A DNA stretch of 64,000 bases, from sequence record PP355768.1. The stretch is one strand, 5' to 3'. The notes under the pieces were generated by a model. It saw nothing but the letters and a program-made list of their open reading frames with translations. It did no database searches and was not told the origin of the DNA. This document shows, in pieces, positions 1 to 64,000 of this stretch (positions are counted from its first letter, which is position 1; each line of letters begins with the position of its first letter). The position numbers and the translations under genes are program-made.

Positions 1-21
1 ATTTTAAGCGTTTAGCAAATA

Positions 22-55
22 ATAAAAAACCCCGGTCTCGTATTGAGCCGGGGTT
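22..55 (-). terminator. Rho-independent terminator
   Basis: CCCCGG/CCGGGG stem with an A-run on its left (+), i.e. a U-tract on the minus strand, just after thioredoxin. Confidence 0.7.
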
Positions 56-60
56 AGGTA

Positions 61-345
61 TTATTCTTCTACGTAGTCGATAAAGTCTTGGATAGCTTTA
101 CTAACTACCGCAGAGCGAAGTGAGGCACCACTCAAGATATGGTGTGCTTCTTCACGTCCGTTCTCCACATCCACTAGAACTACTGCGGGTACAGTGCGAA
201 GACCGAATTTACGTAGGGAGTCTACGTCGTCCGTGCGTTTTTCAACGGGCAGGTTGAACTCAGCAGTGAGTTTATCAAAAACTGGTTCAAATTGCTTGCA
301 TGGTACGCAGCTAGAACCTTTAAGGAATACAATCTTCTTAGACAT
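61..345 (-). CDS. Thioredoxin/glutaredoxin-like protein
   Basis: CVPC redox motif, TVP cis-Pro motif, 94 aa. Confidence 0.85.
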   Translation of the reverse strand: MSKKIVFLKGSSCVPCKQFEPVFDKLTAEFNLPVEKRTDDVDSLRKFGLRTVPAVVLVDVENGREEAHHILSGASLRSAVVSKAIQDFIDYVEE

Positions 346-742
346 TATTAATACTCTCCAATAGTGTTTTCATTGTTTTTACGGTTGCGGTATCTAGGTC
401 TAGCTTTTCTCCGAAAGCCTCAATTATAGCTTCCTGATACGGCTTTTTCAGACGACCCTCAGGCACTGCTACTTTTTTAACATCTCCTGCCTTGACTTTT
501 GCCAAAATAGTGGTTAAAGTTGGCATAGAAAGTTTTTGGCCCTCAATGTTAACGCCGAGCAGTTCGGTTAGCGCATTGTTAAGGTCAATTCGGGTCATTT
601 TCTTACCGTTGGACATAACACCCTCCGATTTCTTAGCAATTTTCTTAAATTCCGGTGATTCACGATCCCATAGAGCTATATTTAACTCGTAGGGAGATAC
701 TTTAAAATGCTCGCACATCTGAGTGTAGAATCTGTCCGACAT
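338..742 (-). CDS. Hypothetical protein
   Basis: 134-aa ORF with SD (GAGGAG) downstream of a promoter. Confidence 0.8.
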   Translation of the reverse strand: MSDRFYTQMCEHFKVSPYELNIALWDRESPEFKKIAKKSEGVMSNGKKMTRIDLNNALTELLGVNIEGQKLSMPTLTTILAKVKAGDVKKVAVPEGRLKKPYQEAIIEAFGEKLDLDTATVKTMKTLLESINNV

Positions 743-773
743 TTTGTATCTCCTCTCTCGAATTTATAAATAT

Positions 774-802
774 ATTATACGCTAAATCGAGCGGAAAGTC
801 AA
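774..802 (-). promoter_or_regulatory. Sigma70-type T5 early promoter
   Basis: TTGACT-17-TATAAT on the minus strand. Confidence 0.8.
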
Positions 803-814
803 TTGAATTTTTCA

Positions 815-1237
815 TTAATTGCAGTGCTTACCCCTTCTTACGAAAAACAGTGTAATTGGGTAGACTGAGTACATCAACACAGGGGAAGTTAGGGTTAGAA
901 TAGATGTCACCCCTCCTGCGTACATCAGCGGTATAAATGCTAGCGTTATAGCTAGGACTATCATACCAAATAGTAGCGCTAAGGACAATGAGAAGCAATT
1001 CTCTAGCCCTAACCAGAGCCAGCAGAACCCTGTTCCCCTCTTTTTCTCACATGGGCAGCGGAACACACCGAAAATACCAAATACGAAGTGTAGAAGCCAT
1101 CTAGCAACCCTAGCTAAGCGTGTTCTGCGAAAATAAATGGCACCGCGTATTAAAATCCATGTTGCGGAAAAGAATACTATACCGAATTGAAATATCTTGA
1201 GTAGCATTATAGTTACTAAACTTGCAAACATAACCAC
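815..1237 (-). CDS. Hypothetical membrane protein
   Basis: Several hydrophobic segments, 140 aa. Confidence 0.65.
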   Translation of the reverse strand: MVMFASLVTIMLLKIFQFGIVFFSATWILIRGAIYFRRTRLARVARWLLHFVFGIFGVFRCPCEKKRGTGFCWLWLGLENCFSLSLALLFGMIVLAITLAFIPLMYAGGVTSILTLTSPVLMYSVYPITLFFVRRGKHCN

Positions 1238-1290
1238 CTCCTATTTGCTTGCTCCATACAAAGAAGGGGAGCCTAAAGCTCCCCTTAATG

Positions 1291-1704
1291 TCACAGTAAC
1301 TCTACGTGTCCGCCGTCATACGTTCCGCGTTGGATTTCATCACGGTAGTCGCCAGAGTTGTTCCAATCCGCTCCGAAACGAACGGCAATGTTCATCTCAT
1401 TTGCGGCCTTTTTAAATGCACCGACGATAGCCCAGAATGCTTCTAAGTCGTTCCAGTCAATCTTACCATTGATATACGGAGCGAAATCAATGGCCTTTCC
1501 CGTAACGTGCTTAGACTTGCTAGGGTCTTTTAAAAATGAGGTGCCATTGGCAATATTCTGGGCACTCTGTTGTACAGTACGTTTGCCCTGAATGATGGTA
1601 AAATCGTGCGGTGAGAGTTCCAGAGCACGAATAGCCAGAGCCTTAAGTTTAGGATCTACAGTATCGAGCTGCTGGAGACTACGGTTTCCAAATCTGAAAC
1701 TCAT
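1291..1704 (-). CDS. lys: Endolysin, L-alanyl-D-glutamate peptidase (M15 family)
   Basis: SKH-x6-D and DGGH Zn-peptidase motifs; adjacent to holin. Confidence 0.95.
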   Translation of the reverse strand: MSFRFGNRSLQQLDTVDPKLKALAIRALELSPHDFTIIQGKRTVQQSAQNIANGTSFLKDPSKSKHVTGKAIDFAPYINGKIDWNDLEAFWAIVGAFKKAANEMNIAVRFGADWNNSGDYRDEIQRGTYDGGHVELL

Positions 1705-2363
1705 ATTGATCTCCCTAGTGATCTCTGCGGCGATGCGCAGATTTTTGCCATATAGTCATTAAACATACCCATGTCCTCGTCTTGTAGGGGGTACTTCTCC
1801 CACGCGACGGCGACATACCCAGCGTAGATGTTATTAAGGTTAAAATATGGGCACGTGTACACATACTCGAAGTTTGCACTCTTAAACGGCGGCAAACCCG
1901 TTCCAGACCACTTCGATAAACCTTGTTTATTCCTTGCGTCGATCGCAAAGTTTAGACCGTCTAAGTGAGCTCGGTAGAGCATAGACGTCTTGTCAACTGC
2001 TTTGTCGGATACATCGGATTTATCCAACTGAACGTTGCTTTCCCAAGCTATGATAGTTTGGTAATCATTTATAGCCTCAGGCTTGTACTTAACCACGAAG
2101 ACGGCATCAGCTCGAGTCTGTGAGAATAGGATCATTGCCTTCTCTCGTGCCACATTTGGAAACTCTAGTGTGCGTTGTACTTTAACATCTTGTAGGACCG
2201 CCGAAGTAGAGAAAGTCTTCAAGTACGACATGACTTCACTCGTATTAGCTATAAAGAGGTAGATAACTAGACCAACCAGTAAGGTTAGCAAACGTTTAAG
2301 AAGAGAAGCTGGATCCTTCGCTTCTTGTAGTAACAGCGATATCAACTGTATAAATTTATCCAT
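1701..2363 (-). CDS. hol: Holin (T4 t / T5 type)
   Basis: Single N-terminal TM segment plus large soluble domain, 220 aa, overlaps endolysin start. Confidence 0.85.
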   Translation of the reverse strand: MDKFIQLISLLLQEAKDPASLLKRLLTLLVGLVIYLFIANTSEVMSYLKTFSTSAVLQDVKVQRTLEFPNVAREKAMILFSQTRADAVFVVKYKPEAINDYQTIIAWESNVQLDKSDVSDKAVDKTSMLYRAHLDGLNFAIDARNKQGLSKWSGTGLPPFKSANFEYVYTCPYFNLNNIYAGYVAVAWEKYPLQDEDMGMFNDYMAKICASPQRSLGRSI

Positions 2364-2388
2364 TAAGAACCTCCTCTAACCATTTATA

Positions 2389-2417
2389 ATTATACCCTTT
2401 ATTGGAGAAAGTTGCAA
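2389..2417 (-). promoter_or_regulatory. Promoter for lysis genes
   Basis: TTGCAA-17-TATAAT. Confidence 0.75.
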
Positions 2418-2480
2418 TAAAAATTTATAGTTATTGCTCGGATCATACTTTGAGACAAATGTCAAGTAGAATTTAGATAA

Positions 2481-2512
2481 AGAAAAAGGCCAGAGCTAAA
2501 AAGCCCTGGCCT
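2481..2512 (-). terminator. Rho-independent terminator
   Basis: GGCCAG/CTGGCC stem with U-tract on the minus strand. Confidence 0.65.
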
Positions 2513-2520
2513 AATTAGTT

Positions 2521-3132
2521 TTATTGACCCGCAGCTTTACGGGCTTCTTGCTCTCGGTGCGCAGCCATACGATCTACACGTTCGTTGATCTCTTTGGAGG
2601 TCAGCCAAATATCCTTACCACCTTCTATCATCTCTGTGATCTCTTCTAGAGAGAAGAACGGGTAGTACAGGTCTAGCATCATATCCTCAAAGAATGAGTT
2701 GAACTGATCTGCATAGTGCTGGATCTCGTTTTTACCCTTACCATAGTGCGCACCACGATAGGTATGGCCCATCAACATAACGTAAGGGTGCACCAACCAG
2801 CCGTGGCAGGCTAGGAAGATTGAGCAGGCAGCTGATGCTGATGGCCCAACCAGATGCCCAATAACGGTTCCCTGGCAGTTCATGATAAGGTTGCACAACT
2901 GAACTGCTGTATCAACGTATCCGCCGGGACTATTAATATAAAGATTAAGAGTGTCTCCCTCTTGCATAGTTGCCAGAGTGACTGATAGGTCGCGGTAGTA
3001 GTCTACATCGACTATCGGCCCATCGAGATGATAGTGGTAAATATTATACTCTGCCTTAGTCGCCACCAGGGAGGCGAAGTAATTAGGAGTCTTATTGCCA
3101 CCTTTCTGCTCTACGTTATTAATTTGTCCCAT
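2521..3132 (-). CDS. ClpP-like protease subunit
   Basis: LYINSPGG and SASAA motifs of the ClpP/crotonase family. Confidence 0.85.
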   Translation of the reverse strand: MGQINNVEQKGGNKTPNYFASLVATKAEYNIYHYHLDGPIVDVDYYRDLSVTLATMQEGDTLNLYINSPGGYVDTAVQLCNLIMNCQGTVIGHLVGPSASAACSIFLACHGWLVHPYVMLMGHTYRGAHYGKGKNEIQHYADQFNSFFEDMMLDLYYPFFSLEEITEMIEGGKDIWLTSKEINERVDRMAAHREQEARKAAGQ

Positions 3133-3141
3133 ATTATTACC

Positions 3142-3903
3142 TTATATAAAGAGAATCCTCTCGTCGCAAAACGCGTTTACATTTTTACGGAAATTTTCCA
3201 GTCCGTCAAAGTTGTTTGTGACCACATCATCAATAAACTCAGGTGCAACACCTCTAGCAGAGGCATGAGTAGACTGAATAGCGTGGATGTTGTTAGGGGC
3301 GTGAACTTTAAGAATACTAGAGTTCTGCGCACCGGGGAAGTTCCGAACTAGTGCGGCTTCATTATCAAAACGAACATCAGAAATAATGCTAATGTCAGCT
3401 TTGGTAGCAGTGATACGATCTACTACAATATTTAACCACAAGTTCTCATCCACCAGAGCGCGTCCTAACTCCGTGCCAACAAATTCTAGCATTTTACGAG
3501 GGGACGTGTATAATGGGTACAGCGGGGTCTCGTGACCCTGGTAGAAGTCAGGCGCAGATTTTACAATCAACGGATACAGTGTTGACGCCTCAAACTGAGG
3601 CCAAACGTAAGGGAAATCGGCATACTTGTCGATACCAAAACGTTTCCAGACGTTGGCAGTACGTTCGAGGGCTTCCTGAGTTACCCAAAACCACTGCTTA
3701 ACTTCTTTTGTCCTGCGCTCTGCCAGCTTTTCTGGCGTGACTCCAAGGATTACAGCCGCAAGTTCGTAAACGGGAGCTGCAAAACTGAATTTACTGATAG
3801 AATACTCCGGACCGAGGACTTCCCAGGCCCAAACCTTAGCCATGTCAGCAAAGGTGTCTTTGCCTGCGCCGGCATCACCAACTAATCCTAAAACGTATTT
3901 CAT
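3142..3903 (-). CDS. dnk: Deoxynucleoside monophosphate kinase
   Basis: GDAGAGKDT P-loop, RKMLEFVGTE and SDVRFDNE motifs. Confidence 0.9.
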   Translation of the reverse strand: MKYVLGLVGDAGAGKDTFADMAKVWAWEVLGPEYSISKFSFAAPVYELAAVILGVTPEKLAERRTKEVKQWFWVTQEALERTANVWKRFGIDKYADFPYVWPQFEASTLYPLIVKSAPDFYQGHETPLYPLYTSPRKMLEFVGTELGRALVDENLWLNIVVDRITATKADISIISDVRFDNEAALVRNFPGAQNSSILKVHAPNNIHAIQSTHASARGVAPEFIDDVVTNNFDGLENFRKNVNAFCDERILFI

Positions 3904-4229
3904 TTTGTTTCCTTATTGAATGGTTTGCAACGATATTCATTAAGCGACACGCGATAGGTACACGTTAATGCAGTCAGATTGGCAATATAAGTGTAGACCT
4001 GCTCATTACACTTGCCCATTGTGATCCAATCTTGGTAAGGTATGCGAACATACACTTTACCTTCTTCGTTTATGAACTCAAAATTAAACGGGCAAGTCTG
4101 TAGGCTTGCTGGCCACGGTAGGTGTTGCGGCTCTATCCCCGTTACTGAGCTACTTGGGTCTGGCCGTTCTGCACACCCGGATGCGATAATTGCAGCCGAG
4201 AGCAGGAGTCCATATTTCCAGTTACGCAT
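3900..4229 (-). CDS. o-spanin (Rz1-like lipoprotein)
   Basis: Signal peptide with lipobox ASGC; overlaps i-spanin 3' end. Confidence 0.75.
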   Translation of the reverse strand: MRNWKYGLLLSAAIIASGCAERPDPSSSVTGIEPQHLPWPASLQTCPFNFEFINEEGKVYVRIPYQDWITMGKCNEQVYTYIANLTALTCTYRVSLNEYRCKPFNKETK

Positions 4230-4603
4230 GAAAGTCTCTCCTGGAACTCATTAACTTTGTCTTTTGCTACTTTGGTAGCAAGTTTAGGTTTAGCGGCAAC
4301 CACACCCTCTTTTGCCCTAGCTGCATCCAGTTTATTGATACGTCCGTCCAGGTCTTCCTGGTTCTTGGCTAGGTTGGTTATATAGGTAGTAGTGTTGCGA
4401 TCTCGATTTCGAATCTCTGTTTGGAGATTACCAACTGTCTTTTCTAGTTGTTCATTACGGTTTGATAGGGACTGTAAAGAACTGGACATATCTGTTAGCT
4501 TATTGGTAATGTAGTAGGCACCTCCGAAGGTGCCTGCTGCAATTGCCAGAAACAGAATTGCTCCAGTCTTACCGCTCCATATTCCTGAAAGAAACTTTAG
4601 CAT
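4142..4603 (-). CDS. i-spanin (Rz-like)
   Basis: N-terminal TM segment then coiled coil; start refined to MLKFLSG. Confidence 0.75.
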   Translation of the reverse strand: MLKFLSGIWSGKTGAILFLAIAAGTFGGAYYITNKLTDMSSSLQSLSNRNEQLEKTVGNLQTEIRNRDRNTTTYITNLAKNQEDLDGRINKLDAARAKEGVVAAKPKLATKVAKDKVNEFQERLSCVTGNMDSCSRLQLSHPGVQNGQTQVAQ

Positions 4604-5282
4604 CGAAGCCCTTAGCAATTAACCGATCACGATCAGACGTAGATTCGGTCTTTGGTTCCCCTTGACCCAGCACACCGAAGATATATGATTCTAGGGTCTG
4701 GTGCCAGCGATACAGGTTTGGATCAATTTCCTGCCACGGAAAATCTTCCGCATGGAAGTTGAAATCAGTTTTAACGGTAATGTTTACCGTCGGGTCAGTC
4801 TCTGACTTTGAAGCATCCCATGCCATCGCAATGGGCTTGTTGAAAGTCTCTAGGAACTTAGAAGCTGTAGCAGTTGCGTTACGAACGTGGGCGTCAATCT
4901 TTTCGAGTGTGTTAGTTTCCCAGCCCAGACGAACAGATAACCCCTCTTCTTCCATAAGCTCGATAACTTTGGAAAGCTCGAAGGTTTGGCAGTGGTAGCC
5001 AATCCAGGTGTTACCGCCATTAGGGCGATACGTATGGTATCCATACAGCCAACGCAAAGTGCCACAAATTAATACCGGACGAACCTCTAGGGTACCTACC
5101 TGATAGATCCCAGACTTGCCGTTCCTTGTAGTCTCAAACAGATTGGCATAGAAAATGATCTGTTCGAAATCTGCCGGTACGTTCACAACCTGCTTAATCT
5201 CTTCTCGGTGCCAAACGCGTTCTGCGTCGTACATGGTGCCCTGCAGGTCATATACATCTTTAAATTTAGAGATAATACGCAT
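4569..5282 (-). CDS. Hypothetical protein
   Basis: ATG at 5282 with GAGGAG SD. Confidence 0.8.
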   Translation of the reverse strand: MRIISKFKDVYDLQGTMYDAERVWHREEIKQVVNVPADFEQIIFYANLFETTRNGKSGIYQVGTLEVRPVLICGTLRWLYGYHTYRPNGGNTWIGYHCQTFELSKVIELMEEEGLSVRLGWETNTLEKIDAHVRNATATASKFLETFNKPIAMAWDASKSETDPTVNITVKTDFNFHAEDFPWQEIDPNLYRWHQTLESYIFGVLGQGEPKTESTSDRDRLIAKGFDAKVSFRNMER

Positions 5283-5309
5283 CTTTGTTCTCCTCTCATT
5301 TATAAAACC

Positions 5310-5338
5310 ATTATACAACATTTTAAGCGAGAGTGCAA
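5310..5338 (-). promoter_or_regulatory. Early promoter
   Basis: TTGCAC-17-TATAAT. Confidence 0.7.
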
Positions 5339-5347
5339 GTAATTTTT

Positions 5348-5384
5348 AAAAAAGAAAAGCCCAACACCTTTCGATGTCGGGCTT
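5348..5384 (-). terminator. Rho-independent terminator
   Basis: AAGCCC/GGGCTT stem with U-tract on the minus strand. Confidence 0.65.
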
Positions 5385-5390
5385 GGGTAG

Positions 5391-5783
5391 TTAGCGATTT
5401 AACGGGTGGTGTTCCACACAGTAATCGTTAAAGATCTTGGCTCGCTTGATACTATCCGGTTTATACTTAGCGAACGGGCCTTTCAACGCCCCCTGTACGA
5501 TGAAGATGGCCTTACACAGTCTGCCGATGGTCTTGCGACTCATACAGCGTAGCTCTGCGGCATGCTTACCGTTACGAAGCTCTAGGATCTTATCGAAGGA
5601 CTTCAGGACACTCGATGCATCTTTGGCACCACCTCCTGCGATGATGGCCTCGATATCTTTACGGGTGGCAAACTTAGCCAGGAACTCGAAGGCTTTAGCT
5701 GACAGCAGCTTAGCAGAGTCCAGACCATGATTGATACCAACTGCCATCCACGCTGATACTGCCAGTATAAATAAAGTAAACAT
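5391..5783 (-). CDS. Hypothetical protein with N-terminal hydrophobic segment
   Basis: 130-aa ORF, GAGGAA SD. Confidence 0.75.
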   Translation of the reverse strand: MFTLFILAVSAWMAVGINHGLDSAKLLSAKAFEFLAKFATRKDIEAIIAGGGAKDASSVLKSFDKILELRNGKHAAELRCMSRKTIGRLCKAIFIVQGALKGPFAKYKPDSIKRAKIFNDYCVEHHPLNR

Positions 5784-5902
5784 TTTGCTTCCTCAGTTTG
5801 TCTTTGAATTAGTTAATGGTCAGCGACCAACTCACCACTTCGTTCATCGCGGGCACGACTCCGGATAGGAACAGGAAGGTGACTCCTATAACGGCCCTAC
5901 CG

Positions 5903-6337
5903 TTATACGTGTGGATTCATGTTACACATCATCCTAGTCTTCTCTACTTCCCGTCGTGCTTTGCGACGTTGCCGCCGTAGTTTGTATTCATTTTCAATAA
6001 CCTTATGGAAATGATCATTGATGTTATCTTCTGGCAACATCAAACGAATTGTTGCCAACTGCTCGATCTGAACCCGAAGGTGGGAGTTAGGCATACAAAG
6101 CTCTTGCATCTCCACGAACCCGGATAATCCTAGAGCGGTCATAGAGGCTTTAGCGTATACTTTGTCCTCTTTTAGACTTAGTTCAACGGTTATCCGGTAG
6201 CGATTGTCAAATACAGTGCACCACTCTGAGGGTGCTGCACCAGCTCTTGCCCAGACACAGTAAGGAGCTTCCTCAAAAGCGCACTCCTCATTAATCCAGT
6301 CTAGGGTCTCCTGAAGTTTAGGATGGAGGTTACTCAT
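5903..6337 (-). CDS. Hypothetical protein
   Basis: Start refined to MSNLHPK; basic C-terminus. Confidence 0.75.
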   Translation of the reverse strand: MSNLHPKLQETLDWINEECAFEEAPYCVWARAGAAPSEWCTVFDNRYRITVELSLKEDKVYAKASMTALGLSGFVEMQELCMPNSHLRVQIEQLATIRLMLPEDNINDHFHKVIENEYKLRRQRRKARREVEKTRMMCNMNPHV

Positions 6338-6602
6338 CGCTATCATCCTCATCTTCTACCTGACGACCATAGCGGTCCAGGGTCACAGCGGGCTTGCCGT
6401 AGGTTTTGTTAGTGTAGATCTTAGTTTCTCCAAAACGGGTTTCGGATTTACGAAACTTACCAGCTTCTTTAGTAATCCCGTTCGTTGTCACACGAACACG
6501 CCCATTATCAGAGATCTCTACTTTGTTACGCTCTGCGGCCAGAGATACTCCGGAGTACATCATGCTGAACACGATGATTGCTGCAATTGAACGCTTACTC
6601 AT
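6330..6602 (-). CDS. Hypothetical exported protein
   Basis: MSKRSIAAIIVF...SLA-A signal-peptide-like N-terminus. Confidence 0.7.
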   Translation of the reverse strand: MSKRSIAAIIVFSMMYSGVSLAAERNKVEISDNGRVRVTTNGITKEAGKFRKSETRFGETKIYTNKTYGKPAVTLDRYGRQVEDEDDSDE

Positions 6603-6918
6603 AGTCTTCACCTTCGTTATCTTGTTCGTCAACTTCACCTTCGAGGTCTGGCTCACAGTCCCGGCAGATTTCCTCTATTTGGTTCTCCGCCCTTTCAAAA
6701 GCAGGACACCACCACCCACAATTCACGCACCGAAAGATCTCCATATCTTCCGCGGTCTGCCAGAAGAGATCCTCGATAACACCTTCGTGAAGGTTATACC
6801 CGTTAGCCACCAGCTCTTCTTCGATAACATTGAGAGCTTCAGTTTCGCTTACACAGGAACCTTGTACATACCCGTGCATTAACGGGCGGATAATGCTTTC
6901 AATACTTAGTTTGCTCAT
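6595..6918 (-). CDS. Hypothetical Zn-finger protein
   Basis: CxxC-x3-C...CxxC. Confidence 0.75.
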   Translation of the reverse strand: MSKLSIESIIRPLMHGYVQGSCVSETEALNVIEEELVANGYNLHEGVIEDLFWQTAEDMEIFRCVNCGWWCPAFERAENQIEEICRDCEPDLEGEVDEQDNEGEDYE

Positions 6919-6946
6919 GAAGCTCTCCCTATCAATTTATGTAACT

Positions 6947-6975
6947 ATTATATCGAAAAATCGCCTACAATGCAA
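6947..6975 (-). promoter_or_regulatory. Early promoter
   Basis: TTGCAT-17-TATAAT. Confidence 0.7.
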
Positions 6976-7402
6976 CTGAATTTTTCAATACTTTGGCTTC
7001 GGCACGCTTTCTTTTGTATTCGGCAGCTCCTTTTTCGAGTTCCGAATTAAGGTAGTCAACCATGGTATCCCACTTGCGATTTATCCAGTGACGAGTACCA
7101 TAATGCGAGAATACCTGTACGGTATAGTCTACCGGACTGGCGTCTTTGACGCTATACCAGGCCTCAGGACTAAACTGCTTGAGATCGTCCAGCTGCGGAG
7201 TTGGGATATCCAGAGCTTTTTGATGGTACAGTTTTGTCAGGTCAAATACTTTCTGCTGGTAACGTTCATGGTCACGATAGTAACCAGAGAGTCGCTCCAC
7301 TAGAGATTGGGCTGCTTCCAGATTACGAGAGGTTACAACGCAAATACGATCCGGCAACCCCTGCTCCATGAATTCATGTACTACACAATATCCGAGATCC
7401 AT
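6965..7402 (-). CDS. Hypothetical protein
   Basis: Start refined to MDLGY, abutting the upstream stop. Confidence 0.7.
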   Translation of the reverse strand: MDLGYCVVHEFMEQGLPDRICVVTSRNLEAAQSLVERLSGYYRDHERYQQKVFDLTKLYHQKALDIPTPQLDDLKQFSPEAWYSVKDASPVDYTVQVFSHYGTRHWINRKWDTMVDYLNSELEKGAAEYKRKRAEAKVLKNSVAL

Positions 7403-7403
7403 A

Positions 7404-7613
7404 TTAACAGCTCCAGCTACACTTAGGACACGGGCAGGACAGTGCGTGTACGCACATCTTGCCGTTCTTATCGACACCAGTACCATGACATTTGGTACAT
7501 GCTGCATGTAAACACACTGGTCGTTGCTCTTCGACTAACTTCTTAATAAACGGAGCGCTTTCAACCATTTTGCACAATTCTTCGTGAGAATATCCAAATC
7601 CTGTAGTAATCAT
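7404..7613 (-). CDS. Small Cys-rich hypothetical protein
   Basis: CxxCxGxG and CxCxxC motifs. Confidence 0.7.
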   Translation of the reverse strand: MITTGFGYSHEELCKMVESAPFIKKLVEEQRPVCLHAACTKCHGTGVDKNGKMCVHALSCPCPKCSWSC

Positions 7614-7915
7614 TTTCTACCTCTGCGTTTCGGAGTGGGCCAGGAATTAGTCTTGCCATGAGTAACCTCCTGGCGAGAGCTACGTGGCATAAAATTATTA
7701 CCAATAGGATGTTCGTGTTCCATTTCCCGAGCGTAGGATTCTAACTCTAGAAAGCTGGCTTGGGACTCTCGTTCCATTCTTTCTAGATCAGTGAAGCTGG
7801 GAAATCCGCCGATTCCGCCGTAGCCGATAAGCATTATTTTCGGCACCTCGACATTACGTTCTTCCAGTCGTTTCCGAATAAGTTCTATTGCTTCCCGAGC
7901 AATTTTATCGTCCAT
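7610..7915 (-). CDS. Hypothetical protein
   Basis: Start refined to MDDKIARE with GGAGGA SD. Confidence 0.75.
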   Translation of the reverse strand: MDDKIAREAIELIRKRLEERNVEVPKIMLIGYGGIGGFPSFTDLERMERESQASFLELESYAREMEHEHPIGNNFMPRSSRQEVTHGKTNSWPTPKRRGRK

Positions 7916-8171
7916 TGCGTTCCTCCTTCGGCAAATAATCATGAAGCTCTACGTAAGAGATATTTTTTCTCTCTTTATATTCTGGCTTACCATACATACC
8001 GTGCACTTCTACTACTTTGGCGCGGCGGGGATTATTAAACATAACGTTTCCTGGTATGACTACTACATCACCTATCTCTGGCGAGTATTTCCAATAACTA
8101 GGTACGCGGTAAACATACGTTCTGTTACTGTTGGAGAATTTAATTCCAACGTGGCGAATAGTTGAAGCCAT
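7905..8171 (-). CDS. Hypothetical protein
   Basis: Start uncertain; fills the gap in a packed operon. Confidence 0.6.
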   Translation of the reverse strand: MASTIRHVGIKFSNSNRTYVYRVPSYWKYSPEIGDVVVIPGNVMFNNPRRAKVVEVHGMYGKPEYKERKNISYVELHDYLPKEERNGR

Positions 8172-8502
8172 GATACAGAGCCTTAGCCGCCTGCCGCGGC
8201 ATGTTAAGTTTTTCAGCCAGTTCAGACCAGAAGTCTTTACCACTAACCATGTTATATGCTACGATGTTCCCATCGAAATCTTTGAGACGCTCGGCCTCTG
8301 CCTCTAAAGCTGGTCGGTTCTTCTCAACTTCGAGCTGAAACTCATTCAGACGCATGAAGTTGCTTTTGTCGCCTAGAAAACGGACGTAGGCTCCGGCAAC
8401 ACCATCTATTGAGGAAGCACCGCATTTACAAGTCTGCATCTTGTGATCGACCAGCTCCAGGGTGTCACGGCAGCATTTTACGAAATATACAACTTTACTC
8501 AT
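8140..8502 (-). CDS. Hypothetical protein
   Basis: Start refined to MSKVVYF; CC...CKCG motif. Confidence 0.7.
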   Translation of the reverse strand: MSKVVYFVKCCRDTLELVDHKMQTCKCGASSIDGVAGAYVRFLGDKSNFMRLNEFQLEVEKNRPALEAEAERLKDFDGNIVAYNMVSGKDFWSELAEKLNMPRQAAKALYHGFNYSPRWN

Positions 8503-8722
8503 AATCATTATATCCTTCAACTGTAAACCAGCGTTTAACTTGTGTGAAGCTCACCCAAATGCCCTCATTTGCGTCGCTTCGTACTTTGTAGCCTGCTCTA
8601 CTATCATGTAGTTCGACGAAGTAAAGCCTACCTGGGGTGAAGTATTGAAACTTGTGGCCTCCAACAATTTTATACTGGAGGCCAACTCCAGGAGTGAAGC
8701 GTAAGAGACTAGCTTTCACCAT
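8495..8722 (-). CDS. Hypothetical protein
   Basis: Start refined to MVKASLL with GGAG SD. Confidence 0.7.
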   Translation of the reverse strand: MVKASLLRFTPGVGLQYKIVGGHKFQYFTPGRLYFVELHDSRAGYKVRSDANEGIWVSFTQVKRWFTVEGYNDYE

Positions 8723-9251
8723 ATTTCTTCTCCAGGCGTTTTTCACGCAGTTCGGCTTTTCTCTTGGCCACACGTTCACGCAGTGTGCCGTGTTCTTTCT
8801 CATAGCGCAGGTGATGCTTATTGAAATCACGCTTCATACGAACGTTATGCCAGTATTCTTGGCTGGCAATAAAGATTGCCGGGCGAGACAGCCTAGGAAC
8901 ATCGTACAGCTCGAACATGCGCTTCATTTCTTTATATTCGGCGTAGTTCATAACACGATCGCCGGGAGCAATCTGATTGTCCCAAACCCACTTTTCATGA
9001 TCCCAATCCGTATAGAATGCTCTGATAACGCCAGGAGTTACTTCAATTTCGTACCACGCAGTCTTAGACACACGATCGTGATACAATCCTGGGCGGTTGA
9101 ATACTGGGTTTCGCTCTTTTTCTCGCCAATCATAGAACGTACCATCTAGTGCTTGCTCAACAGTGCGTCGTGTTGCTTTGCCCCAGATGTAGAAAGAGTC
9201 AACAAGGCTAGAACGAAAGACTCGGATACCACGTAGAGATTGCTTATTCAT
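8709..9251 (-). CDS. Hypothetical protein
   Basis: 180-aa ORF coupled to its neighbours. Confidence 0.75.
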   Translation of the reverse strand: MNKQSLRGIRVFRSSLVDSFYIWGKATRRTVEQALDGTFYDWREKERNPVFNRPGLYHDRVSKTAWYEIEVTPGVIRAFYTDWDHEKWVWDNQIAPGDRVMNYAEYKEMKRMFELYDVPRLSRPAIFIASQEYWHNVRMKRDFNKHHLRYEKEHGTLRERVAKRKAELREKRLEKKYGES

Positions 9252-9523
9252 TATTTGATCCCCAATGCGAGAAGATGATTAGACAGCTTATCCAGGGCTT
9301 CCAGAGCAGCTTTGTTGTTTTCGCTCAAGTTGCTAATAGTCTTCTGGAGGCTATCGATAACAAAGTCACGGACTGCTAATTCGGCGGCGATTGCAGACTT
9401 ACTGTTAAGTCCTTCCGCGGTCATTGCATTGACATGTCGGGTATAATAACCACCAGCGAAATCCAGCTCGTCAATAGCACGTTCGGCGTAATGCAATTCA
9501 TTCAGTTCATTGAGTTCGTTCAT
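9251..9523 (-). CDS. Hypothetical protein
   Basis: 90-aa ORF, AAGGAG SD. Confidence 0.75.
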   Translation of the reverse strand: MNELNELNELHYAERAIDELDFAGGYYTRHVNAMTAEGLNSKSAIAAELAVRDFVIDSLQKTISNLSENNKAALEALDKLSNHLLALGIK

Positions 9524-9526
9524 TGA

Positions 9527-9724
9527 TTACTCCTTATCCATCATTTCGAGGCGTTCTTTGACGTATACCAGTCTGTTGTGCTGTTCTTTTGCTAATTCTG
9601 CTAACCTGTAAATATCGGCCACTAACTGCATTGTGTGGTCGTCCATACCTTCGGGTGGGAGTGTATCTGCATATGCAGTGCAGATAGCGATAAACTCTTC
9701 TGTGTTTTCCATTGTTACTTTCAT
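9527..9724 (-). CDS. Hypothetical protein
   Basis: Start refined to MKVTM, GAGG SD. Confidence 0.7.
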   Translation of the reverse strand: MKVTMENTEEFIAICTAYADTLPPEGMDDHTMQLVADIYRLAELAKEQHNRLVYVKERLEMMDKE

Positions 9725-9756
9725 GTTGGAAACCTCTCTCATCAATTTATAAATCT

Positions 9757-9785
9757 ATTATACGGCAAAATTGGCATTTTTGCAA
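9757..9785 (-). promoter_or_regulatory. Early promoter
   Basis: TTGCAA-17-TATAAT. Confidence 0.75.
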
Positions 9786-9798
9786 GTGAATTTATAAA

Positions 9799-9834
9799 GA
9801 AAAAGCCCCTCGCTCAAAGAGACAAGGGGCTTTT
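9799..9834. terminator. Bidirectional terminator
   Basis: AAAAGCCCCT...AGGGGCTTTT. Confidence 0.75.
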
Positions 9835-9836
9835 GT

Positions 9837-10007
9837 TTAGAGGTCAGGAGGTGCCTCAGTGTTCTTTTCTGGTTGTTGACGATATTTAACCGGGATCATA
9901 TCATATAGCATTTCAATCGATGCAAATGTGAATGGTACCCGCCCATTAGATGGGGTAGTCAGTATCAGCAGTTGACGCTTTTCATCGATTTCTATACAGT
10001 TAGACAT
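9837..10007 (-). CDS. 56-aa hypothetical protein (not in ORF track)
   Basis: MSNCIEIDEKRQLL...PPDL*, translated by hand; SD GAGGA. Confidence 0.6.
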   Translation of the reverse strand: MSNCIEIDEKRQLLILTTPSNGRVPFTFASIEMLYDMIPVKYRQQPEKNTEAPPDL

Positions 10008-10167
10008 CTTGACGATCCTCTTCTAAGGATTTTTGTGCTCTCAGAACAATCTGATTTATTTGCTCCAGAGAGTCGAAGGAAAGTTGCAGGCCATGACCTT
10101 CATCCGTAGCCTGTATAAATAAAACTCTCTTAGAGGCGTCTACGAAGACTTGAAATTCTTGTTCCAC
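10000..10167 (-). CDS. 55-aa hypothetical protein (not in ORF track)
   Basis: GTG start after GGAGAG; MEQEFQVFVD...RQDV*. Confidence 0.6.
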   Translation of the reverse strand: MEQEFQVFVDASKRVLFIQATDEGHGLQLSFDSLEQINQIVLRAQKSLEEDRQDV

Positions 10168-10168
10168 T

Positions 10169-10549
10169 TTACTCTCCAAAAATAATTACAGGACACTGGT
10201 TTTCTCTGGCTATACGAACCACGTAAGCGTTTACGCCGTACTTAATAGCCAAGCTAGGCTCGTCAAACATAATGCAGCTGAATCGACGACCTATGCGGTA
10301 GGTTTCTAGCATGCTATACGTTGTAATTTTAACGTGAGGTTGAAGTTCATTATACTTCTTCTCTAGGCGTGCCATTTCACGGACACCGGATGCTACGTAT
10401 ACTGCTTGAATACCTTTAAATACTGCAAACTCATAGGCTGTATTAATAGCCTCGAACGTCTTGCCAGTAGCTCGTCCCGGATCGACTGATAGAGGCCAAC
10501 GAAGGTCAAGCTCTAGGAACCTGAATAGTTGGTTACGATCTATGTACAT
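10169..10549 (-). CDS. Small P-loop NTPase-like protein
   Basis: GRATGKT Walker A and CIMFDE Walker B. Confidence 0.65.
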   Translation of the reverse strand: MYIDRNQLFRFLELDLRWPLSVDPGRATGKTFEAINTAYEFAVFKGIQAVYVASGVREMARLEKKYNELQPHVKITTYSMLETYRIGRRFSCIMFDEPSLAIKYGVNAYVVRIARENQCPVIIFGE

Positions 10550-10896
10550 GCTGGCTCCTTAAACCAAACAATGCGAAAACCTGTCTCGTCCTCTAGAGCC
10601 TGCACAATTTGCTCTAACGTCAGAACCTTATCGGATGAGAATGTCCAAAGAAACTGTTGGAGTTCATTCCAAGACTCGGCCTCCATAATCGGAACACCGA
10701 TTTCCTGGCCGAAATAGTCATCAGTACCACGAACGTCAATGCGACCACCGGCATATCGTTTGGCAAATACTTTTCGAGTTAGTTGCCCGCCGTCTGCAAA
10801 ACGATTCGGCTCGGTTACTTCCGTATACGGAATACCCATACGAATGTACCAATTGTTGGAGACTGGCCCCATAAAATTGGTGCTATAAGTGATCAT
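10540..10896 (-). CDS. Hypothetical protein
   Basis: ATG with AGGAG SD. Confidence 0.75.
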   Translation of the reverse strand: MITYSTNFMGPVSNNWYIRMGIPYTEVTEPNRFADGGQLTRKVFAKRYAGGRIDVRGTDDYFGQEIGVPIMEAESWNELQQFLWTFSSDKVLTLEQIVQALEDETGFRIVWFKEPACT

Positions 10897-10912
10897 GATC
10901 ACTCCTTTAAAC

Positions 10913-10989
10913 TGGCAAACCCCAGGAGACTCGAACTCCTACTGCACGGTTTTGGAGACCGGCGTGCTGTCCAGTAACACTCGGGGAAT
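10913..10989 (-). tRNA. tRNA-Trp(CCA), atypical acceptor stem
   Basis: Cloverleaf, loop CT-CCA-AA, encoded CCA; U2:U71 and U3:U70 mismatches. Confidence 0.75.
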
Positions 10990-10993
10990 AGAA

Positions 10994-11185
10994 TTAGCTA
11001 CCGTGGTAGACAGATACTGTCTTACCATTCTGATTCATAACGTAAGCTACCTCATCTTCTTTTAGGAAGATATGCTGATCAAGGCCAGCAATAGAGATGC
11101 TCTTCTGCTTAGGGTTAAACCCAACGCTTGAACCATCGTGAATTTCTTCGCCACCGTTAGGTGACATTACCTTAACTGTTAACAT
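10994..11185 (-). CDS. Hypothetical protein
   Basis: 63 aa, AGGAG SD. Confidence 0.75.
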   Translation of the reverse strand: MLTVKVMSPNGGEEIHDGSSVGFNPKQKSISIAGLDQHIFLKEDEVAYVMNQNGKTVSVYHGS

Positions 11186-11202
11186 TTGCTTCTCCTATAG
11201 TT

Positions 11203-11378
11203 TGCCATCTCTGGCTGTTAAATGACGTCCTAACTATTATAGAGTCGAGCCCAGGCAGACGTCGGCACCCCGGACTACATAGGCTCTAGAACAGCAAATA
11301 ATTAGTATCGATAAAATGGCCTTACCGGCTCCCAGTTCCTTGTTTAATTCCCCGTAACGTCAGGGGACGGTCATTTTA
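11203..11378 (-). ncRNA. Candidate structured RNA
   Basis: No ORF; helices 11214-19/11290-95, 11224-29/11258-63, 11312-21/11369-78. Confidence 0.4.
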
Positions 11379-11385
11379 CCGAATT

Positions 11386-11461
11386 TGGAGCGACTAGGGG
11401 GAATCGAACCCCACTCAGTACCGCTTGGAAGGCGGACGCTGTAACCCGTACAGTTAGTCGC
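11386..11461 (-). tRNA. tRNA-Gly(TCC)
   Basis: Canonical cloverleaf, CCA end. Confidence 0.95.
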
Positions 11462-11599
11462 GGAATTATTTTATTACGCAAGTGCAGCCACCCGAGAATA
11501 TAGATCCGTAACACTTGTCGCACATAACGTCTTCTATTTTAAGAACTCTAAATTTCATAGGGGGTTATTACCTGTAGTAATATGCTTACCTTTTAGGGT

Positions 11600-11669
11600 T
11601 GCTGGCTTCCGGAATTGAACCGGAATTTAATGACAATGTAAACTTAATCACACTGTAACCATAACCAGC
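11600..11669 (-). pseudogene. Degenerate tRNA (intact acceptor and T arms; no CCA, no anticodon stem)
   Basis: GCTGGTT/AGCCAGC acceptor, TCCGG-TTCAATT-CCGGA T arm. Confidence 0.6.
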
Positions 11670-11674
11670 GAAAA

Positions 11675-11750
11675 TGGTGCCCCAAGTAGGAATCGAACCC
11701 ACGACCTACCGCTTACAAGGCGGTTGCTCTCCCGGCTGAGCTATTGAGGC
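11675..11750 (-). tRNA. tRNA-Thr(TGT)
   Basis: Canonical cloverleaf, CCA. Confidence 0.95.
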
Positions 11751-11755
11751 AAGAT

Positions 11756-11832
11756 TGGTCTCCCCTAAGTGATTTGAACACTTGACCTGACGCTCCCAAA
11801 GCGCCCGCTCTGCCAGACTGAGCTAAGGGGAA
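11756..11832 (-). tRNA. tRNA-Pro(TGG)
   Basis: Canonical cloverleaf, CCA. Confidence 0.95.
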
Positions 11833-11837
11833 ATATT

Positions 11838-11915
11838 TGGTACCCACTCCCGGACTCGAACCGGGAACCCTGAAGTCTTAAGCCTCATGCCTCTACCAGA
11901 TTGGACCAAGTGGGT
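11838..11915 (-). tRNA. tRNA-Leu(TAA), short variable loop
   Basis: Loop CT-TAA-GA, 5-nt variable loop, CCA. Confidence 0.85.
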
Positions 11916-11916
11916 G

Positions 11917-12066
11917 CTAATCGTTATCCAAGTAGGCTTCTATAGCCTCTAGGGCTTCCAGAGTAGAGATATTGAATCTCTCTTTAAGCACTACCACTAG
12001 AGTTTCCTGATTCCAGGAATCTACGGAATTAATGTAATTCTCGATGAAATTAGAGTAGCCGCCCAT
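11917..12066 (-). CDS. 49-aa hypothetical protein (not in ORF track)
   Basis: MGGYSNF...YLDND*; start overlaps the upstream stop (TAATG). Confidence 0.6.
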   Translation of the reverse strand: MGGYSNFIENYINSVDSWNQETLVVVLKERFNISTLEALEAIEAYLDND

Positions 12067-12404
12067 TATCGAATCTCCAGACCTTGGAAATACCGCGGGA
12101 ACGGAGAGCCCACTTCAAAGCTAATGCCCCAGTTGAGTTCCACCAGCTCTGACTTATCCAAAAGTAGATCATTGCCTTCAAAGATGTAGCCGTATACAGT
12201 TGGGAACATCGCTGCTAGATCTTCCATATTGGAGTAAGCATCATGCTCTTCACGGAATTGCTCAAACTCTTCAAAGAACTTCTCAAGGAAGAACTCCGGT
12301 ACAATGAACGTTACAACGTCAGTGCTATCATCAATACGATAGACCGTTGCCTGGAATAGGCCGACACCGACCAAGTTGATAGCAGGAGTAGTAAAGATAT
12401 CCAT
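12066..12404 (-). CDS. Acidic hypothetical protein
   Basis: 112-aa ORF. Confidence 0.75.
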   Translation of the reverse strand: MDIFTTPAINLVGVGLFQATVYRIDDSTDVVTFIVPEFFLEKFFEEFEQFREEHDAYSNMEDLAAMFPTVYGYIFEGNDLLLDKSELVELNWGISFEVGSPFPRYFQGLEIR

Positions 12405-12406
12405 TA

Positions 12407-12601
12407 TTAATATACCTTGATTAAAGTATTGTCGATGGTGTTCAGGAACTTAACTGCCGCATCTCTATTAGAGAATGTCTCCAGCACGATAATGTTGTTC
12501 TCAGGATCACCGTTACGCACTCGTATCTGGTACGATACAATCACTTCCCAGCGGAACCATAAAGCTCGTGGATTATATCGCATAAGAATTTTTTGATTCA
12601 T
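12407..12601 (-). CDS. Hypothetical protein
   Basis: 64-aa ORF behind a promoter. Confidence 0.7.
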   Translation of the reverse strand: MNQKILMRYNPRALWFRWEVIVSYQIRVRNGDPENNIIVLETFSNRDAAVKFLNTIDNTLIKVY

Positions 12602-12632
12602 TAGGTAAGCCCTCTCATTAATTTATATAAAT

Positions 12633-12661
12633 ATTATATTATAAATAAGAGCGTTTAGCAA
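12633..12661 (-). promoter_or_regulatory. Early promoter
   Basis: TTGCTA-17-TATAAT. Confidence 0.8.
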
Positions 12662-12692
12662 ATGAATTTTTCGAACTTTCGGGAAAATGCCA

Positions 12693-12904
12693 CCCTAAGT
12701 CAATGCCACTACTTGAGACGTTATAGGCAATCTATCTCAAGTTGTCTGCCCCATTGCTTTCAGTGATTTCTGCACGCAGAAATTCTTCTTGACTGGAGGA
12801 CTTTACCACGTCAAACGGCCGGAAATCAGTGGCTTATTTTATCCTGTCACCCATTACCTGCTTGTCTGAGTTTAATCAGAGAGCCTGTAACGGGCTACTT
12901 GGGA
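12693..12904 (-). ncRNA. Candidate ~210-nt multibranch RNA
   Basis: No ORF; closing helix plus several internal helices. Confidence 0.5.
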
Positions 12905-12906
12905 TT

Positions 12907-13015
12907 TGGAAGTATCAGTTGGATTCGAACCAACGCACCGGCTAACCTAGAGATCACCAGACGTTTCCAAGTCTGCTCACTAACGGCCAGCTGCTTTACC
13001 GTGAGCTTTAGGACT
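12907..13015 (-). ncRNA. tRNA-like RNA with helical extension replacing the anticodon loop, CCA end
   Basis: D arm GCT-CACGGTAA-AGC, T arm GTTGG-TTCGAAT-CCAAC, encoded CCA. Confidence 0.75.
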
Positions 13016-13048
13016 ATTCAGCTCCATAAGCTATTGATACTATTAATT

Positions 13049-13126
13049 TGGTGCAACCGGTTCGATTTGAACGAACGACCCCTGGACTTTCAAACCAGTG
13101 CTCTCACCTCGCTGAGCTACAGTTGC
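13049..13126 (-). tRNA. tRNA-Phe(GAA)
   Basis: Cloverleaf, U31:U39 mismatch, CCA. Confidence 0.9.
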
Positions 13127-13207
13127 GTAATTCGTGCCTGCTCCTTTGAATCAAGAAGTCCACCCCGGTCTTTGGGTCTTTGCAGTACATCACGCTGCTC
13201 TGATGTT

Positions 13208-13295
13208 TGGTGGAACTTGGGAGACTACGTGCTACTCCCCTCACAGACCGGGATTCCCCGCTATCTATGATGCTTAACCGATTAGCTGAAGTCCC
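13208..13295 (-). ncRNA. Anticodon-less tRNA mimic with alanine identity
   Basis: GGGACTT/AAGTTCC acceptor (G3:U70), A73, CCA, D arm, 11-nt T loop. Confidence 0.75.
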
Positions 13296-13301
13296 ATAAT
13301 G

Positions 13302-13377
13302 TGGTAGACCGCCCGGGACTCGAACCCGGAACCTATCGCTTAAAAGGCGAGTGCTCTAACCATTGAGCTAGCGATCT
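13302..13377 (-). tRNA. tRNA-Lys(TTT)
   Basis: Canonical cloverleaf, CCA. Confidence 0.95.
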
Positions 13378-13552
13378 ATGGATATGTTATTGTTACTTCC
13401 CATACATGAGCATAGCAGCTTTTCGATACTATATGGGTTTCCGCTTCTGTTAAAGCGGCTTCAAATGTATCATGTAACGTTGTACCTTCGAATTTAATAC
13501 TTGAATCTCCCGTTTGGGACTCTCTTGTTACAAACGCCTTATACTTAATCAT
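13376..13552 (-). CDS. 58-aa hypothetical protein
   Basis: Start refined to MIKYKAF (GAGG SD); the upstream part of the track ORF is tRNA-Cys. Confidence 0.7.
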   Translation of the reverse strand: MIKYKAFVTRESQTGDSSIKFEGTTLHDTFEAALTEAETHIVSKSCYAHVWEVTITYP

Positions 13553-13565
13553 AAGTACCTCGATT

Positions 13566-13639
13566 TGGAGCACCATCATGGATTTTAACCATGCTTCGAG
13601 GGTTTGCAAGCCTCTGCCTAGTCACTCGGCCAATGATGC
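13566..13639 (-). tRNA. tRNA-Cys(GCA)
   Basis: U73 discriminator, CCA; atypical T loop TTAAAAT; C31:C39 mismatch. Confidence 0.85.
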
Positions 13640-13646
13640 ATTGTTT

Positions 13647-13824
13647 AATTAGGGCGCACCGGAGTTCCACCGATTGCTAACGCTTCACTGCAACCTAAGT
13701 CGCTGTTCTTACCCTAATACTGTATTACTGACTAGGATTTTCACCTAGACGGAGTTAGCACCGTAGCGTGTAGCGGCATACCTCTCCAAACCGGGCCACA
13801 TCTTTCAATTTCGGTGGCAGTATT
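13647..13824 (-). ncRNA. Candidate two-domain RNA with T-loop-like hairpins
   Basis: AATACTG/CAGTATT and ATTAGGG/CCCTAAT closings; CTAGG-TGAAAAT-CCTAG. Confidence 0.5.
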
Positions 13825-13867
13825 CCTACGCGTGCCTGAGTTAATTAAATAACCCTTTCAGTAAAAT

Positions 13868-13945
13868 TGGCGGGAGAGGTGAGATTCGAACTCACTGTCA
13901 TTCGCTTAACAGGCGACCGCCTATACCACTTACTGCTTCTCTCCC
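13868..13945 (-). tRNA. tRNA-Asn(GTT)
   Basis: Cloverleaf, CCA. Confidence 0.95.
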
Positions 13946-13955
13946 AAATAGATTT

Positions 13956-14047
13956 AACAACCAAAGCGCTTTCGTCCATTTAAGCTACAAGGCCTTTATG
14001 CCGCCTGTTGCGTACGCGGGATTCGAACCCGGATCTCTTTGATTGTC
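13956..14047 (-). ncRNA. Circularly permuted tRNA-like RNA (YrlA-like topology)
   Basis: T arm precedes D arm; ends pair as an 11-bp stem in the anticodon-stem position. Confidence 0.75.
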
Positions 14048-14052
14048 AAAAT

Positions 14053-14140
14053 TGGTGGGGGAAGATGGAGTCGAACCACCCGAGCCGCAATGGCAACGAT
14101 TTTACAGACCGCTCTGCTACCACTTACAGAATATTCCCCC
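14053..14140 (-). tRNA. tRNA-Tyr(GTA)
   Basis: Long variable arm, CCA. Confidence 0.95.
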
Positions 14141-14178
14141 GTATTTGAAGAAGCTCTCGTGAGAACCTCTTCAAATAC
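14141..14178. repeat. 38-nt hairpin element, copy 1
   Basis: GTATTTGAAGA...CTCTCGTGAG...TCTTCAAATAC; second copy at 20116-20153. Confidence 0.7.
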
Positions 14179-14278
14179 CTCGTCGAAACGAGATATTTGC
14201 TAACTTATTGTGACTAGGGCTGACCCTTGTGTCTGAGGATACCTCTAGACGGTCATATCTCTTAGCCCAGAGAGAGTT

Positions 14279-14355
14279 TGGCGCGGCTAACGGGATTCGA
14301 ACCCGTGGCTCCGACGTGACAGGCCGGTATGTTGACCGCTGAACACCATAGCCGC
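14279..14355 (-). tRNA. tRNA-Asp(GTC)
   Basis: Canonical cloverleaf, CCA. Confidence 0.95.
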
Positions 14356-14363
14356 TTAATTTG

Positions 14364-14477
14364 TTATTCCGGTTCGTACTCCATCAGATCGTCTGACTCA
14401 CATGTCGGACACTCCCAATGGCATTCACTTAACTCACCGCAATCGGAACAAATGTATAACTTAACTTCATCTTCCAT
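14364..14477 (-). CDS. 37-aa zinc-ribbon mini-protein (not in ORF track)
   Basis: MEDEVKLYICSDCGELSECHWECPTCESDDLMEYEPE*; GAGGA SD; first gene after a promoter. Confidence 0.7.
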   Translation of the reverse strand: MEDEVKLYICSDCGELSECHWECPTCESDDLMEYEPE

Positions 14478-14507
14478 TTGCTTTTCCTCTTTCGTTTCAA
14501 TATAAAT

Positions 14508-14536
14508 ATTATACTAAATTTCAGGGTACTAGGCAA
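14508..14536 (-). promoter_or_regulatory. Early promoter
   Basis: TTGCCT-17-TATAAT. Confidence 0.75.
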
Positions 14537-14548
14537 ATGAATTTTTCA

Positions 14549-14764
14549 TTAATCGTCGTCTTCGTCCCATGAAAGGGAGTGCATGAAGATCGGTAGAACT
14601 GTAGGTTCTACGTCAAGCGACGGGTAGAAATAAGTTTTACCTTGAGACAGGTCAATGAATGTAGGAGTTCTACCCTCCTGCATGTGTTCATCAACCTTGT
14701 CTAGGGCGTCGTTTAACAGTTCGAAGCAGTCAGTATTCGCTCCGCAAACAACGATAAAATCCAT
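14549..14764 (-). CDS. Acidic hypothetical protein
   Basis: 71 aa, coupled to the upstream gene. Confidence 0.7.
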   Translation of the reverse strand: MDFIVVCGANTDCFELLNDALDKVDEHMQEGRTPTFIDLSQGKTYFYPSLDVEPTVLPIFMHSLSWDEDDD

Positions 14765-15141
14765 TAACGACCCCCGTTCGGGAAACCGGAGGCAAGCAGG
14801 AAGCGAACAACGTCTTCCAGCGACGGGCCTTCGCCATCTTCTTCTTCCAGATGGAAAGGCAGAATAGCGTACTGCATCTCAGCTGGCGCTACCGGGGTGA
14901 AGGTAGGCTCTGCGGGAGCTTCCGCCATGAACACTGCGGTTCCGTCAACCAGACGATCGATCGCTTCACAGACTTCTAGCTGTTCTTCGATCTTGGCCTC
15001 GCGTTCGCGCATCAGGGACAGCATCTCAGTGCGATACTCCTCAATACGACGGTCTAGAGACTCGATGTTGTTGGACAGGTTGTCCTGAACAATCATCAGG
15101 CGGACTACAGCAGAATTTCCATTAGTAGGACGTGTGTACAT
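14764..15141 (-). CDS. Coiled-coil hypothetical protein
   Basis: 125 aa, GAGGA SD. Confidence 0.75.
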   Translation of the reverse strand: MYTRPTNGNSAVVRLMIVQDNLSNNIESLDRRIEEYRTEMLSLMREREAKIEEQLEVCEAIDRLVDGTAVFMAEAPAEPTFTPVAPAEMQYAILPFHLEEEDGEGPSLEDVVRFLLASGFPNGGR

Positions 15142-15161
15142 AGTATTTCCTCAATTGATTA

Positions 15162-15434
15162 TTAGATAAAGTCGCCGGTAGAGACTACCAGTTTAATGCT
15201 TTTACGGAAGATTTCGTTCATACCGTCGTGAACCATTACTGTCCCGACCAGTTTTGGAAGGTAGACTTCCACATCAATATTACCGTATGGCATGGCGTGC
15301 TCGTCAGTAAGTTTAGTCCATAACTCCGGCTGAAGCTCGCAGTTATAGAACACCATCCATTCATGATCTCCGTCCCATCCGGCCCAATCAACCACCAGTG
15401 CAGATTCAATACCAGTTGCAGTAATCTTTTCCAT
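15162..15434 (-). CDS. Hypothetical protein
   Basis: 90 aa, GAGGAG SD. Confidence 0.75.
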   Translation of the reverse strand: MEKITATGIESALVVDWAGWDGDHEWMVFYNCELQPELWTKLTDEHAMPYGNIDVEVYLPKLVGTVMVHDGMNEIFRKSIKLVVSTGDFI

Positions 15435-15465
15435 TTGCTAACTCCTCTCATTAATTTATGTAACT

Positions 15466-15494
15466 ATTATACAGTAAATAAGAGCGTTTAGCAA
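15466..15494 (-). promoter_or_regulatory. Early promoter
   Basis: TTGCTA-17-TATAAT. Confidence 0.8.
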
Positions 15495-15511
15495 ATAAAT
15501 TTTTGAATTAT

Positions 15512-15915
15512 CCGCTCCGAAGAGCGGTAATCCAGGCTTGCAGCTGTTAATTGCACTTGGTTTGAAGTTGTCTAAGACATTAACTGAAGGTTGATAGCCT
15601 CCCCGTTTCTGCAATTAACAAATCCCAACTTGTTTTTAACGTGGATGCTTGGGTATTAAAGGAACCACTACGTTACACACTAGGGCCGATTGGCCGGAAC
15701 CTAGTCACTAACGCTAGGGCAATGACCGTCTAAGTCCCTAGATTCGCCATTTATACTCCTGGACGGCATGGAGTCGATTCCCTAGACTTTTACTCAGCAT
15801 TGCGCTAAAACCTGTAAAGGTAAGGATGGGGTATTCTTACGAATCTGGGATCATCCCCATCAGAAATTACAGCTTCTCGGACGTTTGACGGCCCTGACCG
15901 AAGTCTCACTGTAAA
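15512..15915 (-). ncRNA. Candidate ~400-nt structured RNA
   Basis: No credible ORF; 11-bp helix 15545-55/15610-20, several 6-7-bp helices, terminal C(UUCG)G hairpin. Confidence 0.55.
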
Positions 15916-15916
15916 T

Positions 15917-15992
15917 TGGTACTTGCTGCTGGTTTCGAACCAGCTACCCTCGCCGTGTAAAGACGATGCTCTCCCGATTGAGCTAAGCAAGT
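15917..15992 (-). tRNA. tRNA-Val(TAC)
   Basis: Canonical cloverleaf, CCA. Confidence 0.95.
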
Positions 15993-15995
15993 ATT

Positions 15996-16072
15996 TGGTG
16001 GTCAATAGTGGACTCGAACCACTGTAGTCTCACGTATGAAGCGAGTGCATAAACCATCTCTGCCAACTGACC
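15996..16072 (-). tRNA. tRNA with CAT anticodon (Met or Ile2)
   Basis: Loop TT-CAT-AC, G1:C72, CCA. Confidence 0.9.
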
Positions 16073-16079
16073 CAAAGAA

Positions 16080-16226
16080 TTTGCCTCAAGAATCTTACGC
16101 CACTATTCTTCTCCTACCTATACCTGATTTGCCCACAAAGTAAATTTGTCTAGGCTTAACAGGTAAGTACTATACTACGTACCATCGCTGGAGGATATTC
16201 CGATGAAATATCCTATAGGGGGCAAA
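16080..16226 (-). ncRNA. Candidate ~150-nt multibranch RNA
   Basis: Closing TTTGCC/GGCAAA; AGGATATT/AATATCCT and TACCTG/CAGGTA helices. Confidence 0.5.
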
Positions 16227-16229
16227 AAT

Positions 16230-16305
16230 TGGTACTCCGAACTGGACTCGAACCAGTGACCTAACGATTATCGGTCGTTTGCTCTACCAACTGAGCTATC
16301 GAAGC
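16230..16305 (-). tRNA. tRNA-Ile(GAT)
   Basis: Canonical cloverleaf, CCA. Confidence 0.95.
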
Positions 16306-16306
16306 A

Positions 16307-16465
16307 TTATTGTTCCTGCTGGCGGACGCAGATTTCCTCGTCCGGGTGTATTTTAGCGATCCTAGCGTCTTCCTCGGCTTCATTGTAGGTGTCGTGAAAA
16401 GCCGGTGCCAAGAATACAATCTCTTTTGTGTGGGTATTAATTAGCATACCTTGATAGCGAGTCAT
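16307..16465 (-). CDS. 52-aa hypothetical protein (not in ORF track)
   Basis: MTRYQGML...RQQEQ*; GAGGT SD. Confidence 0.65.
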   Translation of the reverse strand: MTRYQGMLINTHTKEIVFLAPAFHDTYNEAEEDARIAKIHPDEEICVRQQEQ

Positions 16466-16472
16466 AGTTACC

Positions 16473-16667
16473 TCAACGTTTACCATTACGAGGTGCTCCG
16501 GGACGTTTAGCAGCTTCTGCCATTCGTTTCTTGATTTTAGCGATATTCTCTGGTGTTTGTTCTGACTTGCGTAAGCCTGTCACGTTACACCAGCTATCAC
16601 CTTCCCAAGAAGTGATTAGCATTACTCCAGTACCTAGTACTCGTTCTGTGAAAGAGATTTTCATCAT
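16473..16667 (-). CDS. Hypothetical protein
   Basis: 64 aa, AGGAG SD. Confidence 0.7.
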   Translation of the reverse strand: MMKISFTERVLGTGVMLITSWEGDSWCNVTGLRKSEQTPENIAKIKKRMAEAAKRPGAPRNGKR

Positions 16668-16680
16668 CTTCTCCTAGAAT

Positions 16681-16757
16681 TGGATGCTCCGGCAAGATTC
16701 GAACTTGCGATCTCCAGCTTATGAGACTGGCGAGGACGGCCTCTCCTCTACGGTGCA
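16681..16757 (-). tRNA. tRNA with CAT anticodon (Met-type)
   Basis: Loop CT-CAT-AA, U1:A72, A4:A69 mismatch, CCA. Confidence 0.9.
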
Positions 16758-16759
16758 AT

Positions 16760-16835
16760 TGGCAGGGGCAACAAGAATCGAACTTGTGACCTAAGGCTTC
16801 AGAGACCTCCGCTCTACCTACTGAGCTATACCCCA
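16760..16835 (-). tRNA. tRNA-Gln(CTG)
   Basis: Cloverleaf, G73, CCA. Confidence 0.95.
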
Positions 16836-16845
16836 ATTATGCGCA

Positions 16846-16958
16846 CTCTGCTGAGTACAACGTTGTGTCTAGGGCCAGAACATAAATGCTTGCATTTATG
16901 GGAAGCGGCTAGAAGAGGGATGTGACCCGGAGGGCTAACCTCGTCACTCTCAGCAGAG
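16846..16958 (-). ncRNA. Candidate three-way-junction RNA
   Basis: Perfect 10-bp closing stem CTCTGCTGAG/CTCAGCAGAG and two internal arms. Confidence 0.55.
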
Positions 16959-16964
16959 ATTTTA

Positions 16965-17039
16965 TGGTACACCATCGAGGAATCGAACCTCAACCATAGA
17001 GTTCGTAGCTCTATATTCTATCCATTAAACTAATGGTGC
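16965..17039 (-). tRNA. tRNA-Arg(ACG)
   Basis: Canonical cloverleaf, CCA. Confidence 0.95.
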
Positions 17040-17046
17040 AGTAATC

Positions 17047-17123
17047 TGGAGGGATATCTTGGATTCGAACCAAGATAGACTCGATCCACAATCGAGGTCA
17101 TTATCCAGTTATGATAATATCCC
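17047..17123 (-). tRNA. tRNA-His(GTG) lacking G-1:C73
   Basis: Loop TT-GTG-GA; U73; T at position -1. Confidence 0.85.
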
Positions 17124-17276
17124 AAATTTGAGTACCATCGAGGGCTGATCAGACCTCCACAAATAAAATGCACATCGCACACCGTATTTGGTTAGACCGC
17201 GTACTGGGTATAGGACACTCAGTGTACTACGTAGTCCCAGCGTACGACTCCTATAATATCAATGATACTCAAATTT
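17124..17276 (-). ncRNA. Candidate ~150-nt structured RNA
   Basis: 11-bp closing stem AAATTTGAGTA/TACTCAAATTT with nested arms. Confidence 0.5.
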
Positions 17277-17376
17277 GGTGGCCCTAAGAAACTCTTCCCA
17301 CTCACAACTAGTTGATTACTTCTGGATTTTCGCCCAGAAAATTCTCTAGAAAGGGGCAACCGTTACTCGTCGGGCC
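17276..17376 (-). ncRNA. CCA-ended 101-nt RNA with an acceptor-like stem
   Basis: GGCCC(GA)/(TA)GGGCC-A-CCA; TTCTGG-GCGAAAAT-CCAGAA hairpin. Confidence 0.6.
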
Positions 17377-17382
17377 ATTGTT

Positions 17383-17468
17383 TGGCGGAAAGCGAAGGAC
17401 TTGAACCTTCATGCCCTTGCGGACTCATCATTAGCAGTGATGCGTGGCTACCGTTTCACCAGCTTTCC
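17383..17468 (-). tRNA. tRNA-Ser(GCT)
   Basis: Long variable arm, G73, CCA. Confidence 0.95.
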
Positions 17469-17475
17469 AGTTGTT

Positions 17476-17560
17476 TGGCGGAGAATAAAGGAATCGAACC
17501 CTCACCGTTTCCGATGGCGACTGATTTCAAGTCAGCTTGCTCCCATGAGCACTACTCTCC
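17476..17560 (-). tRNA. tRNA-Ser(TGA)
   Basis: Long variable arm, G73, CCA. Confidence 0.95.
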
Positions 17561-17573
17561 AGTTAATATAAGA

Positions 17574-17667
17574 TGATGCCTCGACTACACCGGGCTGTTT
17601 AAGCCCCGCCAGGATTCGAACCTGTTAAAACAGTGTTTCCACCAGCCGTAGGTTTCACTGAACATCA
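17574..17667 (-). ncRNA. T-arm-containing RNA with paired ends
   Basis: TGATGTT/GGCATCA closing stem; GAAA hairpin; CAGG-TTCGAAT-CCTG; GC hairpin. Confidence 0.6.
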
Positions 17668-17671
17668 AATT

Positions 17672-17758
17672 TGGTAGGGATGGAGGGGGTCGAACCCACA
17701 CGGATATTTCACCACTAGAACCTAAATCTAGCGCGGCTGCCAATTTCGCCACATCCCC
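17672..17758 (-). tRNA. tRNA-Leu(TAG)
   Basis: Long variable arm, CCA. Confidence 0.95.
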
Positions 17759-17765
17759 ATTTGTT

Positions 17766-17844
17766 TGGTGGAGGATAACGGATTTGAACCGTTCTGATTC
17801 CCGCATTGCAAGTGCGGTGTCCACTCCCAGCAGACCCATCCCCC
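17766..17844 (-). tRNA. tRNA-Ala(TGC)
   Basis: G3:U70, A73, CCA. Confidence 0.95.
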
Positions 17845-17849
17845 AATAA

Positions 17850-18059
17850 TTTGTTAAGGCAATTAATCCGGTGCGCGTAATACCCTGAGCAATTAGCCAT
17901 GCAAGGATACCCGCTCTTCACAAATACGATACACTCTACGCTTACCAGGCGTTTCGGAGAGCCACTCCGCTATTCTTGCAAACCCTCAGTTCAATTACCG
18001 AGCAAGCTGCAAGCGTGTTTTTTGGTTCCGGCTCTGTATCAGATTAATTCCTTAACAAA
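17850..18059 (-). ncRNA. Candidate ~210-nt rod-like RNA starting at a promoter
   Basis: ~17-bp closing helix 17851-68/18042-58 with further nested helices. Confidence 0.55.
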
Positions 18060-18069
18060 CTATATAAAT

Positions 18070-18098
18070 ATTATATCAATTTGTTAAGCATTTAGCAA
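18070..18098 (-). promoter_or_regulatory. Early promoter
   Basis: TTGCTA-17-TATAAT. Confidence 0.8.
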
Positions 18099-18117
18099 CT
18101 GAATTTTTCAGTAAATT

Positions 18118-18194
18118 TGGTACTCCCGACGGGGTTCGAACCCGTGTTCCCACTGTGAAAGAGTGGTGTCCTAACCAGCTTAGACGACAGGAGC
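18118..18194 (-). tRNA. tRNA-Glu(TTC)
   Basis: Canonical cloverleaf, CCA. Confidence 0.95.
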
Positions 18195-18204
18195 ATTTTA
18201 AATT

Positions 18205-18280
18205 TGGCAAGGGAAGGAGGAGTTGAACCTACCGATCTCGGAGTCAAAGGCCGATGCCGTAACCACTTGGCTATTCCCTT
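18205..18280 (-). tRNA. tRNA-Gln(TTG)
   Basis: Cloverleaf, C31:U39 mismatch, CCA. Confidence 0.95.
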
Positions 18281-18291
18281 TCAATATAAAT

Positions 18292-18320
18292 ATTATCTCA
18301 AATTCTAAAGCATTTAGCAA
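18292..18320 (-). promoter_or_regulatory. Early promoter
   Basis: TTGCTA-17-GATAAT. Confidence 0.7.
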
Positions 18321-18339
18321 TTGAATTTTTCAAGTATTT

Positions 18340-18367
18340 TGGTAGTGACCCGGCAACGCAGGTCACT
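18340..18367 (-). ncRNA. CCA-ended acceptor microhelix
   Basis: AGTGACC-loop-GGTCACT-A-CCA. Confidence 0.4.
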
Positions 18368-18374
18368 ATGCAAA

Positions 18375-18869
18375 CTACTCGCCGTGGTCTACACGAATGA
18401 GCGGACAAAGTTTGTCCTTCTTGTAGATTCGCATCTTTTGGTAGATGTTACCGAAGCGAAGCTCTTCATCGCGAGCATTATACTCTTTCTGTGCTCTTTC
18501 AAAGGATTTACTAGCGTTCCATTCCTGGATCCGATCCCCTATCTTAGCGCAGGCCCAGCCGATCCCAGCTATCGCCAGCAGAATCGCTACTATCGTAGAT
18601 AGTCCTGCTAGACTTAACCCTACAAGCATGTACCAGGGAGTAATTCCCAGCTCAAAGGTGAGGCCCAAGAACGTAGATAAGATACTTCCCATCCCCAAGG
18701 AGAAGAGTACAGCAATAGCAGTTACGCCAATCTGTAGCAGGAAATACCACACTGAGTGCCAAAATAGGCTACACAAGGTGACTCTGTTGTCGTTCAGCCG
18801 ATAGGTGAAAGACGCGGAAGAGAAATTAAGCCACTTGTAGAAAAAACCTTTACGTTTAATATTCAGCAT
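18375..18869 (-). CDS. Membrane protein
   Basis: Two or three TM segments, 164 aa. Confidence 0.8.
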   Translation of the reverse strand: MLNIKRKGFFYKWLNFSSASFTYRLNDNRVTLCSLFWHSVWYFLLQIGVTAIAVLFSLGMGSILSTFLGLTFELGITPWYMLVGLSLAGLSTIVAILLAIAGIGWACAKIGDRIQEWNASKSFERAQKEYNARDEELRFGNIYQKMRIYKKDKLCPLIRVDHGE

Positions 18870-18879
18870 ATTTAGCCTA

Positions 18880-19089
18880 TTACTTGAGTTGATTGATTAG
18901 GAAAACTTGTAGCGCGATAATGAATGCGGCATAGGAGTCAGAGCCTTTACCACCTTCGTTCTCATTAACTTCTTTTAGTAGGGCTTCAAAAGCTGCTTTG
19001 TGACGCTCATAGTGCCCTCTGACTGTCGGGCCAGCATCCTCTAACATGCCTAAAAGCATATAGTACTGGGTTTGTAATTGGGCGTCCAT
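18880..19089 (-). CDS. Hypothetical protein
   Basis: TAATG coupling, GGAGG SD. Confidence 0.75.
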   Translation of the reverse strand: MDAQLQTQYYMLLGMLEDAGPTVRGHYERHKAAFEALLKEVNENEGGKGSDSYAAFIIALQVFLINQLK

Positions 19090-19286
19090 TAGTCCTCCCA
19101 CACGATTTTAATCGAGAGAAGACGATTTACAGGAATGACCAGCATAGTCTCAGACCGTTTATTAAGAATTTCCAGGATATCCCCATCACGATGGAGCAGA
19201 CGTTTAGGACTGATATCTGTTACTGTGGACTCTAGGACGATACCACTGTCATCCACGAAGGATACGATTGCGTTTTTAGTAGACAT
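19089..19286 (-). CDS. Hypothetical protein
   Basis: 65 aa, AGGAG SD. Confidence 0.75.
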   Translation of the reverse strand: MSTKNAIVSFVDDSGIVLESTVTDISPKRLLHRDGDILEILNKRSETMLVIPVNRLLSIKIVWED

Positions 19287-19307
19287 TTTAGTCTCCTGTT
19301 ATGAAAT

Positions 19308-19385
19308 TGGTGGCTCCCGGAGGATTCGAACCTGCCTACCTTCCGCTTATGAGGCGGGTGCTCATACCCAATGAGCTTGAGAACC
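19308..19385 (-). tRNA. tRNA with CAT anticodon (Ile2 or Met)
   Basis: Loop CT-CAT-AA, G1:C72, A73, CCA. Confidence 0.9.
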
Positions 19386-19415
19386 TGAGAAGGGCTATTT
19401 CTAGCCCTTAGTTAT

Positions 19416-19709
19416 TTATACTGCTGCTTCATCTTCCGGGGTGCCTTCCACCGGAGGTTCTTCAGTAGGGGTATCCCCTACCGGAGTGTCTTCAGTTGGA
19501 GCATCTTCAACCGGCTCAGGATCTTTCACGAAGCCTGCTTCTTCATCGGAGATCACATACAGATCCTGAATATCCTCTGTATTGATCATACGAGCTACGC
19601 TACCATCTTTATAGAAGACGGATTTAGTGCCCTCGTTGCGAGCCATGTTCGCATCGATAATCAGCTCAGTGAGAACCCCTTTCTTTAAATATTCAATTTT
19701 GTAAGCCAT
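19416..19709 (-). CDS. Hypothetical protein with acidic Pro/Thr-rich repeat tail
   Basis: EDAPTEDTPVGDTPTEEPP tail; GAGGA SD. Confidence 0.8.
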   Translation of the reverse strand: MAYKIEYLKKGVLTELIIDANMARNEGTKSVFYKDGSVARMINTEDIQDLYVISDEEAGFVKDPEPVEDAPTEDTPVGDTPTEEPPVEGTPEDEAAV

Positions 19710-19743
19710 TTTATCCTCTACTTTCTCTTTGATTTAAAGAACT

Positions 19744-19772
19744 ATTATACAAAATTTCTGACAAAATTGCAA
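19744..19772 (-). promoter_or_regulatory. Early promoter
   Basis: TTGCAA-17-TATAAT. Confidence 0.8.
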
Positions 19773-19860
19773 GAAAAATTTTGTAGAATCAATCTCAGTC
19801 TGCGCCCTGCGGGCTTTTTACCGCTGCCCACTGAATATTACGTGTGGGCAGCGATTAAAG

Positions 19861-19936
19861 TGGTACTCCCTACAGGATTCGAACCTGTGACCCACGGTTT
19901 AGAAGACCGTTGCTCTATCCTCTGAGCTAAGGAAGC
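19861..19936 (-). tRNA. tRNA-Arg(TCT)
   Basis: Canonical cloverleaf, CCA. Confidence 0.95.
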
Positions 19937-19937
19937 A

Positions 19938-20102
19938 TTAATAAAGTTTAAGTGTTTTGACAACCAGATCATGAACCTGTTCAGAATACCGGCCAACGCT
20001 CTTATGCAGCGACTCCTTAAATTCTAGAGTACGTCTAGCGATTAGCTGCTTCTGTTCAGGTGTCAGATTCGGTGGTGGACGTTCATAAGGTGGTGTACGC
20101 AT
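19938..20102 (-). CDS. 54-aa hypothetical protein (not in ORF track)
   Basis: MRTPPYERPPP...TLKLY*; AGGAG SD. Confidence 0.65.
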   Translation of the reverse strand: MRTPPYERPPPNLTPEQKQLIARRTLEFKESLHKSVGRYSEQVHDLVVKTLKLY

Positions 20103-20115
20103 GTTAGTCTCCTAA

Positions 20116-20153
20116 GTATCTTTAAGAACTCTCGTGAAAGCTCTTAAAGATAC
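20116..20153. repeat. 38-nt hairpin element, copy 2
   Basis: GTATCTTTAAGA...CTCTCGTGAA...TCTTAAAGATAC. Confidence 0.7.
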
Positions 20154-21397
20154 CGCCAGTAGGTAGGGGCCTTCCCCTGTTTAAGCTATGCGGCCCTTCT
20201 GTCAGACGTATCTTCCAGTTATAGTCAAGGTGACTAATATACCTTGCCAGATCCCGGCCAACGGATATCCGTCGGCTAATGCGGTCTAGGCGAGGGCACA
20301 CTCCAAACAGGGGCACTTCTAGCCTGTGTAAGGGTGCTATAAATAGTGGTTATGCTTTCGCTCGGGGTGACTCCGGTCATGACTCCATTGTCACATGCTT
20401 ACACAGGGTATACGAGCTTCCGCGGAGCTGTATACTCAACCGTGTCCCACTTAGGTCTCGGAGCCACCGTTTGTACGAACGGCTATCCGAATACTCTTTC
20501 CCACTTAGAATCAGGCGAGATCCCACCTCGCCAAAGTTCATACGATCATCATGCCGTATTTAAGGACTAGCTTTGGCACTTCTGGAGAGCCATCCTCCAC
20601 GCGGTCTGTTAAAATCACACCTCCGAATTTTCGATGTGAAGTTTGGCTATCTCTAGCCTTCCAGCGTATGGTCGCTTCGCACCTGCCACTCTTACGTTCA
20701 AATCGGTTTAGGTGGTGGCAACCCTCCGAAGTTCCGAGTTTGGTTGAGGCCGTCAGGTTTCCTCGTGGTTTAGCTGTTTCGTTCCCGCGAGTCTCCCAAG
20801 TCTTTCCCTGGGAGGGGAGGAGGTACTCCAGCAGCGAGTGGTTCGCCAATAGAACCATCAGTTATCTAGCTCTTTCCGACCGCAGGATTCGAACCTGCAC
20901 TTTCCGCATCTGGGGATAGCTCCCCGCGTGCAGAAGTCTACCAATTAACTTAGGACGGCAGTGTTGCTACATAAGTGATTTCGACACCCCACTATGGTGG
21001 CAATAACCAGCACCAGACGCTATACACATGTCTCCAATTTGCAGCCTAGGCAGGTCAGTGTGGGAGCTATACGAGTTTCTCAGGCTCAGTTCCCCACCTC
21101 TCCGGCAGGCCACGCACCATGCTTCATTCTGGTCGAACAAGTTAAAGTGAGATTCCACCATTTTCTATAAATCAGGAGAAGAGTTTACGAGACTCCGGGA
21201 CAGCTCCCGAGTTTTACAAGAGATCTCTAACCTACGCCCGTCCAATACGCTCCCTGGCCGGTATCCGGACTGGATGCACGAACTTTGTCAGGTGATCACT
21301 CTTAACTCACCGATTCTATTCAACGAATCTTAATGCTCGACGAGTCTTACATTAAAACAAGTTCAGCGTAATCGGCCCGCTGTTCTCTCTAATTTAT
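20154..21397 (-). ncRNA. Candidate giant structured RNA (~1.2-1.3 kb, possibly more than one RNA)
   Basis: No SD-led ORF; over 20 hand-found helices; embedded tRNA-like domain; dedicated promoter. Confidence 0.65.
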
Positions 21398-21403
21398 GAA
21401 ACT

Positions 21404-21432
21404 ATTATATCAGCTTTTTAAGCATTAGGCAA
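21404..21432 (-). promoter_or_regulatory. Promoter driving the giant non-coding region
   Basis: TTGCCT-17-TATAAT, overlapping the hydrolase stop. Confidence 0.8.
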
Positions 21433-21879
21433 CTGAGATTTTAATTTATAGAACACATGGTTGCCAATTTTACTTGTTCTTTTGAAGTCCTTGTCTTTTG
21501 TCCAGTAAGGTTTAGTATCTTTACTGTGAAAGTACAAAGCTCCCTTCGTCGGATCTACTGGAAGATCCATATAGTAAACTAGTCTAGCTATCTCTTTAGC
21601 TTGTTTCCACTCTTCGTCTTTACGATCGAGTTTATGTTTCTTTTTACCAACCCAGCTGAACTGCCCTGGTTGATAGACTACTTTACAATATGTGGACGGG
21701 AATTTTCCATAGTTAACACGATTTTTCGTTACTTGTGCAACTGCGGTCATTCCTTTAACTCCTTCCCCTCTAGCTTCAAAGTACACATTTTTAGCTATGC
21801 ACTCTATCTCATGCGCATCAATCTTTGCCTGCGCATGGAAGCTAGTGAGGATGGAGATCATTAGAATGGCTGCTTTCAT
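21418..21879 (-). CDS. Cell-wall hydrolase, SleB/Hydrolase_2 family
   Basis: CIAKNVYFEARGE, VVYQPGQFSW and IGNHVFY motifs. Confidence 0.9.
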   Translation of the reverse strand: MKAAILMISILTSFHAQAKIDAHEIECIAKNVYFEARGEGVKGMTAVAQVTKNRVNYGKFPSTYCKVVYQPGQFSWVGKKKHKLDRKDEEWKQAKEIARLVYYMDLPVDPTKGALYFHSKDTKPYWTKDKDFKRTSKIGNHVFYKLKSQLPNA

Positions 21880-21943
21880 TATTTCTCCTTTACTCTTTGA
21901 TTCAAGAATAATAGTATATCAAGAAATCAGCCATTTAGTCAAA

Positions 21944-22948
21944 TCAAATTTTCAATTTCGATTCGATAGTTTTAATACAGTACGCTTCTACCAGGGCGTC
22001 AAACACCGGATCATGTTTCGACGGGTAGACCCCCTCAGGAATCAGGTTGTAACGCTCGATTACGTCATGTGCATAGATTTCAGCACAGCGTACCAATGCT
22101 TTCCAATCCCCTCCTAGAGCCTCAAAGTAGTCACGCGGGTTGCGGGCGCTAGAAATATCCCAGAACTTCCACGGAACAATCGCAGGATCAGACGGAGAAA
22201 AGACGTTAGCCTGAGCTGCCACTGTTTCGTAGATGGACATGTCGAACTGCGGGCCATTACCATAGTGGCGCAGAGAACGAGTGTCGATATCTTGCTCATC
22301 GATAATGCCTTCGATTACCTGTTTTGCCTCTACGAACGGGCAGATCAGATCCATGAACGTATGCTTGGATACCGGTGACTCATGAGTCGGGTTGCAAACC
22401 AGAACAGTAGACTCGCCGTCTTTAGCGTTCAGAGCTTCAATAATGGACAGCGACGGAGCACTACCCGCACGAGCCTCATTCATCCAGAATGCAATAGTTC
22501 CGGCGGACACCTTAGCACCGAGGGCCAACTGCTGGGCAACGTTAGGAATGCCTAGAACGATATAAGGATCTAGCGATAGATCTTTCATCAGTACGAAAGC
22601 GAAAGACGGCATAGCGATAAAGGTGCTCTTGCAGTCTCCCGGAGTTCCCAGAGATTCGATATCGCAAACAGAGATCCAGCGGTCTTGTAAGTTTTGCATA
22701 TTGTTTCCTTTGTTATTAAAGTTGCTTCTAGATGTGCTACCACATTTAGAAGCCACCTCCGGTGGTGGCTTAGTCATATCTTCGGACACATCCCAGTTTT
22801 CTTCCATAGACGGCCAGTCAGCCGCCCAATCTTCGAGTTCTTCGTAGCACGAATCCATCAGTTCCCGGGAGTTGACCCTAGAGTAATCTAGGGCCGACTT
22901 ATGTGTCGCTGCACGATTGAAATCGTTTTTAGCTACAAAATTTCGCAT
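21944..22948 (-). CDS. DEDDh 3'-5' exonuclease-like protein with N-terminal extension
   Basis: CDIES, GPQFDM and HDPVFDA motifs; internal SD-led ATG at 22699. Confidence 0.7.
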   Translation of the reverse strand: MRNFVAKNDFNRAATHKSALDYSRVNSRELMDSCYEELEDWAADWPSMEENWDVSEDMTKPPPEVASKCGSTSRSNFNNKGNNMQNLQDRWISVCDIESLGTPGDCKSTFIAMPSFAFVLMKDLSLDPYIVLGIPNVAQQLALGAKVSAGTIAFWMNEARAGSAPSLSIIEALNAKDGESTVLVCNPTHESPVSKHTFMDLICPFVEAKQVIEGIIDEQDIDTRSLRHYGNGPQFDMSIYETVAAQANVFSPSDPAIVPWKFWDISSARNPRDYFEALGGDWKALVRCAEIYAHDVIERYNLIPEGVYPSKHDPVFDALVEAYCIKTIESKLKI

Positions 22949-23358
22949 TATGCCTTCTTAGCGGGTTTGCGTTTTTGAGTACGAGGCTTGTTTGCCTTGC
23001 CCGTAAATTTAATACCTACGCCGTAGCACAGGGCGCGAACATTCTCACGGCTGTACTCGCAGCCAAAGATATTCGGCTTGACGCTACCGAAACGGCCCTG
23101 GGTCTTGCGCAGGACTTCTTTGGTGTCCGCCCTATCCGGCGTACTCCAGCCAACGATCTTCGAGACGTAGCCAGAGGTAGAACCCTTAGTTACCGGCTTT
23201 TTACGACGCGGGGCCGGTTTGCTTACAGCTGATGCTGCTTGAGTATCAGCCGGATGTTTACGCAGATGACGCTCCAGACGTGCTTTGCGATTCGCTTCAG
23301 TTTTGGGAAAAGTTGCAACTTTGGTTTCTACTGCTTTTTTAGAGGTCTGCTTAGCCAT
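22948..23358 (-). CDS. Basic hypothetical protein
   Basis: 136 aa, Lys/Arg-rich, AAGGA SD. Confidence 0.8.
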   Translation of the reverse strand: MAKQTSKKAVETKVATFPKTEANRKARLERHLRKHPADTQAASAVSKPAPRRKKPVTKGSTSGYVSKIVGWSTPDRADTKEVLRKTQGRFGSVKPNIFGCEYSRENVRALCYGVGIKFTGKANKPRTQKRKPAKKA

Positions 23359-23408
23359 GATTTATTTCCTTTGTTTTGTTTTGATTGGTTTCGTTAATTT
23401 ATGAATCT

Positions 23409-23437
23409 ATTATACGTTAATTTTTAGCGTTTAGCAA
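23409..23437 (-). promoter_or_regulatory. Early promoter
   Basis: TTGCTA-17-TATAAT. Confidence 0.8.
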
Positions 23438-23767
23438 CTGCGTTTTTTCATTTTCATCTACAAGCTCATCGAAGATGATGAACTCGTACCTGTTACCGCC
23501 CGATGTGCTTCGCTTGCTCTTCCGAGCTGATGTACTGGTACCCGCCTTTGTTGTATGCCGGTGCTGTACAGAGTTTCTTTCGCTCAATTTCTTTAAGAGC
23601 GGCTCGTTCTCTTTCAGCCATCTCAGGATCCAGGATTTCCCGTGCCTGCGGTCTTGGTGGTAGACGCGTAGAGGGTTCCCCGATTTTAACGCTTCCAGAA
23701 ACGCGGCGTAGAGATCGAGCTGGTACTGAGGTACGTTTGGGAACAAATCCCTCAAATCTGGTGCCAT
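23417..23767 (-). CDS. Small P-loop-like protein (overlapping frame)
   Basis: RRHGKS and FIIFDE motifs. Confidence 0.55.
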   Translation of the reverse strand: MAPDLRDLFPNVPQYQLDLYAAFLEALKSGNPLRVYHQDRRHGKSWILRWLKENEPLLKKLSERNSVQHRHTTKAGTSTSARKSKRSTSGGNRYEFIIFDELVDENEKTQLLNAKN

Positions 23768-23783
23768 TATAATTCATCTCCAC
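23493..23783 (-). CDS. Hypothetical protein (overlapping frame)
   Basis: APAYNKGGYQY motif; natural amino-acid composition. Confidence 0.6.
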   Translation of the reverse strand: MEMNYNGTRFEGFVPKRTSVPARSLRRVSGSVKIGEPSTRLPPRPQAREILDPEMAERERAALKEIERKKLCTAPAYNKGGYQYISSEEQAKHIGR

Positions 23784-23928
23784 CCCTCAGAGCTTTCCAC
23801 TCCGCTTCAAAGATTTGGGCTTCCATACGTGCGATTCGCAGTTTCATTACTACTCGATCCACACCCGGCTCCATCAGGAGCACCTCATATTTCATTTCGC
23901 TAACTAAGCGGCGTAAATTCTCTAACAT
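23767..23928 (-). CDS. 53-aa hypothetical protein (not in ORF track)
   Basis: MLENLRRL...GGDEL*; start overlaps the rnh stop. Confidence 0.6.
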   Translation of the reverse strand: MLENLRRLVSEMKYEVLLMEPGVDRVVMKLRIARMEAQIFEAEWKALRGGDEL

Positions 23929-24410
23929 CACATATCCTCCATTTCTAGCTCGGTCATGCGAACATTTAGCAGATTATCTGCGGCCTCATTACCTTCTACA
24001 CCGGAGTGGCCCTTAACCTTAACGAAAGTTGGGATCTCATTGTGGTTTAGACGATACTTCTTGAGTTCGTCGATAATCCACTTCCACTGGTCTAAGTTCA
24101 GAGGTGTATCACCATCTGCCTTCTTCCAGCCTTTACGTTCCCAGCCCCAAACCCAGGATTCACAACCATTCTTAACGTAGGTCGAGTCCAGATAGATTGT
24201 CATTGGTCGGCCAGGGTTTTTGTTAGACCATAGCAGAGCCTCTAGGACTGCTTGAAGCTCCATCTCATTATTAGTTGTGTTGCGTTTGGGAGCAGACTTG
24301 GTGCCGATTTGCTCTTCGCTGGAGTTGTAAACTACCATAGCCCAAGCACCAACGTTGTCTACCCCACGGGTATTACCGCGGCAACCACCATCAGTATAAA
24401 CATGAAACAT
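23928..24410 (-). CDS. rnh: Ribonuclease H
   Basis: YTDGGC, TNNEMEL, DSTY and KVKGHSG...NEAAD motifs. Confidence 0.95.
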   Translation of the reverse strand: MFHVYTDGGCRGNTRGVDNVGAWAMVVYNSSEEQIGTKSAPKRNTTNNEMELQAVLEALLWSNKNPGRPMTIYLDSTYVKNGCESWVWGWERKGWKKADGDTPLNLDQWKWIIDELKKYRLNHNEIPTFVKVKGHSGVEGNEAADNLLNVRMTELEMEDM

Positions 24411-24703
24411 TATGCGTGCCCCCAGGAAATGGTAATTGATTCAGTATCACGTTGGTCAAACGGATGATTTACTTTTACTTCATAGCCCGCGTCCTTTAGG
24501 TCTTCCATAATCTGAGACCGTGCGGCGATAGGCAGACCATTCAATGCGTAAGAATCTACTTCTGTTTTACCTGAGGAAGCTGATCCATCAATATTTGATA
24601 TAATAGATCTGCGAGCTGCTATAACTGCCATATCGTTAGACCTTTTGGCTTTAGCTGCCATTGCTTTTGCATCAGTAAAAGACATATTCATTTCCTCTCT
24701 CAA
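24410..24703 (-). CDS. Hypothetical protein
   Basis: 97 aa behind a promoter. Confidence 0.75.
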   Translation of the reverse strand: MREEMNMSFTDAKAMAAKAKRSNDMAVIAARRSIISNIDGSASSGKTEVDSYALNGLPIAARSQIMEDLKDAGYEVKVNHPFDQRDTESITISWGHA

Positions 24704-24715
24704 ATTTATGAATCT

Positions 24716-24744
24716 ATTATATTAAAAATTCACGTGGTTTGCAA
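24716..24744 (-). promoter_or_regulatory. Early promoter
   Basis: TTGCAA-17-TATAAT. Confidence 0.75.
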
Positions 24745-24782
24745 ATGAATTTTTAATATAAGTGGCCCGAAGGCCACCTTAG

Positions 24783-25016
24783 TTATAGTAATTTAGCTGG
24801 AGGAACTAGTAAATTACTGTTATAGTCCCGCTTGGCTGGGGGGTTTTCTTTAGGCGGTTTAGGGGCAAACTGACGCATTAGTGCGTCCATGCCCTTGTAC
24901 TTTACCATCCCTAGGATAACATCTATGTGTAACCCCGAGGATTGAACCAGAAACTTCAGCTGAGACTCCTCCCTTTCGGAGAAGGTTATTTTGGGGCGTC
25001 TGTTAAATAATCCCAT
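24783..25016 (-). CDS. Hypothetical protein
   Basis: 77 aa, GAGGA SD. Confidence 0.7.
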   Translation of the reverse strand: MGLFNRRPKITFSEREESQLKFLVQSSGLHIDVILGMVKYKGMDALMRQFAPKPPKENPPAKRDYNSNLLVPPAKLL

Positions 25017-25022
25017 AAGTCC

Positions 25023-25877
25023 TCACGCAGTGAACGGATAGGCAATAGGGTCATGAGACTTGTAACCCACGATTTTAAAGTCGTCCTTAGAAACCCAGGT
25101 GAGTACGTCCTCTAGGGTTTTGATTTCCGGGTTGATCTCTAGACGAGGGGCCGGGAAAGGCTTGCGATCGAATTGGCCATGTTCCATGAGAACCTTGTAC
25201 TGATTCTCGTAGATATGCATATTTACTATACGTTGGTTTGCTCGGATTGCCCGGTTCCCGGTGATCTGGGCCATAAGCGCAAGAAACGTGTAGCATTGGA
25301 CCATGTTAAAGGCTTGTCCCAGTAGGAAGTCATTGGATCTCTGGAAGGAGTCGAGATACAGATTTCCATTGAGTAGCGAGAACTGGTGGGTATGCATGCA
25401 CGGTCGTAAGCATCCTTGATCAAATTCGCCAGGGTTCCAGAAGGTGAGAATCTCTCCGCGGTCATCAATGCCTCGTCGTAAATTCTCATAGATCTTATAG
25501 AGTTGGTCAAAGTGGGAACCATCCGGTCTAAGCCACGTTCTGCCCTGTACTCCATAGACTCTACCCATATCGTCGGTTCCCTTTCTGTTAGGGTTGACCA
25601 ACCACGCCTCGTTTTCGTTGGCGTTAGCGTTCCACGTATTGCAGCCGATAGCACGGAATTGCTCTGCGGAATCATATCCTCGCAGATATCCGATAAGTTC
25701 CATGATGGCCTGAAGAGCGTATGCTTTACGGGTCGTGATAAGTGGGAATTTCTTTCCGAGTACATCATATTCAAAGTTTGACCCTATTACGGTTAAACAA
25801 CGAACCCCCGTTCGAGGGTTCTCCAGCCAGACACCTTCTTCGAGAATGCGTTTGCCTTCATTAATATAGTGAATCAC
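25023..25877 (-). CDS. thy: Thymidylate synthase
   Basis: LRPCM catalytic Cys, QRSND and HIYENQ motifs. Confidence 0.95.
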
Positions 25878-26437
25878 AGATAGACTCCTTCCATAACAAA
25901 ACGATAGCGCTCATTTTCCCCTGAAGCTATATGAGTTACTACAGCATCCGGAGGAGTGGACGTAAGTATCGGGTGTTCCAGATACATGATGTGGTCTAGG
26001 CTTGGTACTGTACCGGCCTTAGGATAAATGGTGGAGCGATAGATCGCATCCAGACAGCCCATAGTTGCTAGAGTTTCTAGCAAAGCTTTCCCGCCGATGC
26101 AGACTACCTCAACTTCATTACAGAAGTCCCGAATTTTAGAACCCAAGTGGGTAATAAACCGCACATTACGGGGAGGGTTTTTTATCAGGATTGGGGATAC
26201 CGAACCTACTACGTACACCATGGATTTCTTTTCCAGTGCTTTTTTCAGTCGGGGAGGTGCCGTTGTGTAGGTATTATGTCCCAGGATAACAACCTGATAG
26301 GTATCCAGGATTTTGTAGAACTGTTCTAGTTCCTCGGGGATGGAGCCCCAGGGAAGTTCCCCGTAGGCGTCCAGTGTAGCCGGATTAAAAATCCCGAAGG
26401 CTCCATCAACTCGCATTGCGTATAAAGCTGTAATCAT
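25874..26437 (-). CDS. frd: Dihydrofolate reductase
   Basis: [18 protein letters not shown] and IGGK motifs; adjacent to thy. Confidence 0.85.
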
Positions 26438-27597
26438 TACAGGAACTCTCCAAATTCGTCAGACAGATCGTCCGGGTTAGCCTGAGAGGTTGCACCAACA
26501 CGATAGTTGGTAATCTGTGCTTCTTGCGGAGCTACTTGCTGGTTCTTGGTGTTCAGCCAACCTTTCATCCAGCCAATAGGATCTTCCATAATTACCGGGA
26601 GATCTTCCGGCCACGGAATGTTGATTGCCATAAATGCCAGGCGTGCGTTGTAATACAGGTACTCTACCAGCAAATCGGCGTTCAGACCAGGAATATCTTC
26701 GCCTTCCGGGAAAATATAATGCGCCCAGTTAATTTCTGTCTCCAGAATACTGCGCAGGATCTTCGGAGCATTAGCCTGAGCTGCTGCCACTACATGTGGG
26801 GGAATTTCCCCATTTTGAAGAATACGCAGAACTTCCATCGCCATAACGGTGTGGAGCGCTTCGTCTTTTGCGATAAGCTGTAGGTTCTTAGCGATACCTG
26901 TCAGAATATCGTTCTCCGCCAGAGCAAAGGTACATGCAAACGATGCGTAGAACATAATGGCTTCTAGAGCGTATACAGCGTAGTAGAACTCCAGGATTTT
27001 CTGCTGTAATTGTTCGGTAAGTGCTAAGAAGTCTGCCTCTTCGGTGTATTCCAGAGTACCTTCCTTCTCAGCGATTTCCAGATTGGCTCTAGCGTCCAAC
27101 CAGACGTCCGCTAGTTCGGCCAGTTCATCAATAACAGAAACCGGCAGTGCTAAACGTGCGAATGCTTCGTCGTTAGCCTGTACAGTCGCAATGAAGTCGC
27201 CCGGATTAGGGAGAACGTTGCGAATAATGTTGGAATACGCACGGCTGTGAATATTCTCAAAGTAGCTCCACTGAATAAGCATACCTTCCAGCTCAGGGCG
27301 AGATACCAGTTTCAGAATGGCATCTTCCGGAGCACGGGTGATAATGGAGTCGGCTTGGGTTTGCCAGGCTAAGTTCAGCAGGGTTTTGTTTTTAATATGC
27401 TGAGGCAGATTAGGCCATTGTTTCTTATCGGCCTCTAGGGAGATCTCAGTCTCAACCCAGAACTGCGAGCGTTGCAGTAATGCAAGTTCCTCTAAACGAG
27501 GATAGCGAACGTTTACATAGTCGGCGATTCCCAGGTCTTGGCCCAGGAATAGTTTAGACTCAGTGTGATCCCATTCGCGGTTAAATACTGTTGCCAT
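26437..27597 (-). CDS. nrdB: Class Ia ribonucleotide reductase beta subunit
   Basis: ENIHSRAYS, EAIMFYASF and DEALH di-iron motifs. Confidence 0.95.
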   Translation of the reverse strand: MATVFNREWDHTESKLFLGQDLGIADYVNVRYPRLEELALLQRSQFWVETEISLEADKKQWPNLPQHIKNKTLLNLAWQTQADSIITRAPEDAILKLVSRPELEGMLIQWSYFENIHSRAYSNIIRNVLPNPGDFIATVQANDEAFARLALPVSVIDELAELADVWLDARANLEIAEKEGTLEYTEEADFLALTEQLQQKILEFYYAVYALEAIMFYASFACTFALAENDILTGIAKNLQLIAKDEALHTVMAMEVLRILQNGEIPPHVVAAAQANAPKILRSILETEINWAHYIFPEGEDIPGLNADLLVEYLYYNARLAFMAINIPWPEDLPVIMEDPIGWMKGWLNTKNQQVAPQEAQITNYRVGATSQANPDDLSDEFGEFL

Positions 27598-27693
27598 TGT
27601 TTAATTTCCTCTCTCATTTAATATATGAATATTATAACAAAAAATCCAACCTACTTGCAAATAAAATTTTGCTTTCGGTTGGATCGAGCTTAA

Positions 27694-30018
27694 TTACAGA
27701 GTACAACCGCCACTGGAACAACCCTGCTCTGCTGCAGAGCCTCCGGTATCTACGTCAAAGTTTGCGTAGTAGAGGTTCTTAATCCCATATTTAGTGGAGT
27801 TAAGGAGATCTTTGATAATCTCAGTACCCGGAATAATACCTCCAGGATATTTGTTAAAGTCGTAGTACAGGTTGGCACTGATGGCTTGATCCGTAAACTT
27901 CTGCAGAACTGCTAACCATTTAATGTGCTCAGTACGGTCAATGTCGAACGCATACTTATAGGACTGCATGGTGTCCCAATCGTCTAGACCCGGAGCTACA
28001 GTAATTACTTTGTTAACGCCCGAAGTCTTGATAGTTACTGCACTGCGAGGAGGCTCTACTGCGTTGGTAACACCAATCAGAACAGAGCTAGACTCTCCCG
28101 GCATACTTGCAGTCAGGACAGAGTTGCGCATACCATGAGTTTTGATCTCTTCACGGAGGCTCTCCCAGTCCATTTCTAGACCTACGGAAACCAGGTCATC
28201 CACAGTCTTCTTATAAGTATCGATTAACAGCGTACCATCAGAAGTATGAGTACGGTGGAACCATGCACAAGGGCCAATCTCTTTTGCCAGACGCACAGAT
28301 GCTTTGTGAAGGAAGAACGATGCTTTCTCTGCTTCACGGTGAATCCAGTTACGAGCTTCTTCACCTTCGAATGCCAGGCCTTCAGCGGCCATCGCTCCTG
28401 CAGCGTTCATCAGTCCAATACCTACGTTACGGCGGCGTAATGCTGTGTACTTCATAGCTGGGAACGGATAGTGCTGAATCTCGATGATGGTATCAACGAA
28501 CTTCAACAGGATGTAGGAGATCTTCTCCCATTCTTCCAGAGTTTTGATACGACCCAGGGCGAATCCGCCTAAGTTGCACAGAGATACTTCCCCATACTCT
28601 GAAACATCCATTTTATCCAGTTCTTCGTCTGTACGGTACAGGTCTACTACATGAGGGATCGGGAACGTTGGCTGTACAATCTCAACACAAAGGTTGGACA
28701 TACGCACAGGATCTTTGTAACGGCTGTTACGGTTCACTTCACCAGCGTCCATAGTGTACAGGCGGCCAGTCTCCATACGTACGGTTTTCCAGAACTCAAT
28801 CAGTTCTGCGGCAGGAATCACCGGTGCTACAGGGAGAACTTCGCCCTTGAAACCACGTTTGGTAACACCCGCTAGGCGTTTTTCGGCTGCGATGTATAGA
28901 CGTTCAAATTCTGCTACGTCGCCGGAGTCAAATGCTGCGTATACTTCTGGAGCGTACAGGAAGCTCATCAGTGTGATGTTCTCTTTACGCAGGAAGCGTT
29001 TCAGGAGAATACTGTTGAACTTCAGATTGTAGTCCATCTTATCGATTTTCTTTTCATCAGGGGAACGGTTGCTCTTAGCTTCCATTACCTGAATGATTTC
29101 CGGATCGAAGAACGCAGTGTAAACAGTTGCAGAACCACCACGAGACTGCTGAGTGTTAGCTTTTACGGAGCGGTCGATGTGTCGATAATATGGCAGTTTT
29201 CCAGAGTGTGGGAACGCGCCTTTTCGCACCGGATCAGCAATTGATCTACTCTCAAGATGATAGCCGATCCCTGCTCGGGCAGCGACCATTTTGAAGACGA
29301 CGTGCTCTGCTGCGTCAATGGAGTCCAGGGTGTCAGTACCATCAACAAGACAGCAAGAAGCGAAGCCCCTGTCAGCGCTCCGAAGGCCCACGAGCGGCGG
29401 AGTTGGGACGTTGATTTTCTGTAGCGACAGCGCGTTATAAAGGTCGATTGCATCGAGCATACTCCAGTGAGGTTGAGAAAGCATTGCCATTGCCATACCC
29501 ATGTAGGCAAACTGCGGAGTTTCATAGATCTCTTCCGTATAGATATTACGTCTAGAGTATTTATCCATGAACTGCTTCAGACCAGCATTAGTGAATAGTT
29601 CGTCACGGCTGTGGTCGATAACTTCGTTTAGAGCTTCGAACTGGTCGTCAGAGATCCAGCCGCTCATATCTTCCCACGCTCCCAACTCTACCATGTGGTC
29701 GTGGAAGAAACGCAGAGACGGCGGGGTGTAAGAATCAAACAGGTTCTTACGGAGCTGGGCTAAACGCAGCTCTAGGGCGAATCGGTCGTAACGATGATCA
29801 CGCTCGATCATTGATTCGGCAGACTTAATCAGCATTGTTTGCAGATCGTCTGAGTGTACATCACCTTTCGGCAGGTTCTTAACTGCGGCTACCGCTACCG
29901 GAGACCACGGAACATCGCTTCGAATTCCGATGTATTTTGCCCAGTCATTCAGCTTCTGGGCCATGAACGGCTCTTTTGTACCGTCACGCTTGATAACGTA
30001 TTCAATACGTTGGGTCAT
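27694..30018 (-). CDS. nrdA: Class Ia ribonucleotide reductase alpha subunit
   Basis: VIKRDG ATP cone, SNLCVE, C-terminal CxxxxC; start refined to MTQRIEY. Confidence 0.95.
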   Translation of the reverse strand: MTQRIEYVIKRDGTKEPFMAQKLNDWAKYIGIRSDVPWSPVAVAAVKNLPKGDVHSDDLQTMLIKSAESMIERDHRYDRFALELRLAQLRKNLFDSYTPPSLRFFHDHMVELGAWEDMSGWISDDQFEALNEVIDHSRDELFTNAGLKQFMDKYSRRNIYTEEIYETPQFAYMGMAMAMLSQPHWSMLDAIDLYNALSLQKINVPTPPLVGLRSADRGFASCCLVDGTDTLDSIDAAEHVVFKMVAARAGIGYHLESRSIADPVRKGAFPHSGKLPYYRHIDRSVKANTQQSRGGSATVYTAFFDPEIIQVMEAKSNRSPDEKKIDKMDYNLKFNSILLKRFLRKENITLMSFLYAPEVYAAFDSGDVAEFERLYIAAEKRLAGVTKRGFKGEVLPVAPVIPAAELIEFWKTVRMETGRLYTMDAGEVNRNSRYKDPVRMSNLCVEIVQPTFPIPHVVDLYRTDEELDKMDVSEYGEVSLCNLGGFALGRIKTLEEWEKISYILLKFVDTIIEIQHYPFPAMKYTALRRRNVGIGLMNAAGAMAAEGLAFEGEEARNWIHREAEKASFFLHKASVRLAKEIGPCAWFHRTHTSDGTLLIDTYKKTVDDLVSVGLEMDWESLREEIKTHGMRNSVLTASMPGESSSVLIGVTNAVEPPRSAVTIKTSGVNKVITVAPGLDDWDTMQSYKYAFDIDRTEHIKWLAVLQKFTDQAISANLYYDFNKYPGGIIPGTEIIKDLLNSTKYGIKNLYYANFDVDTGGSAAEQGCSSGGCTL

Positions 30019-30056
30019 TGGTAACTCCTTTTGGAGGTTGTCAGGATTTAAGAAAT

Positions 30057-30085
30057 ATTCTACTTTATTTTCGGCCATTTTGCAA
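30057..30085 (-). promoter_or_regulatory. Promoter for nrdA
   Basis: TTGCAA-17-TAGAAT. Confidence 0.65.
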
Positions 30086-30100
30086 ATGAGATTTTACAGA

Positions 30101-30135
30101 CAAAAACAGGCAACCCCTTTCGAGGCTGCCTGTGT
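30101..30135 (-). terminator. Rho-independent terminator
   Basis: ACAGGCA/TGCCTGT stem with U-tract on the minus strand. Confidence 0.65.
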
Positions 30136-30146
30136 GTCGGTCTACT

Positions 30147-30356
30147 TTAATAAAAGTGTAATTTTTTCATTCGACTAACTAACTCCTTAGTACCGAGGGG
30201 TTGGTTAGGAAACTCGTTTGCTATCTTGAAAGCGGCATGGTGTCGCCGCTCATCCTCAGGATAGTTAGCATTGTATTTATTGACTGTTGCCAGGGATACT
30301 GGATGCACTTTCGTTTTACGAGTGCGGAAGTTGTTCAGTGTAAATACGTTGTTCAT
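30147..30356 (-). CDS. Hypothetical protein
   Basis: 69 aa, AGGAG SD. Confidence 0.75.
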   Translation of the reverse strand: MNNVFTLNNFRTRKTKVHPVSLATVNKYNANYPEDERRHHAAFKIANEFPNQPLGTKELVSRMKKLHFY

Positions 30357-30370
30357 ACGCGCTCCTAGAG

Positions 30371-30484
30371 TTAGAGGTCAGGACGTTCGTCGTGAGAAGT
30401 GATACCTTCACCAAAGCCTACAAAGCCCCAGTTTTCTTCAGAGGTAATACCCTCACCATAACCAATGATCAGTTCAGTAACCAT
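30371..30484 (-). CDS. 37-aa mini-protein with internal repeat (not in ORF track)
   Basis: MVTELIIGYGEGITSEENWGFVGFGEGITSHDERPDL*. Confidence 0.55.
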   Translation of the reverse strand: MVTELIIGYGEGITSEENWGFVGFGEGITSHDERPDL

Positions 30485-30485
30485 A

Positions 30486-31235
30486 TTAGATTCCCATATC
30501 GTTAAAGATTGCCTGGAATGCTTTGGATTCAGCGGAACGCACGTTATCATGCAACTCTACTAAGGAGAATGGCACATGTTCGTACTGATCGTAGATATCC
30601 ATGATCAGTTGCAGACCAGAGTCGGATTTAATGTCTTTCTGCGCTACGTCGCCACAGATTACTAATTTGCAATCCTGACCTACGCGGGTTAGAATACACT
30701 TCATTGCTTCTACGGAGATATTTTGAGCTTCGTCAACAATTACATAAGAATTGTTGAAGGTACGACCGCGTGCATGTTCGATAGCAAGGTATTGGATTGC
30801 CTTGCGTTCAACCAGCCCCTGATAAGAACGTTCCCCCAAGGCCCATTTAAAGCCATCGGCGATTGGTTCTAACCACGGTGCCATCTTCTCGTTCAGATCT
30901 CCTGGCAGCATCCCTAGGGATTTACCAAGAGGTTCGTTCGGACGGACTAGGATGAACTTCTCGTACACAGAACCAGGAGTTGCTAACTCTTGAGCAGCGA
31001 GAACAGATGGGATAAACGTTTTACCCGTACCTGCTTCTCCAATACCAACTGTCACCGTAAAGTTACGGATGGTGCTAATATAGTGCTTTTGCTCAGCGTT
31101 CTTCGGCTTGAGTTCTTTTGCGGTTGGTTGAAAACGCTCCCGTGCTTCAAAATCAACAGGGATGACGTTTTCGTGACGTTCACGTTTTGCGCTGCCATTA
31201 CGGCGCGACTCCTTACGACGTGCTGCTTTTCTCAT
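30486..31235 (-). CDS. phoH: PhoH-like ATPase
   Basis: GEAGTGKT, RGRTF, VDEAQN and GDVAQ motifs. Confidence 0.95.
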   Translation of the reverse strand: MRKAARRKESRRNGSAKRERHENVIPVDFEARERFQPTAKELKPKNAEQKHYISTIRNFTVTVGIGEAGTGKTFIPSVLAAQELATPGSVYEKFILVRPNEPLGKSLGMLPGDLNEKMAPWLEPIADGFKWALGERSYQGLVERKAIQYLAIEHARGRTFNNSYVIVDEAQNISVEAMKCILTRVGQDCKLVICGDVAQKDIKSDSGLQLIMDIYDQYEHVPFSLVELHDNVRSAESKAFQAIFNDMGI

Positions 31236-31298
31236 TGCGATCTCCTTAGAGGTCTACAGAGGGTCAAATTTCGACCATGTTTATCAATTTAGAATACC

Positions 31299-31327
31299 AG
31301 TATACCAAGTTTTGGCGTGGATTGCAA
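31299..31327 (-). promoter_or_regulatory. Leftward promoter for phoH
   Basis: TTGCAA-17-TATACT. Confidence 0.7.
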
Positions 31328-31493
31328 CTGAAATTTTCTAGGATGATATGGAGGACGGATCCTTTCCTTTATTCGCGCGATGCGCGGGCGCACACGAATA
31401 ATATAAAATGAGGGAGATAAGCAAATAAAATTTTCCAGTTTTTATTGTTTTGATGATCCAGATCAAGTTACTGTTGATTATAATAAAATAAGG

Positions 31494-31522
31494 TTGACAT
31501 AGCTGTGCCTATTTGATATAAT
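31494..31522 (+). promoter_or_regulatory. Rightward consensus promoter for nrdD
   Basis: TTGACA-17-TATAAT. Confidence 0.85.
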
Positions 31523-31544
31523 ATATGCCTAACTGGAGGAATAT

Positions 31545-33374
31545 ATGAACGAATTAGACCTGATTGATAATATCTATAGTATCCTTGATAACGAAGGTGA
31601 AGAAGACCTTATGTTTAATAACGCCAATAAGGCAAGCGAGCAGTTTCCTACACAGAGGGACATGATAGCTGGGGAGGTTTCTAAATATGTGGTAGCACAG
31701 GAGCTTCCGGCATACCTATTAGCGGCGCATAATAGAGGGGAGATACACATTCACGATATGGACTACCGCGCACAAGGGTATACTAACTGCTGCCTAGTGG
31801 ATCTAGCGGGGATGTTTAAGAATGGAACTAAAATTGGTGGAGCAGAGATTGAAACTCCAAAATCTATCTCTACTGCAGCTGCAGTAACTGCCCAAGTTAT
31901 TGCCCAGGTAAGCTCGTGTCAGTATGGGGGTACGTCTATCGATCGTATTGACGAAGTCTTTGCCCCGTATGTCCGTAAGTCCTATGATAAGCACTTAGCT
32001 ATTGGCCAGCGTTGGCTGCACGATAGTAAGAAGGCAGCAGTGTACGCTACTGAAATGACAGAGAAAGAAGTATATGATGCGTGCCAGGGACTAGAGTACG
32101 AAGTTAATACTCTATTCAACTCTAATGGTCAGCAGCCATTTGTGACATTTGGGTTTGGTTTAGGAGAATCCTGGGAGGCACGCATGTTACAGAAAGCTAT
32201 GCTGGAAGTTCGTATAAGAGGCCTGGGTGCTTCAGGGCATACTGCTGTATTTCCTAAACTTATTTTCGCAGTTAAGGAAGGACTCAATAAGTCCCCGAGT
32301 GATCCTAACTACGATATCAAACAGCTGGCGCTCATCTGCACTTCTAAGAGAATGTACCCGGATTACGTGAGCTATGAAAGAGTATCGGCTGTTACGGGTG
32401 ATTTTAAGTTCCCTATGGGTTGTCGGTCTTTCCTTTCGGCTATTGAATCGGGGGAAACTGCTGGGCGCAATAACCTAGGAGTTGTATCCATTAACCTGCC
32501 GCTAGTTGCTGTAGAGTCTGAGGGATGCTTCGATAGGTTCTGGAAGTTGTTGGATGAATACATTGATAAAGCGATGGCTGCCCACGATTGGGCTATTGAG
32601 CGGTTGAAGCGTGTGCGTGCTAAACAGGCACCAATTCTCTATATGCACGGAGCTTTTGGGGTACGGTTGAAAGCCAATGATCTTGTATGGCCCATCTTTG
32701 AAGGCAGGGCATCAGTGTCTTTGGGATATATCGGTATTAACGAGGTGATTGAGGTAATGTTTGAAGATACCGACCCTATGTCTCCACCTGCGGTTGAATT
32801 TGCAGTACGGGTTCTCAATCACATGAAAGACCGTTGCAACAAAAAAGCTGAGGAAACTAATCTCGGATTCAGTCTTTATGCTACTCCTAGCGAATCCTTA
32901 TGCAATAGATTCAACACTAAAATTGCCGAACAGTATCCGGAGTATGACTGGCTAACGGATAAAGGCTACCTGACTAATAGTCACCACCTGGATGTCCGTA
33001 CAAAAGTTGCCCCTAACGTGAAGTTTGACTATGAAGCTAATTTTACTACCATCGCCAATGGGGGTAATATATCCTTTGTAGAACTTCCTGAGATGCGTAA
33101 GTTTATCTCTGCACTAGAATGGGTTGTTGACTATGGATTAAGTAAGTCCCACTACATAGGGGTTAACATTCCAGTTGATGAGTGTGAAGAGTGTGGGTAT
33201 TTAGGCGAATCCGTATCCGGAGAGCATGGTTTTGTATGCCCCCAATGTGGGTCGGGGAATATCTCAGTTACCCGTCGTGTTTGTGGGTACTTAGGTAGTC
33301 CTGGTAGTAGACCCTTTAACCCTGGTAAGCAACAGGAAGTAATGCAAAGGGTCAAACACATGAATTTGAAATAA
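31545..33374 (+). CDS. nrdD: Class III anaerobic ribonucleotide reductase
   Basis: TNCC, MGCRS and ATPSE motifs, CxxC Zn site, RVCGYL glycyl-radical motif. Confidence 0.95.
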   Translation: MNELDLIDNIYSILDNEGEEDLMFNNANKASEQFPTQRDMIAGEVSKYVVAQELPAYLLAAHNRGEIHIHDMDYRAQGYTNCCLVDLAGMFKNGTKIGGAEIETPKSISTAAAVTAQVIAQVSSCQYGGTSIDRIDEVFAPYVRKSYDKHLAIGQRWLHDSKKAAVYATEMTEKEVYDACQGLEYEVNTLFNSNGQQPFVTFGFGLGESWEARMLQKAMLEVRIRGLGASGHTAVFPKLIFAVKEGLNKSPSDPNYDIKQLALICTSKRMYPDYVSYERVSAVTGDFKFPMGCRSFLSAIESGETAGRNNLGVVSINLPLVAVESEGCFDRFWKLLDEYIDKAMAAHDWAIERLKRVRAKQAPILYMHGAFGVRLKANDLVWPIFEGRASVSLGYIGINEVIEVMFEDTDPMSPPAVEFAVRVLNHMKDRCNKKAEETNLGFSLYATPSESLCNRFNTKIAEQYPEYDWLTDKGYLTNSHHLDVRTKVAPNVKFDYEANFTTIANGGNISFVELPEMRKFISALEWVVDYGLSKSHYIGVNIPVDECEECGYLGESVSGEHGFVCPQCGSGNISVTRRVCGYLGSPGSRPFNPGKQQEVMQRVKHMNLK

Positions 33375-33434
33375 ATCACTTGCTAAATACCTCCGTTTTT
33401 GATAAGATAGTTGTAATTGAGAAACGGAGGATTT

Positions 33435-33647
33435 ATGAAAATCCATAAAACTGATGAAAAGCGTATCTACTTTATGATGGACTCTGGAGCATACGGATCT
33501 ATTTCCCGAGAAGACGTGGTAAAACTTCTGCGATGCCGTAACCACTTGTGGAAAGATAAAGTCGATCCCAGAACCTCTGAGTGCTTGTCCGAAAAGGCTG
33601 AGCAGTTGCGGAAAGAAGAAATGAGAAACTATATGGAGTTCCTGTAA
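33435..33647 (+). CDS. Hypothetical protein
   Basis: GGAGG SD; promoter TTGCTA-17-TAAGAT at 33380-33408. Confidence 0.75.
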   Translation: MKIHKTDEKRIYFMMDSGAYGSISREDVVKLLRCRNHLWKDKVDPRTSECLSEKAEQLRKEEMRNYMEFL

Positions 33648-34480
33648 TGCGTAGATTGATTATCGTAAGTGGTGCTGGATTGAGTGCTGATAGCGGAGTG
33701 CCAACGTTCCGTAAGGGTGCCATCACTCCCCTGTGGGATAAATACAAGCTAACCGAAGTATGCAACATTCAGGCATTCGATAAGGGGTTTCACTATCTGG
33801 ACGACCCTATGCCTCCGTTAGAAGCCCTTTCTGAGGGATCTGATGATGAGCCTAGTCGCAACCTGTACGAGCTAACCCATGAGTTCTACAACATGCGGCG
33901 GCAGGAGCTGGGTACGGTGGAGCCTAACATTGCTCACTTGAGAATTGCTGAGTGGTATGAGCGCTTCCCTGGTCAAGTCGTTAACTTTACTACTAACGTG
34001 GATGATCTGCTAGAGCGTGCTGGCATTCCTCATGATGATGTGATCCATGCTCATGGCTACCTTACGGAGATAATGTATCGCCGAGGTAAGGATGTGATCG
34101 TGGAAGATATCGGGTACACTGCGGTTGACTATCGTAAGTATGAGTGGGTTAAGCCTGCAATTACATTCTTCGGGGAAACCGCTCCGTGGTATATGGGGCA
34201 GATCAACCTGTTTGATACTCTGACAACCCAGGATCTGGTAATCATTGTTGGTGCCAGTAACCAAGTAATCGACTTTAATTGGGAACTATTCCCAGCCCAT
34301 AGTCGAGGTACTAAGGTGTGGGTAGTAAACAACGGTATTAACTATCTGGAGCAGAGTTTGTACGAGGAACGCGGGATCCCCGTTTGGTATGATACTGCTG
34401 CCAATGTATTTAGCAATAAACATTTCATAGGTCAAGTTGAGGCTTGGCTGGAGGAGAAAATTTATGTACCATCCCGATGA
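33647..34480 (+). CDS. Sir2-family NAD-dependent deacylase
   Basis: GAGLSADSGVPTFR, TTNVDDL, HAHG and KPAITFFGE motifs. Confidence 0.9.
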   Translation: MRRLIIVSGAGLSADSGVPTFRKGAITPLWDKYKLTEVCNIQAFDKGFHYLDDPMPPLEALSEGSDDEPSRNLYELTHEFYNMRRQELGTVEPNIAHLRIAEWYERFPGQVVNFTTNVDDLLERAGIPHDDVIHAHGYLTEIMYRRGKDVIVEDIGYTAVDYRKYEWVKPAITFFGETAPWYMGQINLFDTLTTQDLVIIVGASNQVIDFNWELFPAHSRGTKVWVVNNGINYLEQSLYEERGIPVWYDTAANVFSNKHFIGQVEAWLEEKIYVPSR

Positions 34481-34628
34481 TATCCTGTTATGGCCCAACG
34501 GTAGTTGGTGTTATCGCAGTGATGTACAAGATATGAGTCACCTATCGGACGACTATCAGGTTTTACGAGCGGACTCTGAGCAGTGGCACGAATTCATCCA
34601 AATGGGGGAAGAATATGCTGGTCAATGA
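34464..34628 (+). CDS. 54-aa hypothetical protein
   Basis: Start refined to MYHPDD; GGAGGAG SD. Confidence 0.7.
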   Translation: MYHPDDILLWPNGSWCYRSDVQDMSHLSDDYQVLRADSEQWHEFIQMGEEYAGQ

Positions 34629-35016
34629 AAAGGTTGTTAATCAAGGGGTTGGGCTAGTTCCTTGGGCTGAAATTCCTCTGGACGTAAAAGAGTCTCTTCT
34701 GGACCATCTTCGTGTGTGGTGCGATAATATGGAGGTCTACTTCGATTATGACAACATGCACCTGGGGCTATGGGTTCCTATGGACGAAGATCAAGATGAA
34801 GTCCTAGACTGGGGCGATCTGACTGAGATGGGGCTGGTGTTTGCACTAGGCTACGTGTGTCTGCTGCGTGAGTCCTATATCCCGGTTGGGGTTACAGGTG
34901 TTTCAGCAGGTATTTGGGTCGGACGTAATGAAGATTATTATGCTCCGGAAAATATTAACGGTTGGATCCAGGTGCTGCGTCGCTTCGGTTTCCAAGTTGA
35001 AGGGTTAACTAAATGA
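34615..35016 (+). CDS. Hypothetical protein (paralogue 1)
   Basis: 133 aa; similar to the next ORF. Confidence 0.75.
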   Translation: MLVNEKVVNQGVGLVPWAEIPLDVKESLLDHLRVWCDNMEVYFDYDNMHLGLWVPMDEDQDEVLDWGDLTEMGLVFALGYVCLLRESYIPVGVTGVSAGIWVGRNEDYYAPENINGWIQVLRRFGFQVEGLTK

Positions 35017-35408
35017 GTATTCCTAAAATGGAACGTATCTCCTGGGCGGATATCCCCAAGGAATTGATTGATGTAGCAGAGAATCTGCTGCGAGCCGCGT
35101 TGAGGGACGAGGAGCTTTGCTTCATCATCCAACATGACGTGTGTGTTGGTTTGTCCAAAGGTAGTTTGGCCCAGGATTATGAGATCCTCTTTGATTGGGA
35201 TGACCTCTCGGATCTGGGGCTAATGGTTCTGGTGAACAACGTTGTGTTCCACCCCTCTAATTTTGCAGCATTCCGTGAACCGGGGGCGGGTATTTCTCCT
35301 GGGTTCTTGGTAGCTGACGAGCCTTGGACGTATGCTCCAGAGGTTCTTCGTGAGGGCAAACAAAATGCCTCTTCTAACTCAATTAATATTATGGGTTGGA
35401 ATGCCTAG
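35013..35408 (+). CDS. Hypothetical protein (paralogue 2)
   Basis: 131 aa. Confidence 0.75.
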   Translation: MSIPKMERISWADIPKELIDVAENLLRAALRDEELCFIIQHDVCVGLSKGSLAQDYEILFDWDDLSDLGLMVLVNNVVFHPSNFAAFREPGAGISPGFLVADEPWTYAPEVLREGKQNASSNSINIMGWNA

Positions 35409-35418
35409 TTGAACACTT

Positions 35419-35448
35419 AGACCAGGGGATTATCCTCTGGTCTTTTCT
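35419..35448 (+). terminator. Rho-independent terminator
   Basis: AGACCAGGGG/CTCTGGTCT stem followed by TTTCT. Confidence 0.7.
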
Positions 35449-35490
35449 ATGCTTAAACCCAGTTACCTACCACGTATTTAAATATTTTAC

Positions 35491-35519
35491 TTGCAATCTC
35501 GCCACGATTTTTATATAAT
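35491..35519 (+). promoter_or_regulatory. Promoter upstream of the structured leader and obp
   Basis: TTGCAA-17-TATAAT. Confidence 0.8.
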
Positions 35520-35525
35520 ATATTC

Positions 35526-36000
35526 ATAGGTTGAGAGAAATGATGTGAGTTACAAAACTGACATAATTCCTCTCATTCACTTCCGAGCATACAGAACAGT
35601 CCGGCTGCTACATGCTTGGTTGGGTTTGGCTTACTGGAAAATTGATTCCGAACGGAATTATAGATAATTGATCTAGAATGCGGGTAAGAGAGGTTGGCAT
35701 CGCGAGGCTCTCAGATATTTGTTCGTTAGTCATGTGGAGCAAATAGCACCGCGGTCTGAAATGACCAAGAAGTGAAGCTGTAAGTAGCAACGTACCTCTG
35801 CGCAATAGCGACGAATAGGGGTCAACCACATGGAGCTTAGCGGCGATTACATGCTGTGTGGGAGTTGTGCGAAGCGGCCAGTTCTAGCAATGAGGAAGTG
35901 ACCACCCCTCCATCTATAAGGAAATTTGTTGAGTCAGTGGACTTTTAAGCTGTTCTATCCTTGATAGTTCGAGATCGCTTTATTCTTCAACATAGGAGAA
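35526..36000 (+). ncRNA. Candidate ~470-nt structured RNA or leader of obp
   Basis: No plus-strand ORF; over 10 helices with G:U pairs valid only on the plus strand. Confidence 0.6.
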
Positions 36001-36006
36001 AACGTA

Positions 36007-38796
36007 ATGTTTTCTATTCTAGAAGGACACGCGGGTTTTTCCCGCGATCCCGCTTCCGGAAACTGGAAGGAAGTGAAGACAACTGATTACCTTTTTGCGA
36101 AGGAGTTTTCTAACGAGCATCCAGAAGGTAAGCCAGCCTCAATGCCCTACAAATTTAACGTAGTGGATACAGTTGACCCAAAAAATCTTAATGAAGCGTA
36201 TGAGCTGATGGTTCAGCTCACTCAAGACCCACATCTCGTAGCAGTACGAGGTACATGCTTAGTTGCAGAGAAGGCCGTGCGTCGTAAACGTACTAACTTC
36301 AAAATCGACCATAAGAGCAATATTATTGCTATGGACGTCGATGGAATCTCTGATACCGGAGGATGCGACAGGTTTGACATTGTGGGTATGGGACGTCATG
36401 TCATTAAGTTATTAAATAGCATCAGCGAGGACATGTTCCCGCTTAACGCAGGGTTTATCGCCCATGCGTCGTCTTCGGCTGGAATTAAGCCAGGGATTCG
36501 TATGCACATGCTATTAGAGAGTAATATCCCTGTTACTCAGGGTCAGTTAAAGTTTCTATTTACGTCCCTCAATGATAGCTCTCGGCAGAAGTATGGTTTT
36601 GATATTGCCGACTTAGCTTATTATTCATCTGTACAGCTACACTATTTCGCTGACCCGATTTTTCGGGATCAGTTTACCGATCCGTTTAAAGCGGAGGGTA
36701 AGCCACGTCTGGTTAAAGTTAACGGTGCTAGGATTGAACTGCCCAATACTATGCCAGATTATGAAGCCACTCGTGGGGAGTTTAAAGAAGAGTTTCTATC
36801 CCTACTTAATCAGATTAAAGGAAAGCGTGTAGCCTCTGAAAAAGTGGAACAAACCATTGCAGAGCTGGAAGAAGCAGAGGATGGTGTTTATCTGCGTATT
36901 ATTCCTAAACTGTACCACAGAGCGCTGGAGGACGGTGTTGATTTCGCTTGGCTTGAGAAAGAGATTACCTCAGCTCTGTCCGATTATATCAACACGAAGG
37001 ACAACTCCCGTAGTCTTCAGGATTACTTCAATAACGGACGTAAGCAGGCGTTAAAAGCGTTTGTGAACAACTCTATGCGAGATATTCCTGAGTCGAATGT
37101 TAAAGGAGTTCCTGTACACAAGTTGACCTCTGATAGCCCCGATGGGATGAACTATTTGAAGATCAACCGTCCACCGCCGGAAGGTCATTTAACGTTTATC
37201 AAGGCTTCTCTAGGTACTGGTAAAACCACCGCAGTGACGAAGTGGCTAGAACGTGATCAGCTGAAAGGTAATTTCCTTGCAGTTACGAACACACGTGCCC
37301 TTGTTTCATCTAACGCCAAGAAGTTTGAAGCCGGACAGTATGATAAGTCTGTAGATATGTTAAACTTCAAGCGCGGTGCCATTGATCGTATGTCTACTAC
37401 TATTCACTCAATCCACAAGTTTAAAAACTTTGTTGGGCAGATCGATGTTATCTTTATCGATGAGTGCGATGCAGTTATGAATGATCTGTTATTCGCTCCA
37501 GTCGTTAAACAACGTCGTGAGTGTATCTCAGTTCTTCGTGAAATTCTGCTATCTGCAAAAGTAGTTATCCTGTCTGACGGGGATATCAGTGCAGAAACCA
37601 TTGAGGCATATGGATCTCTCATAGATTTTGACAAGCCGGTCTCTTATTATAAACATCATCGTAAGATGTTGTCTGATGCTCAGGCATATGAGTTCCCTGA
37701 TGAATCCAGTATTTGGGTTGCTCTCCAAACGTCCCTAGAGATGGGAGAGAAATCTATTCTGGTGTCCGACTGTGGGCCGGATGAGTTAAACGAGAAAGGC
37801 CTGACGTTAAGAAGCAATACAGGTGCGATTGTTAAAGAGATTCACTCAAACTCTACCTCTGATATAGATATTCGTCGTATCTTGGATTATACAACGAATG
37901 AGTTAATTGAGCAGCAGATTGATTGTCTACTGTGTAGTCCGTCGGTAACGAGTGGTGTTGACTTCAACTACTTCGACAACGTATTTGTTATCACCCGTAC
38001 CGCTAACCAGGCGCCGAACATGCGCTTCCAGGCAATCAGGCGCGACCGAGGAGCTAAGAATATCTTCTATTTCATCGATAAGTCCACCAGCGGATTCTCT
38101 GCGGGTTCGGAGCAGTACAACATCGATGAGGGTTGGATGGAGTTAGCCCAGCAACTTTACGTTAAACGTCGAGAGCTAGAGTCACGTAACTTTATCAGTA
38201 CTCTGCGGTACTATCTGCTGGATCAGGGAGCAACTATCGATATCTTCAGTGAAAGCTGGGGTAAGATTGATAGCTCGGCCGCAGAGTATACTGCTGAACG
38301 AGTCTCTGCTATTTTGAGTAGTACCCCGGATTGGTGTGCACCTCGTCATGCGGACGCATACGAAGCCAAGCTAATGCTGGTCAAGTATTTCCACCTGGAC
38401 TCTATCAAGAGTATCACACAGGAACATGCGGAGATGTGGATTAGTAAGAAACCGCACAAACGGGCGGAGTTCTTCCACAAACTTCAAGATATATTCTGGA
38501 AGGATATTAAGAAGTGTTCTAACGTGACGATTAGCCCCTTTATTGAAGCCCTGAAGAAACACAAGAAGGACTTCTTTATTAGGACAGGACAGTCTGCCAA
38601 CCCTAAATATGCCCGTATGTACCTAACTCAAATGGGTATTAATAAGGAAATGGAGACGGAGCAGATCGTAGACTGGTATCGAACCTACTGTTCTATCGAG
38701 GGTATCTCTGTACCGTATGAGTTTATGACGGACGAGGAGAAGGCGCTGGCCGATGAAGCGCAAAACGAACTTGGAGTACGTAATGAGCAAGCGTGA
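36007..38796 (+). CDS. obp: Replication origin-binding protein (SF2 helicase-like)
   Basis: 929 aa; ASLGTGKTT and FIDECD motifs; T5 synteny. Confidence 0.9.
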   Translation: MFSILEGHAGFSRDPASGNWKEVKTTDYLFAKEFSNEHPEGKPASMPYKFNVVDTVDPKNLNEAYELMVQLTQDPHLVAVRGTCLVAEKAVRRKRTNFKIDHKSNIIAMDVDGISDTGGCDRFDIVGMGRHVIKLLNSISEDMFPLNAGFIAHASSSAGIKPGIRMHMLLESNIPVTQGQLKFLFTSLNDSSRQKYGFDIADLAYYSSVQLHYFADPIFRDQFTDPFKAEGKPRLVKVNGARIELPNTMPDYEATRGEFKEEFLSLLNQIKGKRVASEKVEQTIAELEEAEDGVYLRIIPKLYHRALEDGVDFAWLEKEITSALSDYINTKDNSRSLQDYFNNGRKQALKAFVNNSMRDIPESNVKGVPVHKLTSDSPDGMNYLKINRPPPEGHLTFIKASLGTGKTTAVTKWLERDQLKGNFLAVTNTRALVSSNAKKFEAGQYDKSVDMLNFKRGAIDRMSTTIHSIHKFKNFVGQIDVIFIDECDAVMNDLLFAPVVKQRRECISVLREILLSAKVVILSDGDISAETIEAYGSLIDFDKPVSYYKHHRKMLSDAQAYEFPDESSIWVALQTSLEMGEKSILVSDCGPDELNEKGLTLRSNTGAIVKEIHSNSTSDIDIRRILDYTTNELIEQQIDCLLCSPSVTSGVDFNYFDNVFVITRTANQAPNMRFQAIRRDRGAKNIFYFIDKSTSGFSAGSEQYNIDEGWMELAQQLYVKRRELESRNFISTLRYYLLDQGATIDIFSESWGKIDSSAAEYTAERVSAILSSTPDWCAPRHADAYEAKLMLVKYFHLDSIKSITQEHAEMWISKKPHKRAEFFHKLQDIFWKDIKKCSNVTISPFIEALKKHKKDFFIRTGQSANPKYARMYLTQMGINKEMETEQIVDWYRTYCSIEGISVPYEFMTDEEKALADEAQNELGVRNEQA

Positions 38797-39067
38797 TGCC
38801 CGCTGGGAGACAAGGAAGTTTCCCAAACGCGATACGAAAACACGGAAGGCTAAAGAGATAGAGTTGTGTAGAGTAATACCCATTCGTTTAGCACAGATGC
38901 CAAATATCTATGATTGGCTAGAAGCTCAGCGAAAGACACGCCTTTCTATACGCATCAACATGGAACTTAACATGGGGTACAAGAGTCTATCTGAGTTTAT
39001 GCACGTTACTTTTGACCCTACGTTCTATGAAAATCGCGATTGCTTAGAAGCTAAATCTGTATTATAA
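38783..39067 (+). CDS. Hypothetical protein
   Basis: Start refined to MSKRDAR; GGAG SD. Confidence 0.7.
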   Translation: MSKRDARWETRKFPKRDTKTRKAKEIELCRVIPIRLAQMPNIYDWLEAQRKTRLSIRINMELNMGYKSLSEFMHVTFDPTFYENRDCLEAKSVL

Positions 39068-39099
39068 TAGTTTCATAAATTCGAGAGAGGATAAAGAAC

Positions 39100-39795
39100 A
39101 TGGCAATCCGCAAAAAACTTCATGCGAATAGCATCCCGGACGAAAAGTTTAAGGAAGCGATTCAGTGGCTAGAAGATGGCAAGACCAAGAAAGGCGCTTG
39201 CGAAATCCTCGGAGTAGCATCCAACTCCACGATGGAGCGTTTGATCGAGGAATGGAAAGATAACCAGCGTGTTTCTGCTGAAATGCGTAAAAAGAAACGT
39301 GGTACTAAAATCGAAGGGGCTGAGCTGGCCAACGTTATCGATTCGTATCTGTCCGGTGATAGTTTTGAAGCAATCGCCGAGCGTTTCTACCGTTCTGCAA
39401 ATATGATCCGAATGGTTCTGTCTGCACATGGTGCCCTGCTTCGCGTTAATGGTGAGGTTGACCCGCTCTTCCCGCCAGCGATTCCAGAAGAATCAATGAA
39501 AGAGGTATTTGAAGTAGGCGAACACGTTTGGGTTCCAGGATACCAGTGTATCGGCGAAGTTAAAAAAGCTCTGGACAATCCGGTAGGCGCATATCGTGTT
39601 TACTTGCTATCCGAAGCCCGTCAGCAGTACGTTAACTATATGTATTGGGATCTGGCGTCTGTTGAGCATCTGGTAGCACTTGGTGTTGATATCAAGTCCC
39701 TGGGATTCAAGTGGGGCAAAGAAGACGTAGCTGAACTGGTTAATAACGCTGTAAAAGCAGCCCTGAAATTAGAAAAGAGAGGCAAAGGTGAATAA
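39100..39795 (+). CDS. D2: D2 protein
   Basis: T5 synteny and size; promoter TTGCTT-17-TATAAT at 39040-39068. Confidence 0.75.
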   Translation: MAIRKKLHANSIPDEKFKEAIQWLEDGKTKKGACEILGVASNSTMERLIEEWKDNQRVSAEMRKKKRGTKIEGAELANVIDSYLSGDSFEAIAERFYRSANMIRMVLSAHGALLRVNGEVDPLFPPAIPEESMKEVFEVGEHVWVPGYQCIGEVKKALDNPVGAYRVYLLSEARQQYVNYMYWDLASVEHLVALGVDIKSLGFKWGKEDVAELVNNAVKAALKLEKRGKGE

Positions 39796-40006
39796 ATATC
39801 AACTCTTAAACCTGTTTCAGATTTATTCCGAGGGCGCTACAGCTATCCGAGATCTGCACTATGCAGTTCCCATGGACGAAGCGGAAGATAATGGCTGGCT
39901 TACCAAATACGATCGTGGGTTGCTGAAGATGTATCGTTTGTCCCCTAGCGGTTTGGTAGCTGTTAACCAAATCCTAGAAAATTCTGTTTGCTTTGCAGCT
40001 CAGTAA
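39788..40006 (+). CDS. Hypothetical protein
   Basis: 72 aa, GTG start overlapping the D2 stop. Confidence 0.65.
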   Translation: MNKYQLLNLFQIYSEGATAIRDLHYAVPMDEAEDNGWLTKYDRGLLKMYRLSPSGLVAVNQILENSVCFAAQ

Positions 40007-40080
40007 CTTGTTATAATATTCTCATAGTTTGAAACAAAACTTAAAAACTCTTTTTAACAATAAATAAGGAAGTAATAAAT

Positions 40081-40485
40081 ATGTCTACTCCAACTCAATG
40101 GTCTCCTGAACTCGAAGCTGAACTGACTTCTGCCTATGTCGCCAAAATCGAACTCTTCCCGGAAGATGAACGTCCTGGCGTTTCCATGGAGATCGTAGCT
40201 GAGATCGCTAAAGAGCACGGTGTTTCCCCGAATGGCCTTCGTATGAAGCTGTCCAAAGCTGGCGTATACGTCAAGAAAGAAGCCGGTAAGTCTACCGCTA
40301 AAACCGGTGGTGATGCTCCTAAAGCTGGTGGCCGTACTTCTAAGTCTGATGCTCAGGCTGAACTGCGCGCTGCATTTAACGACGCTGGACTGGAAGATGG
40401 CTTCCTGGACGAATCGATCGTTGACAAACTGACCGGTAAAGCTGCTTCTCACCTGGCTGAAGCTATCCGTAAAATCACTAAATAA
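40081..40485 (+). CDS. D3: D3 protein (DNA-binding)
   Basis: T5 synteny, 134 aa, HTH-like segment. Confidence 0.75.
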   Translation: MSTPTQWSPELEAELTSAYVAKIELFPEDERPGVSMEIVAEIAKEHGVSPNGLRMKLSKAGVYVKKEAGKSTAKTGGDAPKAGGRTSKSDAQAELRAAFNDAGLEDGFLDESIVDKLTGKAASHLAEAIRKITK

Positions 40486-40497
40486 GAGGGTATTGCA

Positions 40498-40794
40498 ATG
40501 AATAAAGCACAAGTCGTAGCTATCTGTGAAAAACACGGTGAGTTTTGCATGCAATACACCAAACTGCGTACCAAGGGGGTAACTTACCTCTACGGTACGA
40601 CTGAGTTCGATCCTAAGCAAGATAAATACCTTGCCGAGCGAATCGTCCGTGAAGGCCTGGAACCCGCTGACAAAGATCATATCCTGGTCTTTAGCCGCTC
40701 TAGCGATAAATTCCGCTATATTCCGATTGCGAATATTAAGCGCATCACCAGCCTCAACCAAGAACTTGATCGAGCTACTCCAGTAGGTCGTTAA
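40498..40794 (+). CDS. Hypothetical protein
   Basis: 98 aa, GAGGG SD. Confidence 0.8.
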   Translation: MNKAQVVAICEKHGEFCMQYTKLRTKGVTYLYGTTEFDPKQDKYLAERIVREGLEPADKDHILVFSRSSDKFRYIPIANIKRITSLNQELDRATPVGR

Positions 40795-40802
40795 GACACA
40801 AT

Positions 40803-40829
40803 CAGCCCCTTCGGGGGCTTTTTGTTTAT
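40803..40829 (+). terminator. Rho-independent terminator
   Basis: AGCCCC-TTCG-GGGGCT followed by TTTTGTTT. Confidence 0.85.
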
Positions 40830-40844
40830 CTGAGAACAATAAAA

Positions 40845-41153
40845 ATGAATCAAAACATTTGTCAGGATTACGAAGGACATATTGATGATCAGTCCCACGT
40901 TATCTTTGAAGATGAAGGGCGACAGATTCGTATGACTGTCTCGGAGTTTAGAGGCAATTTATACTTTGGTTTCCGATTGTGGTTACTGGATATTGAAGAT
41001 AACTGGTTTCCTACTAAATCAGGCTTCTCGTTCCCCTACACGTTAGAAATGACTAGCACGTTGTTCCGTGCCTTTACTAAAATACTAAGCAATTCAGAGG
41101 TTCTTCATGAAGTTTACCGCGAATCTCAAAAGACCCAAGCCAGTGACGACTAA
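40845..41153 (+). CDS. PC4/p15-like ssDNA-binding protein
   Basis: MTVSEFRGNLYFGFRLW...WFPTKSGFSF pattern. Confidence 0.75.
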   Translation: MNQNICQDYEGHIDDQSHVIFEDEGRQIRMTVSEFRGNLYFGFRLWLLDIEDNWFPTKSGFSFPYTLEMTSTLFRAFTKILSNSEVLHEVYRESQKTQASDD

Positions 41154-41236
41154 GTTGCTGGCTTTTTCTTTAAAATCTCAATTGCTTAGTGTTTTAAACC
41201 TTGATATAATATTCTCATAGTTTGAAGGAGATCTTT

Positions 41237-41419
41237 ATGAAAGATCATGAAATTGCTCAGTTAGTCAATAAGCTGACCGAAGCTGCTAAGACGTATGCTC
41301 ATACGCAGCAATTAAGAGCACACATGTCTAGAATTATTAATGAGGCGCTACGCCATGAAAAAGATAACTGTCGATGCGTACAGTGCTCCTCCCCTGAAAT
41401 TCCAGGCCATGACGCTTGA
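41237..41419 (+). CDS. Hypothetical protein
   Basis: AAGGAG SD; promoter TTGCTT-17-TATAAT at 41182-41210. Confidence 0.6.
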   Translation: MKDHEIAQLVNKLTEAAKTYAHTQQLRAHMSRIINEALRHEKDNCRCVQCSSPEIPGHDA

Positions 41420-41618
41420 GTGGGTAGAGGATAAGCAAAAGAAAACCCTACCCGGTTATGTATTTATCGGGGCGTGGATTGAAAACAACGTGACACTATG
41501 CGAAATGCTTAGCCCTAAATCGCTAGGCAGAACGGTAACAACTTTCCAAGCACTTTGCCGAGATTTCAATTGGGAAGGAAAGACCAAGAAGCTGTGCGAA
41601 CACTACGAGGTTAAATAA
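41355..41618 (+). CDS. Hypothetical protein
   Basis: Start refined to MKKITV; coupled to ligase A. Confidence 0.65.
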
Positions 41619-42580
41619 TGCAACACGTTAAAGAATTTATCAAGCTGTGCCAAGACGCGTACTACAAAGGCATGTCGATTATCTCCGATGAAGAGTATGA
41701 TGCCTTAATCCGTCGTTTCCCGCTAGAGGAAGAAATTGGCCCTAAAGGGGATGTACCTCACCTATTCCGTATGTTCTCCCTGCAGAAAGTGTACCCAGGC
41801 CGCGGCGAAGAAGTACCCTTCCAGGGCATTGAAACGCCGAAGCTCGATGGCTGTGCTATTTCACTTCTGTATATCGATGGAAAGTTCGTTTCTGCGTTAA
41901 CCCGTGGTAACGGCGTCTTAGGTAATGATGTAACTCATAATGTGAAGTTACTGAACATCCCTAAACGGATCTCCCAAAAGACTCCGGTGCAGATTACTGG
42001 TGAAGTACACATCACCAAAGAAGTTGAAAATATGCGTAACTTCGCCTCTGGTGCTATTAACCTGAAAGATTCTGGGGAGTTTCTCTCCCGTATTGCGGAA
42101 GGTGGCCTGATGTTTACGGCATATAGTATTCAGTGTGAAACCGGCAAAGTTGGCCTGACCGCTACTTTCTGTGGAGATATGCATATCCTTCAGGGTGATG
42201 GTTTTGTTACCTGTCTGGATATCTCCAGCCGGGTAGATTGGTTCCCAACGGACGGCGTGGTGGTTCGTATGGACGGCAACAATCAGTTTAACGCAGCGGG
42301 TTGGACTAACAAGTTCCCCCGTGGTGCATACGCCATCAAAGAAGACGATGAGGGCGAGGTTACTACGCTAGAACGGGTAGAATGGCAAGTTGGGGCTTCC
42401 GGTAAGGTTACTCCTGTTGGATACTTCACCCCGGTAGTCATCGACGACGCTGTCATCTCAAAAGCTACTCTGAATAACGTTGGCTATATCACTGCCCTTG
42501 ACCTAGAAATCGGTTGCCAGATTCGTGTAATTCGTAGTGGTGGGGTCATCCCTCGCATCGTAGAACGCGTTTACGAGTAA
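41618..42580 (+). CDS. ligA: NAD-dependent DNA ligase, subunit A (adenylation/OB)
   Basis: PKLDG, TRGNG and DGVV motifs. Confidence 0.9.
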
Positions 42581-42625
42581 CACTTGATTCAATAGATACA
42601 CCGTGATGATTTTTTAAAGTAGTTA

Positions 42626-42749
42626 TTGACATTTTCATCGCCAGGGTGTATACTATTATCATTCAGTTGAGGGAAAGAAATATTTGGTGAGAGACTGAGC
42701 TAAATTCTGAAAAATTTCGATTGCTTAGTCCTGATTTTCTTGCTATAAT
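42626..42749 (+). promoter_or_regulatory. Two tandem promoters before ligase B
   Basis: TTGACA-17-TATACT (42626-54) and TTGCTT-17-TATAAT (42721-49). Confidence 0.75.
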
Positions 42750-42779
42750 ATTTATATAAATTGATGAGGAAGAAAATCA

Positions 42780-43529
42780 ATGAAAATTGAAATTCCACTG
42801 AATTGCCCCTCTTGTGGTTCGAAACTGGACTTAGTTAACGATCAGTTGTTCTGCCGTAACAAGTCTATGTGTCCAGCTCAAGGCAGTAAATTAATAGAGA
42901 ACTTCTGCTCAAAGATGAAGTTAAAGGGCTTTGGCCCACAGACGATTGCTAAACTGGAGATCACAAAAGTTTCAGAACTCTTTTTCCTGACTAAAGAAGA
43001 TTTAGTCAGAGCTGTAGGTGATAAAGTCGCCACGAAACTTGAGCTAGAGTTGGAAACTAAGCTGAGACAAGATGTTGACTTTGGTTCGGTTCTTGGATCT
43101 CTTAGTATCCCTCTTATCGGTGAAGTTGCTGCTAAGAAATTATCCCAGCTTTACAACGATTTCCAATCTGTGAAAGCGGAAGGTAAAGCTGGAGAAAACT
43201 TAGCTTCGTGGAAGAATACACCGGCAGGACAGGACGTAATTAATCTACCATGGAAATTCAGTGGGGCGCGGGAAGCTCAAGTTACCCCGGCGACTGAATC
43301 CAACGGAGTTGTTCTTTGCATTACTGGTAAGCTCAACGACTTCAAAAATCGTGCAGATGCTACCAAATACCTGGAAAGTCTTGGATATACGGTGAAAACC
43401 TCCGTTACTAAGGCTGTAAACTACTTAATCTGCGAAGATGAAACCAAGATCGGTTCTTCTTCATACAAAAAAGCACAATCGCTGGGCATCGAAGTCTTGA
43501 CGATTAAAATTCTACTGGAGAATAAATAA
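42780..43529 (+). CDS. ligB: NAD-dependent DNA ligase, subunit B (Zn finger, HhH, BRCT)
   Basis: CPSC...C...C, HhH motifs, ITGKL BRCT. Confidence 0.9.
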   Translation: MKIEIPLNCPSCGSKLDLVNDQLFCRNKSMCPAQGSKLIENFCSKMKLKGFGPQTIAKLEITKVSELFFLTKEDLVRAVGDKVATKLELELETKLRQDVDFGSVLGSLSIPLIGEVAAKKLSQLYNDFQSVKAEGKAGENLASWKNTPAGQDVINLPWKFSGAREAQVTPATESNGVVLCITGKLNDFKNRADATKYLESLGYTVKTSVTKAVNYLICEDETKIGSSSYKKAQSLGIEVLTIKILLENK

Positions 43530-43531
43530 AA

Positions 43532-44290
43532 ATGGCTAAATTAACCTGGAACGAAGAAATCACTGCATCCCTGACCGCTAAAGCTAACGCTCTGAACGCG
43601 ACCGTTATCTCTCAGGAAGCTGTTGCTAACATCGCTGCTGAACTGGCTGCTGAAACCGGCAAAGAAGTTACCGCCCGTTCGGTTGGTTCTAAACTGCGTA
43701 AAGAAGGCTTCGAAGTACAGAAAGCATCCGACGTAACCAAATCTCCGTGGACTCCGGGTCAGGAAGATGAACTGGTTGCATTCCTGAACGATCATCCGGG
43801 TCAGTATACCTACGCTGAAATCGCTGCTGCTGTAGTTGGTGGTGCTTATACCGCTAAACAAGTACAGGGTAAAATCCTGAGCCTGGAACTGACCGCTGCT
43901 GTTAAGCCGACTGAAAAGGCCGCTGCTGTACGTAGCTTTAGCCCGGACCAGGAAGCTGCTTTCATTAACGCCGTTGCCAGTGGCGCGTCCGTTGAAGCAA
44001 TCGCTGCTCAGTTCGAACGTACCGTTAAGCAGATCCGTGGTAAAGCTCTGAGCCTGCTGCGTGAAGGCCGTATCGAAGCTATGCCGGTTCAGGAAGTCTC
44101 TAATGCTAAGGCACGTGAAGACGTTCTGGAAGGTCTGAATATCGCCGATATGACCGTTGCTGAGATCGCAGAAGCAACTGGTAAATCCGAGCGTGGTGTT
44201 AAGTCTATGCTGAGCCGCCGTGGTATCTCTGCTAAGGATCACGATGGTGTTGCTAAGCGCGCTAAACTTGACGCTAAATCCGCCAAGTAA
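43532..44290 (+). CDS. D5: D5 DNA-binding protein
   Basis: Repeated HTH-like units, T5 synteny. Confidence 0.8.
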   Translation: MAKLTWNEEITASLTAKANALNATVISQEAVANIAAELAAETGKEVTARSVGSKLRKEGFEVQKASDVTKSPWTPGQEDELVAFLNDHPGQYTYAEIAAAVVGGAYTAKQVQGKILSLELTAAVKPTEKAAAVRSFSPDQEAAFINAVASGASVEAIAAQFERTVKQIRGKALSLLREGRIEAMPVQEVSNAKAREDVLEGLNIADMTVAEIAEATGKSERGVKSMLSRRGISAKDHDGVAKRAKLDAKSAK

Positions 44291-44302
44291 TTGATTTGAC
44301 CT

Positions 44303-44342
44303 GAGGGGAGAGGAATTTTGTTCCTCTCCCCTTTTTCGTTTA
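44303..44342 (+). terminator. Rho-independent terminator
   Basis: AGGGGAGAGGAA/TTCCTCTCCCCT followed by a T-run. Confidence 0.85.
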
Positions 44343-44374
44343 AGTAGACGCTAACGCGGCGTAGAGAGTATCTT

Positions 44375-45853
44375 ATGTATAACGTCCAAGCAGTAGTTTT
44401 GAAAATGCTCCTAGCCTCCGATCAAAAGCAGGTGGCTCTAGAGACATTCTCTAGACTGCGCAAAGATCACTTCAATGACGCATTTACCGCGATCTACCAA
44501 GCTGTCCAGAATTATTACAAAAAGCATAACGGAATGCCTTCGTTAGATGCTCTAATGCTAGAGTCTAACAGAAACGCAAGGTTGTCTCAAGCACTAACTG
44601 TTTTAGCAAACACTCAGATTCCAGACGTTGACATATCGCATGCGATTCATGTCCTAGAGTCGGAATATACACAGGATCTATTCCTGAATCTGCTAGAAAC
44701 TGATGTGTTGCAGGATATTACCATACTGGATCAGGGAGAATTACTTGATCGAGTAGCGGCTCTGCACATGAAGCTAGAGGAAAGAGTAACAACGACTGGT
44801 AAGGTCTTCAACGCCGATACTATGCGTGTTTTCAAGAGAAAAGAAGACTCCATGTTAAATCTTATCTCTCTCGGCATCTCAAACGAATTTGATGCTCAAC
44901 TTGGCGGAATTGCCAGAAAAGAAACACTGCTACTCGGTGGATGGCGTGGTACAGGTAAATCAATCATCTGTTCTAACATTCAAGTAGCCCAGTATTACAA
45001 CGGGGATATCGCCCCATATTTCTCCATCGAAATGCCAGAGAATGAGGTCTTTAGACGTAACCTAGCCATTATGGCTGGTGTTTCCGCTAAGGCTATGCGC
45101 AACGACTCCTTACAAGGTATTGAACTTAACAAACTTGCGAAGACTCGTGCAAAAATGTTCGAAGGTGGTCTGGAAGTATATAACGATTTTGTATCACGTT
45201 ATACGCTCAACGAGATGAGTGACTTTCATGATATGGAGACTATGCTAATGCAGGAAAGGCCCCTGCACACTCCGATGATCATTGTGTATGATCCGGAACT
45301 TAGTACAGCAACCATCGATGTTGAACTAACTAAGCTAACCTCCAAGTATGGGGACAAGGTAACAATCGCCCTGCTAGACTATATCAACCAGGTACGTTTG
45401 CCGGATACGAAGACATTAGATATGTACGACTGGAAGCAGCAGATGGTTGTCTCCTCTACATTCAAGTCTACGTGCCAAAAGCATAACGTTGCTGGTGTAG
45501 CTCCTTATCAGATTGACCAACAGGGTAACGCCCGTATGGCAAGAGGTATTCTCGATTCCTGTGATATGGCTGCAAATCTAAATGCTGCTAAACAGAACGA
45601 GGGGCATGACGGTGCAATCAAGTTTGACTTCGTAAAAACCCGTAACTCCGAGGGTATGACATTCATGCCGAAGATCAATTGGAACTCACTGCGTATGGAT
45701 CAGACTTCTGATCTTAAACTAGAGGACATTCGTCAGATGGAAGCAGAGTTTGTTATCCCACTTGAAAGTGATAAACCGAAAGACAAACCAAAAAGGAAAA
45801 AGGCTTCGGATGAGGATACTAATCCCACCGGAGAATCCTCAAGAGACTTATGA
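44375..45853 (+). CDS. Replicative DnaB-like helicase
   Basis: GWRGTGKS, FSIEM and LDYI motifs. Confidence 0.85.
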   Translation: MYNVQAVVLKMLLASDQKQVALETFSRLRKDHFNDAFTAIYQAVQNYYKKHNGMPSLDALMLESNRNARLSQALTVLANTQIPDVDISHAIHVLESEYTQDLFLNLLETDVLQDITILDQGELLDRVAALHMKLEERVTTTGKVFNADTMRVFKRKEDSMLNLISLGISNEFDAQLGGIARKETLLLGGWRGTGKSIICSNIQVAQYYNGDIAPYFSIEMPENEVFRRNLAIMAGVSAKAMRNDSLQGIELNKLAKTRAKMFEGGLEVYNDFVSRYTLNEMSDFHDMETMLMQERPLHTPMIIVYDPELSTATIDVELTKLTSKYGDKVTIALLDYINQVRLPDTKTLDMYDWKQQMVVSSTFKSTCQKHNVAGVAPYQIDQQGNARMARGILDSCDMAANLNAAKQNEGHDGAIKFDFVKTRNSEGMTFMPKINWNSLRMDQTSDLKLEDIRQMEAEFVIPLESDKPKDKPKRKKASDEDTNPTGESSRDL

Positions 45854-46734
45854 GTAGAATAACCGAGCTTTTAGATCTCAAAGGGATTGAATACAGAGAT
45901 ACGGGTGGGGACATCCTCATCCGCTGTCTCAATCCTGATCATGAGGATGCTCATCCTAGTTTGCGTGTTGACCCCGATTCCGGGGTTTTTCACTGCCTAA
46001 GCTGCGGATTTGGTCGTGGTATACCAAGCATCTTTCATTACTTCAATGAAGAACAGTACAGGACGTCTCCTAGACTCCTGAAAGTTCGCAGAATGATTAG
46101 TGACCTCCGAACTGAGGGTCGCAGTCTAGAAATTCCAGAATCAGCCATGATATTCGACCAGGATTTTCGTGGTATCAAAGCAGAGACTTTCAAAAAGTAC
46201 TTTGCATTCCAACAAACAGAGGACTGGGAAGGTCGTGTAGTGTTTCCTATTACGGATGCCGTAGGGAGAAACTTATTCTTCTTAGGCCGTAATATGGATA
46301 GCTCTGCCCCTCCGAAATATATGATTAGACCTAAGAAGGTCTCCCCACCAATCTTCCCTGTTCGATATAACACCCCAGCTTTAATCTTAGTCGAAGGTAT
46401 ATTCGACATGTTAAATCTAGAAGATAAAGGTTGCCATAATGTTTCCTGCTGTTTTGGTACCCACCAGTTCTCCCTAGATAACATAGCCGACAAGTTCATG
46501 CCGTTCCAAATCGCAGGTACGACTCACGTAGTCATCATATTGGATAATGATAAGTCCGGTAATGAGGCGGCTAAGAAGTTGGCCAAATTAATCCGTGATA
46601 AGACTAGAATTATACCAATTATAGGTAACTTCTTGCTTCCAGAGGGCAAAGACCCTGGAGATCTAGATGCTGAAGAAGTCGACCAGCTCATCAGAAACGT
46701 AGAAATCTTGATTGCCGAACATGTCAAGATTTGA
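45850..46734 (+). CDS. pri: DNA primase
   Basis: N-terminal Zn finger; EGIFD and LDND TOPRIM motifs. Confidence 0.9.
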   Translation: MSRITELLDLKGIEYRDTGGDILIRCLNPDHEDAHPSLRVDPDSGVFHCLSCGFGRGIPSIFHYFNEEQYRTSPRLLKVRRMISDLRTEGRSLEIPESAMIFDQDFRGIKAETFKKYFAFQQTEDWEGRVVFPITDAVGRNLFFLGRNMDSSAPPKYMIRPKKVSPPIFPVRYNTPALILVEGIFDMLNLEDKGCHNVSCCFGTHQFSLDNIADKFMPFQIAGTTHVVIILDNDKSGNEAAKKLAKLIRDKTRIIPIIGNFLLPEGKDPGDLDAEEVDQLIRNVEILIAEHVKI

Positions 46735-46801
46735 TATAATAATTGGGTAAGTTTGAGAAGAAACACTGACGTTTTACTTGCTTACCTAATAGGAGAAATC
46801 A

Positions 46802-49372
46802 ATGAAAATTGCAGTTGTAGACAAATCACCGAATAACGTCCGCTATCAGAAACACTTCGAACTCTTCGACCATGAGGTTGAGACCTTCTTCATGGCTAGT
46901 GAGAAAGTAACCGGGCGACTGCTCAAGAAACATATCACTATCGGAACACCGGAGAACCCGTTCAATCCGGAAGATTTTGATTACGTTATTCTGGTAGGTG
47001 CAGACCCGTTCTTGAAGTTTGCAGCTAAGAAAGGCATTTCCGATTACTCAGGTAAACGTGTTGAGCACGATGGGTACGCTAACTGGATTGCAAGTATCAG
47101 TCCGGCCCAGCTCCACTTTAAACCGGAAATGAAGCCTGTATTTGAAGCCACAGTAGAGAGCATTCATGCCATTCTCAATGGTCGTGAAAAACGCTCCAAA
47201 GCAGGTGATTACCGCCCGATTCAGTGCCCGGATGAAGCCGAAGCATACGTGAAGATGGTGTATACCATGTGTCCCGGTATGATCGCATACGACTCCGAAA
47301 CCAGTGCGCTGTATTGCCGAGATGGTTACATGTTGGGGATCTCAATCTCCCACCAAGAGTACCAGGGCGTGTATATTGATGCAGACGTCATCACAGAAAA
47401 TACCGTCTATTACTTACAGAAGCTGTTCGATAGTCCGGAACATGGCGTTGTGTTCCATAACTTGAAGTTTGATATGCACTTCTACTGTTATCATTTAGGT
47501 CTATCCTTTGATAAGGCAGCAGAAGAGAAACGCCTCCACGATACCATGCTGATGCACTACGCCCTAGATGAACGACGTGGTACACACGGTTTGAAATCTT
47601 TGGCGATGAAGTATACCGATATGGGGGATTACGATTTTGAACTCGACCAGTTCAAGGAGACGTATTGCAAGACGCATAAGATCAAGAAAGAGGATTTCTC
47701 TTATGATCTCATTCCGTTTGATATCATGTGGCCTTACGCAGCGAAGGATACCGATGCAACACTGCGTCTATCCAATTTCTTCCTGCCAAAAGTCGAAGCT
47801 AACCCTCGACTGAAATCCCTGTATTATGACGTACTGATGCCGGGATGTGTATTCCTGCAGCGTATGGAAGACCGTGGTGTGCCGATCTCCAAAGATCGTC
47901 TGAAAGAGGCTCAGGTTCAGTTAATGACTGCGCTACAGCTTGCAAAAGCTAAGCTGTATGAGTATCCAGAAGTTCGTAAGCTAGAGGAAGATCAGGGCTC
48001 AGTATTTAACGCAGCCTCTGTTGTCCAGCTTCGTAAGCTCCTGTTCGATTATGTTGGCTTAACCCCAACTGGTATCATGACAGATACGGGTGCAGATTCC
48101 ACTGGCGCAGATGCCCTGAAAGAACTCTCAGACCAACATCCGATAGCTAAGACTCTGCTAGAGATTCGTAAGATCTCCAAGCTGCTCTCGACGTATATCG
48201 AGAAGATGCTGATCAGTATCGATGCTGACGGTTGCATTCGTACTGGATTCCATATCCATATGACTACCTCCGGTCGTCTGAGTTCGTCTGGTAAGCTGAA
48301 CCTTCAACAGTTACCTCGTGATGAGTCTGTTATTAAAGGTTGTATTGTTGCCCCTATCGGTTATCGCATTATCGCATGGGACTTAACAACTGCTGAGATC
48401 TACTATGCCGCTGTACTGTCTGGTGACATTAACATGCAGCAAGTGTTTATCAACATGCAGAACGACCCGGAAAACTACTCGGACTTCCACGGTTCGATTG
48501 CACACATGGTGTTTGCTCTGCCGTGTAAACCGACTGAGGTTAAAAAGCTGTATCCTGCACTGCGTCAGGCTGCAAAAGCGATTTCGTTTGGTATTCTTTA
48601 CGGTTCTGGCCCAGCTAAAGTAGCAGCATCAGTAAACGAAGCTCTCCTAGAAGAGCACATGAAGACTGGTAAACCGTACACCGAATGTACCACCGGTGAT
48701 GCGAAAGAGTATATCGAAACCTACTTTGGCCGATTCCCTCAGCTTAAGAAATGGATCGATAAATCTCATGCCCAGATCCAGACTAACGGCTTCATCTACA
48801 GCCACTTTGGCCGTAAGCGTCGTCTGCACAACATTAACTCCGAAGACCGTGGTGTACAGGGTGAAGAACTGCGTTCTGGTTTCAACGCCATCATTCAGTC
48901 TGCATCTTCTGATAGTCTCCTGCTGGGTGCTATTGATACCGATAACGAGATTCGTTCTCTAGGTCTGCAGGACGAAATGAAGATTATCATGCTGGTTCAC
49001 GACTCCGTGGTTGCCATTGTTCGTGAGGATTTAGTTGATCAGTACAACGAGATGCTAATCCGTAACATTCAGGTAGACCGTGGTATTAGTATTCCTGGCT
49101 GTCCTATTGGTATCGACTCCGACTCAGAGGCTGGCGGTTCTCGTGATTACTCCTGTGGTAAAATCAAGAAACAGCGTCCTTCTGTTGCTTGCATTGAGGA
49201 CAAGGAGTTTGAGGAGAAAGTACGTAGTATTATCGGTATGGAGGATTTCGATTACGCTGCTATTGCGGCTAACGATGAAAACCACCCTGATCACGATAAG
49301 TACGCCAATATTAAGTTCTTGCCGGAAATCAGCAAAGATATTGTCAACGTTCGCAGGGTTCTTGGTGCTTAA
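46802..49372 (+). CDS. pol: DNA polymerase (family A)
   Basis: DSET exonuclease motif; DLTTAE, RQAAKAISFGILYG and VHDS; no intein or intron. Confidence 0.95.
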   Translation: MKIAVVDKSPNNVRYQKHFELFDHEVETFFMASEKVTGRLLKKHITIGTPENPFNPEDFDYVILVGADPFLKFAAKKGISDYSGKRVEHDGYANWIASISPAQLHFKPEMKPVFEATVESIHAILNGREKRSKAGDYRPIQCPDEAEAYVKMVYTMCPGMIAYDSETSALYCRDGYMLGISISHQEYQGVYIDADVITENTVYYLQKLFDSPEHGVVFHNLKFDMHFYCYHLGLSFDKAAEEKRLHDTMLMHYALDERRGTHGLKSLAMKYTDMGDYDFELDQFKETYCKTHKIKKEDFSYDLIPFDIMWPYAAKDTDATLRLSNFFLPKVEANPRLKSLYYDVLMPGCVFLQRMEDRGVPISKDRLKEAQVQLMTALQLAKAKLYEYPEVRKLEEDQGSVFNAASVVQLRKLLFDYVGLTPTGIMTDTGADSTGADALKELSDQHPIAKTLLEIRKISKLLSTYIEKMLISIDADGCIRTGFHIHMTTSGRLSSSGKLNLQQLPRDESVIKGCIVAPIGYRIIAWDLTTAEIYYAAVLSGDINMQQVFINMQNDPENYSDFHGSIAHMVFALPCKPTEVKKLYPALRQAAKAISFGILYGSGPAKVAASVNEALLEEHMKTGKPYTECTTGDAKEYIETYFGRFPQLKKWIDKSHAQIQTNGFIYSHFGRKRRLHNINSEDRGVQGEELRSGFNAIIQSASSDSLLLGAIDTDNEIRSLGLQDEMKIIMLVHDSVVAIVREDLVDQYNEMLIRNIQVDRGISIPGCPIGIDSDSEAGGSRDYSCGKIKKQRPSVACIEDKEFEEKVRSIIGMEDFDYAAIAANDENHPDHDKYANIKFLPEISKDIVNVRRVLGA

Positions 49373-49862
49373 CTTTAGCTTACCAGTATATGCTTTAAGG
49401 GCTTATGATGTACTCTTCCAAGAGGGGGAGTACATTGTTATCCAGACGAGATTTACAAGGTATGTGCTGGACAATCCAAGCCTTCCTGGGACATTCTCTC
49501 AGCGAAGGCTTTTTCTTTATGGTGAGCGGGAAAATTTACCTTATAAGCTCTATCCTTTAAAGAAACAGTTCAAGTACTTATCTCAAATAATAAATTCTGG
49601 ACTAAAGCATTTCATCGACTCCACAGGTAAGATAGTAACATGGAAACCTACAACTTATTATAACATTATCACAGAACGCGTTAGAGGATCAACTAGAATC
49701 TTCAACGGAAAGTACCAGTGTTATGTCAAGAACGTTCCATATCCTTTCTTACTTAGTGAACCTGCCAACTATATTTCCTACGCGTTGGTTCGCGGTTCAC
49801 CAGTTATTTTTGACACGCACGAAGAGGAGCCAGAAACTCCTAGACTTAGAGTTAAGATATGA
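49365..49862 (+). CDS. Hypothetical protein
   Basis: Probable GTG start overlapping the pol stop; upstream part of the track ORF is a pol shadow. Confidence 0.7.
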   Translation: MLNFSLPVYALRAYDVLFQEGEYIVIQTRFTRYVLDNPSLPGTFSQRRLFLYGERENLPYKLYPLKKQFKYLSQIINSGLKHFIDSTGKIVTWKPTTYYNIITERVRGSTRIFNGKYQCYVKNVPYPFLLSEPANYISYALVRGSPVIFDTHEEEPETPRLRVKI

Positions 49863-51217
49863 AGATAGTTATATCTAATAAAATCTATTGTAAACCCAGC
49901 AACGAATTGTGGGAATACTTATTAAAACACACTTCATACCAGATCTTTAAACCTGGGGCGAAGTACCCTCTAATGTTCCAGAACTCAGGATCGGTAGGTA
50001 AAGAAATCAAGTGGTTCCCCGTAACCAGATTAGATCTCCTAGAATCTTTCGGACAAAAAGTGACAGAGATCGTGGATAAACGTACTCTGGCTCCTGTGGA
50101 TATTCCAAAGCCATCGTTTACCCTGAGACCAGGGGATCAGCTCCCTATATATGAAGACTGTAACGATACGTGCATTATTAATGGTAAGCCTGGGTTCGGT
50201 AAAACGATCCTTGCTCTTGCTATCGCCCATAAACTTGGGCAAAAAACGTTAGTTATATGTACCAATACTACCATTCGAGCTATGTGGGAGAAGGAGGTAC
50301 GCAAGTTCTTTGGGATTGAGCCAGGAGTCATTGGGTCGGGCAAATTTAATATCGATTCCCCTATCGTTATTAGTAATATACAGACAGTTAACAAACACGG
50401 AGCCGCTTTGGCAAAAGAATTCGGCACCGTTATTGTTGACGAAGTGCATCACTGCGTTGCCACCACGTTTACCAAGTTTCTAGAGCAGTCTTCGGCACGA
50501 TATAAAATCGGGCTATCCGGTACATTAAAACGTAAGGATGGGCTACAGGTTATGTTTAAGGACTATTTTGGAACGAAAGTGTATAGTCCTCCGGTAAATA
50601 ACACTCTGCCACCTACTATCCATAGGTTTGCGCTAAAAACGCAGGTTTCTGGAAATATGAATGTGCCGTGGGCGATAAGAGCTAACGATGTGTATTCGCA
50701 GCCAGAATACTTTCAACAGGTTGTTGACTTGTGCGAGTTATATTCGATGGCAGGTCATAAAGTCCTGTTTGTGTCCGATCGTATAGATCTGATCGAGAGA
50801 GTTACGAATGCTTTGGAACTCAGGGGTGTGAAGACCTACACGATCACCGGAGTAACTTCGCTCGATGATAGGGAGCAGGTACAGATTGACGTGACCAATG
50901 ACGGTCCGTGTGTATTAGCGGCTTCCCAAAGCATCTTCTCGGAGGGTGTATCATTAAATGCTTTATCGTGTTTAGTGTTAGGCTCTTTAATAAATAACGA
51001 ATCTCTAATCGAACAGTTGGCAGGTCGTGTCCAACGTATGGCAGATGATAAGTTAGACCCAATCCTCGTGGATCTGAAGCTAGGAGGTGTAGGATTTAAG
51101 CAGGCGGCGGGTAGAGAAGCGGTATATCGTCTCAATGGGTGGGAAGTTCTTGACTTTAACGAGAAGAATATGGCAAACTTAGATAAAATTCTGTTTGCTA
51201 AGAACCCCAAAGTTTGA
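49859..51217 (+). CDS. D10: D10 SF2 helicase
   Basis: PGFGKT, DEVHH, SGT and QLAGRVQR motifs. Confidence 0.9.
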   Translation: MKIVISNKIYCKPSNELWEYLLKHTSYQIFKPGAKYPLMFQNSGSVGKEIKWFPVTRLDLLESFGQKVTEIVDKRTLAPVDIPKPSFTLRPGDQLPIYEDCNDTCIINGKPGFGKTILALAIAHKLGQKTLVICTNTTIRAMWEKEVRKFFGIEPGVIGSGKFNIDSPIVISNIQTVNKHGAALAKEFGTVIVDEVHHCVATTFTKFLEQSSARYKIGLSGTLKRKDGLQVMFKDYFGTKVYSPPVNNTLPPTIHRFALKTQVSGNMNVPWAIRANDVYSQPEYFQQVVDLCELYSMAGHKVLFVSDRIDLIERVTNALELRGVKTYTITGVTSLDDREQVQIDVTNDGPCVLAASQSIFSEGVSLNALSCLVLGSLINNESLIEQLAGRVQRMADDKLDPILVDLKLGGVGFKQAAGREAVYRLNGWEVLDFNEKNMANLDKILFAKNPKV

Positions 51218-51415
51218 TATAATATTTATATTGAATTGAGAGACAGATTTACAAAGAAGAGTTAAGCAAATAGTTAAAAATTTCAGTTGCTGAGTCCTCA
51301 AAAATACGATATAATATCTGTATAAATTAATGGGAACAGCAACTGAATCTTCGGAAAGTCCGAAGCAGAAAAATAAAAAACTTAGTTGCTAAATTCTCTC
51401 AAAATGGTGTATAAT
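51195..51415 (+). promoter_or_regulatory. Three tandem promoters
   Basis: TTGCTA-17-TATAAT (51195), TTGCTG-17-TATAAT (51287), TTGCTA-18-TATAAT (51386). Confidence 0.7.
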
Positions 51416-51419
51416 AATC

Positions 51420-51773
51420 ATGTTGTTTTATGATTACGAAAAAATTTACATATTAGCGCGAGGTAACTCATCGCTGATTGTACAGATTATCAGACGAATG
51501 GTTGAAGATCCCGAAGCTCATGTGATGTTAACGGGTAGATCATTTATCTTGAACGAAGATACAATCGTTTATAACAAACGAAAGCTGTCAGACCGACAGT
51601 TGGCTGAGTATCTAGGACTTTTGAGTTTTAGAAACTATGCCGAATATAGCTTCTCGAAGGATTCTTCACTGGATATGCAATATATCCCGCCGTGGGTTCC
51701 TAGAGCAGTTATCGAGCACCACCCACTAATCGCAATCAACAAGTCAAAATTGACATTTATCGAGGAAAAATAA
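51420..51773 (+). CDS. Hypothetical protein
   Basis: 117 aa. Confidence 0.75.
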   Translation: MLFYDYEKIYILARGNSSLIVQIIRRMVEDPEAHVMLTGRSFILNEDTIVYNKRKLSDRQLAEYLGLLSFRNYAEYSFSKDSSLDMQYIPPWVPRAVIEHHPLIAINKSKLTFIEEK

Positions 51774-51775
51774 AT

Positions 51776-52549
51776 ATGGCTACTAAATCTTGGGGTTCTA
51801 CTACTGGCGGTTCTAACGGCGACAAACTGGACTACATGAAGTTCAACAACGGTAAGAACGTTGTACGTATCGTTTCCGGCGTTCTCCCGCGTTATGTGTA
51901 CTGGATTCAGAACAAAGAAGGTAAACCGGCTCCGTTCGAGTGCCTGCGTTTCGACCGTGAGAAAGAGCGTTTCATCCGTGGAGCATCCGATCCGGTTCAC
52001 GACATGGGCTTCAAAGATCCGGAGAAGAAAGATGGTAAGGCTCAGCCGCTGCGTCCTAAGAAAAACTACCTGGCCGTTGTTATCGACCGTACTGATAACA
52101 AACTGAAGCTGATGGAAGTTAAGGCAACCATCCTGACTGGTATCCACTCCATCATGGCCCAGCTGAATCTGGAAGATCCGGGTGAGATCGATATCACTAT
52201 CTCCAAATCTGGTACTGGCTTCGATACCAAGTACGATGTACAGCAGATCGCTGCAATGCAGTTCCAGATGGCTAAAAATCAGCCGGGTTCTAAAGAGGCC
52301 GCCCTGCATGAAGCCGACGTTGCTCTGATTGGTGAGGCTCTGTACAACGAAGCGGACGAATTCGAAGGCTTCGAAAAAGTGCCTAAACTGGATGTTACCT
52401 ACCCGGTTCCGTCCTATGATGAGCAGAAGAAAGCAATCCAGGCATGGCTGGAAGGTAAGAAAGATGAGGAGGGCGATGAATCTAAAGGTAACGAAGGTTC
52501 CGCGAACTCCGGTAACATCGATCACGAAGCAGCTTCTGACCTCGATTAA
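51776..52549 (+). CDS. D11: D11 single-stranded DNA-binding protein
   Basis: gp32-like organisation with acidic tail; T5 synteny. Confidence 0.8.
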   Translation: MATKSWGSTTGGSNGDKLDYMKFNNGKNVVRIVSGVLPRYVYWIQNKEGKPAPFECLRFDREKERFIRGASDPVHDMGFKDPEKKDGKAQPLRPKKNYLAVVIDRTDNKLKLMEVKATILTGIHSIMAQLNLEDPGEIDITISKSGTGFDTKYDVQQIAAMQFQMAKNQPGSKEAALHEADVALIGEALYNEADEFEGFEKVPKLDVTYPVPSYDEQKKAIQAWLEGKKDEEGDESKGNEGSANSGNIDHEAASDLD

Positions 52550-52556
52550 TCCAAAC

Positions 52557-52586
52557 AAGGGGAGCTTCGGCTCCCTTTTATTTTGA
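52557..52586 (+). terminator. Rho-independent terminator
   Basis: GGGAGC-TTCG-GCTCCC followed by a T-rich tail. Confidence 0.8.
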
Positions 52587-52588
52587 CT

Positions 52589-53581
52589 ATGAAAATACTT
52601 TTCTCAGCAGATCATCACATCAAGCTAGGGGCGAAGAACGTTCCTCAGGAATGGCAGAAAAATCGGTTTATCCTTCTCGGTGAAAAGCTGGACGAAGTGT
52701 TTGGAGCTACTGGGTGTGACCTTCACATTATTGGTGGTGACATCATGGATGTTTCAGACCCGTCTTCCGAAGAGGTTGAACTACTGTTTGCATTCCTAGC
52801 TACCCTCCAACATCCTGGTATTATTTACACCGGGAACCACGAAATGAAATCTAAAACGATTTCTTGCCTGGATCATTATGCAGCAGCAATTAGCGACGCA
52901 ACAGACGGGCTTTGGAAAGTCGTCAAAGACTACCGATCTCCAGAGTTCGATATCATCCCTTACAGCAGCCTTCACAAAGCTAGTTGGAAGCCCAGAGTTT
53001 CAGACATTTGCTTCACGCATGTCAGAGGTGCAATCCCGCCTCACGTCGTACCAGAAATCGACCTCGAAAGATTCGTCGAACATGGGTACTCCAAAGTATT
53101 TGCAGGCGATCTCCACAGCTACAAGAACAGCCAAAAGATCGGGGATGTTGACCTGCTCTATCCCGGATCTCCGCTTACAACTTCGTTTCACAGAGAAAGG
53201 ACAAAAGGAACTAACGGAGCTTTTATCATCGATACGGTCTTGCCAAGAGACCATGAGCACTACCTTTCGTGGGTTGAACTGGGAGATCTTCCACAGCTCA
53301 TACGAAAAACTATTGAAGTCGGCGAGCCAATGGAAGCCGATGCGTATGACAGAGTTATATACGAAGTCACCGGCGACGTATCACAACTCAAAACGTTAAA
53401 GAACAGCGAACTGTTGGATAAGAAGATCAATAACCGCGTCACTAAAGATGCTAAGTTAGATCTTGATGATATGTCACTGCTACAGGAGCTGGATACTTAT
53501 TTTACAAACGTGCAGAAACTAGACGAGGCGTCTAGAACTCGCATATTAAAGAGAGCCGCTGAGTATGTCGATAGTAATTAA
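52589..53581 (+). CDS. D12: D12 Mre11/SbcD-like nuclease
   Basis: ADHH, GGDI, GNHE, GDLH and YPGS phosphoesterase motifs. Confidence 0.9.
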   Translation: MKILFSADHHIKLGAKNVPQEWQKNRFILLGEKLDEVFGATGCDLHIIGGDIMDVSDPSSEEVELLFAFLATLQHPGIIYTGNHEMKSKTISCLDHYAAAISDATDGLWKVVKDYRSPEFDIIPYSSLHKASWKPRVSDICFTHVRGAIPPHVVPEIDLERFVEHGYSKVFAGDLHSYKNSQKIGDVDLLYPGSPLTTSFHRERTKGTNGAFIIDTVLPRDHEHYLSWVELGDLPQLIRKTIEVGEPMEADAYDRVIYEVTGDVSQLKTLKNSELLDKKINNRVTKDAKLDLDDMSLLQELDTYFTNVQKLDEASRTRILKRAAEYVDSN

Positions 53582-55400
53582 TAAATTGACAATCAGCCAT
53601 TTTATGTCGTATGCTGAGAACGTGGTGATCGAATTTGATAATCACCGCGTAACTCAGTTAATCGGACGTAATGGGCTGGGTAAATCAACAATTGGTACAG
53701 CTCTAGAGGAACTTCTTTATAATAAGAACTCACGCGGTATCAAGAAGGACGACCTGTTTAACTGGCATACTGGTTCTAAGGCCTATACGCTAGAAGGTCA
53801 GTTCACTAAAGATGGTGACGTGTATAACGTCAAGAAAGTTGTGAAGTCAACCGCCAAAGTAACCCTCACTAAAAATGGTGAAGATATCAGTGGCCATACT
53901 GCAACCCAAACGTATAAGCTGATAGAAGAGGTACTCGCCTGTGATTTTACGACATTTACTAAGCTCGTATATCAGTCAGTTGGATCCAGTCTCGACTTCC
54001 TCAAGACTACGGATGCTCAGCGCAAGGCTTTCCTCGTTAACCTGTTCGACCAGGAACAATATAAGAAAGTTTCTGAACGTGTTAAAGCGGGACGTAAAGC
54101 CGTCTCGGCAAAACTGTCCGGATTGGAAGGTAGCCTGCGAACTGCCCAATCTATACTTTCCTCAAAAGCCTCGCTTGGCACACCTCAATCAGAGATCCCA
54201 ATCCCTGTTTTCGATGAAGAGCCACTAGTCGAAGAATTAACCGAAGCAAAAGTCAAGGTAGCACTGGCTCAGAAGCAAAAAGCCAGTATTGCAAAACGTA
54301 GCTCTTTGGACATGGCCGTACAAGCTGCCGAAAAAACTTTTGCACCATTTGAAAATTTACCTGCGCCCACCTCGAAATCTGAGGAACTCCTGAGTGTTAC
54401 GCGTAACCTAACGGTCGTGGCAACTAGAGCGGATGATTTGAAGAAACGTTACTACGATTTCAAAAATGCGGCAGGTAAAACTCAGTGTTCTGCGTGCGGA
54501 ACCCACTTAGACACCTCCGCCGCTCAAGAGGCCATGAGACGAACTAAGGAGGAGTATGATCCGCTCTATAAAGAACGTCAAAAGCTGGAAGCAGAAGTTG
54601 AAGAACTTAGGAAGGAAGATAGGGCGTTTAAGGATTATATCTCTAAGTTTAACGCTCTGGAACAGGCTCGCAAAAACCTCAAGGAATTTGATGAGGTCAA
54701 TGGAACGCAGGATGAAATCGTAGATGCAAGCGGATTAGCTGAACGTATCAAAGCTATTGAGTCTAGCATTCGTCAAGGCAGATCTTCGGTAGAACTTGCA
54801 AGAACCCATAACGAATCAGTTGTACGTGAAAACGCGAAGTATGAAGCTAAACGTGAGCAGATTCAAAAGGCCGAGCAGGAGTTTGATAAAATCCAAGCCG
54901 AACTGTCCTTAGTTGCGGAAGAAGTAGCGGATCTGGATATCTTAATCACCGGACTGAAAGATCTGGTAGGGTATAAGCTAGAGCACAGCGTCAAGGTATT
55001 TGAGGAGATGATCAACCACTATCTCTCTATCATGACCAGTGGTAAATTTGCTCTAGGGTTCGAGTTGGACGAGACGAAGCTACAGGTTGTCATCTACAAT
55101 GATGGTAACAGGACTTCTATGGTTAACTGCTCAACCGGTCAGCAGAGCCGTATCAATATCTCCACGCTATTAGCAATTCGAATGTTGCTTTCAACAATTA
55201 GTAAGGTTAATATCAATCTGCTCTTCCTTGATGAAGTTGTAAGTTATATTGACCCAGACGGAATTAATACCCTCGTAGAACTTCTACAGGAAGAAGATCA
55301 GCTGAACTCAATCATCGTATCTCACGGGCATACTCATCCGTACGCACATAAGATTGAGGTTAAACAAGACGAAGCTGGCTTATCAATTTTGGAGGCCTAA
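53565..55400 (+). CDS. D13: D13 Rad50/SbcC-like ATPase
   Basis: GRNGLGKS, coiled coil with CxxC hook, STGQ and FLDE motifs. Confidence 0.9.
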   Translation: MSIVINKLTISHFMSYAENVVIEFDNHRVTQLIGRNGLGKSTIGTALEELLYNKNSRGIKKDDLFNWHTGSKAYTLEGQFTKDGDVYNVKKVVKSTAKVTLTKNGEDISGHTATQTYKLIEEVLACDFTTFTKLVYQSVGSSLDFLKTTDAQRKAFLVNLFDQEQYKKVSERVKAGRKAVSAKLSGLEGSLRTAQSILSSKASLGTPQSEIPIPVFDEEPLVEELTEAKVKVALAQKQKASIAKRSSLDMAVQAAEKTFAPFENLPAPTSKSEELLSVTRNLTVVATRADDLKKRYYDFKNAAGKTQCSACGTHLDTSAAQEAMRRTKEEYDPLYKERQKLEAEVEELRKEDRAFKDYISKFNALEQARKNLKEFDEVNGTQDEIVDASGLAERIKAIESSIRQGRSSVELARTHNESVVRENAKYEAKREQIQKAEQEFDKIQAELSLVAEEVADLDILITGLKDLVGYKLEHSVKVFEEMINHYLSIMTSGKFALGFELDETKLQVVIYNDGNRTSMVNCSTGQQSRINISTLLAIRMLLSTISKVNINLLFLDEVVSYIDPDGINTLVELLQEEDQLNSIIVSHGHTHPYAHKIEVKQDEAGLSILEA

Positions 55401-55882
55401 TGGCCGTAGATAGTCGCGAGAAAGGAAAACGCGCGGAATACCAAATCCGTGATATGCTGCGTAAGTATACCTCCTTGGACTGGGAACGTGTTCCTGGTTC
55501 AGGAGCTTTTGGACAGTCTCACTCTTTGAAGGGTGATGTGTATTTGCCTCCTAGTGTGGGTAAAATGAGCCAATACTGCTTTGAGATCAAACACTACGCA
55601 GACGAGAAATTTAATAGCAATATCCTAAACGTTGGAGAATCCCAACTAGAAAAATGGTGGGCCCAAGCCGCACGTGAAGGTGAGCAAATGAACATGAAAC
55701 CCGCCCTGATCTTTAAGAAAGATCGTGGTCAATGGCTTATCGCTCTGGATAGTAGCGACCCTATGATTGATAACCTCATGAGTAGAGCACATTTCATAGT
55801 AAATAAACGTGGAATGGAAATTGTTATCGGTCTTTTTGAGCCGTGGTTAAACGCATGTGATATTGGAGATTTAGTTAAATGA
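55400..55882 (+). CDS. D14: D14 Holliday-junction resolvase-like nuclease
   Basis: KGKRAE, RVPGSGA, GD and EIK PD-(D/E)xK pattern. Confidence 0.8.
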   Translation: MAVDSREKGKRAEYQIRDMLRKYTSLDWERVPGSGAFGQSHSLKGDVYLPPSVGKMSQYCFEIKHYADEKFNSNILNVGESQLEKWWAQAAREGEQMNMKPALIFKKDRGQWLIALDSSDPMIDNLMSRAHFIVNKRGMEIVIGLFEPWLNACDIGDLVK

Positions 55883-56757
55883 GTAAATCCTGGGGAACAA
55901 TGAAACGAGAGGCAGAACAACGCCTCGCCTCACGCCGTAATCTTATGATTGTTGACGGTACGAACTTGGGCTTCCGCTTCAAAAAAGATAGTGGCAAGCC
56001 TATTGCAGCATCCTTTGCAAACACCATCAACTCTTTGGCAAACTCCTATGACGCGAAGCATACTATCGTTCTAGGAGATAAAGGGAAGAGTATCTTCCGT
56101 ACTAATATTTTCCCGGAGTATAAAGGCAACCGAGATGCGAAATACGCCGATCGCTCCGAAGCAGAAGTAGAAGCGGATCGCCAGTTCTTCGAGTACTTAG
56201 ACGATGCATTTGATCTTATAGCAAGTCAATTCCCTACTTTCCGAATCCGAGGGGTAGAAGCAGATGATATGGCGGCTTTCATTATTCAACTGATAGGCCA
56301 CCACTACGACCATATCTGGCTAATCTCTACAGACGGTGACTGGGACACTCTGTTAGCTCCAAATATCTCACGCTTCTCGTTTACTACTCGTAAAGAATAC
56401 CACGAGAAAGATATGTTCGATAACCATAACGTAGATACGGTTGATCAGTTTATCTCTTTGAAGGCTATTATGGGCGATATGGGGGATAACATTCGTGGGG
56501 TTGAAGGTATCGGTGAAAAACGGGGCTACAATCTAATCCGGGAACACGGTAGCGTGCTAGACATTATCGATGCACTACCGCTTCCAGGAACTCAAAAATT
56601 CGTTCAGGCACTGAATAAATCAGGCGAACTCATGGAGCGTAATCTAACTCTAGTAGATCTCCCAAGTTTCTGTGGAGAAGCAGTTGCCGCAGCAGGACAG
56701 GATATCTACGATCAATTTGTTAAAGACATTACGGCTATTGCCACAGGAGAAGTATAA
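55879..56757 (+). CDS. D15: D15 flap endonuclease / 5'-3' exonuclease
   Basis: VDG, YKGNR, EADD, DGD and GDMGDNIRGVEGIG motifs. Confidence 0.95.
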   Translation: MSKSWGTMKREAEQRLASRRNLMIVDGTNLGFRFKKDSGKPIAASFANTINSLANSYDAKHTIVLGDKGKSIFRTNIFPEYKGNRDAKYADRSEAEVEADRQFFEYLDDAFDLIASQFPTFRIRGVEADDMAAFIIQLIGHHYDHIWLISTDGDWDTLLAPNISRFSFTTRKEYHEKDMFDNHNVDTVDQFISLKAIMGDMGDNIRGVEGIGEKRGYNLIREHGSVLDIIDALPLPGTQKFVQALNKSGELMERNLTLVDLPSFCGEAVAAAGQDIYDQFVKDITAIATGEV

Positions 56758-57200
56758 TGCGTATTAAATTATCTCACCCCGATTGTAAACCTCACGTTGG
56801 AAGTTCGGAAGCAGCCGGTATGGATCTACGGGCCTACTTCGGAGATCGTGCTTCCGACCTACTGCGTGCCATACCTCCCGGGGAGTCATTGATGATTGAT
56901 ACCGGAGTTGCGGTTGAGATTCCCGAAGGCTGGGTAGGAATCGTGGTTCCGAGAAGTTCTTTAGGAAAACGTCGGCTAATGATTGCTAATACAACGGGGG
57001 TGATTGACTCGGATTATCGAGGAACTATCAAGATGAATCTGTTGAATATGAGTAATGAGACGCAACCAATTGATAACTTTGAGCGTCTGTGCCAATTAGT
57101 GATCGTACCTCATTATAACCCCAATGACATTGAAATTGTCGACAGTCTGACAGACACTGATCGTGGCGAAGGTGGCTTCGGAAGTTCTGGTAAGATGTAA
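56757..57200 (+). CDS. dut: dUTPase
   Basis: AGMDL, PRSS, GVIDSDYRG and RGEGGFGSSG motifs. Confidence 0.95.
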   Translation: MRIKLSHPDCKPHVGSSEAAGMDLRAYFGDRASDLLRAIPPGESLMIDTGVAVEIPEGWVGIVVPRSSLGKRRLMIANTTGVIDSDYRGTIKMNLLNMSNETQPIDNFERLCQLVIVPHYNPNDIEIVDSLTDTDRGEGGFGSSGKM

Positions 57201-57204
57201 ATAG

Positions 57205-57244
57205 AAAAACCCCAGTCGGAGCAATCCGCTGGGGTTTTGTTTTA
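57205..57244. terminator. Bidirectional terminator between early and late units
   Basis: AAAAACCCCAG-CGGA-GCAA-TCCG-CTGGGGTTTT. Confidence 0.85.
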
Positions 57245-59287
57245 TTCTACCTCTGGATCTTCTGGAAATTCCACTTCCGGGATTTCCACTTTTGGCATTT
57301 CCAGACGCAGGTCAATCCAACGACCTTGTGGTATTTCCATAGGCTCACCAGCAATAATATTACCTGTGTTAATATCAAATTTACGAGTGAATACCTGTAT
57401 GTTTAGCTCCTTCTCCTCTTCGTTCCAATCCGATTCCACGAAGCACAGCATATTACCATTGTCATCTCTTGGTAATTCGAATTTCCAGCCCTCCGTGTTC
57501 CAGCCTAAACTCCCTTTAATCGTATACCTGCCTAGTCCAGTTTTTACAGCAAATACACCTTGAGCCTCTGCGTTACACCCTACGTAGCCTCCTACAGTTT
57601 CCACACCTGTCCAGAAGAACGAATCCTCTTTGCTAGGAATTTCTGCGATGAGCTTGGCTATCGGGGAGGCTTTCTTGACAAAACCATTACCGTCTATAGT
57701 AATACCTGCTATACCGGACTGGATGTTAGGCTTATTACCTTCATGGTATAAGGCAAACCAAGGTCTTGGACTAGTTCCTGAGTCTGCTCTCAGTGAGCGA
57801 ACAAATACCCCAAGTGACGTACCGCCGTTCCCAGTATTGGAATCGAAGAATATCTGAGATAAACGGTATTGAGACTGACGAAACGTAGCTATAGTACCTA
57901 AGCGCCCGGTGGTATTACCGGGAGTATTTTTGGTTCCGGCGCCCGCCTGTTGTAACTGAACACCCCTTCCCCACTGATCATTTCCACTCTCGGTGTTATT
58001 GACGTCTAAATCTGCCAAGGCTTCGGAAGTAACACCAGCCTCAGGTGCTCTAGAGCTGATCAAGTTTATAACTGTGTCCCTACGAGTCAGAATATTGGGC
58101 TCATCAACGTTTGCGGCGGTTTGTTTTAGGTTACCATCAGCTCGCAGTTGTATTTCTGTAGTAGTAGCGCTATCTCCATTGGGTCTAAAAGCTAGGAATC
58201 CCGTAGTTTGTCCGTTACCATTGTTCCCTGAAATAACCATTGTTCCGGTATCGTTAGCTCGTATTCTGGCGCCCCCTTGCCAGGAAAGAATATGATTTTT
58301 AGTTGCTGTGAGAGGGAAGACTAAGTTACCATTCGGGGCAATTTCTACGGAAGCCACAGTATCCTCAGTACCTGCAGGGCGCAGATAGATAGATCTGTTA
58401 TTCAGTGAAATTATTCCACCAGTAGGCCTTGCGGTAAGCGTGAGATACTCGTTTCCGGAGTCACCAGTTACTCTTAAAGCCTTGAGTTTAGCCAGGCTAA
58501 TGCCATCATCAATCACTTGCGCCCTATTTACATAGATAACATCAGTATCAAAACCTGTAGTTCTCCACGCAGGGGCTGTTCCGTCCACTAAAGGTCCGGT
58601 AGGTGGAGTAACAGATATGGAACCGGATAAAAATGCCATCTTAGGGTCTCTGAAACTACTACGAGATTTGAGGTATACATCGTAAGTTACGTTGCTACCC
58701 TCTATAGTGGACTTAAGCCCCACCATAAATCCATTCGTGTTGGCCGGACCTATTACTCGATGACTAAGGAAGCTACCAATGTTATCAGCGGTTACAGAGG
58801 TTACAGGACCAGGTAGTGCCAGGGATACTATCTCCATATTATATATATCATCCCTGTTGGCTCCATTACCCGTAGCGTAGAGCGCAAACAATACGTGAAC
58901 GCTAGAAGACTGATTTGCGGCTATTGTTATCGACGCAATCTTAGCTTCTGCCGAGCCAGTCATAACTCCCAGAGGTGTTACTAGAGACGCTTTACCTGCC
59001 AAATTCTGGGCTAATTGAGCAGATGCTGCCGCATTAGTTTCTGAAGTCTTGGCTGCTGTCTGGGAATTTTTACTAGCGGTTTCAGAAGCCTTAGCGTTAG
59101 TTTCCGAAGTTTTAGCGGCAGCGGCGGATGCTGCCGATCTAGTGGCAGCATCCAGTAATTCTGTAGCAGCCAGAGAACTAACTGAATAGCCTAGCTGTAC
59201 GGTAAACTTTGGGTACTTACTTACCCTTGAGTTAGCTCCGTCAAGGGCGGTAACCTGTTGTGCAATAATTCTTGTTGTAATAGCCAT
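57242..59287 (-). CDS. ltf: L-shaped tail fibre homologue (short form)
   Basis: pb1-like N-terminus (SKYPKFTVQL) and AKTSETNA repeats; T1-like C-terminal domain. Confidence 0.8.
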   Translation of the reverse strand: MAITTRIIAQQVTALDGANSRVSKYPKFTVQLGYSVSSLAATELLDAATRSAASAAAAKTSETNAKASETASKNSQTAAKTSETNAAASAQLAQNLAGKASLVTPLGVMTGSAEAKIASITIAANQSSSVHVLFALYATGNGANRDDIYNMEIVSLALPGPVTSVTADNIGSFLSHRVIGPANTNGFMVGLKSTIEGSNVTYDVYLKSRSSFRDPKMAFLSGSISVTPPTGPLVDGTAPAWRTTGFDTDVIYVNRAQVIDDGISLAKLKALRVTGDSGNEYLTLTARPTGGIISLNNRSIYLRPAGTEDTVASVEIAPNGNLVFPLTATKNHILSWQGGARIRANDTGTMVISGNNGNGQTTGFLAFRPNGDSATTTEIQLRADGNLKQTAANVDEPNILTRRDTVINLISSRAPEAGVTSEALADLDVNNTESGNDQWGRGVQLQQAGAGTKNTPGNTTGRLGTIATFRQSQYRLSQIFFDSNTGNGGTSLGVFVRSLRADSGTSPRPWFALYHEGNKPNIQSGIAGITIDGNGFVKKASPIAKLIAEIPSKEDSFFWTGVETVGGYVGCNAEAQGVFAVKTGLGRYTIKGSLGWNTEGWKFELPRDDNGNMLCFVESDWNEEEKELNIQVFTRKFDINTGNIIAGEPMEIPQGRWIDLRLEMPKVEIPEVEFPEDPEVE

Positions 59288-59706
59288 TACGCGGTTACTC
59301 CGTCACTGACGTACACGCTCCCTTCCATAACTCTATAAGAGGTAGCGGTAGCTCCTGTTCCTTTGGTCATGATTACATCGTAGTAACCTGCGAACCGAAG
59401 TCTAGGATTATATTTATCTCGTTCTTTACTTGCTTTGTTAACTATTGTTGTCACAGTAGCCGCTGTCAATCCTAGCGACGCCTGACCTTGTGTAGCATTT
59501 ACTACTGTTACGACGAAATCTGCTAATTTTACCCCAGTGGATTCCAGAGAGTCTTTAATTGAAGACTTAAGGGTTACCCCCGTCAAATTGACGGGGGTTT
59601 CCGTTGCTGGGTAAGCAGAGTCATCGATATCCATGAACTGTAGCATCAGTCCGTATGATACGTTTTGATCAAGGATAATATCAACTACTCTGTTTTCCGT
59701 GCTCAT
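59287..59706 (-). CDS. Tail-tip collar / fibre-attachment protein (p132-like)
   Basis: 139 aa, between the central fibre and ltf as in T5. Confidence 0.75.
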   Translation of the reverse strand: MSTENRVVDIILDQNVSYGLMLQFMDIDDSAYPATETPVNLTGVTLKSSIKDSLESTGVKLADFVVTVVNATQGQASLGLTAATVTTIVNKASKERDKYNPRLRFAGYYDVIMTKGTGATATSYRVMEGSVYVSDGVTA

Positions 59707-59709
59707 TTG

Positions 59710-62700
59710 TTACCTTATATGAATGTACCCGTTAGCCAGGTCTATTTTCATTGTGTACGTACCTTCCGGATTAGAACTCAGTGCGGCAGCCCTATTGTAT
59801 AGGATGTCAACACCAATCTGCGCCAGGAACGCGTTGTTTGCAATAATCTTATCCGCAGTGATAGAGCCGGAAACGATCATATCACCGTGAACAGTTAGTG
59901 CAGGAGCTGTCCATGCTGAGCCATTCCATTGGCGAGTCCAGGAGTTCTGGGGGGAACCTGATTTATACTGAGTCAGTACATCATACTTAACTGGCGGTCC
60001 AGCGAAGGTTGACTGGAAGAACGCTGCAGCTTGAGTGTCATTCCATGCAGTCAGGTTTGAGATCGCCTGAGTATAGAACCCAGGACCGCGCTCTCCTTTA
60101 GCACCACTGCTTCCTGCCGGTCCTTGAGGGCCGGTGTCCCCTTTATCCCCTTTGTTCCCTTGTGGGCCTTGTGGGCCTGTATCTCCTTTACTACCCTGTG
60201 GACCAGTAGGACCCGTAGCACCAGTGTTACCCTGTGGACCTTGGGGGCCTGTTGCACCATCCGCACCATCCATAGACAGATCTTCGATCGCTATAGCGGC
60301 CACATAAGCGTTACCAAAAGGTGCTGCCCCACCATTCATCTGAATAAATGGTCTTGCCCTACCGGTCTCGGCGGAACCTCCGTCCGTTACCGTGACGACG
60401 GTGGAAACTAGTTTCCAACCCTCAGGGTCTTTGGCCGAAGCAACAGGCTGAGCGGGCCAGGCAGTGTTAACACTACCACTCGCGTTCTGACAGTGTAAAC
60501 CAAGACGTAGCTGGTATTCACCCTCAGAGTTGTTCACCCATGCAGTTACACGGTAGCTCATACCCTTGCGAGTAGGGAACCAGTTATTAGCTTCCATAGT
60601 GTCCCTAGAGGTGCACTGTATAGCCTTGGTGTGCCCTCCAGGAGTCCCTGAAGCTATATCCACTACCGGGCGTCCCCATGATCCATTGTTACCGGAGTCA
60701 AAGGAACCTGTGAACACTCTATCGTAACCGATACCGGGAAGGTTCTTTTTGAGAGTATAACGCTTAGTGACAGTACCATACTTAGGATGTGTAGCCGTAT
60801 AATCGACCCACCCGGAGGTAATTTCCAGCCCGTTTGGCATAGCACTAGGGGCATAATAACCACTTGACCCTATGTTGCCATTAATATTGCTCTTATCTCC
60901 CACTCCGAAAGTACACTGACTAGTAACATCTACTGTACCATAGAACACTTTGAAGTTACCAGTGGTACCATCCCAATTCTGCACGAAACCGTAGGAGTTA
61001 CACGACAGGTTAGCCGCTTCGTTAGTTAAGTACCCGACTAGAGAGTTCACCCCGTCTTGCAGCCTAACTATTGTAATGGAATCGGTTATTCCATCACACG
61101 TCGCGGTTACTGTTACGTACTCTGAGCTTCCGAACTGAGCAGAGGTTATAGTCTTGTTAGTAGCAGTGCCACCTAAAGTTATATTACTCCCTGCTTGGTT
61201 CTTGGCAGTCCAGGTTATTGCAGCAGTGGTATTCTGTCTCCAGCTATCGATCTTGATAGTACCATTAGATTTCAGGTTACCACTAGTATCGAAGCTAAAG
61301 GACAGGCTATCGGATGTTAAGGCAAAGGCTTTGGCGCTAGTACCATTTGGACCCTGCGGACCTTGTGGACCAGTAGCTCCTGTGTCCCCTTTATCACCTT
61401 TACTACCCTGTGGACCTTGTGGGCCTTGTGAACCATCAGCACCAATAGTATCAAGCTCGTTTCTGATGAACGCTGTAGCGAAGTCTCCCTCTTCTAGCTT
61501 GATATTGGAAACAACGTTAGTTCCCCCAGGGTTATTGTTCAACGACACACGTACTGAGACCCTATCACATCCAGCAGGGACAGTGAAGGACCAGCTCGTC
61601 TTACCTGCGGTCGTAGAGGCTATCCACGAGAACGCAGTAGTGGTGGTATTGGCTCCTGCCTGGATAAAGAATACGTGCATTCTCATTTCCAGTGCGCTAT
61701 CTGTGTCAAATGACATAGTGTAGCGTTTGCCAGCACTAACTTTAGTAAAGAACGTACCATCGCCACTGCTAGGAATCGTATATGCATCGTTGGCGCCAGA
61801 ACCTGCGGTAATCCGTAGTCGCAGCTCATCCGGGTTTTTAGCTACGGTAGATCCACTTCCACTAGCTCCCGTTATAGATGCAATCCATGCTTTGCTCGAG
61901 AATAGGTTAAGGTTAACCGTCTCACCGTCTAAACGAACAGGGTCTGACCAAGTTCCTTGGAGTTGGTTACTGGAGTTGAACTCACCCTTAACCATCCATA
62001 GTGGAGAGCCAGAAGGAGGAGCGTCTGACCAGTTTACTGGAGCATTCCCAGTAGGTTTAGCAGGTTTAGTTGCAGCTACTTGGAACCTCAGGGAGGTATA
62101 CTTACCATCAGCACCAACCTGTCCATCCTCACCAACTGCACGAATTGCAGAAGACCACACACCGTTAACTTGCTGACGCATGTAAATGTCGCCAGTAGCA
62201 TAGGTGGTATGCCAGTCACTAGCGTTGCCAGTCTTAGACCACTGAACACCTACTGAAGCACCTGCAGGACCTTGAGGACCTTGAGGACCAGTATCCCCTT
62301 TGTTACCTTGCGGACCAGTAGCACCAGTGTTCCCCTGTGGACCTTGTGGTCCTGTAGCCCCATCCGCCCCATCCATAGACAGATCTTCGAAGTGTATGTC
62401 AGCAACAAGCATATAGCCTAGTGAAGCTCCAGTTGTTTTGTTATCTAACTGGAACCACGGCCAGGCAATCCCCTCATCAGCAGAGCCTAGAGTTAACTCT
62501 TGATCAAAGTAAGCCCAGGAACTATTTGATGCTGGTCCGGTAAGCACGGTTCTTGAAGGATATCCTCTATTACCATCCTTACGATGAACGATAAACCCTA
62601 CTCTAAAGTGGGCTTCCTCCAATCCTATTGGGTTGTACCAGAACCGGATACGAACTTTTTGTCCACCTACTACTGGAATGGTGTTTCTACCTTCCAGGTT

Positions 62701-64000
62701 ATCCCTTGACGAGATACGTAGTGCCTTGGAGATACCCTGGTTAGTTGGCCCAGAAACGTCCTGTAAAGACCCCGGCCATGAACCTTTATTACCGTTTTCG
62801 AAGGTGTTAGTGATAACCATCTCGTAACTTTTGGCCAGGAACACCTTAGTTACCGCAAAACGCTTGGTAATTGCTCCATATTTTGGATGAGTAGCCTTAA
62901 CGTCCACCCAACCTTCAGTAACATCGGTTCCGTCTGACATACCAGTAACGGAGTAGTTTCCATTCGAAGAGTTGATGCTAGGAGTTACGTTACTTCTTCC
63001 GCCCTCAGAGAAAGTGCACTGACCAGTAACATCGGTGCTTCCGTACCAAACTCTCATCTGACCTTTGGCGTTTTCGTAGCTCTGGCAATACCCGGAGTAG
63101 TTAGCAAGTACCGTAGCCGCCTCATTTGTCATAACAGCGGTCAACACGTTCTCGCCGTCCTGCAAACGAACCACCGTAATCTGATCAGACAAACCATCAC
63201 AGGTTGCTGTTACCGTAACCCACTTAGAAGTGCCGAAGTTCGCAGCGGTTAGCTGACGGTTATCTCCGGAGTTCATCAGTGTTACTGCAGCTCCCTTATC
63301 GTTTACAGCACTCCACGTGATCCCTGCAGTGGTATTCTGTTTTAGTCCCTTGAACAGAATAGTAGAGGCAGATTTAATGTCCCCAACAGTATCGTACACA
63401 AATGACTGGTAATCTGACGTTAGAGCGAACCCTTTAGCGTTCTCTCCCGCGTTACCTTTCGGACCTTGTGGACCTTGTGGGCCAGTAGCACCAGTATCCC
63501 CTTTGTTACCCTGAGGACCCTGAGAACCAGTGGCACCAGTAGCACCAGTGTTACCCTGTGGACCTTGTGGACCAGTAGCACCATCTTTACCCATAGCATC
63601 GCTAGGATGAATAACGTAGGCCGTAACGTATGCTCCCAGCTCAAGTTTACCACGGCTTAACACGTTGGTGGAGTTGGCTGCGTTGACAGACCAGCGTAGT
63701 GAAATATGGGTTGTGGCAGCACCGGTGGTGATAGTCAAGCTCTGGCGTCCTGCCGTAGAGGTCATCACACTATTAGTTCTAGCGAAGTTTGCCCCATTAC
63801 CATTGTCGAACTGCATAACAAACAGTCTAGTAGGAACAGCCGTTTCAAGGTCAAACGATACTGTATACTTAGTATTTGGCTGCACTTCGATGAAGTGAGT
63901 ACCAGTACCTTGATACGGGTTGGTGTATCCGTCTGTAGAACCCGTAGTGGTAATACGGAAGCGCATTTGCTCCTCGTTTTTACTCATAGAGGAACCCGTC
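59710..64000 (-). CDS. Central tail fibre (pb4-like) with collagen linkers and duplicated modules; 5'-truncated by the window
   Basis: Frame stays open to the window end (ACG GGT TCC TCT before the track ATG); four GXY blocks; C-terminal [12 protein letters not shown]. Confidence 0.75.

Follow-up and report, generated by a model that had tools for sequence, protein, structure and literature searches.

The genome record of phage T5 (RefSeq NC_005859) lists eight misc_RNA features, namely RNAI, RNAIII, RNA1, RNA2, RNA2H, RNAIV, RNA3 and RNAX. They are labelled 'stable RNAs of unknown function', their stability being given as per the database annotation, and decades on we found no paper in the literature that assigns them a function. 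In phage T4, RNA species I and II accumulate as stable RNAs matured by tRNA-processing enzymes, and to our knowledge they have no assigned function. Their genes are non-tRNA small RNA genes located amid the T4 tRNA cluster (PMC2330249). GOLLD and ROOL are large structured phage or prophage RNAs of unknown function, which lie beside tRNA islands and sometimes embed tRNAs (10.1101/2024.12.08.627333). Phage tRNAs can also neutralise tRNA-cleaving defences, as T5 tRNA-Lys does for PARIS (PMC11464382) and tRNA-Tyr for retron Eco7 (PMC10644984). T5 remains viable when 3-8 kb of its tRNA region are deleted (PMC11464382), and mutants that have lost several of the phage's own stable RNA genes still grow in the laboratory.

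The window, the whole 64,000-nucleotide stretch from record PP355768.1 analysed here, matches Klebsiella phage vB_Kpn_AM_K6 at 100% identity and Sugarlandvirus genomes at about 96%. Positions 10913-21432 are where this T5-like Klebsiella phage, a Sugarlandvirus, has its early tRNA region. ARAGORN located 25 tRNAs between 10913 and 19936, all on the minus strand, as are the features described below. A further gene, tRNA-Gly(UCC) at 11461-11390, is absent from both the ARAGORN output and the GenBank annotation; it scores 29 bits in Rfam and is 85% identical to T5 tRNA-Gly. The total agrees with the 26 tRNA genes counted by the first-pass annotation.

The window contains 19 copies of TTGC-N19-TATAAT where 0.13 would be expected. 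Of these promoters, six lie within the tRNA region, all on the tRNA strand as previously claimed, and the region's promoters align with annotated T5 early promoters. TTGCCT-17-TATAAT (21404-21432) is the counterpart of T5 P16-17 by alignment to its annotation, and TTGCTA-17-TATAAT (18070-18098) that of P13b. Others follow the RNAs referred to as G8 (15494-15466) and G2b (12661-12633), and TTGCAA-17-TATAAT follows two hairpins after tRNA-Arg (19744-19860), a stretch with no RNA family of its own. The only terminator-like match on the tRNA strand lies within tRNA-His (17096-17080), so there is no terminator between the genes.

Our comparisons show that at least a dozen non-coding RNAs, all structured and belonging to about ten unrelated families, are encoded in the inter-tRNA gaps. 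Almost every gap free of a Shine-Dalgarno-led reading frame had been described as folding into long, end-closed helices. Minus-strand folding indeed beats dinucleotide shuffles in 14 of 15 gaps, with z mostly from -2 to -6.4, compared with a mean z of about -0.7 for neighbouring coding sequences. However, gaps 18281-18374 and 19710-19860 hold nothing beyond a hairpin and a promoter, and two gaps contain small ORFs. One is an unannotated 58-aa ORF (13376-13552, in gap 13378-13565) with a Shine-Dalgarno GAGG 7 nt upstream, which is probably coding and outside the RNA array; the other is a 30-aa ORF in gap 11186-11674, which also holds tRNA-Gly. End-closing helices are present in G10, G12, G6, G5a, G3a, G2a, G1a, G9, the homologs of T5 RNAI and RNA2H, and the RNA leading into tRNA-His.

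Compensatory changes across relatives are clear in at least nine families: the RNAI, RNA2H and RNAX homologs, the tRNA-His-leader RNA, G10, G5a, G2b, G7 and G3a. Support for G12 is partial, and the homologs of G6, G9 and G1a offer no sequence variation to compare. Shuffled alignments and pairing partners slid out of register served as controls; each alignment comprises 5-12 sequences from few independent lineages, and alignment A11 was fitted to its model. Since these helices are maintained by compensatory changes, the RNAs themselves are under selection. The first-pass annotation had named an absence of covariation as a result that would count against its reading, and covariation is present. 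An Rfam search of the region recovered tRNA-Gly at 29 bits and no family matching the structured RNAs.

Three RNAs are homologs of T5 stable RNAs, whose existence the first-pass annotation had correctly stated. The largest, of about 1.3 kb (20103-21403), matches T5 RNAX by blastn (7e-18 and 3e-10) and shares its order of promoter, RNA and tRNA-Arg UCU. The region is non-coding: its ORFs are unconserved, substitutions fall evenly across codon positions, and no PHROG family matches it. Pairs changed on both sides number 30/113, 12/25, 18/115 and 9/61, against 0-9 with the partner slid. This RNA contains a tRNA-like module (20868-20965) with an acceptor-like stem, a D-like arm and a T-arm, GCAGGTTCGAATCCTGC, lacking both an anticodon loop and CCA. 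Its conserved 3' hairpin (20113-20153), AAGAGCTTTCACGAGAGTTCTT, matches the T5 RNAX 3' end at 90% identity. In the RNA2H homolog (17845-18062), a long closing helix joins both ends, and 21 of 51 pairs are changed on both sides (alignment A3, n=10, T5 RNA2H included). The RNAI homolog (17276-17376) has the form GGCYC...GRGCC-N-CCA, with an acceptor-like closing stem and an encoded CCA. Its 24 pairs are 95.8% paired (A1, n=12, T5 RNAI included), and 9 are changed on both sides, against 4.2 in shuffled alignments (1/500) and 1-5 slid. The T5 RNAIII position is occupied by a 146-nt RNA (17127-17272) directly 5' of tRNA-His, with a similar closing stem and a differing interior. Its 49 pairs are 94.8% paired (A2, n=9), with 19 changed on both sides, against 9.7 shuffled (0/500) and 1-5 slid.

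The other gap RNAs are diverse. G12 (17561-17671), downstream of tRNA-Leu(UAG), has within it an orphan T-arm, CAGGTTCGAATCCTG, whose helix covaries, as do a second hairpin (n=8) and, judged by eye only, a long-range helix. G10 (16836-16964), between tRNA-Arg(ACG) and tRNA-Gln(CUG), has four helices, with 13 of 36 pairs changed on both sides (A4, n=5). G9 (16073-16229), between tRNA-Met and tRNA-Ile, occurs only in this phage and phage Sugarland. G8, a structured RNA of about 415 nt after tRNA-Val (15500-15916; z = -2.2), ends in a UUCG hairpin just before the next promoter; its 3' two-thirds compared with phage Eos show 3 and 6 pairs changed on both sides, against 0-1 slid. G7 (14140-14278; z = -6.4 and -4.7) shows 5 such pairs, and its terminal 17-bp hairpin adjoins tRNA-Tyr. 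In G6 (13944-14052), found only in some relatives, at about 100% identity, a 14-bp helix closes permuted tRNA modules, the T-arm preceding a D-arm-like segment. G5a (13711-13867) occurs in 277 phage records, and its closing helix and a second helix covary. G5b (13640-13717) is a separate 78-nt hairpin module, which some relatives have without G5a. G3b (13127-13214) is a small structured module with 95% identity in Enterobacter phage KKP_3711. G2b (12690-12914), between G2a and the promoter, has 6 pairs changed on both sides, against 0-2 slid. G1b (11200-11389), a structured spacer before the CDS at 11185-10994, is a weak candidate, with 1 such pair.

Meanwhile, several RNAs keep parts of a tRNA and have lost the anticodon, as the first-pass annotation had noticed. 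There are 14 copies of the T-loop motif GGTTCRAWTCC where 0.08 would be expected, all on the minus strand, and five of them lie outside tRNAs (11611, 12921, 14019, 17612 and 20885). G2a, G3a and the RNAI homolog carry an NCCA end after an acceptor-like stem. The 126-nt G2a (12915-13041) has an acceptor stem, D arm, T arm, GTTGGTTCGAATCCAAC, U73 and CCA, with about 70 nt in place of the anticodon arm; its Rfam tRNA score is 21.2 bits against a threshold of 29. G1a (11597-11672; z = -5.9) has an acceptor stem, one long hairpin and a T-arm, CCGGTTCAATTCCGG, without D arm or CCA. None of the five elements with an orphan T-arm has a usable anticodon loop, and no element has the canonical hairpin, a stem of 5 bp under a 7-nt U33/R37 loop, that would copy a target anticodon. 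The mimicry is of the acceptor/T-arm half of tRNA rather than of the anticodon. Hairpins resembling an anticodon stem-loop are not enriched (6 against about 2 expected, two of the six being T-arms). Decoys for nucleases that read the anticodon loop are therefore unlikely.

G3a (13208-13296) looks like a tRNA marked for alanine. This cloverleaf-like RNA has a 7-bp acceptor stem (G1:C72, G2:C71, G3:U70), A73, CCA and a D-like arm. The central hairpin is long and has no anticodon loop; stacked on the acceptor is a T-like stem with an 11-nt loop rather than a canonical T-loop. Pairs 1-3 are G:C, G:C and G:U in all nine sequences, A73-CCA is invariant, and acceptor pairs 4-7 all covary. The bacterial alanine identity set consists of A73, G2-C71, G3.U70 and G4-C69 (PMC9976931). 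Among the window's tRNAs, G3:U70 together with A73 is found only in tRNA-Ala, and G3a retains this set complete in at least six lineages, which span two phage families. The element is also found in N4-like phages, and one of these loci has no tRNA in its 5.7 kb. By these identity rules, G3a should be charged with alanine by the host. The same G1:C72, G2:C71, G3:U70, A73 and CCA mark alanine minihelices and tmRNA's tRNA-like domain, where the acceptor likewise stacks on a 5-bp stem and there is no anticodon. An N4-like copy gives a weak Rfam tmRNA match spanning the model ends, far below threshold. Unlike tmRNA, G3a has no tag reading frame and no pseudoknots, is only 80-88 nt long, and has the 11-nt loop in place of a T-loop.

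We favour, with a probability of roughly 55%, the view that the gap RNAs are dispensable accessory RNAs, co-transcribed with the tRNAs, processed by the tRNA machinery and acting in trans on host tRNA-handling proteins. Judging from the layout, they would be transcribed together with the tRNAs from the T5-type sigma-70 early promoters. By analogy with established tRNA processing, the maturation machinery would excise them: RNase P would cut where the following tRNA or tRNA-like stem has its 5' end, and the 3' side would be trimmed back to the closing helix or CCA. They may persist because both ends are locked in the closing helix. They imitate the acceptor/T-arm side of a tRNA, and G3a is the clearest case. 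RNase P should cut it and host AlaRS should load it, which would give an Ala-tRNA-like product that does not decode and is akin to tmRNA's tRNA-like domain. Candidate targets are AlaRS, EF-Tu, SmpB and a toxin directed at the acceptor end.

Alternatively, the RNAs might be cis-acting processing spacers that merely keep neighbouring tRNAs insulated, steer RNase P or RNase E and shield the polycistronic transcript, the stable fragments being functionless by-products. We regard this as unlikely. Some RNAs are tightly linked to a single tRNA, which suits a cis role equally well: the 146-nt RNA adjoins tRNA-His in every case, the RNA2H homolog adjoins tRNA-Ala here and in T5, and the G7 hairpin adjoins tRNA-Tyr. 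The end-closing helices also isolate each domain. However, many tRNA pairs of the same operons lie 2-10 nt apart with no structured spacer, and close relatives can retain the same tRNAs without the elements. Loops and long single strands are invariant across genera, as in an 80-nt stretch of G5a and in the loops of the RNA before tRNA-His. G3a also stands apart from tRNAs at the N4-like locus and retains a G:U wobble and A73-CCA, which an insulator does not need.

The region had been viewed as a single system, but its RNAs form a patchwork of about ten families that are unrelated to one another. Elements come and go like cassettes among relatives about 96% identical, with near-identical copies in other genera. 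This presence/absence mosaic, together with the five orphan T-arms and the permuted arms of G6, might suggest decaying tRNA pseudogenes or recombination scars, neutral leftovers of homing endonucleases and T-arm recombination shuffling tRNA pieces. Relatives carry HNH endonuclease genes in this region, and T4 SegB recognises a T-loop motif of tRNA genes (PMC2330249). Nevertheless, the compensatory changes and cross-genus conservation of at least nine families, and the alanine set of G3a, make this improbable as a general account; it is plausible for a subset, G6, G1a and perhaps G9, where covariation support is lacking. Less probable still is the decoy role proposed at first, in which the RNAs soak up PrrC, RloC, PARIS, PtuAB or similar anticodon-loop cleavers: they share operons with tRNAs that counter such defences (PMC11464382; PMC10644984), several flank tRNA-Lys, Tyr, Asn, Asp or His, and they behave as accessory, mosaic elements in the way that counter-defence loci typically do, but they present no canonical anticodon hairpin, and the PARIS sensitivity of a T5 deletion mutant is partly rescued by a four-tRNA fragment including tRNA-Lys (PMC11464382). 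The first-pass annotation extended this decoy or sponge idea, as a conjecture, to synthetases and tRNA-sensing immunity.

The anti-defence phage tRNAs are a parallel: they come from the same operons and supply RNA to meet host tRNA-directed proteins. However, those tRNAs decode, replacing cleaved host tRNAs, whereas the gap RNAs are non-decoding. T4 species I and II are likewise small non-tRNA RNA genes embedded in phage tRNA genes, although T4 belongs to an unrelated phage family. The RNAX-like RNA resembles GOLLD and ROOL in context only: at 0.7-1.3 kb, it adjoins tRNA-Arg and embeds a tRNA-like module, but it has no match to their Rfam models even at E <= 10, and its interior is far more variable between relatives.

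The T5 stable RNAs are alike in early tRNA operon location, strand, promoters, and end-closed and tRNA-like architectures. The RNAI, RNA2H and RNAX homologs share covarying structure with them, although the RNAX-like RNA measures 1.3 kb here and 0.72 kb in T5. RNA1, RNA2, RNAIV and RNA3 have no sequence homolog in this phage, and RNAIII is replaced by a longer, different RNA. Meanwhile, the 'tRNA-like' RNA1 and RNA2 have an architecture common to other gap RNAs here, RNA2 folding like G2a. No counterpart of G3a, G5a, G10, G12, G7 and others was detected in T5. This kind of RNA is already known from T5, and the alanine set of G3a is the new lead.

About ten unrelated, conserved families of structured RNA sit in the tRNA operons of T5-type phages, and three of them are homologous to stable RNAs of T5. 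The window is identical (100%) to Klebsiella phage vB_Kpn_AM_K6 (PP355768.1) and collinear, at about 96% identity, with KpGranit, Sugarland and IME260, which are Sugarlandvirus genomes of 109–123 kb. Sugarlandvirus comprises T5-like phages (Demerecviridae). The PP355768.1 record, however, is 261 kb long and labelled Straboviridae, and it is probably two phage genomes joined.

ARAGORN called 25 tRNA genes between 10913 and 19936, all on the minus strand and all confirmed by Rfam. A further gene, tRNA-Gly(UCC) at 11461–11390 (minus strand), is absent from both the ARAGORN calls and the GenBank annotation. Its Rfam score is 29 bits and its identity to T5 tRNA-Gly 85%, so the 26 tRNA genes counted in the first-pass annotation are correct. 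The first pair of its anticodon stem is mismatched. The specific promoter form proposed in the same annotation also holds up. The window contains 19 copies of TTGC-N19-TATAAT where 0.13 would be expected, and this is the sole enriched form, whereas a generic sigma-70 scan gave no enrichment (18 sites against 17.6 expected). All six copies in the region (21432, 19772, 18098, 15494, 14536 and 12661) lie on the minus strand, which is the tRNA strand, and, taken together with the A-rich block upstream of each, they show 77–89% identity in alignments to annotated T5 promoters such as P11, P13b, P15b/c and P16-17. The only terminator-like match on the tRNA strand falls within tRNA-His (17096–17080), so no terminator stands between genes. 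The gap RNAs are encoded among the early-region tRNA genes, on their strand and downstream of T5-type early promoters, and the natural reading is that both are transcribed together. We also notice two unannotated small ORFs inside gaps on the minus strand, one of 58 aa (13376–13552, with GAGG 7 nt upstream) and one of 30 aa with a CxxC...CxC pattern (11466–11558); PHROG assigns neither to a family.

On the minus strand, 14 of the 15 gaps fold better than their dinucleotide shuffles, typically with z of −2 to −3.3 and with z = −6.4 for the gap at 14140–14278, while nine neighbouring coding sequences used as a control have a mean z of about −0.7. Most gaps fold as had been claimed from the sequence. 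Because thermodynamics alone is weak evidence, we compared the tRNA regions of 13 relatives: T5, HildyBeyeler, Salmonella 1-19, STP-SP9, Ob_P, KKP_3711, Eos, Erwinia KEY, Pectobacterium DU_PP_V and four Sugarlandviruses. Pairs that change on both sides were found in multiple families of homologous spacers, the covariation whose lack the first-pass annotation had named as telling against its idea. The counts cover the elements other than G6, G9, G1a, G5b and the 5′ third of G8, whose homologs at hand vary too little. Rfam searches of the window, at gathering thresholds and at E ≤ 10, returned just tRNAs and chance matches, with no GOLLD, ROOL, YrlA or tmRNA. The only match to the YrlA (bacterial Y RNA) model reached 26.7 bits of the 69 needed and lay over tRNA-Pro and tRNA-Leu. 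Among the gap elements, G2a alone matched the Rfam tRNA model RF00005, at 21.2 bits against a threshold of 29. IMG/VR scans by protein and by motif gave just IME260 and Sugarland, and GenBank phage records were used in their place.

The T5 RefSeq record NC_005859 annotates eight misc_RNA genes in the tRNA region, in line with the non-tRNA stable RNAs of T5 mentioned in the first-pass annotation. Five of them (RNAIII, RNAI, RNA2H, RNAIV and RNAX) carry the label 'stable RNA with unknown functions'; for RNA1 and RNA2 it is 'tRNA-like stable RNA', and for RNA3 'putative tRNA-like RNA'. The stability of the T5 RNAs is asserted in this annotation. No function is assigned to them in the literature searched, and the DRT4 and Schlafen papers have no bearing on them. 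T5 mutants with deletions of 3–8 kb in the tRNA region, described as non-essential, are viable; the deletions take out either RNAI, RNAIII and RNA1, or RNA2H, RNAIV, RNA2 and RNA3 (PMC11464382). The tRNA cluster of T4 carries the analogous RNA species I and II (PMC2330249).

The RNAI homolog (17376–17276, minus strand) was aligned with T5 RNAI and ten other sequences; all of them, the homolog and T5 RNAI included, start with GGCYC and finish with GRGCC-N-CCA. These RNAs, with their relatives directly 5′ of tRNA-His, occur as a pair in 208 phage records. Of 24 predicted pairs (95.8% paired), nine change on both sides, compared with 4.2 in column shuffles (reached by 1 of 500) and 1–5 when the 3′ partner is slid, so that homology to T5 RNAI holds in both sequence and structure. 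The RNA2H homolog (18062–17845, minus strand) begins immediately downstream of the 18098 promoter and runs up to tRNA-Ala, just as T5 RNA2H lies after P13b and against tRNA-Ala. It is homologous to T5 RNA2H, with both-side changes in 21 of 51 pairs among ten sequences including the T5 RNA. At the position of T5 RNAIII, directly 5′ of tRNA-His, an RNA at 17272–17127 (minus strand) has a closing stem like that of RNAIII but a longer and different interior. Its nine sequences share 49 pairs (94.8% paired). Both-side changes affect 19 of them, compared with 9.7 in the shuffled controls (0 of 500) and 1–5 slid, and the loops CGCGGUCUAAC and GGAGGUCUGAUCAGCCCUC are nearly invariant. By blastn, T5 RNAIII, RNA1, RNA2, RNAIV and RNA3 have no homologs here beyond T-arm words, only positional or architectural counterparts.

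The third homolog, the RNAX-like RNA (21403–20103, minus strand), lies between a P16-17-like promoter and tRNA-Arg(UCU). T5 RNAX has the same flanks; its interior is largely different, and it measures 0.7 kb compared with 1.3 kb in the window phage. Besides the flanks, homology is carried by the tRNA-like module (blastn 7e-18) and by the 3′ hairpin (90% identity). We considered a coding reading of the 1.3-kb region. Its ORFs are broken in relatives in both sense and antisense, substitutions fall evenly over codon positions, indels do not come in threes and no PHROG family matches. In four sub-segments, 30/113, 12/25, 18/115 and 9/61 pairs change on both sides, against 0–9 slid. Since its ORFs are unconserved, PHROG has no family for it and its sub-segments covary, the region is a large structured non-coding RNA. 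A hairpin core, AAGAG-N-UU-NN-ACGAGAG-N-UCUU, closes its 3′ end both in the window (20124–20145, minus strand) and in T5 (16851–16891), and a longer relative lies at 14141–14177 (minus strand), directly 5′ of tRNA-Tyr. The hairpin may be a processing or protein-binding site.

Further gap elements covary as well. G10 (16964–16836, minus strand; five sequences) has both-side changes in 13 of its 36 pairs. In G12 (17671–17561, minus strand; eight sequences) a helix resembling a T-arm covaries, as does a second hairpin; a further long-range helix was seen by eye only and left uncounted, as the MAFFT alignment was not good enough. G5a (13867–13711, minus strand) has a covarying closing helix and one covarying hairpin, and 80 nt of it are invariant across genera. 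Its family is found in 277 phage records. G7 (14278–14140, minus strand) has five pairs with changes on both sides, and its 17-bp hairpin abuts tRNA-Tyr. G2b has six, and the 3′ two-thirds of G8 has 3 and 6, against 0–2 slid.

Several elements are built from tRNA pieces. There are 14 copies of the T-loop motif GGTTCRAWTCC where 0.08 would be expected, always on the minus strand within the region, and five of them lie outside tRNAs, in G1a, G2a, G6, G12 and the RNAX-like RNA. G2a folds into an acceptor stem, a D arm, a T arm and U73-CCA, with about 70 nt in place of the anticodon arm, a layout shared by T5 RNA2 and RNA1. G1a (z = −5.9) combines an acceptor stem with a single long hairpin and a T-arm, and in G6 a closing helix of 14 bp encloses a T-arm that precedes a D-arm-like segment.

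G3a (13296–13208, minus strand), five nucleotides after tRNA-Lys, folds as a cloverleaf. Its acceptor stem has 7 bp, the D-like arm is AGCUAAUCGGUUAAGC, and the long central hairpin lacks an anticodon loop. Stacked directly on the acceptor stem is a further stem of 5 bp, which bears a loop of 11 nt (UARCACGUAGU) and is followed by A-CCA. The acceptor stem contains G1:C72, G2:C71 and G3:U70, together with A73. The bacterial alanine identity set is A73, G2-C71, G3·U70 and G4-C69 (PMC9976931). G3a thus combines the marks of an alanine acceptor: A73, G2-C71, G3·U70, a 7-bp stem stacked on a further helix and a 3′ CCA; G4-C69 is present in six of the nine sequences of the family. RNA minihelices bearing the alanine marks were reportedly found chargeable with alanine by Francklyn and Schimmel in 1989. 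Among the 26 tRNAs of the window, G3:U70 with A73 occurs in tRNA-Ala only, and an apparent G3:U70 in tRNA-Tyr is a register artefact. We found no account of the alanine identity of G3a in the literature searched.

The G3a family counts about 100 phage records. Diverged copies come from two further T5-like lineages (Kpn24-P3 type and STP-SP9 type), the Tequintaviruses NBSal003 and OSYSP, two metagenome contigs and N4-like Klebsiella phages of the genus Kaypoctavirus. One of the contigs comes from an N4-like phage that encodes virion RNA polymerase, primase, Sak4 and SSB. Most matches in the metagenome motif scan were due to chance, but it also found these two true diverged homologs and one Sugarlandvirus copy. 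A covariance-model alignment replaced MAFFT, which misplaced the acceptor strand; the model scores nine copies at 54–116 bits, and ordinary tRNAs follow at no more than 25 bits. In this alignment, which represents few lineages and is fitted to the model, 14 of 28 pairs (96.4% paired) change on both sides, compared with 9.2 in shuffles (0 of 500) and 1–3 slid. Acceptor pairs 1–3 are G:C, G:C and G:U in all nine sequences, pairs 4–7 all change on both sides, and A73 and CCA are invariant.

The G3:U70, A73 and CCA of the tRNA-like domain of tmRNA are present in 9/9 members of the G3a family. G3a differs from tmRNA itself, which has a tag-peptide reading frame and pseudoknots, and the window holds no tmRNA by ARAGORN, by Rfam or by a tag-like frame. 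The Kaypoctavirus copy has a weak Rfam tmRNA match that spans both model ends (13.7 bits, E = 0.02). In two N4-like Klebsiella phages (L052 576–608, L055 884–916), we notice a conserved tmRNA-tag-like frame, ANDDVVLMAA-stop, 0.6–0.9 kb upstream of the alanine-identity tRNA-like RNA. It has a weak 'permuted tmRNA' match in Rfam (32 bits, where the threshold is 47), but no tmRNA call by ARAGORN, and the L055 record annotates nothing there. The D-like motif of G3a (AGCTAATCGGTTAAGC) also appears at about 2800–2850 in an unrelated large phage, a 139-kb IMG/VR contig, where a perfect hairpin has it as its loop and a tRNA-like sequence follows directly.

Our tentative reading, to which we give a probability of about 0.3, is that the tRNA-like gap RNAs mimic the acceptor half of tRNA and act in trans towards host tRNA-handling proteins. 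The tRNA-processing enzymes would release the gap RNAs, and closing helices or CCA ends may protect them. G3a, which resembles the tRNA-like domain of tmRNA, would be a predicted substrate of AlaRS; it would be processed by RNase P, charged by host AlaRS and then act in trans. Charged G3a could, for example, compete for SmpB, EF-Tu or AlaRS, or it might instead absorb toxins that attack aminoacylated or CCA ends. The gap RNAs could also be spacers that act only in cis, which we think rather improbable: the N4-like metagenome locus of G3a has no tRNA within its 5.7 kb, so G3a is not merely a tRNA spacer. Neutral tRNA debris would be plausible for G6, G1a and G9, and as an account of the gap RNAs we consider it doubtful.

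As had been noted from the sequence, tRNA modules occur apart from an anticodon: none of the gap elements examined folds with a usable anticodon loop. A scan for anticodon-loop mimics (5-bp stem, 7-nt loop with U33 and R37) gave six hits, two of them T-arms, against about two expected, which is not an enrichment. It is therefore the acceptor/T-arm half of tRNA that the elements mimic. These results speak against the earlier suggestion of decoys for nucleases that recognise the anticodon loop, which we regard as very unlikely.

The elements are distributed as a mosaic among Sugarlandviruses that are about 96% identical overall. G5a is absent from IME260 and Kpn24-P3 and G2a from Kpn24-P3; among those compared, G6 occurs in IME260 and Kpn_3 only and G9 in Sugarland only. 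The block of RNAI and the tRNA-His leader is just 86% identical among these phages, and the RNAX-like RNA just 75–78% identical in Kpn24-P3. In other genera, Yersinia phage phiR2-01 carries G5a at 98% identity and Enterobacter phage KKP_3711 at 96%, and a 76% match lies in the 142-kb Klebsiella myophage VIK251. Of the T5-like BASEL phages, TrudiGerster carries G3a and RNAI, and HildyBeyeler carries G5a and G12. The distribution of G5a, together with the 80 invariant nucleotides in that element, suggests that modules of the tRNA region are exchanged between phage families. Homing endonuclease genes lie in the same region in relatives, and SegB of T4 recognises the T-loop motif of tRNA genes (PMC2330249). 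Cassette-like exchange would explain the origin of the rearranged tRNA pieces, and it fits accessory, host-interaction functions.

Many GenBank records annotate a 'hypothetical protein' over gap RNAs such as the RNAI homolog and the RNAX-like RNA (among the comparison records, L007 7222–7383, L005 10869–11195, L009 5578–5904 and others). In T5-like genomes, annotated 'tRNA-Asn' entries of 83–86 nt extend a few nucleotides into the G5a homolog; a normal tRNA-Asn has 76 nt. Covariance models of the gap RNA families would put phage annotation right.

The non-tRNA stable RNAs of the T5 and T4 tRNA clusters have gone for decades with no assigned function and no Rfam family. Their families are conserved and covary over hundreds of T5-like genomes and behave as exchangeable accessory cassettes. 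With at least one family carrying a complete alanine identity set and occurring also in N4-like phages, the old question becomes directly testable, and it bears on present work on phage tRNAs and tRNA-targeting immunity.

Placed beside known systems, the RNAX-like RNA has a context like that of GOLLD and ROOL, as a large structured phage RNA beside a tRNA island with an embedded tRNA-like module, but it matches neither Rfam model (10500–22000, E ≤ 10). It is possible, and we propose it with some reserve, that G3a and its relatives are tRNA mimics that stand alone, accept alanine and do not decode, in effect a free acceptor domain like that of tmRNA, common to T5-like and N4-like enterobacterial phages. 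The T5- and T4-type stable RNAs would in that case form a toolbox of acceptor-half mimics, and the RNAX-like RNA would be a third kind of large tRNA-island RNA beside GOLLD and ROOL. The gap RNA array as such belongs to an already known kind, the T5 stable RNAs. What appears to be new is the definition of its families by covariation, their lack of an Rfam family, their spread across phage families and the alanine identity of G3a.

What the first reader, a model, noticed from the sequence alone, without database searches (positions are those of the whole stretch)
12907..13015. 109-nt tRNA mimic: anticodon loop replaced by a ~40-nt helical extension
Minus strand reads: AGTCCTA, D arm GCT-CACGGTAA-AGC, GCTGGC...GCCGGT stem enclosing CAGAC-TTGGAAAC-GTCTG, T arm GTTGG-TTCGAAT-CCAAC, TGATACT-T-CCA. 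The elbow and CCA are canonical. The acceptor has two mismatches and there is no 7-nt anticodon loop. It cannot decode, and no bacterial-type group I intron is visible.
Basis: partly seen in the sequence, partly recalled or inferred. Interest (0 to 1): 0.7.

Follow-up and report, generated by a model that had tools for sequence, protein, structure and literature searches.

The report
Unannotated tRNA-like RNA gene in phage
A T5-like Klebsiella phage carries, inside its tRNA gene cluster, a conserved 135-base gene for a tRNA-shaped RNA that cannot decode, of the same kind as the 'tRNA-like stable RNAs' annotated with unknown function in phage T5.

Summary

- **Location.** The window is a Sugarlandvirus (T5-like) Klebsiella phage. 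It has 25 tRNA genes on the minus strand.
- **True extent.** The RNA spans window 13041-12907 (minus strand) and is 135 nt, not 109.
- **Acceptor stem.** It pairs perfectly with TGATACT and co-varies in relatives.
This is really the invariant loop of an extra hairpin inserted in the D loop.
The T arm, the 3' CCA, the long arm and its 8-nt tip loop are all there.
- **Support for the fold.** Across 14 homologues, 98% of pair cells are paired and 11 pairs show compensatory changes.
- **Tip loop.** UUGGAAA-C is the tRNA-Ser(GGA) anticodon loop plus one base.
- **No splicing model fits.** ARAGORN's 'tRNA-Gln with 46-nt intron' fails covariation.
- **A cassette.** The element sits at two different cluster positions. 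One Sugarlandvirus has lost it cleanly between CCAAAT repeats. In Proteus phage PM135 it is chimeric.
- **3' end.** In one clade CCA is replaced by UCA.
- **Closest known.** T5 RNA1 and RNA2 have the same architecture but no detectable homology.
- **Function.** Unknown. My best guess is a non-decoding tRNA mimic acting as a decoy.

The parts
12907..13041 (-). Whole tRNA-like RNA gene, 135 nt, from A1 of the acceptor to the encoded CCA
   Evidence: Covariance model R1 scores 166 bits here and 150-165 bits in 12 homologues. ARAGORN -i gives the same ends.
13035..13041 (-). Acceptor stem, 5' strand AGUAUCA
   Evidence: Perfect 7 bp with 12911-12917. Three pairs have compensatory changes (helix 1).
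12911..12917 (-). Acceptor stem, 3' strand UGAUACU
12907..12910 (-). Discriminator U plus CCA
   Evidence: Read directly. The discriminator varies (U, A or C). CCA is UCA in the Sealy/KPN4/VAC51/L022 clade, although neighbouring tRNAs there keep CCA.
13028..13031 (-). D stem, 5' strand GCUU
   Evidence: Pairs with 12993-12996. 100% of cells paired; 2 of 4 pairs have compensatory changes (helix 2).
12993..12996 (-). D stem, 3' strand AAGC, preceded by GGUA (12997-13000), the equivalent of G18 G19 U20 A21
13001..13025 (-). Extra hairpin nested in the D loop: 6-bp stem with one bulged A, and a 12-nt loop GAAUAGUCCUAA (13008-13019).
   Evidence: 98.7% of cells paired. Pair 21-38 is G-C in 7 sequences and A-U in 6. 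The PM135 copy has an extra compensated pair.
12941..12991 (-). Long arm in the anticodon-arm position: 7-bp basal stem (12985-12991 with 12941-12947), an irregular middle section, then the tip hairpin
Evidence: Basal stem 96.7% paired, 2 compensatory pairs (helix 4).
12958..12975 (-). Tip hairpin CAGAC-UUGGAAAC-GUCUG. The 8-nt loop (12963-12970) is invariant except for one C-to-U change.
   Evidence: 100% paired, 1 compensatory pair (helix 5). A pattern built on CTTGGAAA, GTCCTA and a T loop mostly returned ~90-nt tRNA-like matches to R1; all 4 checked with ARAGORN contain a tRNA-Ser(GGA).
12935..12940 (-). Variable region CGGUGC
   Evidence: It resembles the ..GGU.C motif that precedes the T stem in the neighbouring tRNAs.
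12918..12934 (-). T arm GUUGG-UUCGAAU-CCAAC
   Evidence: 100% paired (helix 6). One of 21 GGTTCRANTCC sites on this strand, against 0.34 expected by chance.
13042..13048 (-). 7-nt spacer AAUUAAU between the CCA of tRNA-Phe and the RNA. The CCAAAT at 13046-13051 is repeated at 12904-12909, and these repeats bound the cassette.
   Evidence: Klebsiella phage JIPh_Kp127 lacks exactly the 142 nt between the two repeats. CCA followed by A is usual after the tRNAs of this cluster.
13426..13453 (-). Promoter-like site upstream of tRNA-Lys, tRNA-Phe and the element. This is a possible start of the transcription unit.
   Evidence: Consensus scan only, 9 of 12 matches, and no more sites than in shuffles. 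Inferred, not shown.

Best explanation
This is a gene for a 135-nt RNA derived from a tRNA that does not decode. It is the same kind of molecule as the 'tRNA-like stable RNAs' (RNA1, RNA2) annotated in the tRNA cluster of phage T5.

Shown here:
- It keeps the parts of a tRNA that the maturation machinery reads: a perfect 7-bp acceptor stem, a discriminator, CCA in most copies, a canonical T arm, and a D stem with the GG of the D loop.
- It carries two conserved expansions. One is a hairpin in the D loop with an invariant loop (GUCCUA). The other is a roughly 50-nt irregular arm.
- The tip of that arm is the anticodon stem-loop of tRNA-Ser(GGA) with one extra base (UUGGAAA-C).
- Stems co-vary while loops stay fixed.
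- It is an optional cassette, gained and lost between the CCAAAT motifs that follow tRNA genes.

Inferred:
- It is transcribed with tRNA-Lys and tRNA-Phe and is cut out by RNase P and 3' trimming, like its neighbours.
- It folds into an L shape with a protruding elbow hairpin and an arm about three times the normal length in base pairs. The anticodon-like loop therefore cannot reach a codon while the 3' end sits in the peptidyl-transferase centre.
- It works through its invariant loops as a stable mimic that binds a protein which normally handles tRNA.

My leading guess is a bait for a host factor that recognises anticodon loops, such as a defence nuclease or a modification enzyme. That guess alone has a probability of roughly 0.25.
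For: Anatomy and covariation:
- 98.0% of cells paired and 11 compensatory pairs on 14 homologues; 0 of 500 shuffles reach this; slid controls give 19-44%.
- Independent confirmation of the boundaries from ARAGORN -i.

tRNA context:
- Same strand as 25 tRNAs.
- 7-nt spacer after tRNA-Phe, and the CCA|AAT 3' context is shared with the neighbours.

Tip loop equals Ser(GGA):
- The pattern scan returned mostly ~90-nt tRNA-like matches; all four checked contain a tRNA-Ser(GGA).
- The PM135 tip stem CAGGC/GCUUG is identical to the anticodon stem of one such tRNA.
- T5 and PM135 tRNA-Ser(GGA) carry the loop UUGGAAA.
- The best non-self hit of the model is a phage tRNA-Ser at 47.8 bits.

Invariant loops against varying stems.

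Cassette behaviour:
- Two positions in the cluster.
- A clean 142-nt absence in JIPh_Kp127.
- A chimera with the 3' end of tRNA-Pro, next to an HNH endonuclease gene, in PM135.

Distribution: 72 phage records, one metagenome contig and no bacterial genome.

Same kind in T5: annotated RNA1 and RNA2 fold as tRNA-like molecules with lengthened arms.

Background for the decoy idea: T5 tRNAs neutralise the tRNA-cleaving defences PARIS and retron Eco7/PtuAB (PMC11464382, read; PMC10644984, read).
Against: - There is no direct evidence of transcription, processing or stability. The RNA-library runs were available only as contigs, without strand information.
- No partner protein or target is known.
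- The invariant loops have no excess of complementary sites in the window.
- Some Sugarlandviruses lack the element, so it is dispensable.
- CCA is UCA in one clade. Either the 3' end is repaired after transcription or it does not matter.
- The folding energy of the single sequence is unremarkable (z = -1.5).
- Homology with T5 RNA1/RNA2 could not be shown. 'Same kind' therefore rests on architecture and location only.
Confidence: 0.6

Rival explanations
1. It is an intron-containing tRNA. One contiguous insert is removed to give a normal decoding tRNA, for example ARAGORN's tRNA-Gln(CUG) with a 46-nt intron.
For: With introns allowed, ARAGORN reports tRNA-Gln(ctg) with a 46-nt intron at exactly these coordinates.
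Against: - The D and anticodon helices specific to that model are paired in only 75% and 78.5% of cells, with no compensatory change. The competing helices are 97-100% paired and have six compensatory pairs.
- No single excision turns the supported fold into a 5-bp stem with a 7-nt loop.
- No group I intron or ribozyme family is detected.
- No joint that skips the insert appears in contigs of four RNA libraries (this evidence is weak).
- The cluster already has two tRNA-Gln genes.
Confidence: 0.04
2. It is a working but aberrant tRNA-Ser(GGA). It is charged by SerRS and reads UCC/UCU, or a four-base codon through its 8-nt loop, causing a +1 frameshift.
For: - The loop is UUGGAAA plus one base.
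- The window has no tRNA-Ser(GGA), whereas T5 and PM135 do.
- Eight-nucleotide anticodon loops are the classical frameshift-suppressor change. This last point is from my own knowledge.
Against: - The arm carries about 12-14 more base pairs than a 5-bp anticodon stem. By the known geometry of tRNA on the ribosome, that is incompatible with simultaneous decoding and peptidyl transfer. This is an inference.
- CCA is not conserved in one clade, and the discriminator varies.
- PM135 has both a normal tRNA-Ser(GGA) and a copy of the element.
Confidence: 0.05
3. It is an aminoacylated or synthetase-binding mimic. It is charged and used outside the ribosome, or it titrates a synthetase such as SerRS, which reads a long arm rather than the anticodon.
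For: - Perfect acceptor stem and CCA in most copies.
- The acceptor-D and variable-T regions are closest to phage tRNA-Ser.
- The alternative register places the long arm where the variable arm of tRNA-Ser lies.
Against: - That register is broken in L022.
- CCA is UCA in 5 of 14 copies, while neighbouring tRNAs keep CCA.
- The discriminator is not conserved.
Confidence: 0.1
4. It is a cis-acting processing element. The tRNA-like fold serves only as an entry site for RNase P or RNase E that separates parts of the polycistronic transcript.
For: - It lies between tRNAs and downstream ORFs in the window.
- The cluster contains several other unannotated pieces that carry a T arm.
Against: - A processing signal needs only an acceptor stem and a T arm. 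It does not explain two elaborate expansions with invariant loops.
- In the Sealy-type arrangement it sits directly between other tRNA-like genes, which already provide such sites.
Confidence: 0.1
5. It is a decaying tRNA pseudogene or a neutral hitch-hiking cassette, spread by recombination linked to homing endonucleases, with no function as an RNA.
For: - Presence/absence polymorphism.
- A chimeric copy with an unpaired acceptor, next to an HNH endonuclease gene, in PM135.
- Loss of CCA in one clade.
Against: - Eleven compensatory pairs and 98% pairing across copies that differ by up to about 28%.
- The loops are invariant even in the divergent PM135 body.
- A pseudogene would accumulate changes that break stems.
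Confidence: 0.08
6. The region encodes a protein: the 123-aa ORF on the plus strand (12899-13270), which some records annotate as a hypothetical protein.
For: The ORF exists. Several GenBank records place a 'hypothetical protein' over the element.
Against: - The ORF starts with TTG and runs antisense through tRNA-Phe as well.
- The substitution pattern is that of paired RNA stems.
- The annotation is absent from most records.
Confidence: 0.01

Closest known systems
Phage T5 'tRNA-like stable RNAs' RNA1 (144 nt) and RNA2 (125 nt), as annotated in NC_005859
   Same: - Encoded on the tRNA strand inside the tRNA cluster of a T5-like phage.
- Acceptor-like stem plus a canonical T arm, 125-144 nt, with a much lengthened arm in the anticodon-arm position. 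RNA1 also ends that arm in an 8-nt loop.
- Function unknown.
- A homologue of RNA2 lies directly upstream of the element in metagenome contig L022.
   Different: - No detectable sequence or model homology.
- T5 RNA1 and RNA2 do not end in CCA in the annotated record.
- Neither shows the D-loop hairpin or the Ser(GGA)-type tip loop.
Canonical tRNA, in particular the tRNA-Ser of T5-like phages
   Same: - 7-bp acceptor stem, 3-nt linker, 4-bp D stem, GGUA in the D loop, a ..GGUG. variable region, T arm and CCA.
- The best non-self model hit is PM135 tRNA-Ser(GCU) at 47.8 bits.
- The tip loop is the Ser(GGA) anticodon loop.
   Different: - The loop is 8 nt, not 7.
- The arm is about 17-19 bp with bulges, instead of 5 bp.
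- There is a 25-nt hairpin inside the D loop.
- The Rfam score is below the gathering threshold.
Phage T4 species 1 and species 2 RNAs (rnaC, rnaD). This comparison is from my own knowledge and was not tested here.
   Same: Small stable RNAs of unknown function, co-transcribed and co-processed with a phage tRNA cluster.
   Different: No sequence comparison was made. They come from a different phage family.
The tRNA-like domain of tmRNA, and the bacterial Y RNA YrlA
   Same: Non-decoding RNAs that reuse the tRNA acceptor/T-arm or elbow module.
   Different: - ARAGORN finds no tmRNA and there is no tag reading frame.
- Rfam YrlA and tmRNA do not match the locus.
- In YrlA the acceptor end is closed and the anticodon side is open, which is the reverse of the arrangement here. 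This point is from my own knowledge.

Membership tests
Canonical tRNA (Rfam RF00005) | 7-bp acceptor stem, discriminator, 3' CCA | tested here: met
   AGUAUCA/UGAUACU, then U, then CCA. The stem co-varies. CCA is UCA in one clade.
Canonical tRNA (Rfam RF00005) | T arm: 5-bp stem with a GTTCRANYC-type 7-nt loop | tested here: met
   GUUGG-UUCGAAU-CCAAC, 100% paired.
Canonical tRNA (Rfam RF00005) | 5-bp anticodon stem with a 7-nt loop | tested here: not met
   The arm spans 51 nt and ends in an 8-nt loop.
Canonical tRNA (Rfam RF00005) | Score at or above the family's gathering threshold (29 bits) | tested here: not met
   21.2 bits, and that alignment uses the wrong acceptor. Default ARAGORN does not find it.
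Intron-containing tRNA | Removing one contiguous insert leaves a cloverleaf that the homologues support | tested here: not met
   The helices specific to ARAGORN's intron model are 75% and 78.5% paired, with 0 compensatory pairs. The unspliced fold is 97-100% paired.
Intron-containing tRNA | A recognisable self-splicing intron or ribozyme | tested here: not met
   No Rfam family other than tRNA matches the locus, even at E-values up to 10.
Intron-containing tRNA | A spliced form present in RNA | tested here: inconclusive
   No joint that skips the insert was seen in contigs of 4 RNA libraries. Contigs drop rare forms, and transcription was not shown.
T5-family tRNA-like stable RNAs (RNA1/RNA2) | Lies in the tRNA cluster of a T5-like phage, on the tRNA strand | tested here: met
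T5-family tRNA-like stable RNAs (RNA1/RNA2) | Acceptor-like stem and T arm enclosing an enlarged body of 100-150 nt | tested here: met
   135 nt here. T5 RNA1 and RNA2 fold in a similar way.
T5-family tRNA-like stable RNAs (RNA1/RNA2) | Sequence or structure homology with T5 RNA1 or RNA2 | tested here: not met
   Model R1 gives 17.2 bits on part of RNA1 and 7.7 bits on the T loop of RNA2. BLAST finds only T-loop words. The MAFFT alignment is poor.
T5-family tRNA-like stable RNAs (RNA1/RNA2) | Accumulates as a discrete stable RNA in infected cells | not testable with these tools
   Only strand-less contigs were available.
tmRNA | tRNA-like domain plus a tag reading frame and pseudoknots | tested here: not met
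   ARAGORN -m finds nothing. Rfam gives no tmRNA match.
Class II tRNA-Ser | Both a normal anticodon arm and a long variable arm | tested here: not met
   Only one arm lies between the D and T arms. The register that would make it a variable arm is broken in L022.

The most novel reading that the evidence does not exclude
The RNA is an anti-defence decoy. Its tRNA body gives it maturation and stability. The arm holds out a copy of the tRNA-Ser(GGA) anticodon stem-loop with one extra base. That copy traps or inhibits a host factor aimed at that loop, such as an anticodon nuclease or a modification enzyme, and so protects the real tRNA pool during infection. The D-loop hairpin may recruit a second partner.
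Probability: 0.2. Interest if true: 0.8.

Novelty: new variant of a known kind. Interest (0 to 1): 0.5.

Why it matters
- T5-like phages have been known to make tRNA-like stable RNAs, and their purpose is still recorded as unknown in the T5 record. (That the observation dates from the 1980s is from my own knowledge.)
- This element is a well-defined new example with unusually clear features:
  - a covariation-supported fold;
  - two invariant loops, one of which copies a specific anticodon loop;
  - natural phages with and without the cassette.
- These features make the question directly testable in Klebsiella phages. That is timely, because T5 tRNAs have recently been shown to counter tRNA-cleaving defences.
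- It is also an annotation gap. None of the 13 annotated records opened here marks it as an RNA (two further copies were seen only in unannotated contigs), some records in the 72-record hit table lay a spurious protein-coding gene over it, and ARAGORN run with introns allowed would mislabel it tRNA-Gln with an intron.

Tried and rejected
Rejected by pair counts.
- **ARAGORN's tRNA-Gln(CUG) plus 46-nt intron.** Rejected by pair counts.
- **A missing tRNA-Gly.** The cluster seemed to lack one, but a 76-nt tRNA-Gly(UCC)-like gene that ARAGORN misses sits at 11386-11461. Sealy-type phages carry both tRNA-Gly and the element.
- **Homology with T5 RNA1, RNA2 and the other T5 stable RNAs.** None was found.
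- **Remote homologues.**
  - Searched in T5, Salmonella phage PMBT22 and Vibrio phage Cilsick with model R1. Only ordinary tRNAs matched.
  - A pattern scan of IMG/VR found only the known phages plus one chance hit in a coding region.
  - A metagenome scan found one true copy (L022); the other R1 matches were ~75-95-nt tRNA-like hits, and the four checked with ARAGORN contain a tRNA-Ser(GGA).
  - A scan of 185,579 bacterial and archaeal genomes found nothing.
- **Antisense targets of the two invariant loops in the window.** No more than expected by chance.
- **RNA-seq evidence.** All runs were served as contigs. There was no splice joint and no strand information, and one contig end at 12745-12749 carried adapter sequence that I could not interpret.
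- **A pseudoknot between CCUA of the D-loop hairpin and UAGG on the 3' side of the arm.** It is possible on paper, but every position is invariant, so covariation cannot test it.
- **Register of the basal stem of the long arm.** L022 breaks the former.
- **Literature.** Searches found no description of this element.

Full report
**Context**

The window is identical to the first 64 kb of GenBank PP355768 (Klebsiella phage vB_Kpn_AM_K6). It is 95-97% identical to many Sugarlandvirus genomes, which are T5-like phages of the family Demerecviridae. ARAGORN finds 25 tRNA genes between 10.9 and 19.9 kb, all on the minus strand, and Rfam confirms them. The finding lies directly downstream of tRNA-Phe (13049-13126).

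**Checking the observation**

On the minus strand the following are present as described:
- the T arm GTTGG-TTCGAAT-CCAAC;
- TGATACT, then T, then CCA;
- the hairpin CAGAC-TTGGAAAC-GTCTG, enclosed by a longer helix.

It scores only 21.2 bits against a gathering score of 29.

Homologues in other phages (loci) showed that the 3' acceptor strand varies: TGATACT, TGGTACT or CGATACT. A heptamer 26 nt further upstream changes in step: AGTATCA, AGTACCA, AGTATCG. RNAalifold then gave a cloverleaf spanning 13041-12907.

Pair counts settle the matter:
- On seven sequences the revised fold has 96.2% of cells paired and 11 pairs with changes on both sides.
- With 14 copies aligned to a covariance model, the figures are 98.0% paired and 11 compensatory pairs. 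No shuffle out of 500 reaches these values, and slid controls give 19-44% paired.
- ARAGORN run with introns allowed returns the same 135-nt boundaries.

**Anatomy (RNA numbering; window coordinate = 13042 minus the RNA position)**

| RNA positions | Part |
|---|---|
| 1-7 / 125-131 | Acceptor stem, perfect 7 bp |
| 8-10 | Linker AUA |
| 11-14 / 46-49 | D stem GCUU/AAGC, two compensatory pairs |
| 15 | A, inside the D loop |
| 17-41 | Hairpin inside the D loop: 6-bp stem with one bulged A, and a 12-nt loop GAAUAGUCCUAA |
| 42-45 | GGUA, the usual G18 G19 U20 A21 |
| 50 | A |
| 51-57 / 95-101 | 7-bp basal stem of the long arm |
| 58-66 / 85-94 | Irregular middle section |
| 67-84 | Tip hairpin with the 8-nt loop UUGGAAAC |
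| 102-107 | Variable region CGGUGC |
| 108-124 | T arm |
| 132 | Discriminator U |
| 133-135 | CCA |

Variation falls almost entirely in stems, in the bulged position 59 (alignment column 61) and in the linker. The D-hairpin loop core, the tip loop and a UAGG on the 3' side of the arm are invariant. This holds even in the copy from Proteus phage PM135, which is only about 72% identical.

For the basal stem of the arm there are two registers, four bases apart. The one adopted here has two compensatory pairs in PM135 and is untouched by the GGU-to-AAG change in metagenome copy L022.

**The tip loop**

I scanned metagenomes with a pattern built from GTCCTA, CTTGGAAA and the T loop.
- Of the 80 loci fetched, model R1 found one true copy (L022); the remaining matches were mostly ~90-nt tRNA-like hits.
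- All four loci checked with ARAGORN (L015, L036, L067, L077) contain a tRNA-Ser(GGA), and in L015 the GTCCTA part of the match lay in the flank by chance.
- T5 and PM135 tRNA-Ser(GGA) have the loop UUGGAAA.
- The PM135 copy of the element has the tip stem CAGGC/GCUUG. This is identical to the anticodon stem of one such cellular tRNA.

The tip is therefore a tRNA-Ser(GGA) anticodon stem-loop with one extra base on its 3' side. The acceptor-D and variable-T regions also resemble phage tRNA-Ser most closely: 47.8 bits, against at most 30 bits for any other tRNA in that search. The window has tRNA-Ser(GCU) and tRNA-Ser(UGA) but no tRNA-Ser(GGA). An origin from a tRNA-Ser is plausible but not proven.

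**Why it is not a spliced or decoding tRNA**

- ARAGORN's reading is tRNA-Gln(CUG) with a 46-nt intron. It needs a D stem and an anticodon stem that are paired in only 75% and 78.5% of cells and never co-vary.
- Those helices conflict with helices that do co-vary. One example is pair 21-38, which is G-C in 7 copies and A-U in 6.
- No single excision turns the supported fold into a canonical arm.
- Rfam finds no intron or ribozyme.
- Contigs from four RNA libraries carry the unspliced sequence and show no joint that skips the insert. They are strand-less and insensitive, and they do not prove transcription.
- The arm has roughly 12-14 more base pairs than a normal anticodon stem. By the known geometry of tRNA on the ribosome, this should prevent decoding. 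That is an inference.
- The 123-aa ORF on the opposite strand also runs antisense through tRNA-Phe, so it is spurious.

**Distribution and dynamics**

- The element is present in 72 phage records. Of these, 69 are Klebsiella phages (one of them spelled 'Klebseilla'), two are records of Proteus phage PM135, and one is 'Bacteriophage Eos'.
- It is also in one metagenome contig.
- It is absent from T5, a Salmonella Epseptimavirus-like phage and a Vibrio Thalassavirus.
- It is absent from 185,579 bacterial and archaeal genomes.

It occupies two positions in the cluster:
- after tRNA-Phe, as in the window;
- between tRNA-Leu(UAA) and tRNA-Pro, as in Sealy and VAC51; in KPN4 and L022 a further ~130 nt lie between tRNA-Leu(UAA) and the element, which in L022 resembles T5 RNA2.

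Klebsiella phage JIPh_Kp127 lacks exactly the 142 nt between two CCAAAT repeats, that is, the CCA of a tRNA plus AAT. CCA followed by A is the usual 3' context of the tRNAs here.

In PM135 the body of the element is joined, just before the T stem, to the 3' end of tRNA-Pro. An HNH homing endonuclease gene and a second remnant of the tRNA-Pro 3' end lie immediately upstream. The acceptor cannot pair in that copy.

In the Sealy clade the 3' end reads UCA, although every neighbouring tRNA keeps CCA. The discriminator is U, A or C in different copies.

Together these observations describe an optional, recombining cassette. Its internal structure is under selection. Its 3' end is less constrained than that of a working tRNA.

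**Comparison with what is known**

The T5 reference record annotates eight small RNAs in the equivalent cluster. Among them are RNA1 (144 nt) and RNA2 (125 nt), both described as 'tRNA-like stable RNA with unknown functions'.

Folding shows that both have an acceptor-like stem, a T arm and a strongly lengthened arm in the anticodon-arm position. In RNA1 that arm also ends in an 8-nt loop. I found no sequence or model homology between them and this element. I therefore file it as a new variant of that kind rather than as a member of either family.

The window itself contains further unannotated pieces that carry a T arm. This fits the T5 picture.

Recent work shows that T5 tRNAs neutralise the tRNA-cleaving defences PARIS and retron Eco7/PtuAB. 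It also describes T5 mutants with non-essential deletions in the tRNA region (PMC11464382; PMC10644984). That is the background for the decoy hypothesis. It is not evidence for it.

**Mechanism**

Shown: the fold, the conserved loops, the tRNA context and the cassette behaviour.

Inferred:
- co-transcription with tRNA-Lys and tRNA-Phe, based only on a weak promoter-like site at 13453-13426;
- excision by RNase P and 3' trimming;
- an L-shaped molecule that cannot decode;
- action through the two invariant loops by binding a factor that handles tRNA.

I rate the identity and anatomy at about 0.9, non-decoding at about 0.8, and the specific decoy function at about 0.25. The rivals, with my confidence in each, are:
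- charged carrier or synthetase sponge, 0.10;
- cis-acting processing element, 0.10;
- neutral cassette or pseudogene, 0.08;
- aberrant decoding tRNA-Ser, 0.05;
- intron-containing tRNA, 0.04;
- protein-coding, 0.01.

**Verdict**

This is a real, conserved, structured and unannotated RNA gene. It is not a new class: T5 has comparable RNAs. It is a clean and testable new variant, and its function remains open. Interest 0.5.

Noticed in passing
window 11386-11461 (-): An unannotated 76-nt cloverleaf that default ARAGORN misses. It has a 7-bp acceptor GCGACUA/UAGUCGC, discriminator U, CCA and the anticodon loop CUUCCAA, so it looks like tRNA-Gly(UCC). Its D arm is atypical and has no GG. The best Rfam hit at the locus is tRNA-Sec at 29.1 bits (gathering score 47). 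This removes the apparent lack of a tRNA-Gly in the cluster.
   Followed up: partly
window 11594-11668, 13944-14052, 17561-17671, 20850-20995 (all -): Four more unannotated stretches in the cluster carry a canonical T-arm motif GGTTCRANTCC. Three of them fold better than shuffles, with z-scores of -2.1 to -3.6. The last one matches T5 'RNAX' at 73% identity. They are probably further tRNA-like stable RNAs or remnants of tRNAs.
   Followed up: partly
L022 1232-1363 (metagenome contig ERZ1026892 NODE-1580); a stretch of similar length lies in KPN4 (L005 276-407): In L022 the ~130 nt directly upstream of the element resemble T5 RNA2 in their 3' part (...GGUCUCGUAAUUCCGCACAGGUGAUGGUAGGUUCGAUUCC...). 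Some Sugarlandvirus-like phages may therefore carry two tRNA-like RNAs in tandem between tRNA-Leu(UAA) and tRNA-Pro. The KPN4 stretch was not examined; it is inferred only from its length and position.
   Followed up: partly
L010 5000-5760 (Proteus phage PM135): In PM135 an HNH homing endonuclease gene and the element body occupy the position where related Proteus phages have an intact tRNA-Pro. The 3' end of tRNA-Pro is present twice, and ARAGORN finds no intact tRNA-Pro in the 14 kb examined. This looks like a scar of recombination linked to a homing endonuclease.
   Followed up: partly
GenBank PP355768, whole record; examined at 100-130 kb (L143): The source record is 261 kb and is classified as Straboviridae. 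Its first ~109 kb are a T5-like Sugarlandvirus. Second copies of thyA and nrdB, together with T4-like genes, follow. The record is probably two phage genomes joined in assembly. The sister record vB_Kpn_AM_K4 (288 kb) also carries the element.
   Followed up: partly
window 12745-12790: In one RNA library, short high-depth contigs with Illumina adapter sequence end at 12745-12749. This is just 3' of a perfect hairpin AUUUCUGC-GU-GCAGAAAU, about 120 nt downstream of the element. It could be the 3' end of an abundant RNA or a library artefact.
   Followed up: no
L136 8908-9000 and 10805-10901 (Vibrio phage Cilsick); L135 12518-12611 (Salmonella phage PMBT22): Cilsick has a 93-nt gene annotated 'tRNA-Ile' with extra sequence after the anticodon arm. 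Cilsick and PMBT22 each have an unannotated tRNA-Ser-like gene of 94-97 nt. Odd or missed tRNA-like genes seem common in Demerecviridae clusters.
   Followed up: no

Follow-up and report, generated by a model that had tools for sequence, protein, structure and literature searches.

A conserved anticodon-less tRNA-like RNA gene with alanine identity marks in the tRNA clusters of T5-like phages and in N4-like phages

The window (the 64,000 nucleotides of sequence record PP355768.1 analysed here) derives from a Klebsiella Sugarland-type T5-like phage, whose tRNA cluster lies on the minus strand and holds 25 tRNA genes detected by ARAGORN. Between two of these genes, tRNA-Lys(UUU) and tRNA-Phe(GAA), lies an 88-nt element with the fold of a tRNA-like RNA (Table 1). 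In GenBank records, the locus is either blank or occupied by an antisense open reading frame (ORF) annotated as a 47-aa hypothetical protein (e.g. in phage Roth37). The minus-strand sequence reported for 13208–13295 in a first-pass annotation of the window is an exact match, and the 171-nt region around the element is 100 per cent identical in phages Roth37, Roth50, and Sugarland. The spacer between the element and tRNA-Phe (13127–13207, minus strand) is ~97 per cent conserved in Salmonella and Escherichia T5-like phages that do not carry the element, and no significant fold was found in it (z = −0.86). A scan of the tRNA cluster for sigma-70 promoters and terminators gave no improvement over shuffled sequences.

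Table 1. Coordinates of the tRNA-like RNA gene, its parts, and its neighbours in the window.
Feature	Position	Strand	Remarks
Whole tRNA-like RNA gene	13208..13295	−	88 nt; G1 = 13295, A of CCA = 13208; based on sequence and fold
Acceptor stem, 5' strand GGGACUU	13289..13295	−	G3 = 13293; G1, G2, and G3 unchanged in 20 variants
Acceptor stem, 3' strand AAGUUCC	13212..13218	−	U70 = 13214; C never substitutes for U70
Discriminator A73 (13211) and genome-encoded CCA (13208–13210)	13208..13211	−	fixed in all variants
D arm GCU-AAUCGGUUA-AGC	13272..13286	−	tRNA-type; equivalents of A14, G18, G19, and A21; nearly invariant in the family
Central arm UCAUAGAU-AG-CGGG-GAAU-CCCG-GUCUGUGA	13241..13270	−	in place of the anticodon arm; a hairpin in every lineage
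T arm GGGAG-UAGCACGUAGU-CUCCC	13219..13239	−	11-nt loop at 13224–13234, not the canonical 7-nt T loop
6-nt spacer CAUUAU after the CCA of tRNA-Lys	13296..13301	−	U at −1 relative to G1
Upstream neighbour tRNA-Lys(UUU)	13302..13377	−	ARAGORN and Rfam
Downstream neighbour tRNA-Phe(GAA)	13049..13126	−	ARAGORN and Rfam; 81-nt spacer (13127–13207) between it and the element

The centroid fold of the minus strand of 13208–13295 is a cloverleaf, which bears out the anticodon-less cloverleaf drawn in the first-pass annotation, and the minimum free energy (MFE) fold departs from it solely in the register of the T arm. The MFE of −30.9 kcal/mol (z = −2.77, with an equally good fold in two of 200 shuffles) is a modest single-sequence statistic. 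In the window copy, the acceptor stem consists of the pairs G1:C72, G2:C71, G3:U70, A4:U69, C5:G68, U6:A67, and U7:A66, so that the G1:C72, G2:C71, G3:U70, A73, and CCA listed in that annotation are all present in the sequence. The central arm, flanked by A26 (13271) and G44 (13240), is made of 8 bp, an AG bulge, 4 bp, and a GAAU tetraloop (12 bp in total), and it therefore has no 7-nt anticodon loop. A single nucleotide, the entire variable loop, joins this arm to the 5-bp T stem. The 11-nt T loop that had been noticed at the outset is supported by the fold, and it reads UA-N-CACGUAGU in every variant from both phage families in which the element occurs.

Homologs were found, by BLAST and pattern scans, in about 100 phage records, which contain 20 distinct variants that belong to six lineages. 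Within the family Demerecviridae, the carriers come from four genera: Sugarlandvirus (Klebsiella phages), a subset of Epseptimavirus (e.g. Escherichia phage TrudiGerster, with the element at 77811–77898 of MZ501108.1), a subset of Tequintavirus (phage 5 [AJ604531], OSYSP, NBSal003, and Elw), and Myunavirus (phage My1 of Pectobacterium). The same scans gave no match in T5 itself. The remaining carriers are N4-like members of the Schitoviridae, namely Salmonella phage As2, Klebsiella phage MY01, and two metagenome contigs. In phage 5, the copy is unannotated and occupies positions 5688–5762, between ORF trn 2.10.1 and RNAIV (AJ604531). The annotated end of ORF trn 2.10.1 falls 13 nt inside the 5' end of the element (L004:400-570 versus 558-632); the two therefore overlap, unless the ORF is itself a questionable call.

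Outside of phages, a strict pattern combining the D arm and the T loop retrieved no bacterial copy from one genome each of 185,579 bacterial species, and only three contigs from metagenome data, while BLAST searches with the element against 5,426 complete Escherichia coli genomes and 72,556 plasmids returned nothing. Two looser patterns were discarded: the T-loop motif alone hit 15 new loci in viral contigs, all of them chance matches inside coding sequence, and the T-loop motif followed by CCACCA gave chance matches only, both in viral contigs and in the 185,579 species genomes. Full-text searching of the literature found no description of the element. One IMG/VR contig, 3300008262_000025, has an element-like 5' half (GGGUUUUUAGCUAAACGGUUAAGC) followed by unrelated sequence and then by a tRNA-Pyl(CTA) called by ARAGORN (L053:5140-5280, minus strand); this stretch could come from an unrelated phage in which a tRNA gene is incomplete or rearranged.

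Covariation was assessed in a model-based alignment of 14 distinct homologs, with 500 shuffles as a control. In the alignment, 96.5 per cent of the cells are paired and 12 pairs are altered on both sides. None of the 500 shuffles matched either the percentage of paired cells or the covariation score, and three of them matched the 12 pairs changed on both sides. When the registers of the stems were slid, at most 54 per cent of the cells were paired in every case. The seven 88-nt sequences by themselves give the same picture as the full alignment. Within the acceptor stem, position 4:69 is A:U, G:C, or G.U, position 5:68 is C:G or U:A, and position 6:67 is U:A, C:G, A:U, or G:C across the variants. 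The first-pass annotation had suggested looking for covariation across Demerecviridae; these three pairs do covary, but the element is not confined to that family, as it also occurs in N4-like Schitoviridae. By contrast with this turnover, G1:C72, G2:C71, G3:U70, A73, and CCA are unchanged in all 20 variants.

The central hairpin varies in sequence by lineage and in length from 6 to 12 bp, and eight of its pairs are changed on both sides. Its loops comprise 4, 6, or 7 nt, and a 5-bp stem with a canonical 7-nt loop never occurs: where a loop has 7 nt, its stem has 7 bp, and either U33 or the purine at position 37 is absent. The purines that flank the central arm alternate between A.G and G.A, like the 26.44 pair of tRNAs. 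Little changes in the D arm or the T stem: the D loop is variable at two positions, and both stems have scattered single-base mismatches. Across the family, the loops are more conserved than the stems, a pattern that, judged from the alignment, is unlike that of a pseudogene. A 4-bp contact between the D loop and the T loop (GUUA/UAAC) can be drawn as a candidate; it is a conjecture, and single changes in My1, As2, and the window are uncompensated. A family covariance model (R1) detects the window copy with 112.7 bits (E = 2e-28) as the sole copy within the window, and it scores other family members at 57–114 bits and ordinary tRNAs at 26 bits or less. The D-arm motif alone was rejected as a marker of the family, since ordinary tRNAs share that D arm. 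For example, the D arm of a bona fide phage tRNA-Met is one loop position off the window copy and identical to the AAACGGUUA form found in the phage-5 and L015 variants; the motif is generic and not diagnostic.

The element is 75, 77, 80, or 88 nt long, length differences that are not multiples of 3, and there is no reading frame conserved across lineages on either strand. The G.U pairs fix the strand of the RNA as the tRNA strand. Together, the covariation, which is far beyond what chance would give, the strand preference set by the G.U pairs, and the absence of a conserved frame identify the element as a selected structured RNA; it is neither a fortuitous fold nor a pseudogene, and it does not code for protein.

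The element was compared with the RNA classes that it most resembles. Like a tRNA, it has a 7-bp acceptor stem, backed by covariation, with a discriminator base and CCA. It does not have the anticodon arm of a tRNA (5-bp stem, 7-nt loop, U33, and a purine at 37): the window copy has 12 bp and a GAAU tetraloop, and other lineages have central stems of 6–7 bp and loops of 6–7 nt without U33 or R37. It also has neither a 7-nt T loop (T-Psi-C-R-A-N-N) nor a variable loop of 4–5 nt. The Rfam tRNA model (RF00005) gave no match at E ≤ 10 to the window copy or to seven other variants, and ARAGORN did not call the element in its default, lowered-threshold, intron, or tmRNA modes. Two calls that the mitochondrial mode of ARAGORN made on N4-like variants were dismissed as meaningless. 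In three Demerecviridae lineages and in the N4-like phages, the central loops contain GAAU and AGUA, respectively, which resemble Phe and Tyr anticodons; decoding through these loops was rejected because their stems are 7–12 bp long and U33 or R37 is missing.

Like a tmRNA, the element has an alanine acceptor stem (G3:U70 and an NCCA end), but it departs from what tmRNA models require, namely a T arm of canonical form and, in the absence of a D stem, the D-loop motif of tmRNA. No model of the tmRNA clan matched the window copy or the seven variants at E ≤ 10, and neither did ARAGORN with the -m option; as a positive control, the Rfam tmRNA model (RF00023) finds the RNA of phage DS6A, which consists of the tRNA-like domain (TLD) only, at 43 bits. 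Across all of Rfam, the window copy and the seven variants matched no family either at the gathering thresholds or at E ≤ 10, apart from one meaningless snoRNA match. A six-base complementarity between the T loop and the tag region of E. coli tmRNA was within chance expectation and was dropped. The element is a small tRNA-like gene inside the tRNA cluster of a T5-like phage, as are the misc_RNAs annotated in AJ604531, but blastn of the latter against the window gave no match at 13208–13295 and so revealed no homology to RNA1, RNA2, or RNA3. As far as sequence and models can tell, the element is neither a tRNA, on account of its anticodon arm, T loop, variable loop, and lack of model recognition, nor a tmRNA. 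Its likeness to the TLD of tmRNA, invoked in the first-pass annotation, is an analogy only, because tmRNA models do not recognize the element.

Several other structured RNAs were observed in the window, all on the minus strand. A clean 76-nt cloverleaf at 11386–11461, with the anticodon loop CUUCCAA (UCC), U73, CCA, a 5-bp D stem, and a 5-nt D loop, was called by neither ARAGORN nor Rfam; it is probably the phage tRNA-Gly that is otherwise missing from the list of 25 tRNAs. A 73-nt tRNA-like sequence at 11597–11669 combines a 7-bp acceptor stem and a canonical T arm with one long hairpin in place of the D and anticodon arms; it ends in AACC, not CCA, and has no alanine marks. At 12907–13041, a 7-bp acceptor stem, a canonical T arm, and U73-CCA enclose a large structured insert; its length of 135 nt is comparable to the 145 nt of 'RNA1' of phage 5, and blastn found no similarity between the two. 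The 88-nt tRNA-like sequence at 20872–20959 lacks CCA; its D arm is of the tRNA type, its T arm is canonical, and a long hairpin occupies the middle. It shows homology to a portion of the 785 nt annotated in phage 5 as 'RNAX, stable RNA with unknown functions' (76 per cent identity over 146 nt). Isolated T-arm-like hairpins (GGTTCGAATCC) without a recognizable acceptor stem lie in inter-tRNA spacers at 13991–14051 and 17588–17666.

All 25 tRNAs of the window have an encoded CCA, and among them only tRNA-Ala(UGC) has G3:U70. This tRNA-Ala also has G1:C72, G2:C71, and A73, and no sequence relation was found between it and the element. The G3:U70 pair is the major determinant for alanyl-tRNA synthetase (AlaRS); it transfers alanine acceptance to other tRNAs and is sufficient in minihelices (reviewed in PMC9976931), and the role assigned to it in the first-pass annotation is thus well established. 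By the rule given in that review, the marks of an AlaRS substrate (G3:U70 in a regular acceptor helix, A73, and G2:C71) are all present in the element. Lack of conservation of G3:U70 had been named beforehand as evidence against the alanine interpretation, and the pair proved to be invariant in 20 distinct variants from six lineages. Because G3:U70 is fixed in all six lineages while three adjacent pairs turn over, selection appears to act on the wobble itself; a stem kept for its stability only would drift to G:C. Recognition by AlaRS, and probably alanylation, would be the best-supported property of the element. Two points speak against this reading: position 20 of the element is U and not the G20 by which E. 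coli AlaRS is helped, and the 5' GGG may have been preserved for a purpose unrelated to AlaRS.

In the N4-like phages, the element can be compared with empty sites, which are found in the sister genomes Pylas and S5 (L036 and L037). The insertion of ~80 nt is precise, with the U-tract of a terminator on one side and, on the other, the stop codon of the convergent virion RNA polymerase gene. The extra DNA (L032:395-503 and L011:565-671) equals the presumed mature RNA, from G1 to CCA, plus about 2 nt; comparison with the empty sites revealed neither accompanying flanking sequence nor target duplication. ARAGORN found no tRNA genes near the element in the surrounding regions that were fetched for these phages. 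Gain and loss of so exact a unit is an unusual observation in its own right. In T5-like phages that do not carry the element, the CCA end of tRNA-Lys adjoins the same downstream spacer. This arrangement and the precise insertion in N4-like phages indicate that the unit behaves as a cassette.

Several features of the flanks are those of maturing tRNAs. A U precedes G1 in five of the six lineages, the upstream spacing is the usual one for tRNAs of this cluster, and the trailers on the 3' side are rich in A and U; these features would fit tRNA-like maturation and an RNase P substrate. An L-shape, EF-Tu binding, and RNase P cleavage are nevertheless not guaranteed, because the T loop is non-canonical and the variable loop is one nucleotide long. 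In the N4-like phages, where the gene lies directly downstream of an intrinsic terminator, its transcription would need either read-through or an unseen promoter.

We regard it as likely (with a probability of roughly 0.7) that the element is a genuine, selected tRNA-like RNA gene, whose product is co-transcribed with tRNAs, processed, recognized by AlaRS, probably alanylated, and not used for decoding. Its expression, processing, charging, and downstream role are here read from sequence, and the following steps can be proposed. The element would be transcribed together with the phage tRNAs, cut at G1, probably by the RNase P of the host, and given its 3' end by the encoded CCA. The alanyl-tRNA synthetase of the host would then recognize it through G3:U70, G1:C72, G2:C71, and A73, and charging with alanine is the most likely outcome. 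It would be unable to decode, because a plain hairpin of variable length replaces the anticodon arm. Since the N4-like insertion consists of the ~80-nt RNA gene alone, the element is expected to be a self-contained module that works with host factors and without a phage-specific neighbor. The two loops with frozen sequences, the D loop and the T loop of 11 nt, probably come together in a special elbow, and their invariance suggests that a conserved host partner reads this part of the RNA. Our leading guess is that the RNA acts via its alanyl-acceptor end, perhaps in the manner of a mini-tmRNA, as a surrogate or a competitor at the level of EF-Tu, SmpB, or the stalled ribosome, or perhaps as a decoy for enzymes that attack the acceptor ends of tRNAs. 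The other anticodon-less tRNA-like elements of the window do not have alanine marks, and such RNAs may therefore share a role that is independent of charging.

Two of the alternatives that we weighed concern the function of the RNA. The closest to the reading just given, and in fact a specific version of it, is that the RNA, once alanylated, goes together with EF-Tu, and perhaps also SmpB, into stalled ribosomes whose A site is empty, or else that it titrates SmpB, and that in this way it blocks or replaces the trans-translation of the host. This idea draws on an analogy in overall plan with the TLD of tmRNA, which likewise joins an alanine acceptor and a T arm to a plain helix in the place of the anticodon arm, and on the precedent of the TLD-only ssrA gene of mycobacteriophage DS6A (L050:28478-28560). 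In the accounts of Mao et al. 2009 given in PMC4131195 and PMC11915505, a TLD-only-like molecule that was expressed in E. coli is reported to have inhibited tmRNA. However, the Rfam tmRNA model that scores the DS6A RNA at 43 bits recognizes no variant of the element at E ≤ 10, the tmRNA mode of ARAGORN is equally silent, and the element has a D stem and an 11-nt T loop and lacks the D-loop motif of tmRNA, which leaves recognition by SmpB unsupported; we therefore hold this version to be rather unlikely as it stands. About as doubtful, in our estimate, is the suggestion that the RNA soaks up a defense or toxin enzyme that hits tRNAs away from the anticodon (such as a nuclease, a 3'-end nucleotidyltransferase, or an aminoacyl-tRNA acetyltransferase) and so protects real tRNAs. 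Sporadic, cassette-like spread in virulent phages of two families is typical of accessory counter-defense genes, the sequence-invariant elbow suggests a specific protein partner, and enterobacterial defenses triggered by T5-like phages (Schlafen RorSlfn5 and PARIS) cleave tRNAs, including T5 tRNA-Ala (PMC13056530). Yet no known defense system is linked to the element, the best-known tRNA-directed defenses cut anticodon loops, of which the element has none, and a decoy alone leaves it unexplained why the alanine set in particular is fixed.

The other two alternatives deny the RNA a tRNA-like function of its own. It could be a degenerate tRNA kept solely as an RNase P or RNase E signal for cutting polycistronic transcripts of tRNAs and ORFs, with G3:U70 as a relic of tRNA-Ala. 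T5-like tRNA regions do hold several tRNA-like RNAs, including RNA1, RNA2, and RNA3 of AJ604531 and at least three more in the window, but a relic wobble should decay to G:C or A:U, whereas this one is fixed in 20 variants amid the turnover of other pairs. Moreover, the loop sequences are unchanged across two phage families, there is no sequence relation to the phage tRNA-Ala, and in N4-like phages, where the element comes after a terminator and is followed by the stop codon of a convergent gene, nothing downstream is left to process. These points make a pure processing signal improbable. That the locus instead encodes the 47-aa hypothetical protein on the opposite strand has hardly any credibility left: the ORF does exist in the window (13134..13277, plus strand) and is annotated in Roth37 and other phages, but no frame stays open across lineages on either strand, lengths differ by non-multiples of 3, substitutions compensate base pairs and follow no codon pattern, and the ORF also requires the spacer that other phages possess without the element.

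A selected, non-decoding, AlaRS-recognized RNA thus remains the interpretation that we prefer. An extended form of it, which we put forward tentatively and at somewhat less than even odds, is that the element stands for a family of alanine-accepting tRNA mimics that is restricted to phages, moves horizontally, and has an origin other than tmRNA. These free-standing RNAs would be charged by AlaRS and put to use outside the decoding pathway, where they might take over or obstruct ribosome rescue, or inactivate an immune enzyme directed at tRNAs.

To our knowledge, non-decoding tRNA mimics that can be aminoacylated are rare, being limited to tmRNA, the 3' ends of plant virus RNAs, and a few special cases, each of which revealed new biology. 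If the element is charged, it would offer a simple and genetically tractable system in which to ask what a phage gains from a codon-blind alanyl-RNA, a question with direct ties to current work on tRNA-targeting immunity and on ribosome rescue in infection; one of its carriers, TrudiGerster, was isolated on E. coli K-12. Here, an ~80-nt module with alanine marks frozen by selection appears to have been exchanged between two unrelated families of virulent enterobacterial phages. The element is invisible to standard annotation and shows that tRNA finders overlook some of the structured RNAs in phage tRNA clusters.

Among known systems, the closest functional precedents are the TLD-only mini-tmRNA of DS6A and the tmRNAs without a coding sequence of some organelles (PMC4131195, PMC11915505). 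Like the element, the DS6A RNA is encoded by a phage, is ~80 nt long, and has an alanine-type acceptor with G3:U70, a T arm, and a plain helix, without any decoding or tag part. It is, however, derived from tmRNA, has a canonical T loop and no D stem, and ends in CUA, whereas the element, which belongs to virulent enterobacterial phages, combines a D arm of the tRNA type with an 11-nt T loop and has its CCA encoded. With tRNA-Ala, both that of the host and the phage's own (17766–17844), it shares G1:C72, G2:C71, G3:U70, A73, CCA, and a D loop with G18 and G19; it differs from tRNA-Ala in the absence of an anticodon arm, in its one-nucleotide variable loop, 11-nt T loop, and U20, and in its unrelated sequence.

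Three further groups of RNAs bear comparison. The 'tRNA-like RNAs with unknown functions' RNA1–3 and the stable RNAs I, III, IV, 2H, and X of AJ604531 occupy the same niche in the tRNA cluster and have acceptor-like stems, but those that we inspected have canonical T loops and no alanine set, and the element is not among the annotated RNAs. In its presence in N4-like phages, its alanine set, and its non-canonical T loop, the element stands alone among the tRNA-like RNAs inspected. The stable RNA species 1 and 2 of phage T4 (rnaC and rnaD) are also small, lie in a tRNA cluster, and mature together with tRNAs; we know of no alanine identity set in either of them. The tRNA-like structures of plant RNA viruses (Val, His, and Tyr types) are likewise viral mimics that are charged by a host synthetase and do not decode (PMC4810235). 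Those structures form the 3' ends of genomic mRNAs, have pseudoknotted acceptor stems, and include none that is specific for alanine, whereas the element is a free-standing small RNA of DNA phages. Non-decoding tRNA mimics that can be aminoacylated are therefore already known, as are tRNA-like RNAs in phage tRNA clusters; what is new, judging from the literature searched here, is a free-standing, alanine-marked family that is not derived from tmRNA, has an 11-nt T loop, and is common to Demerecviridae and Schitoviridae.
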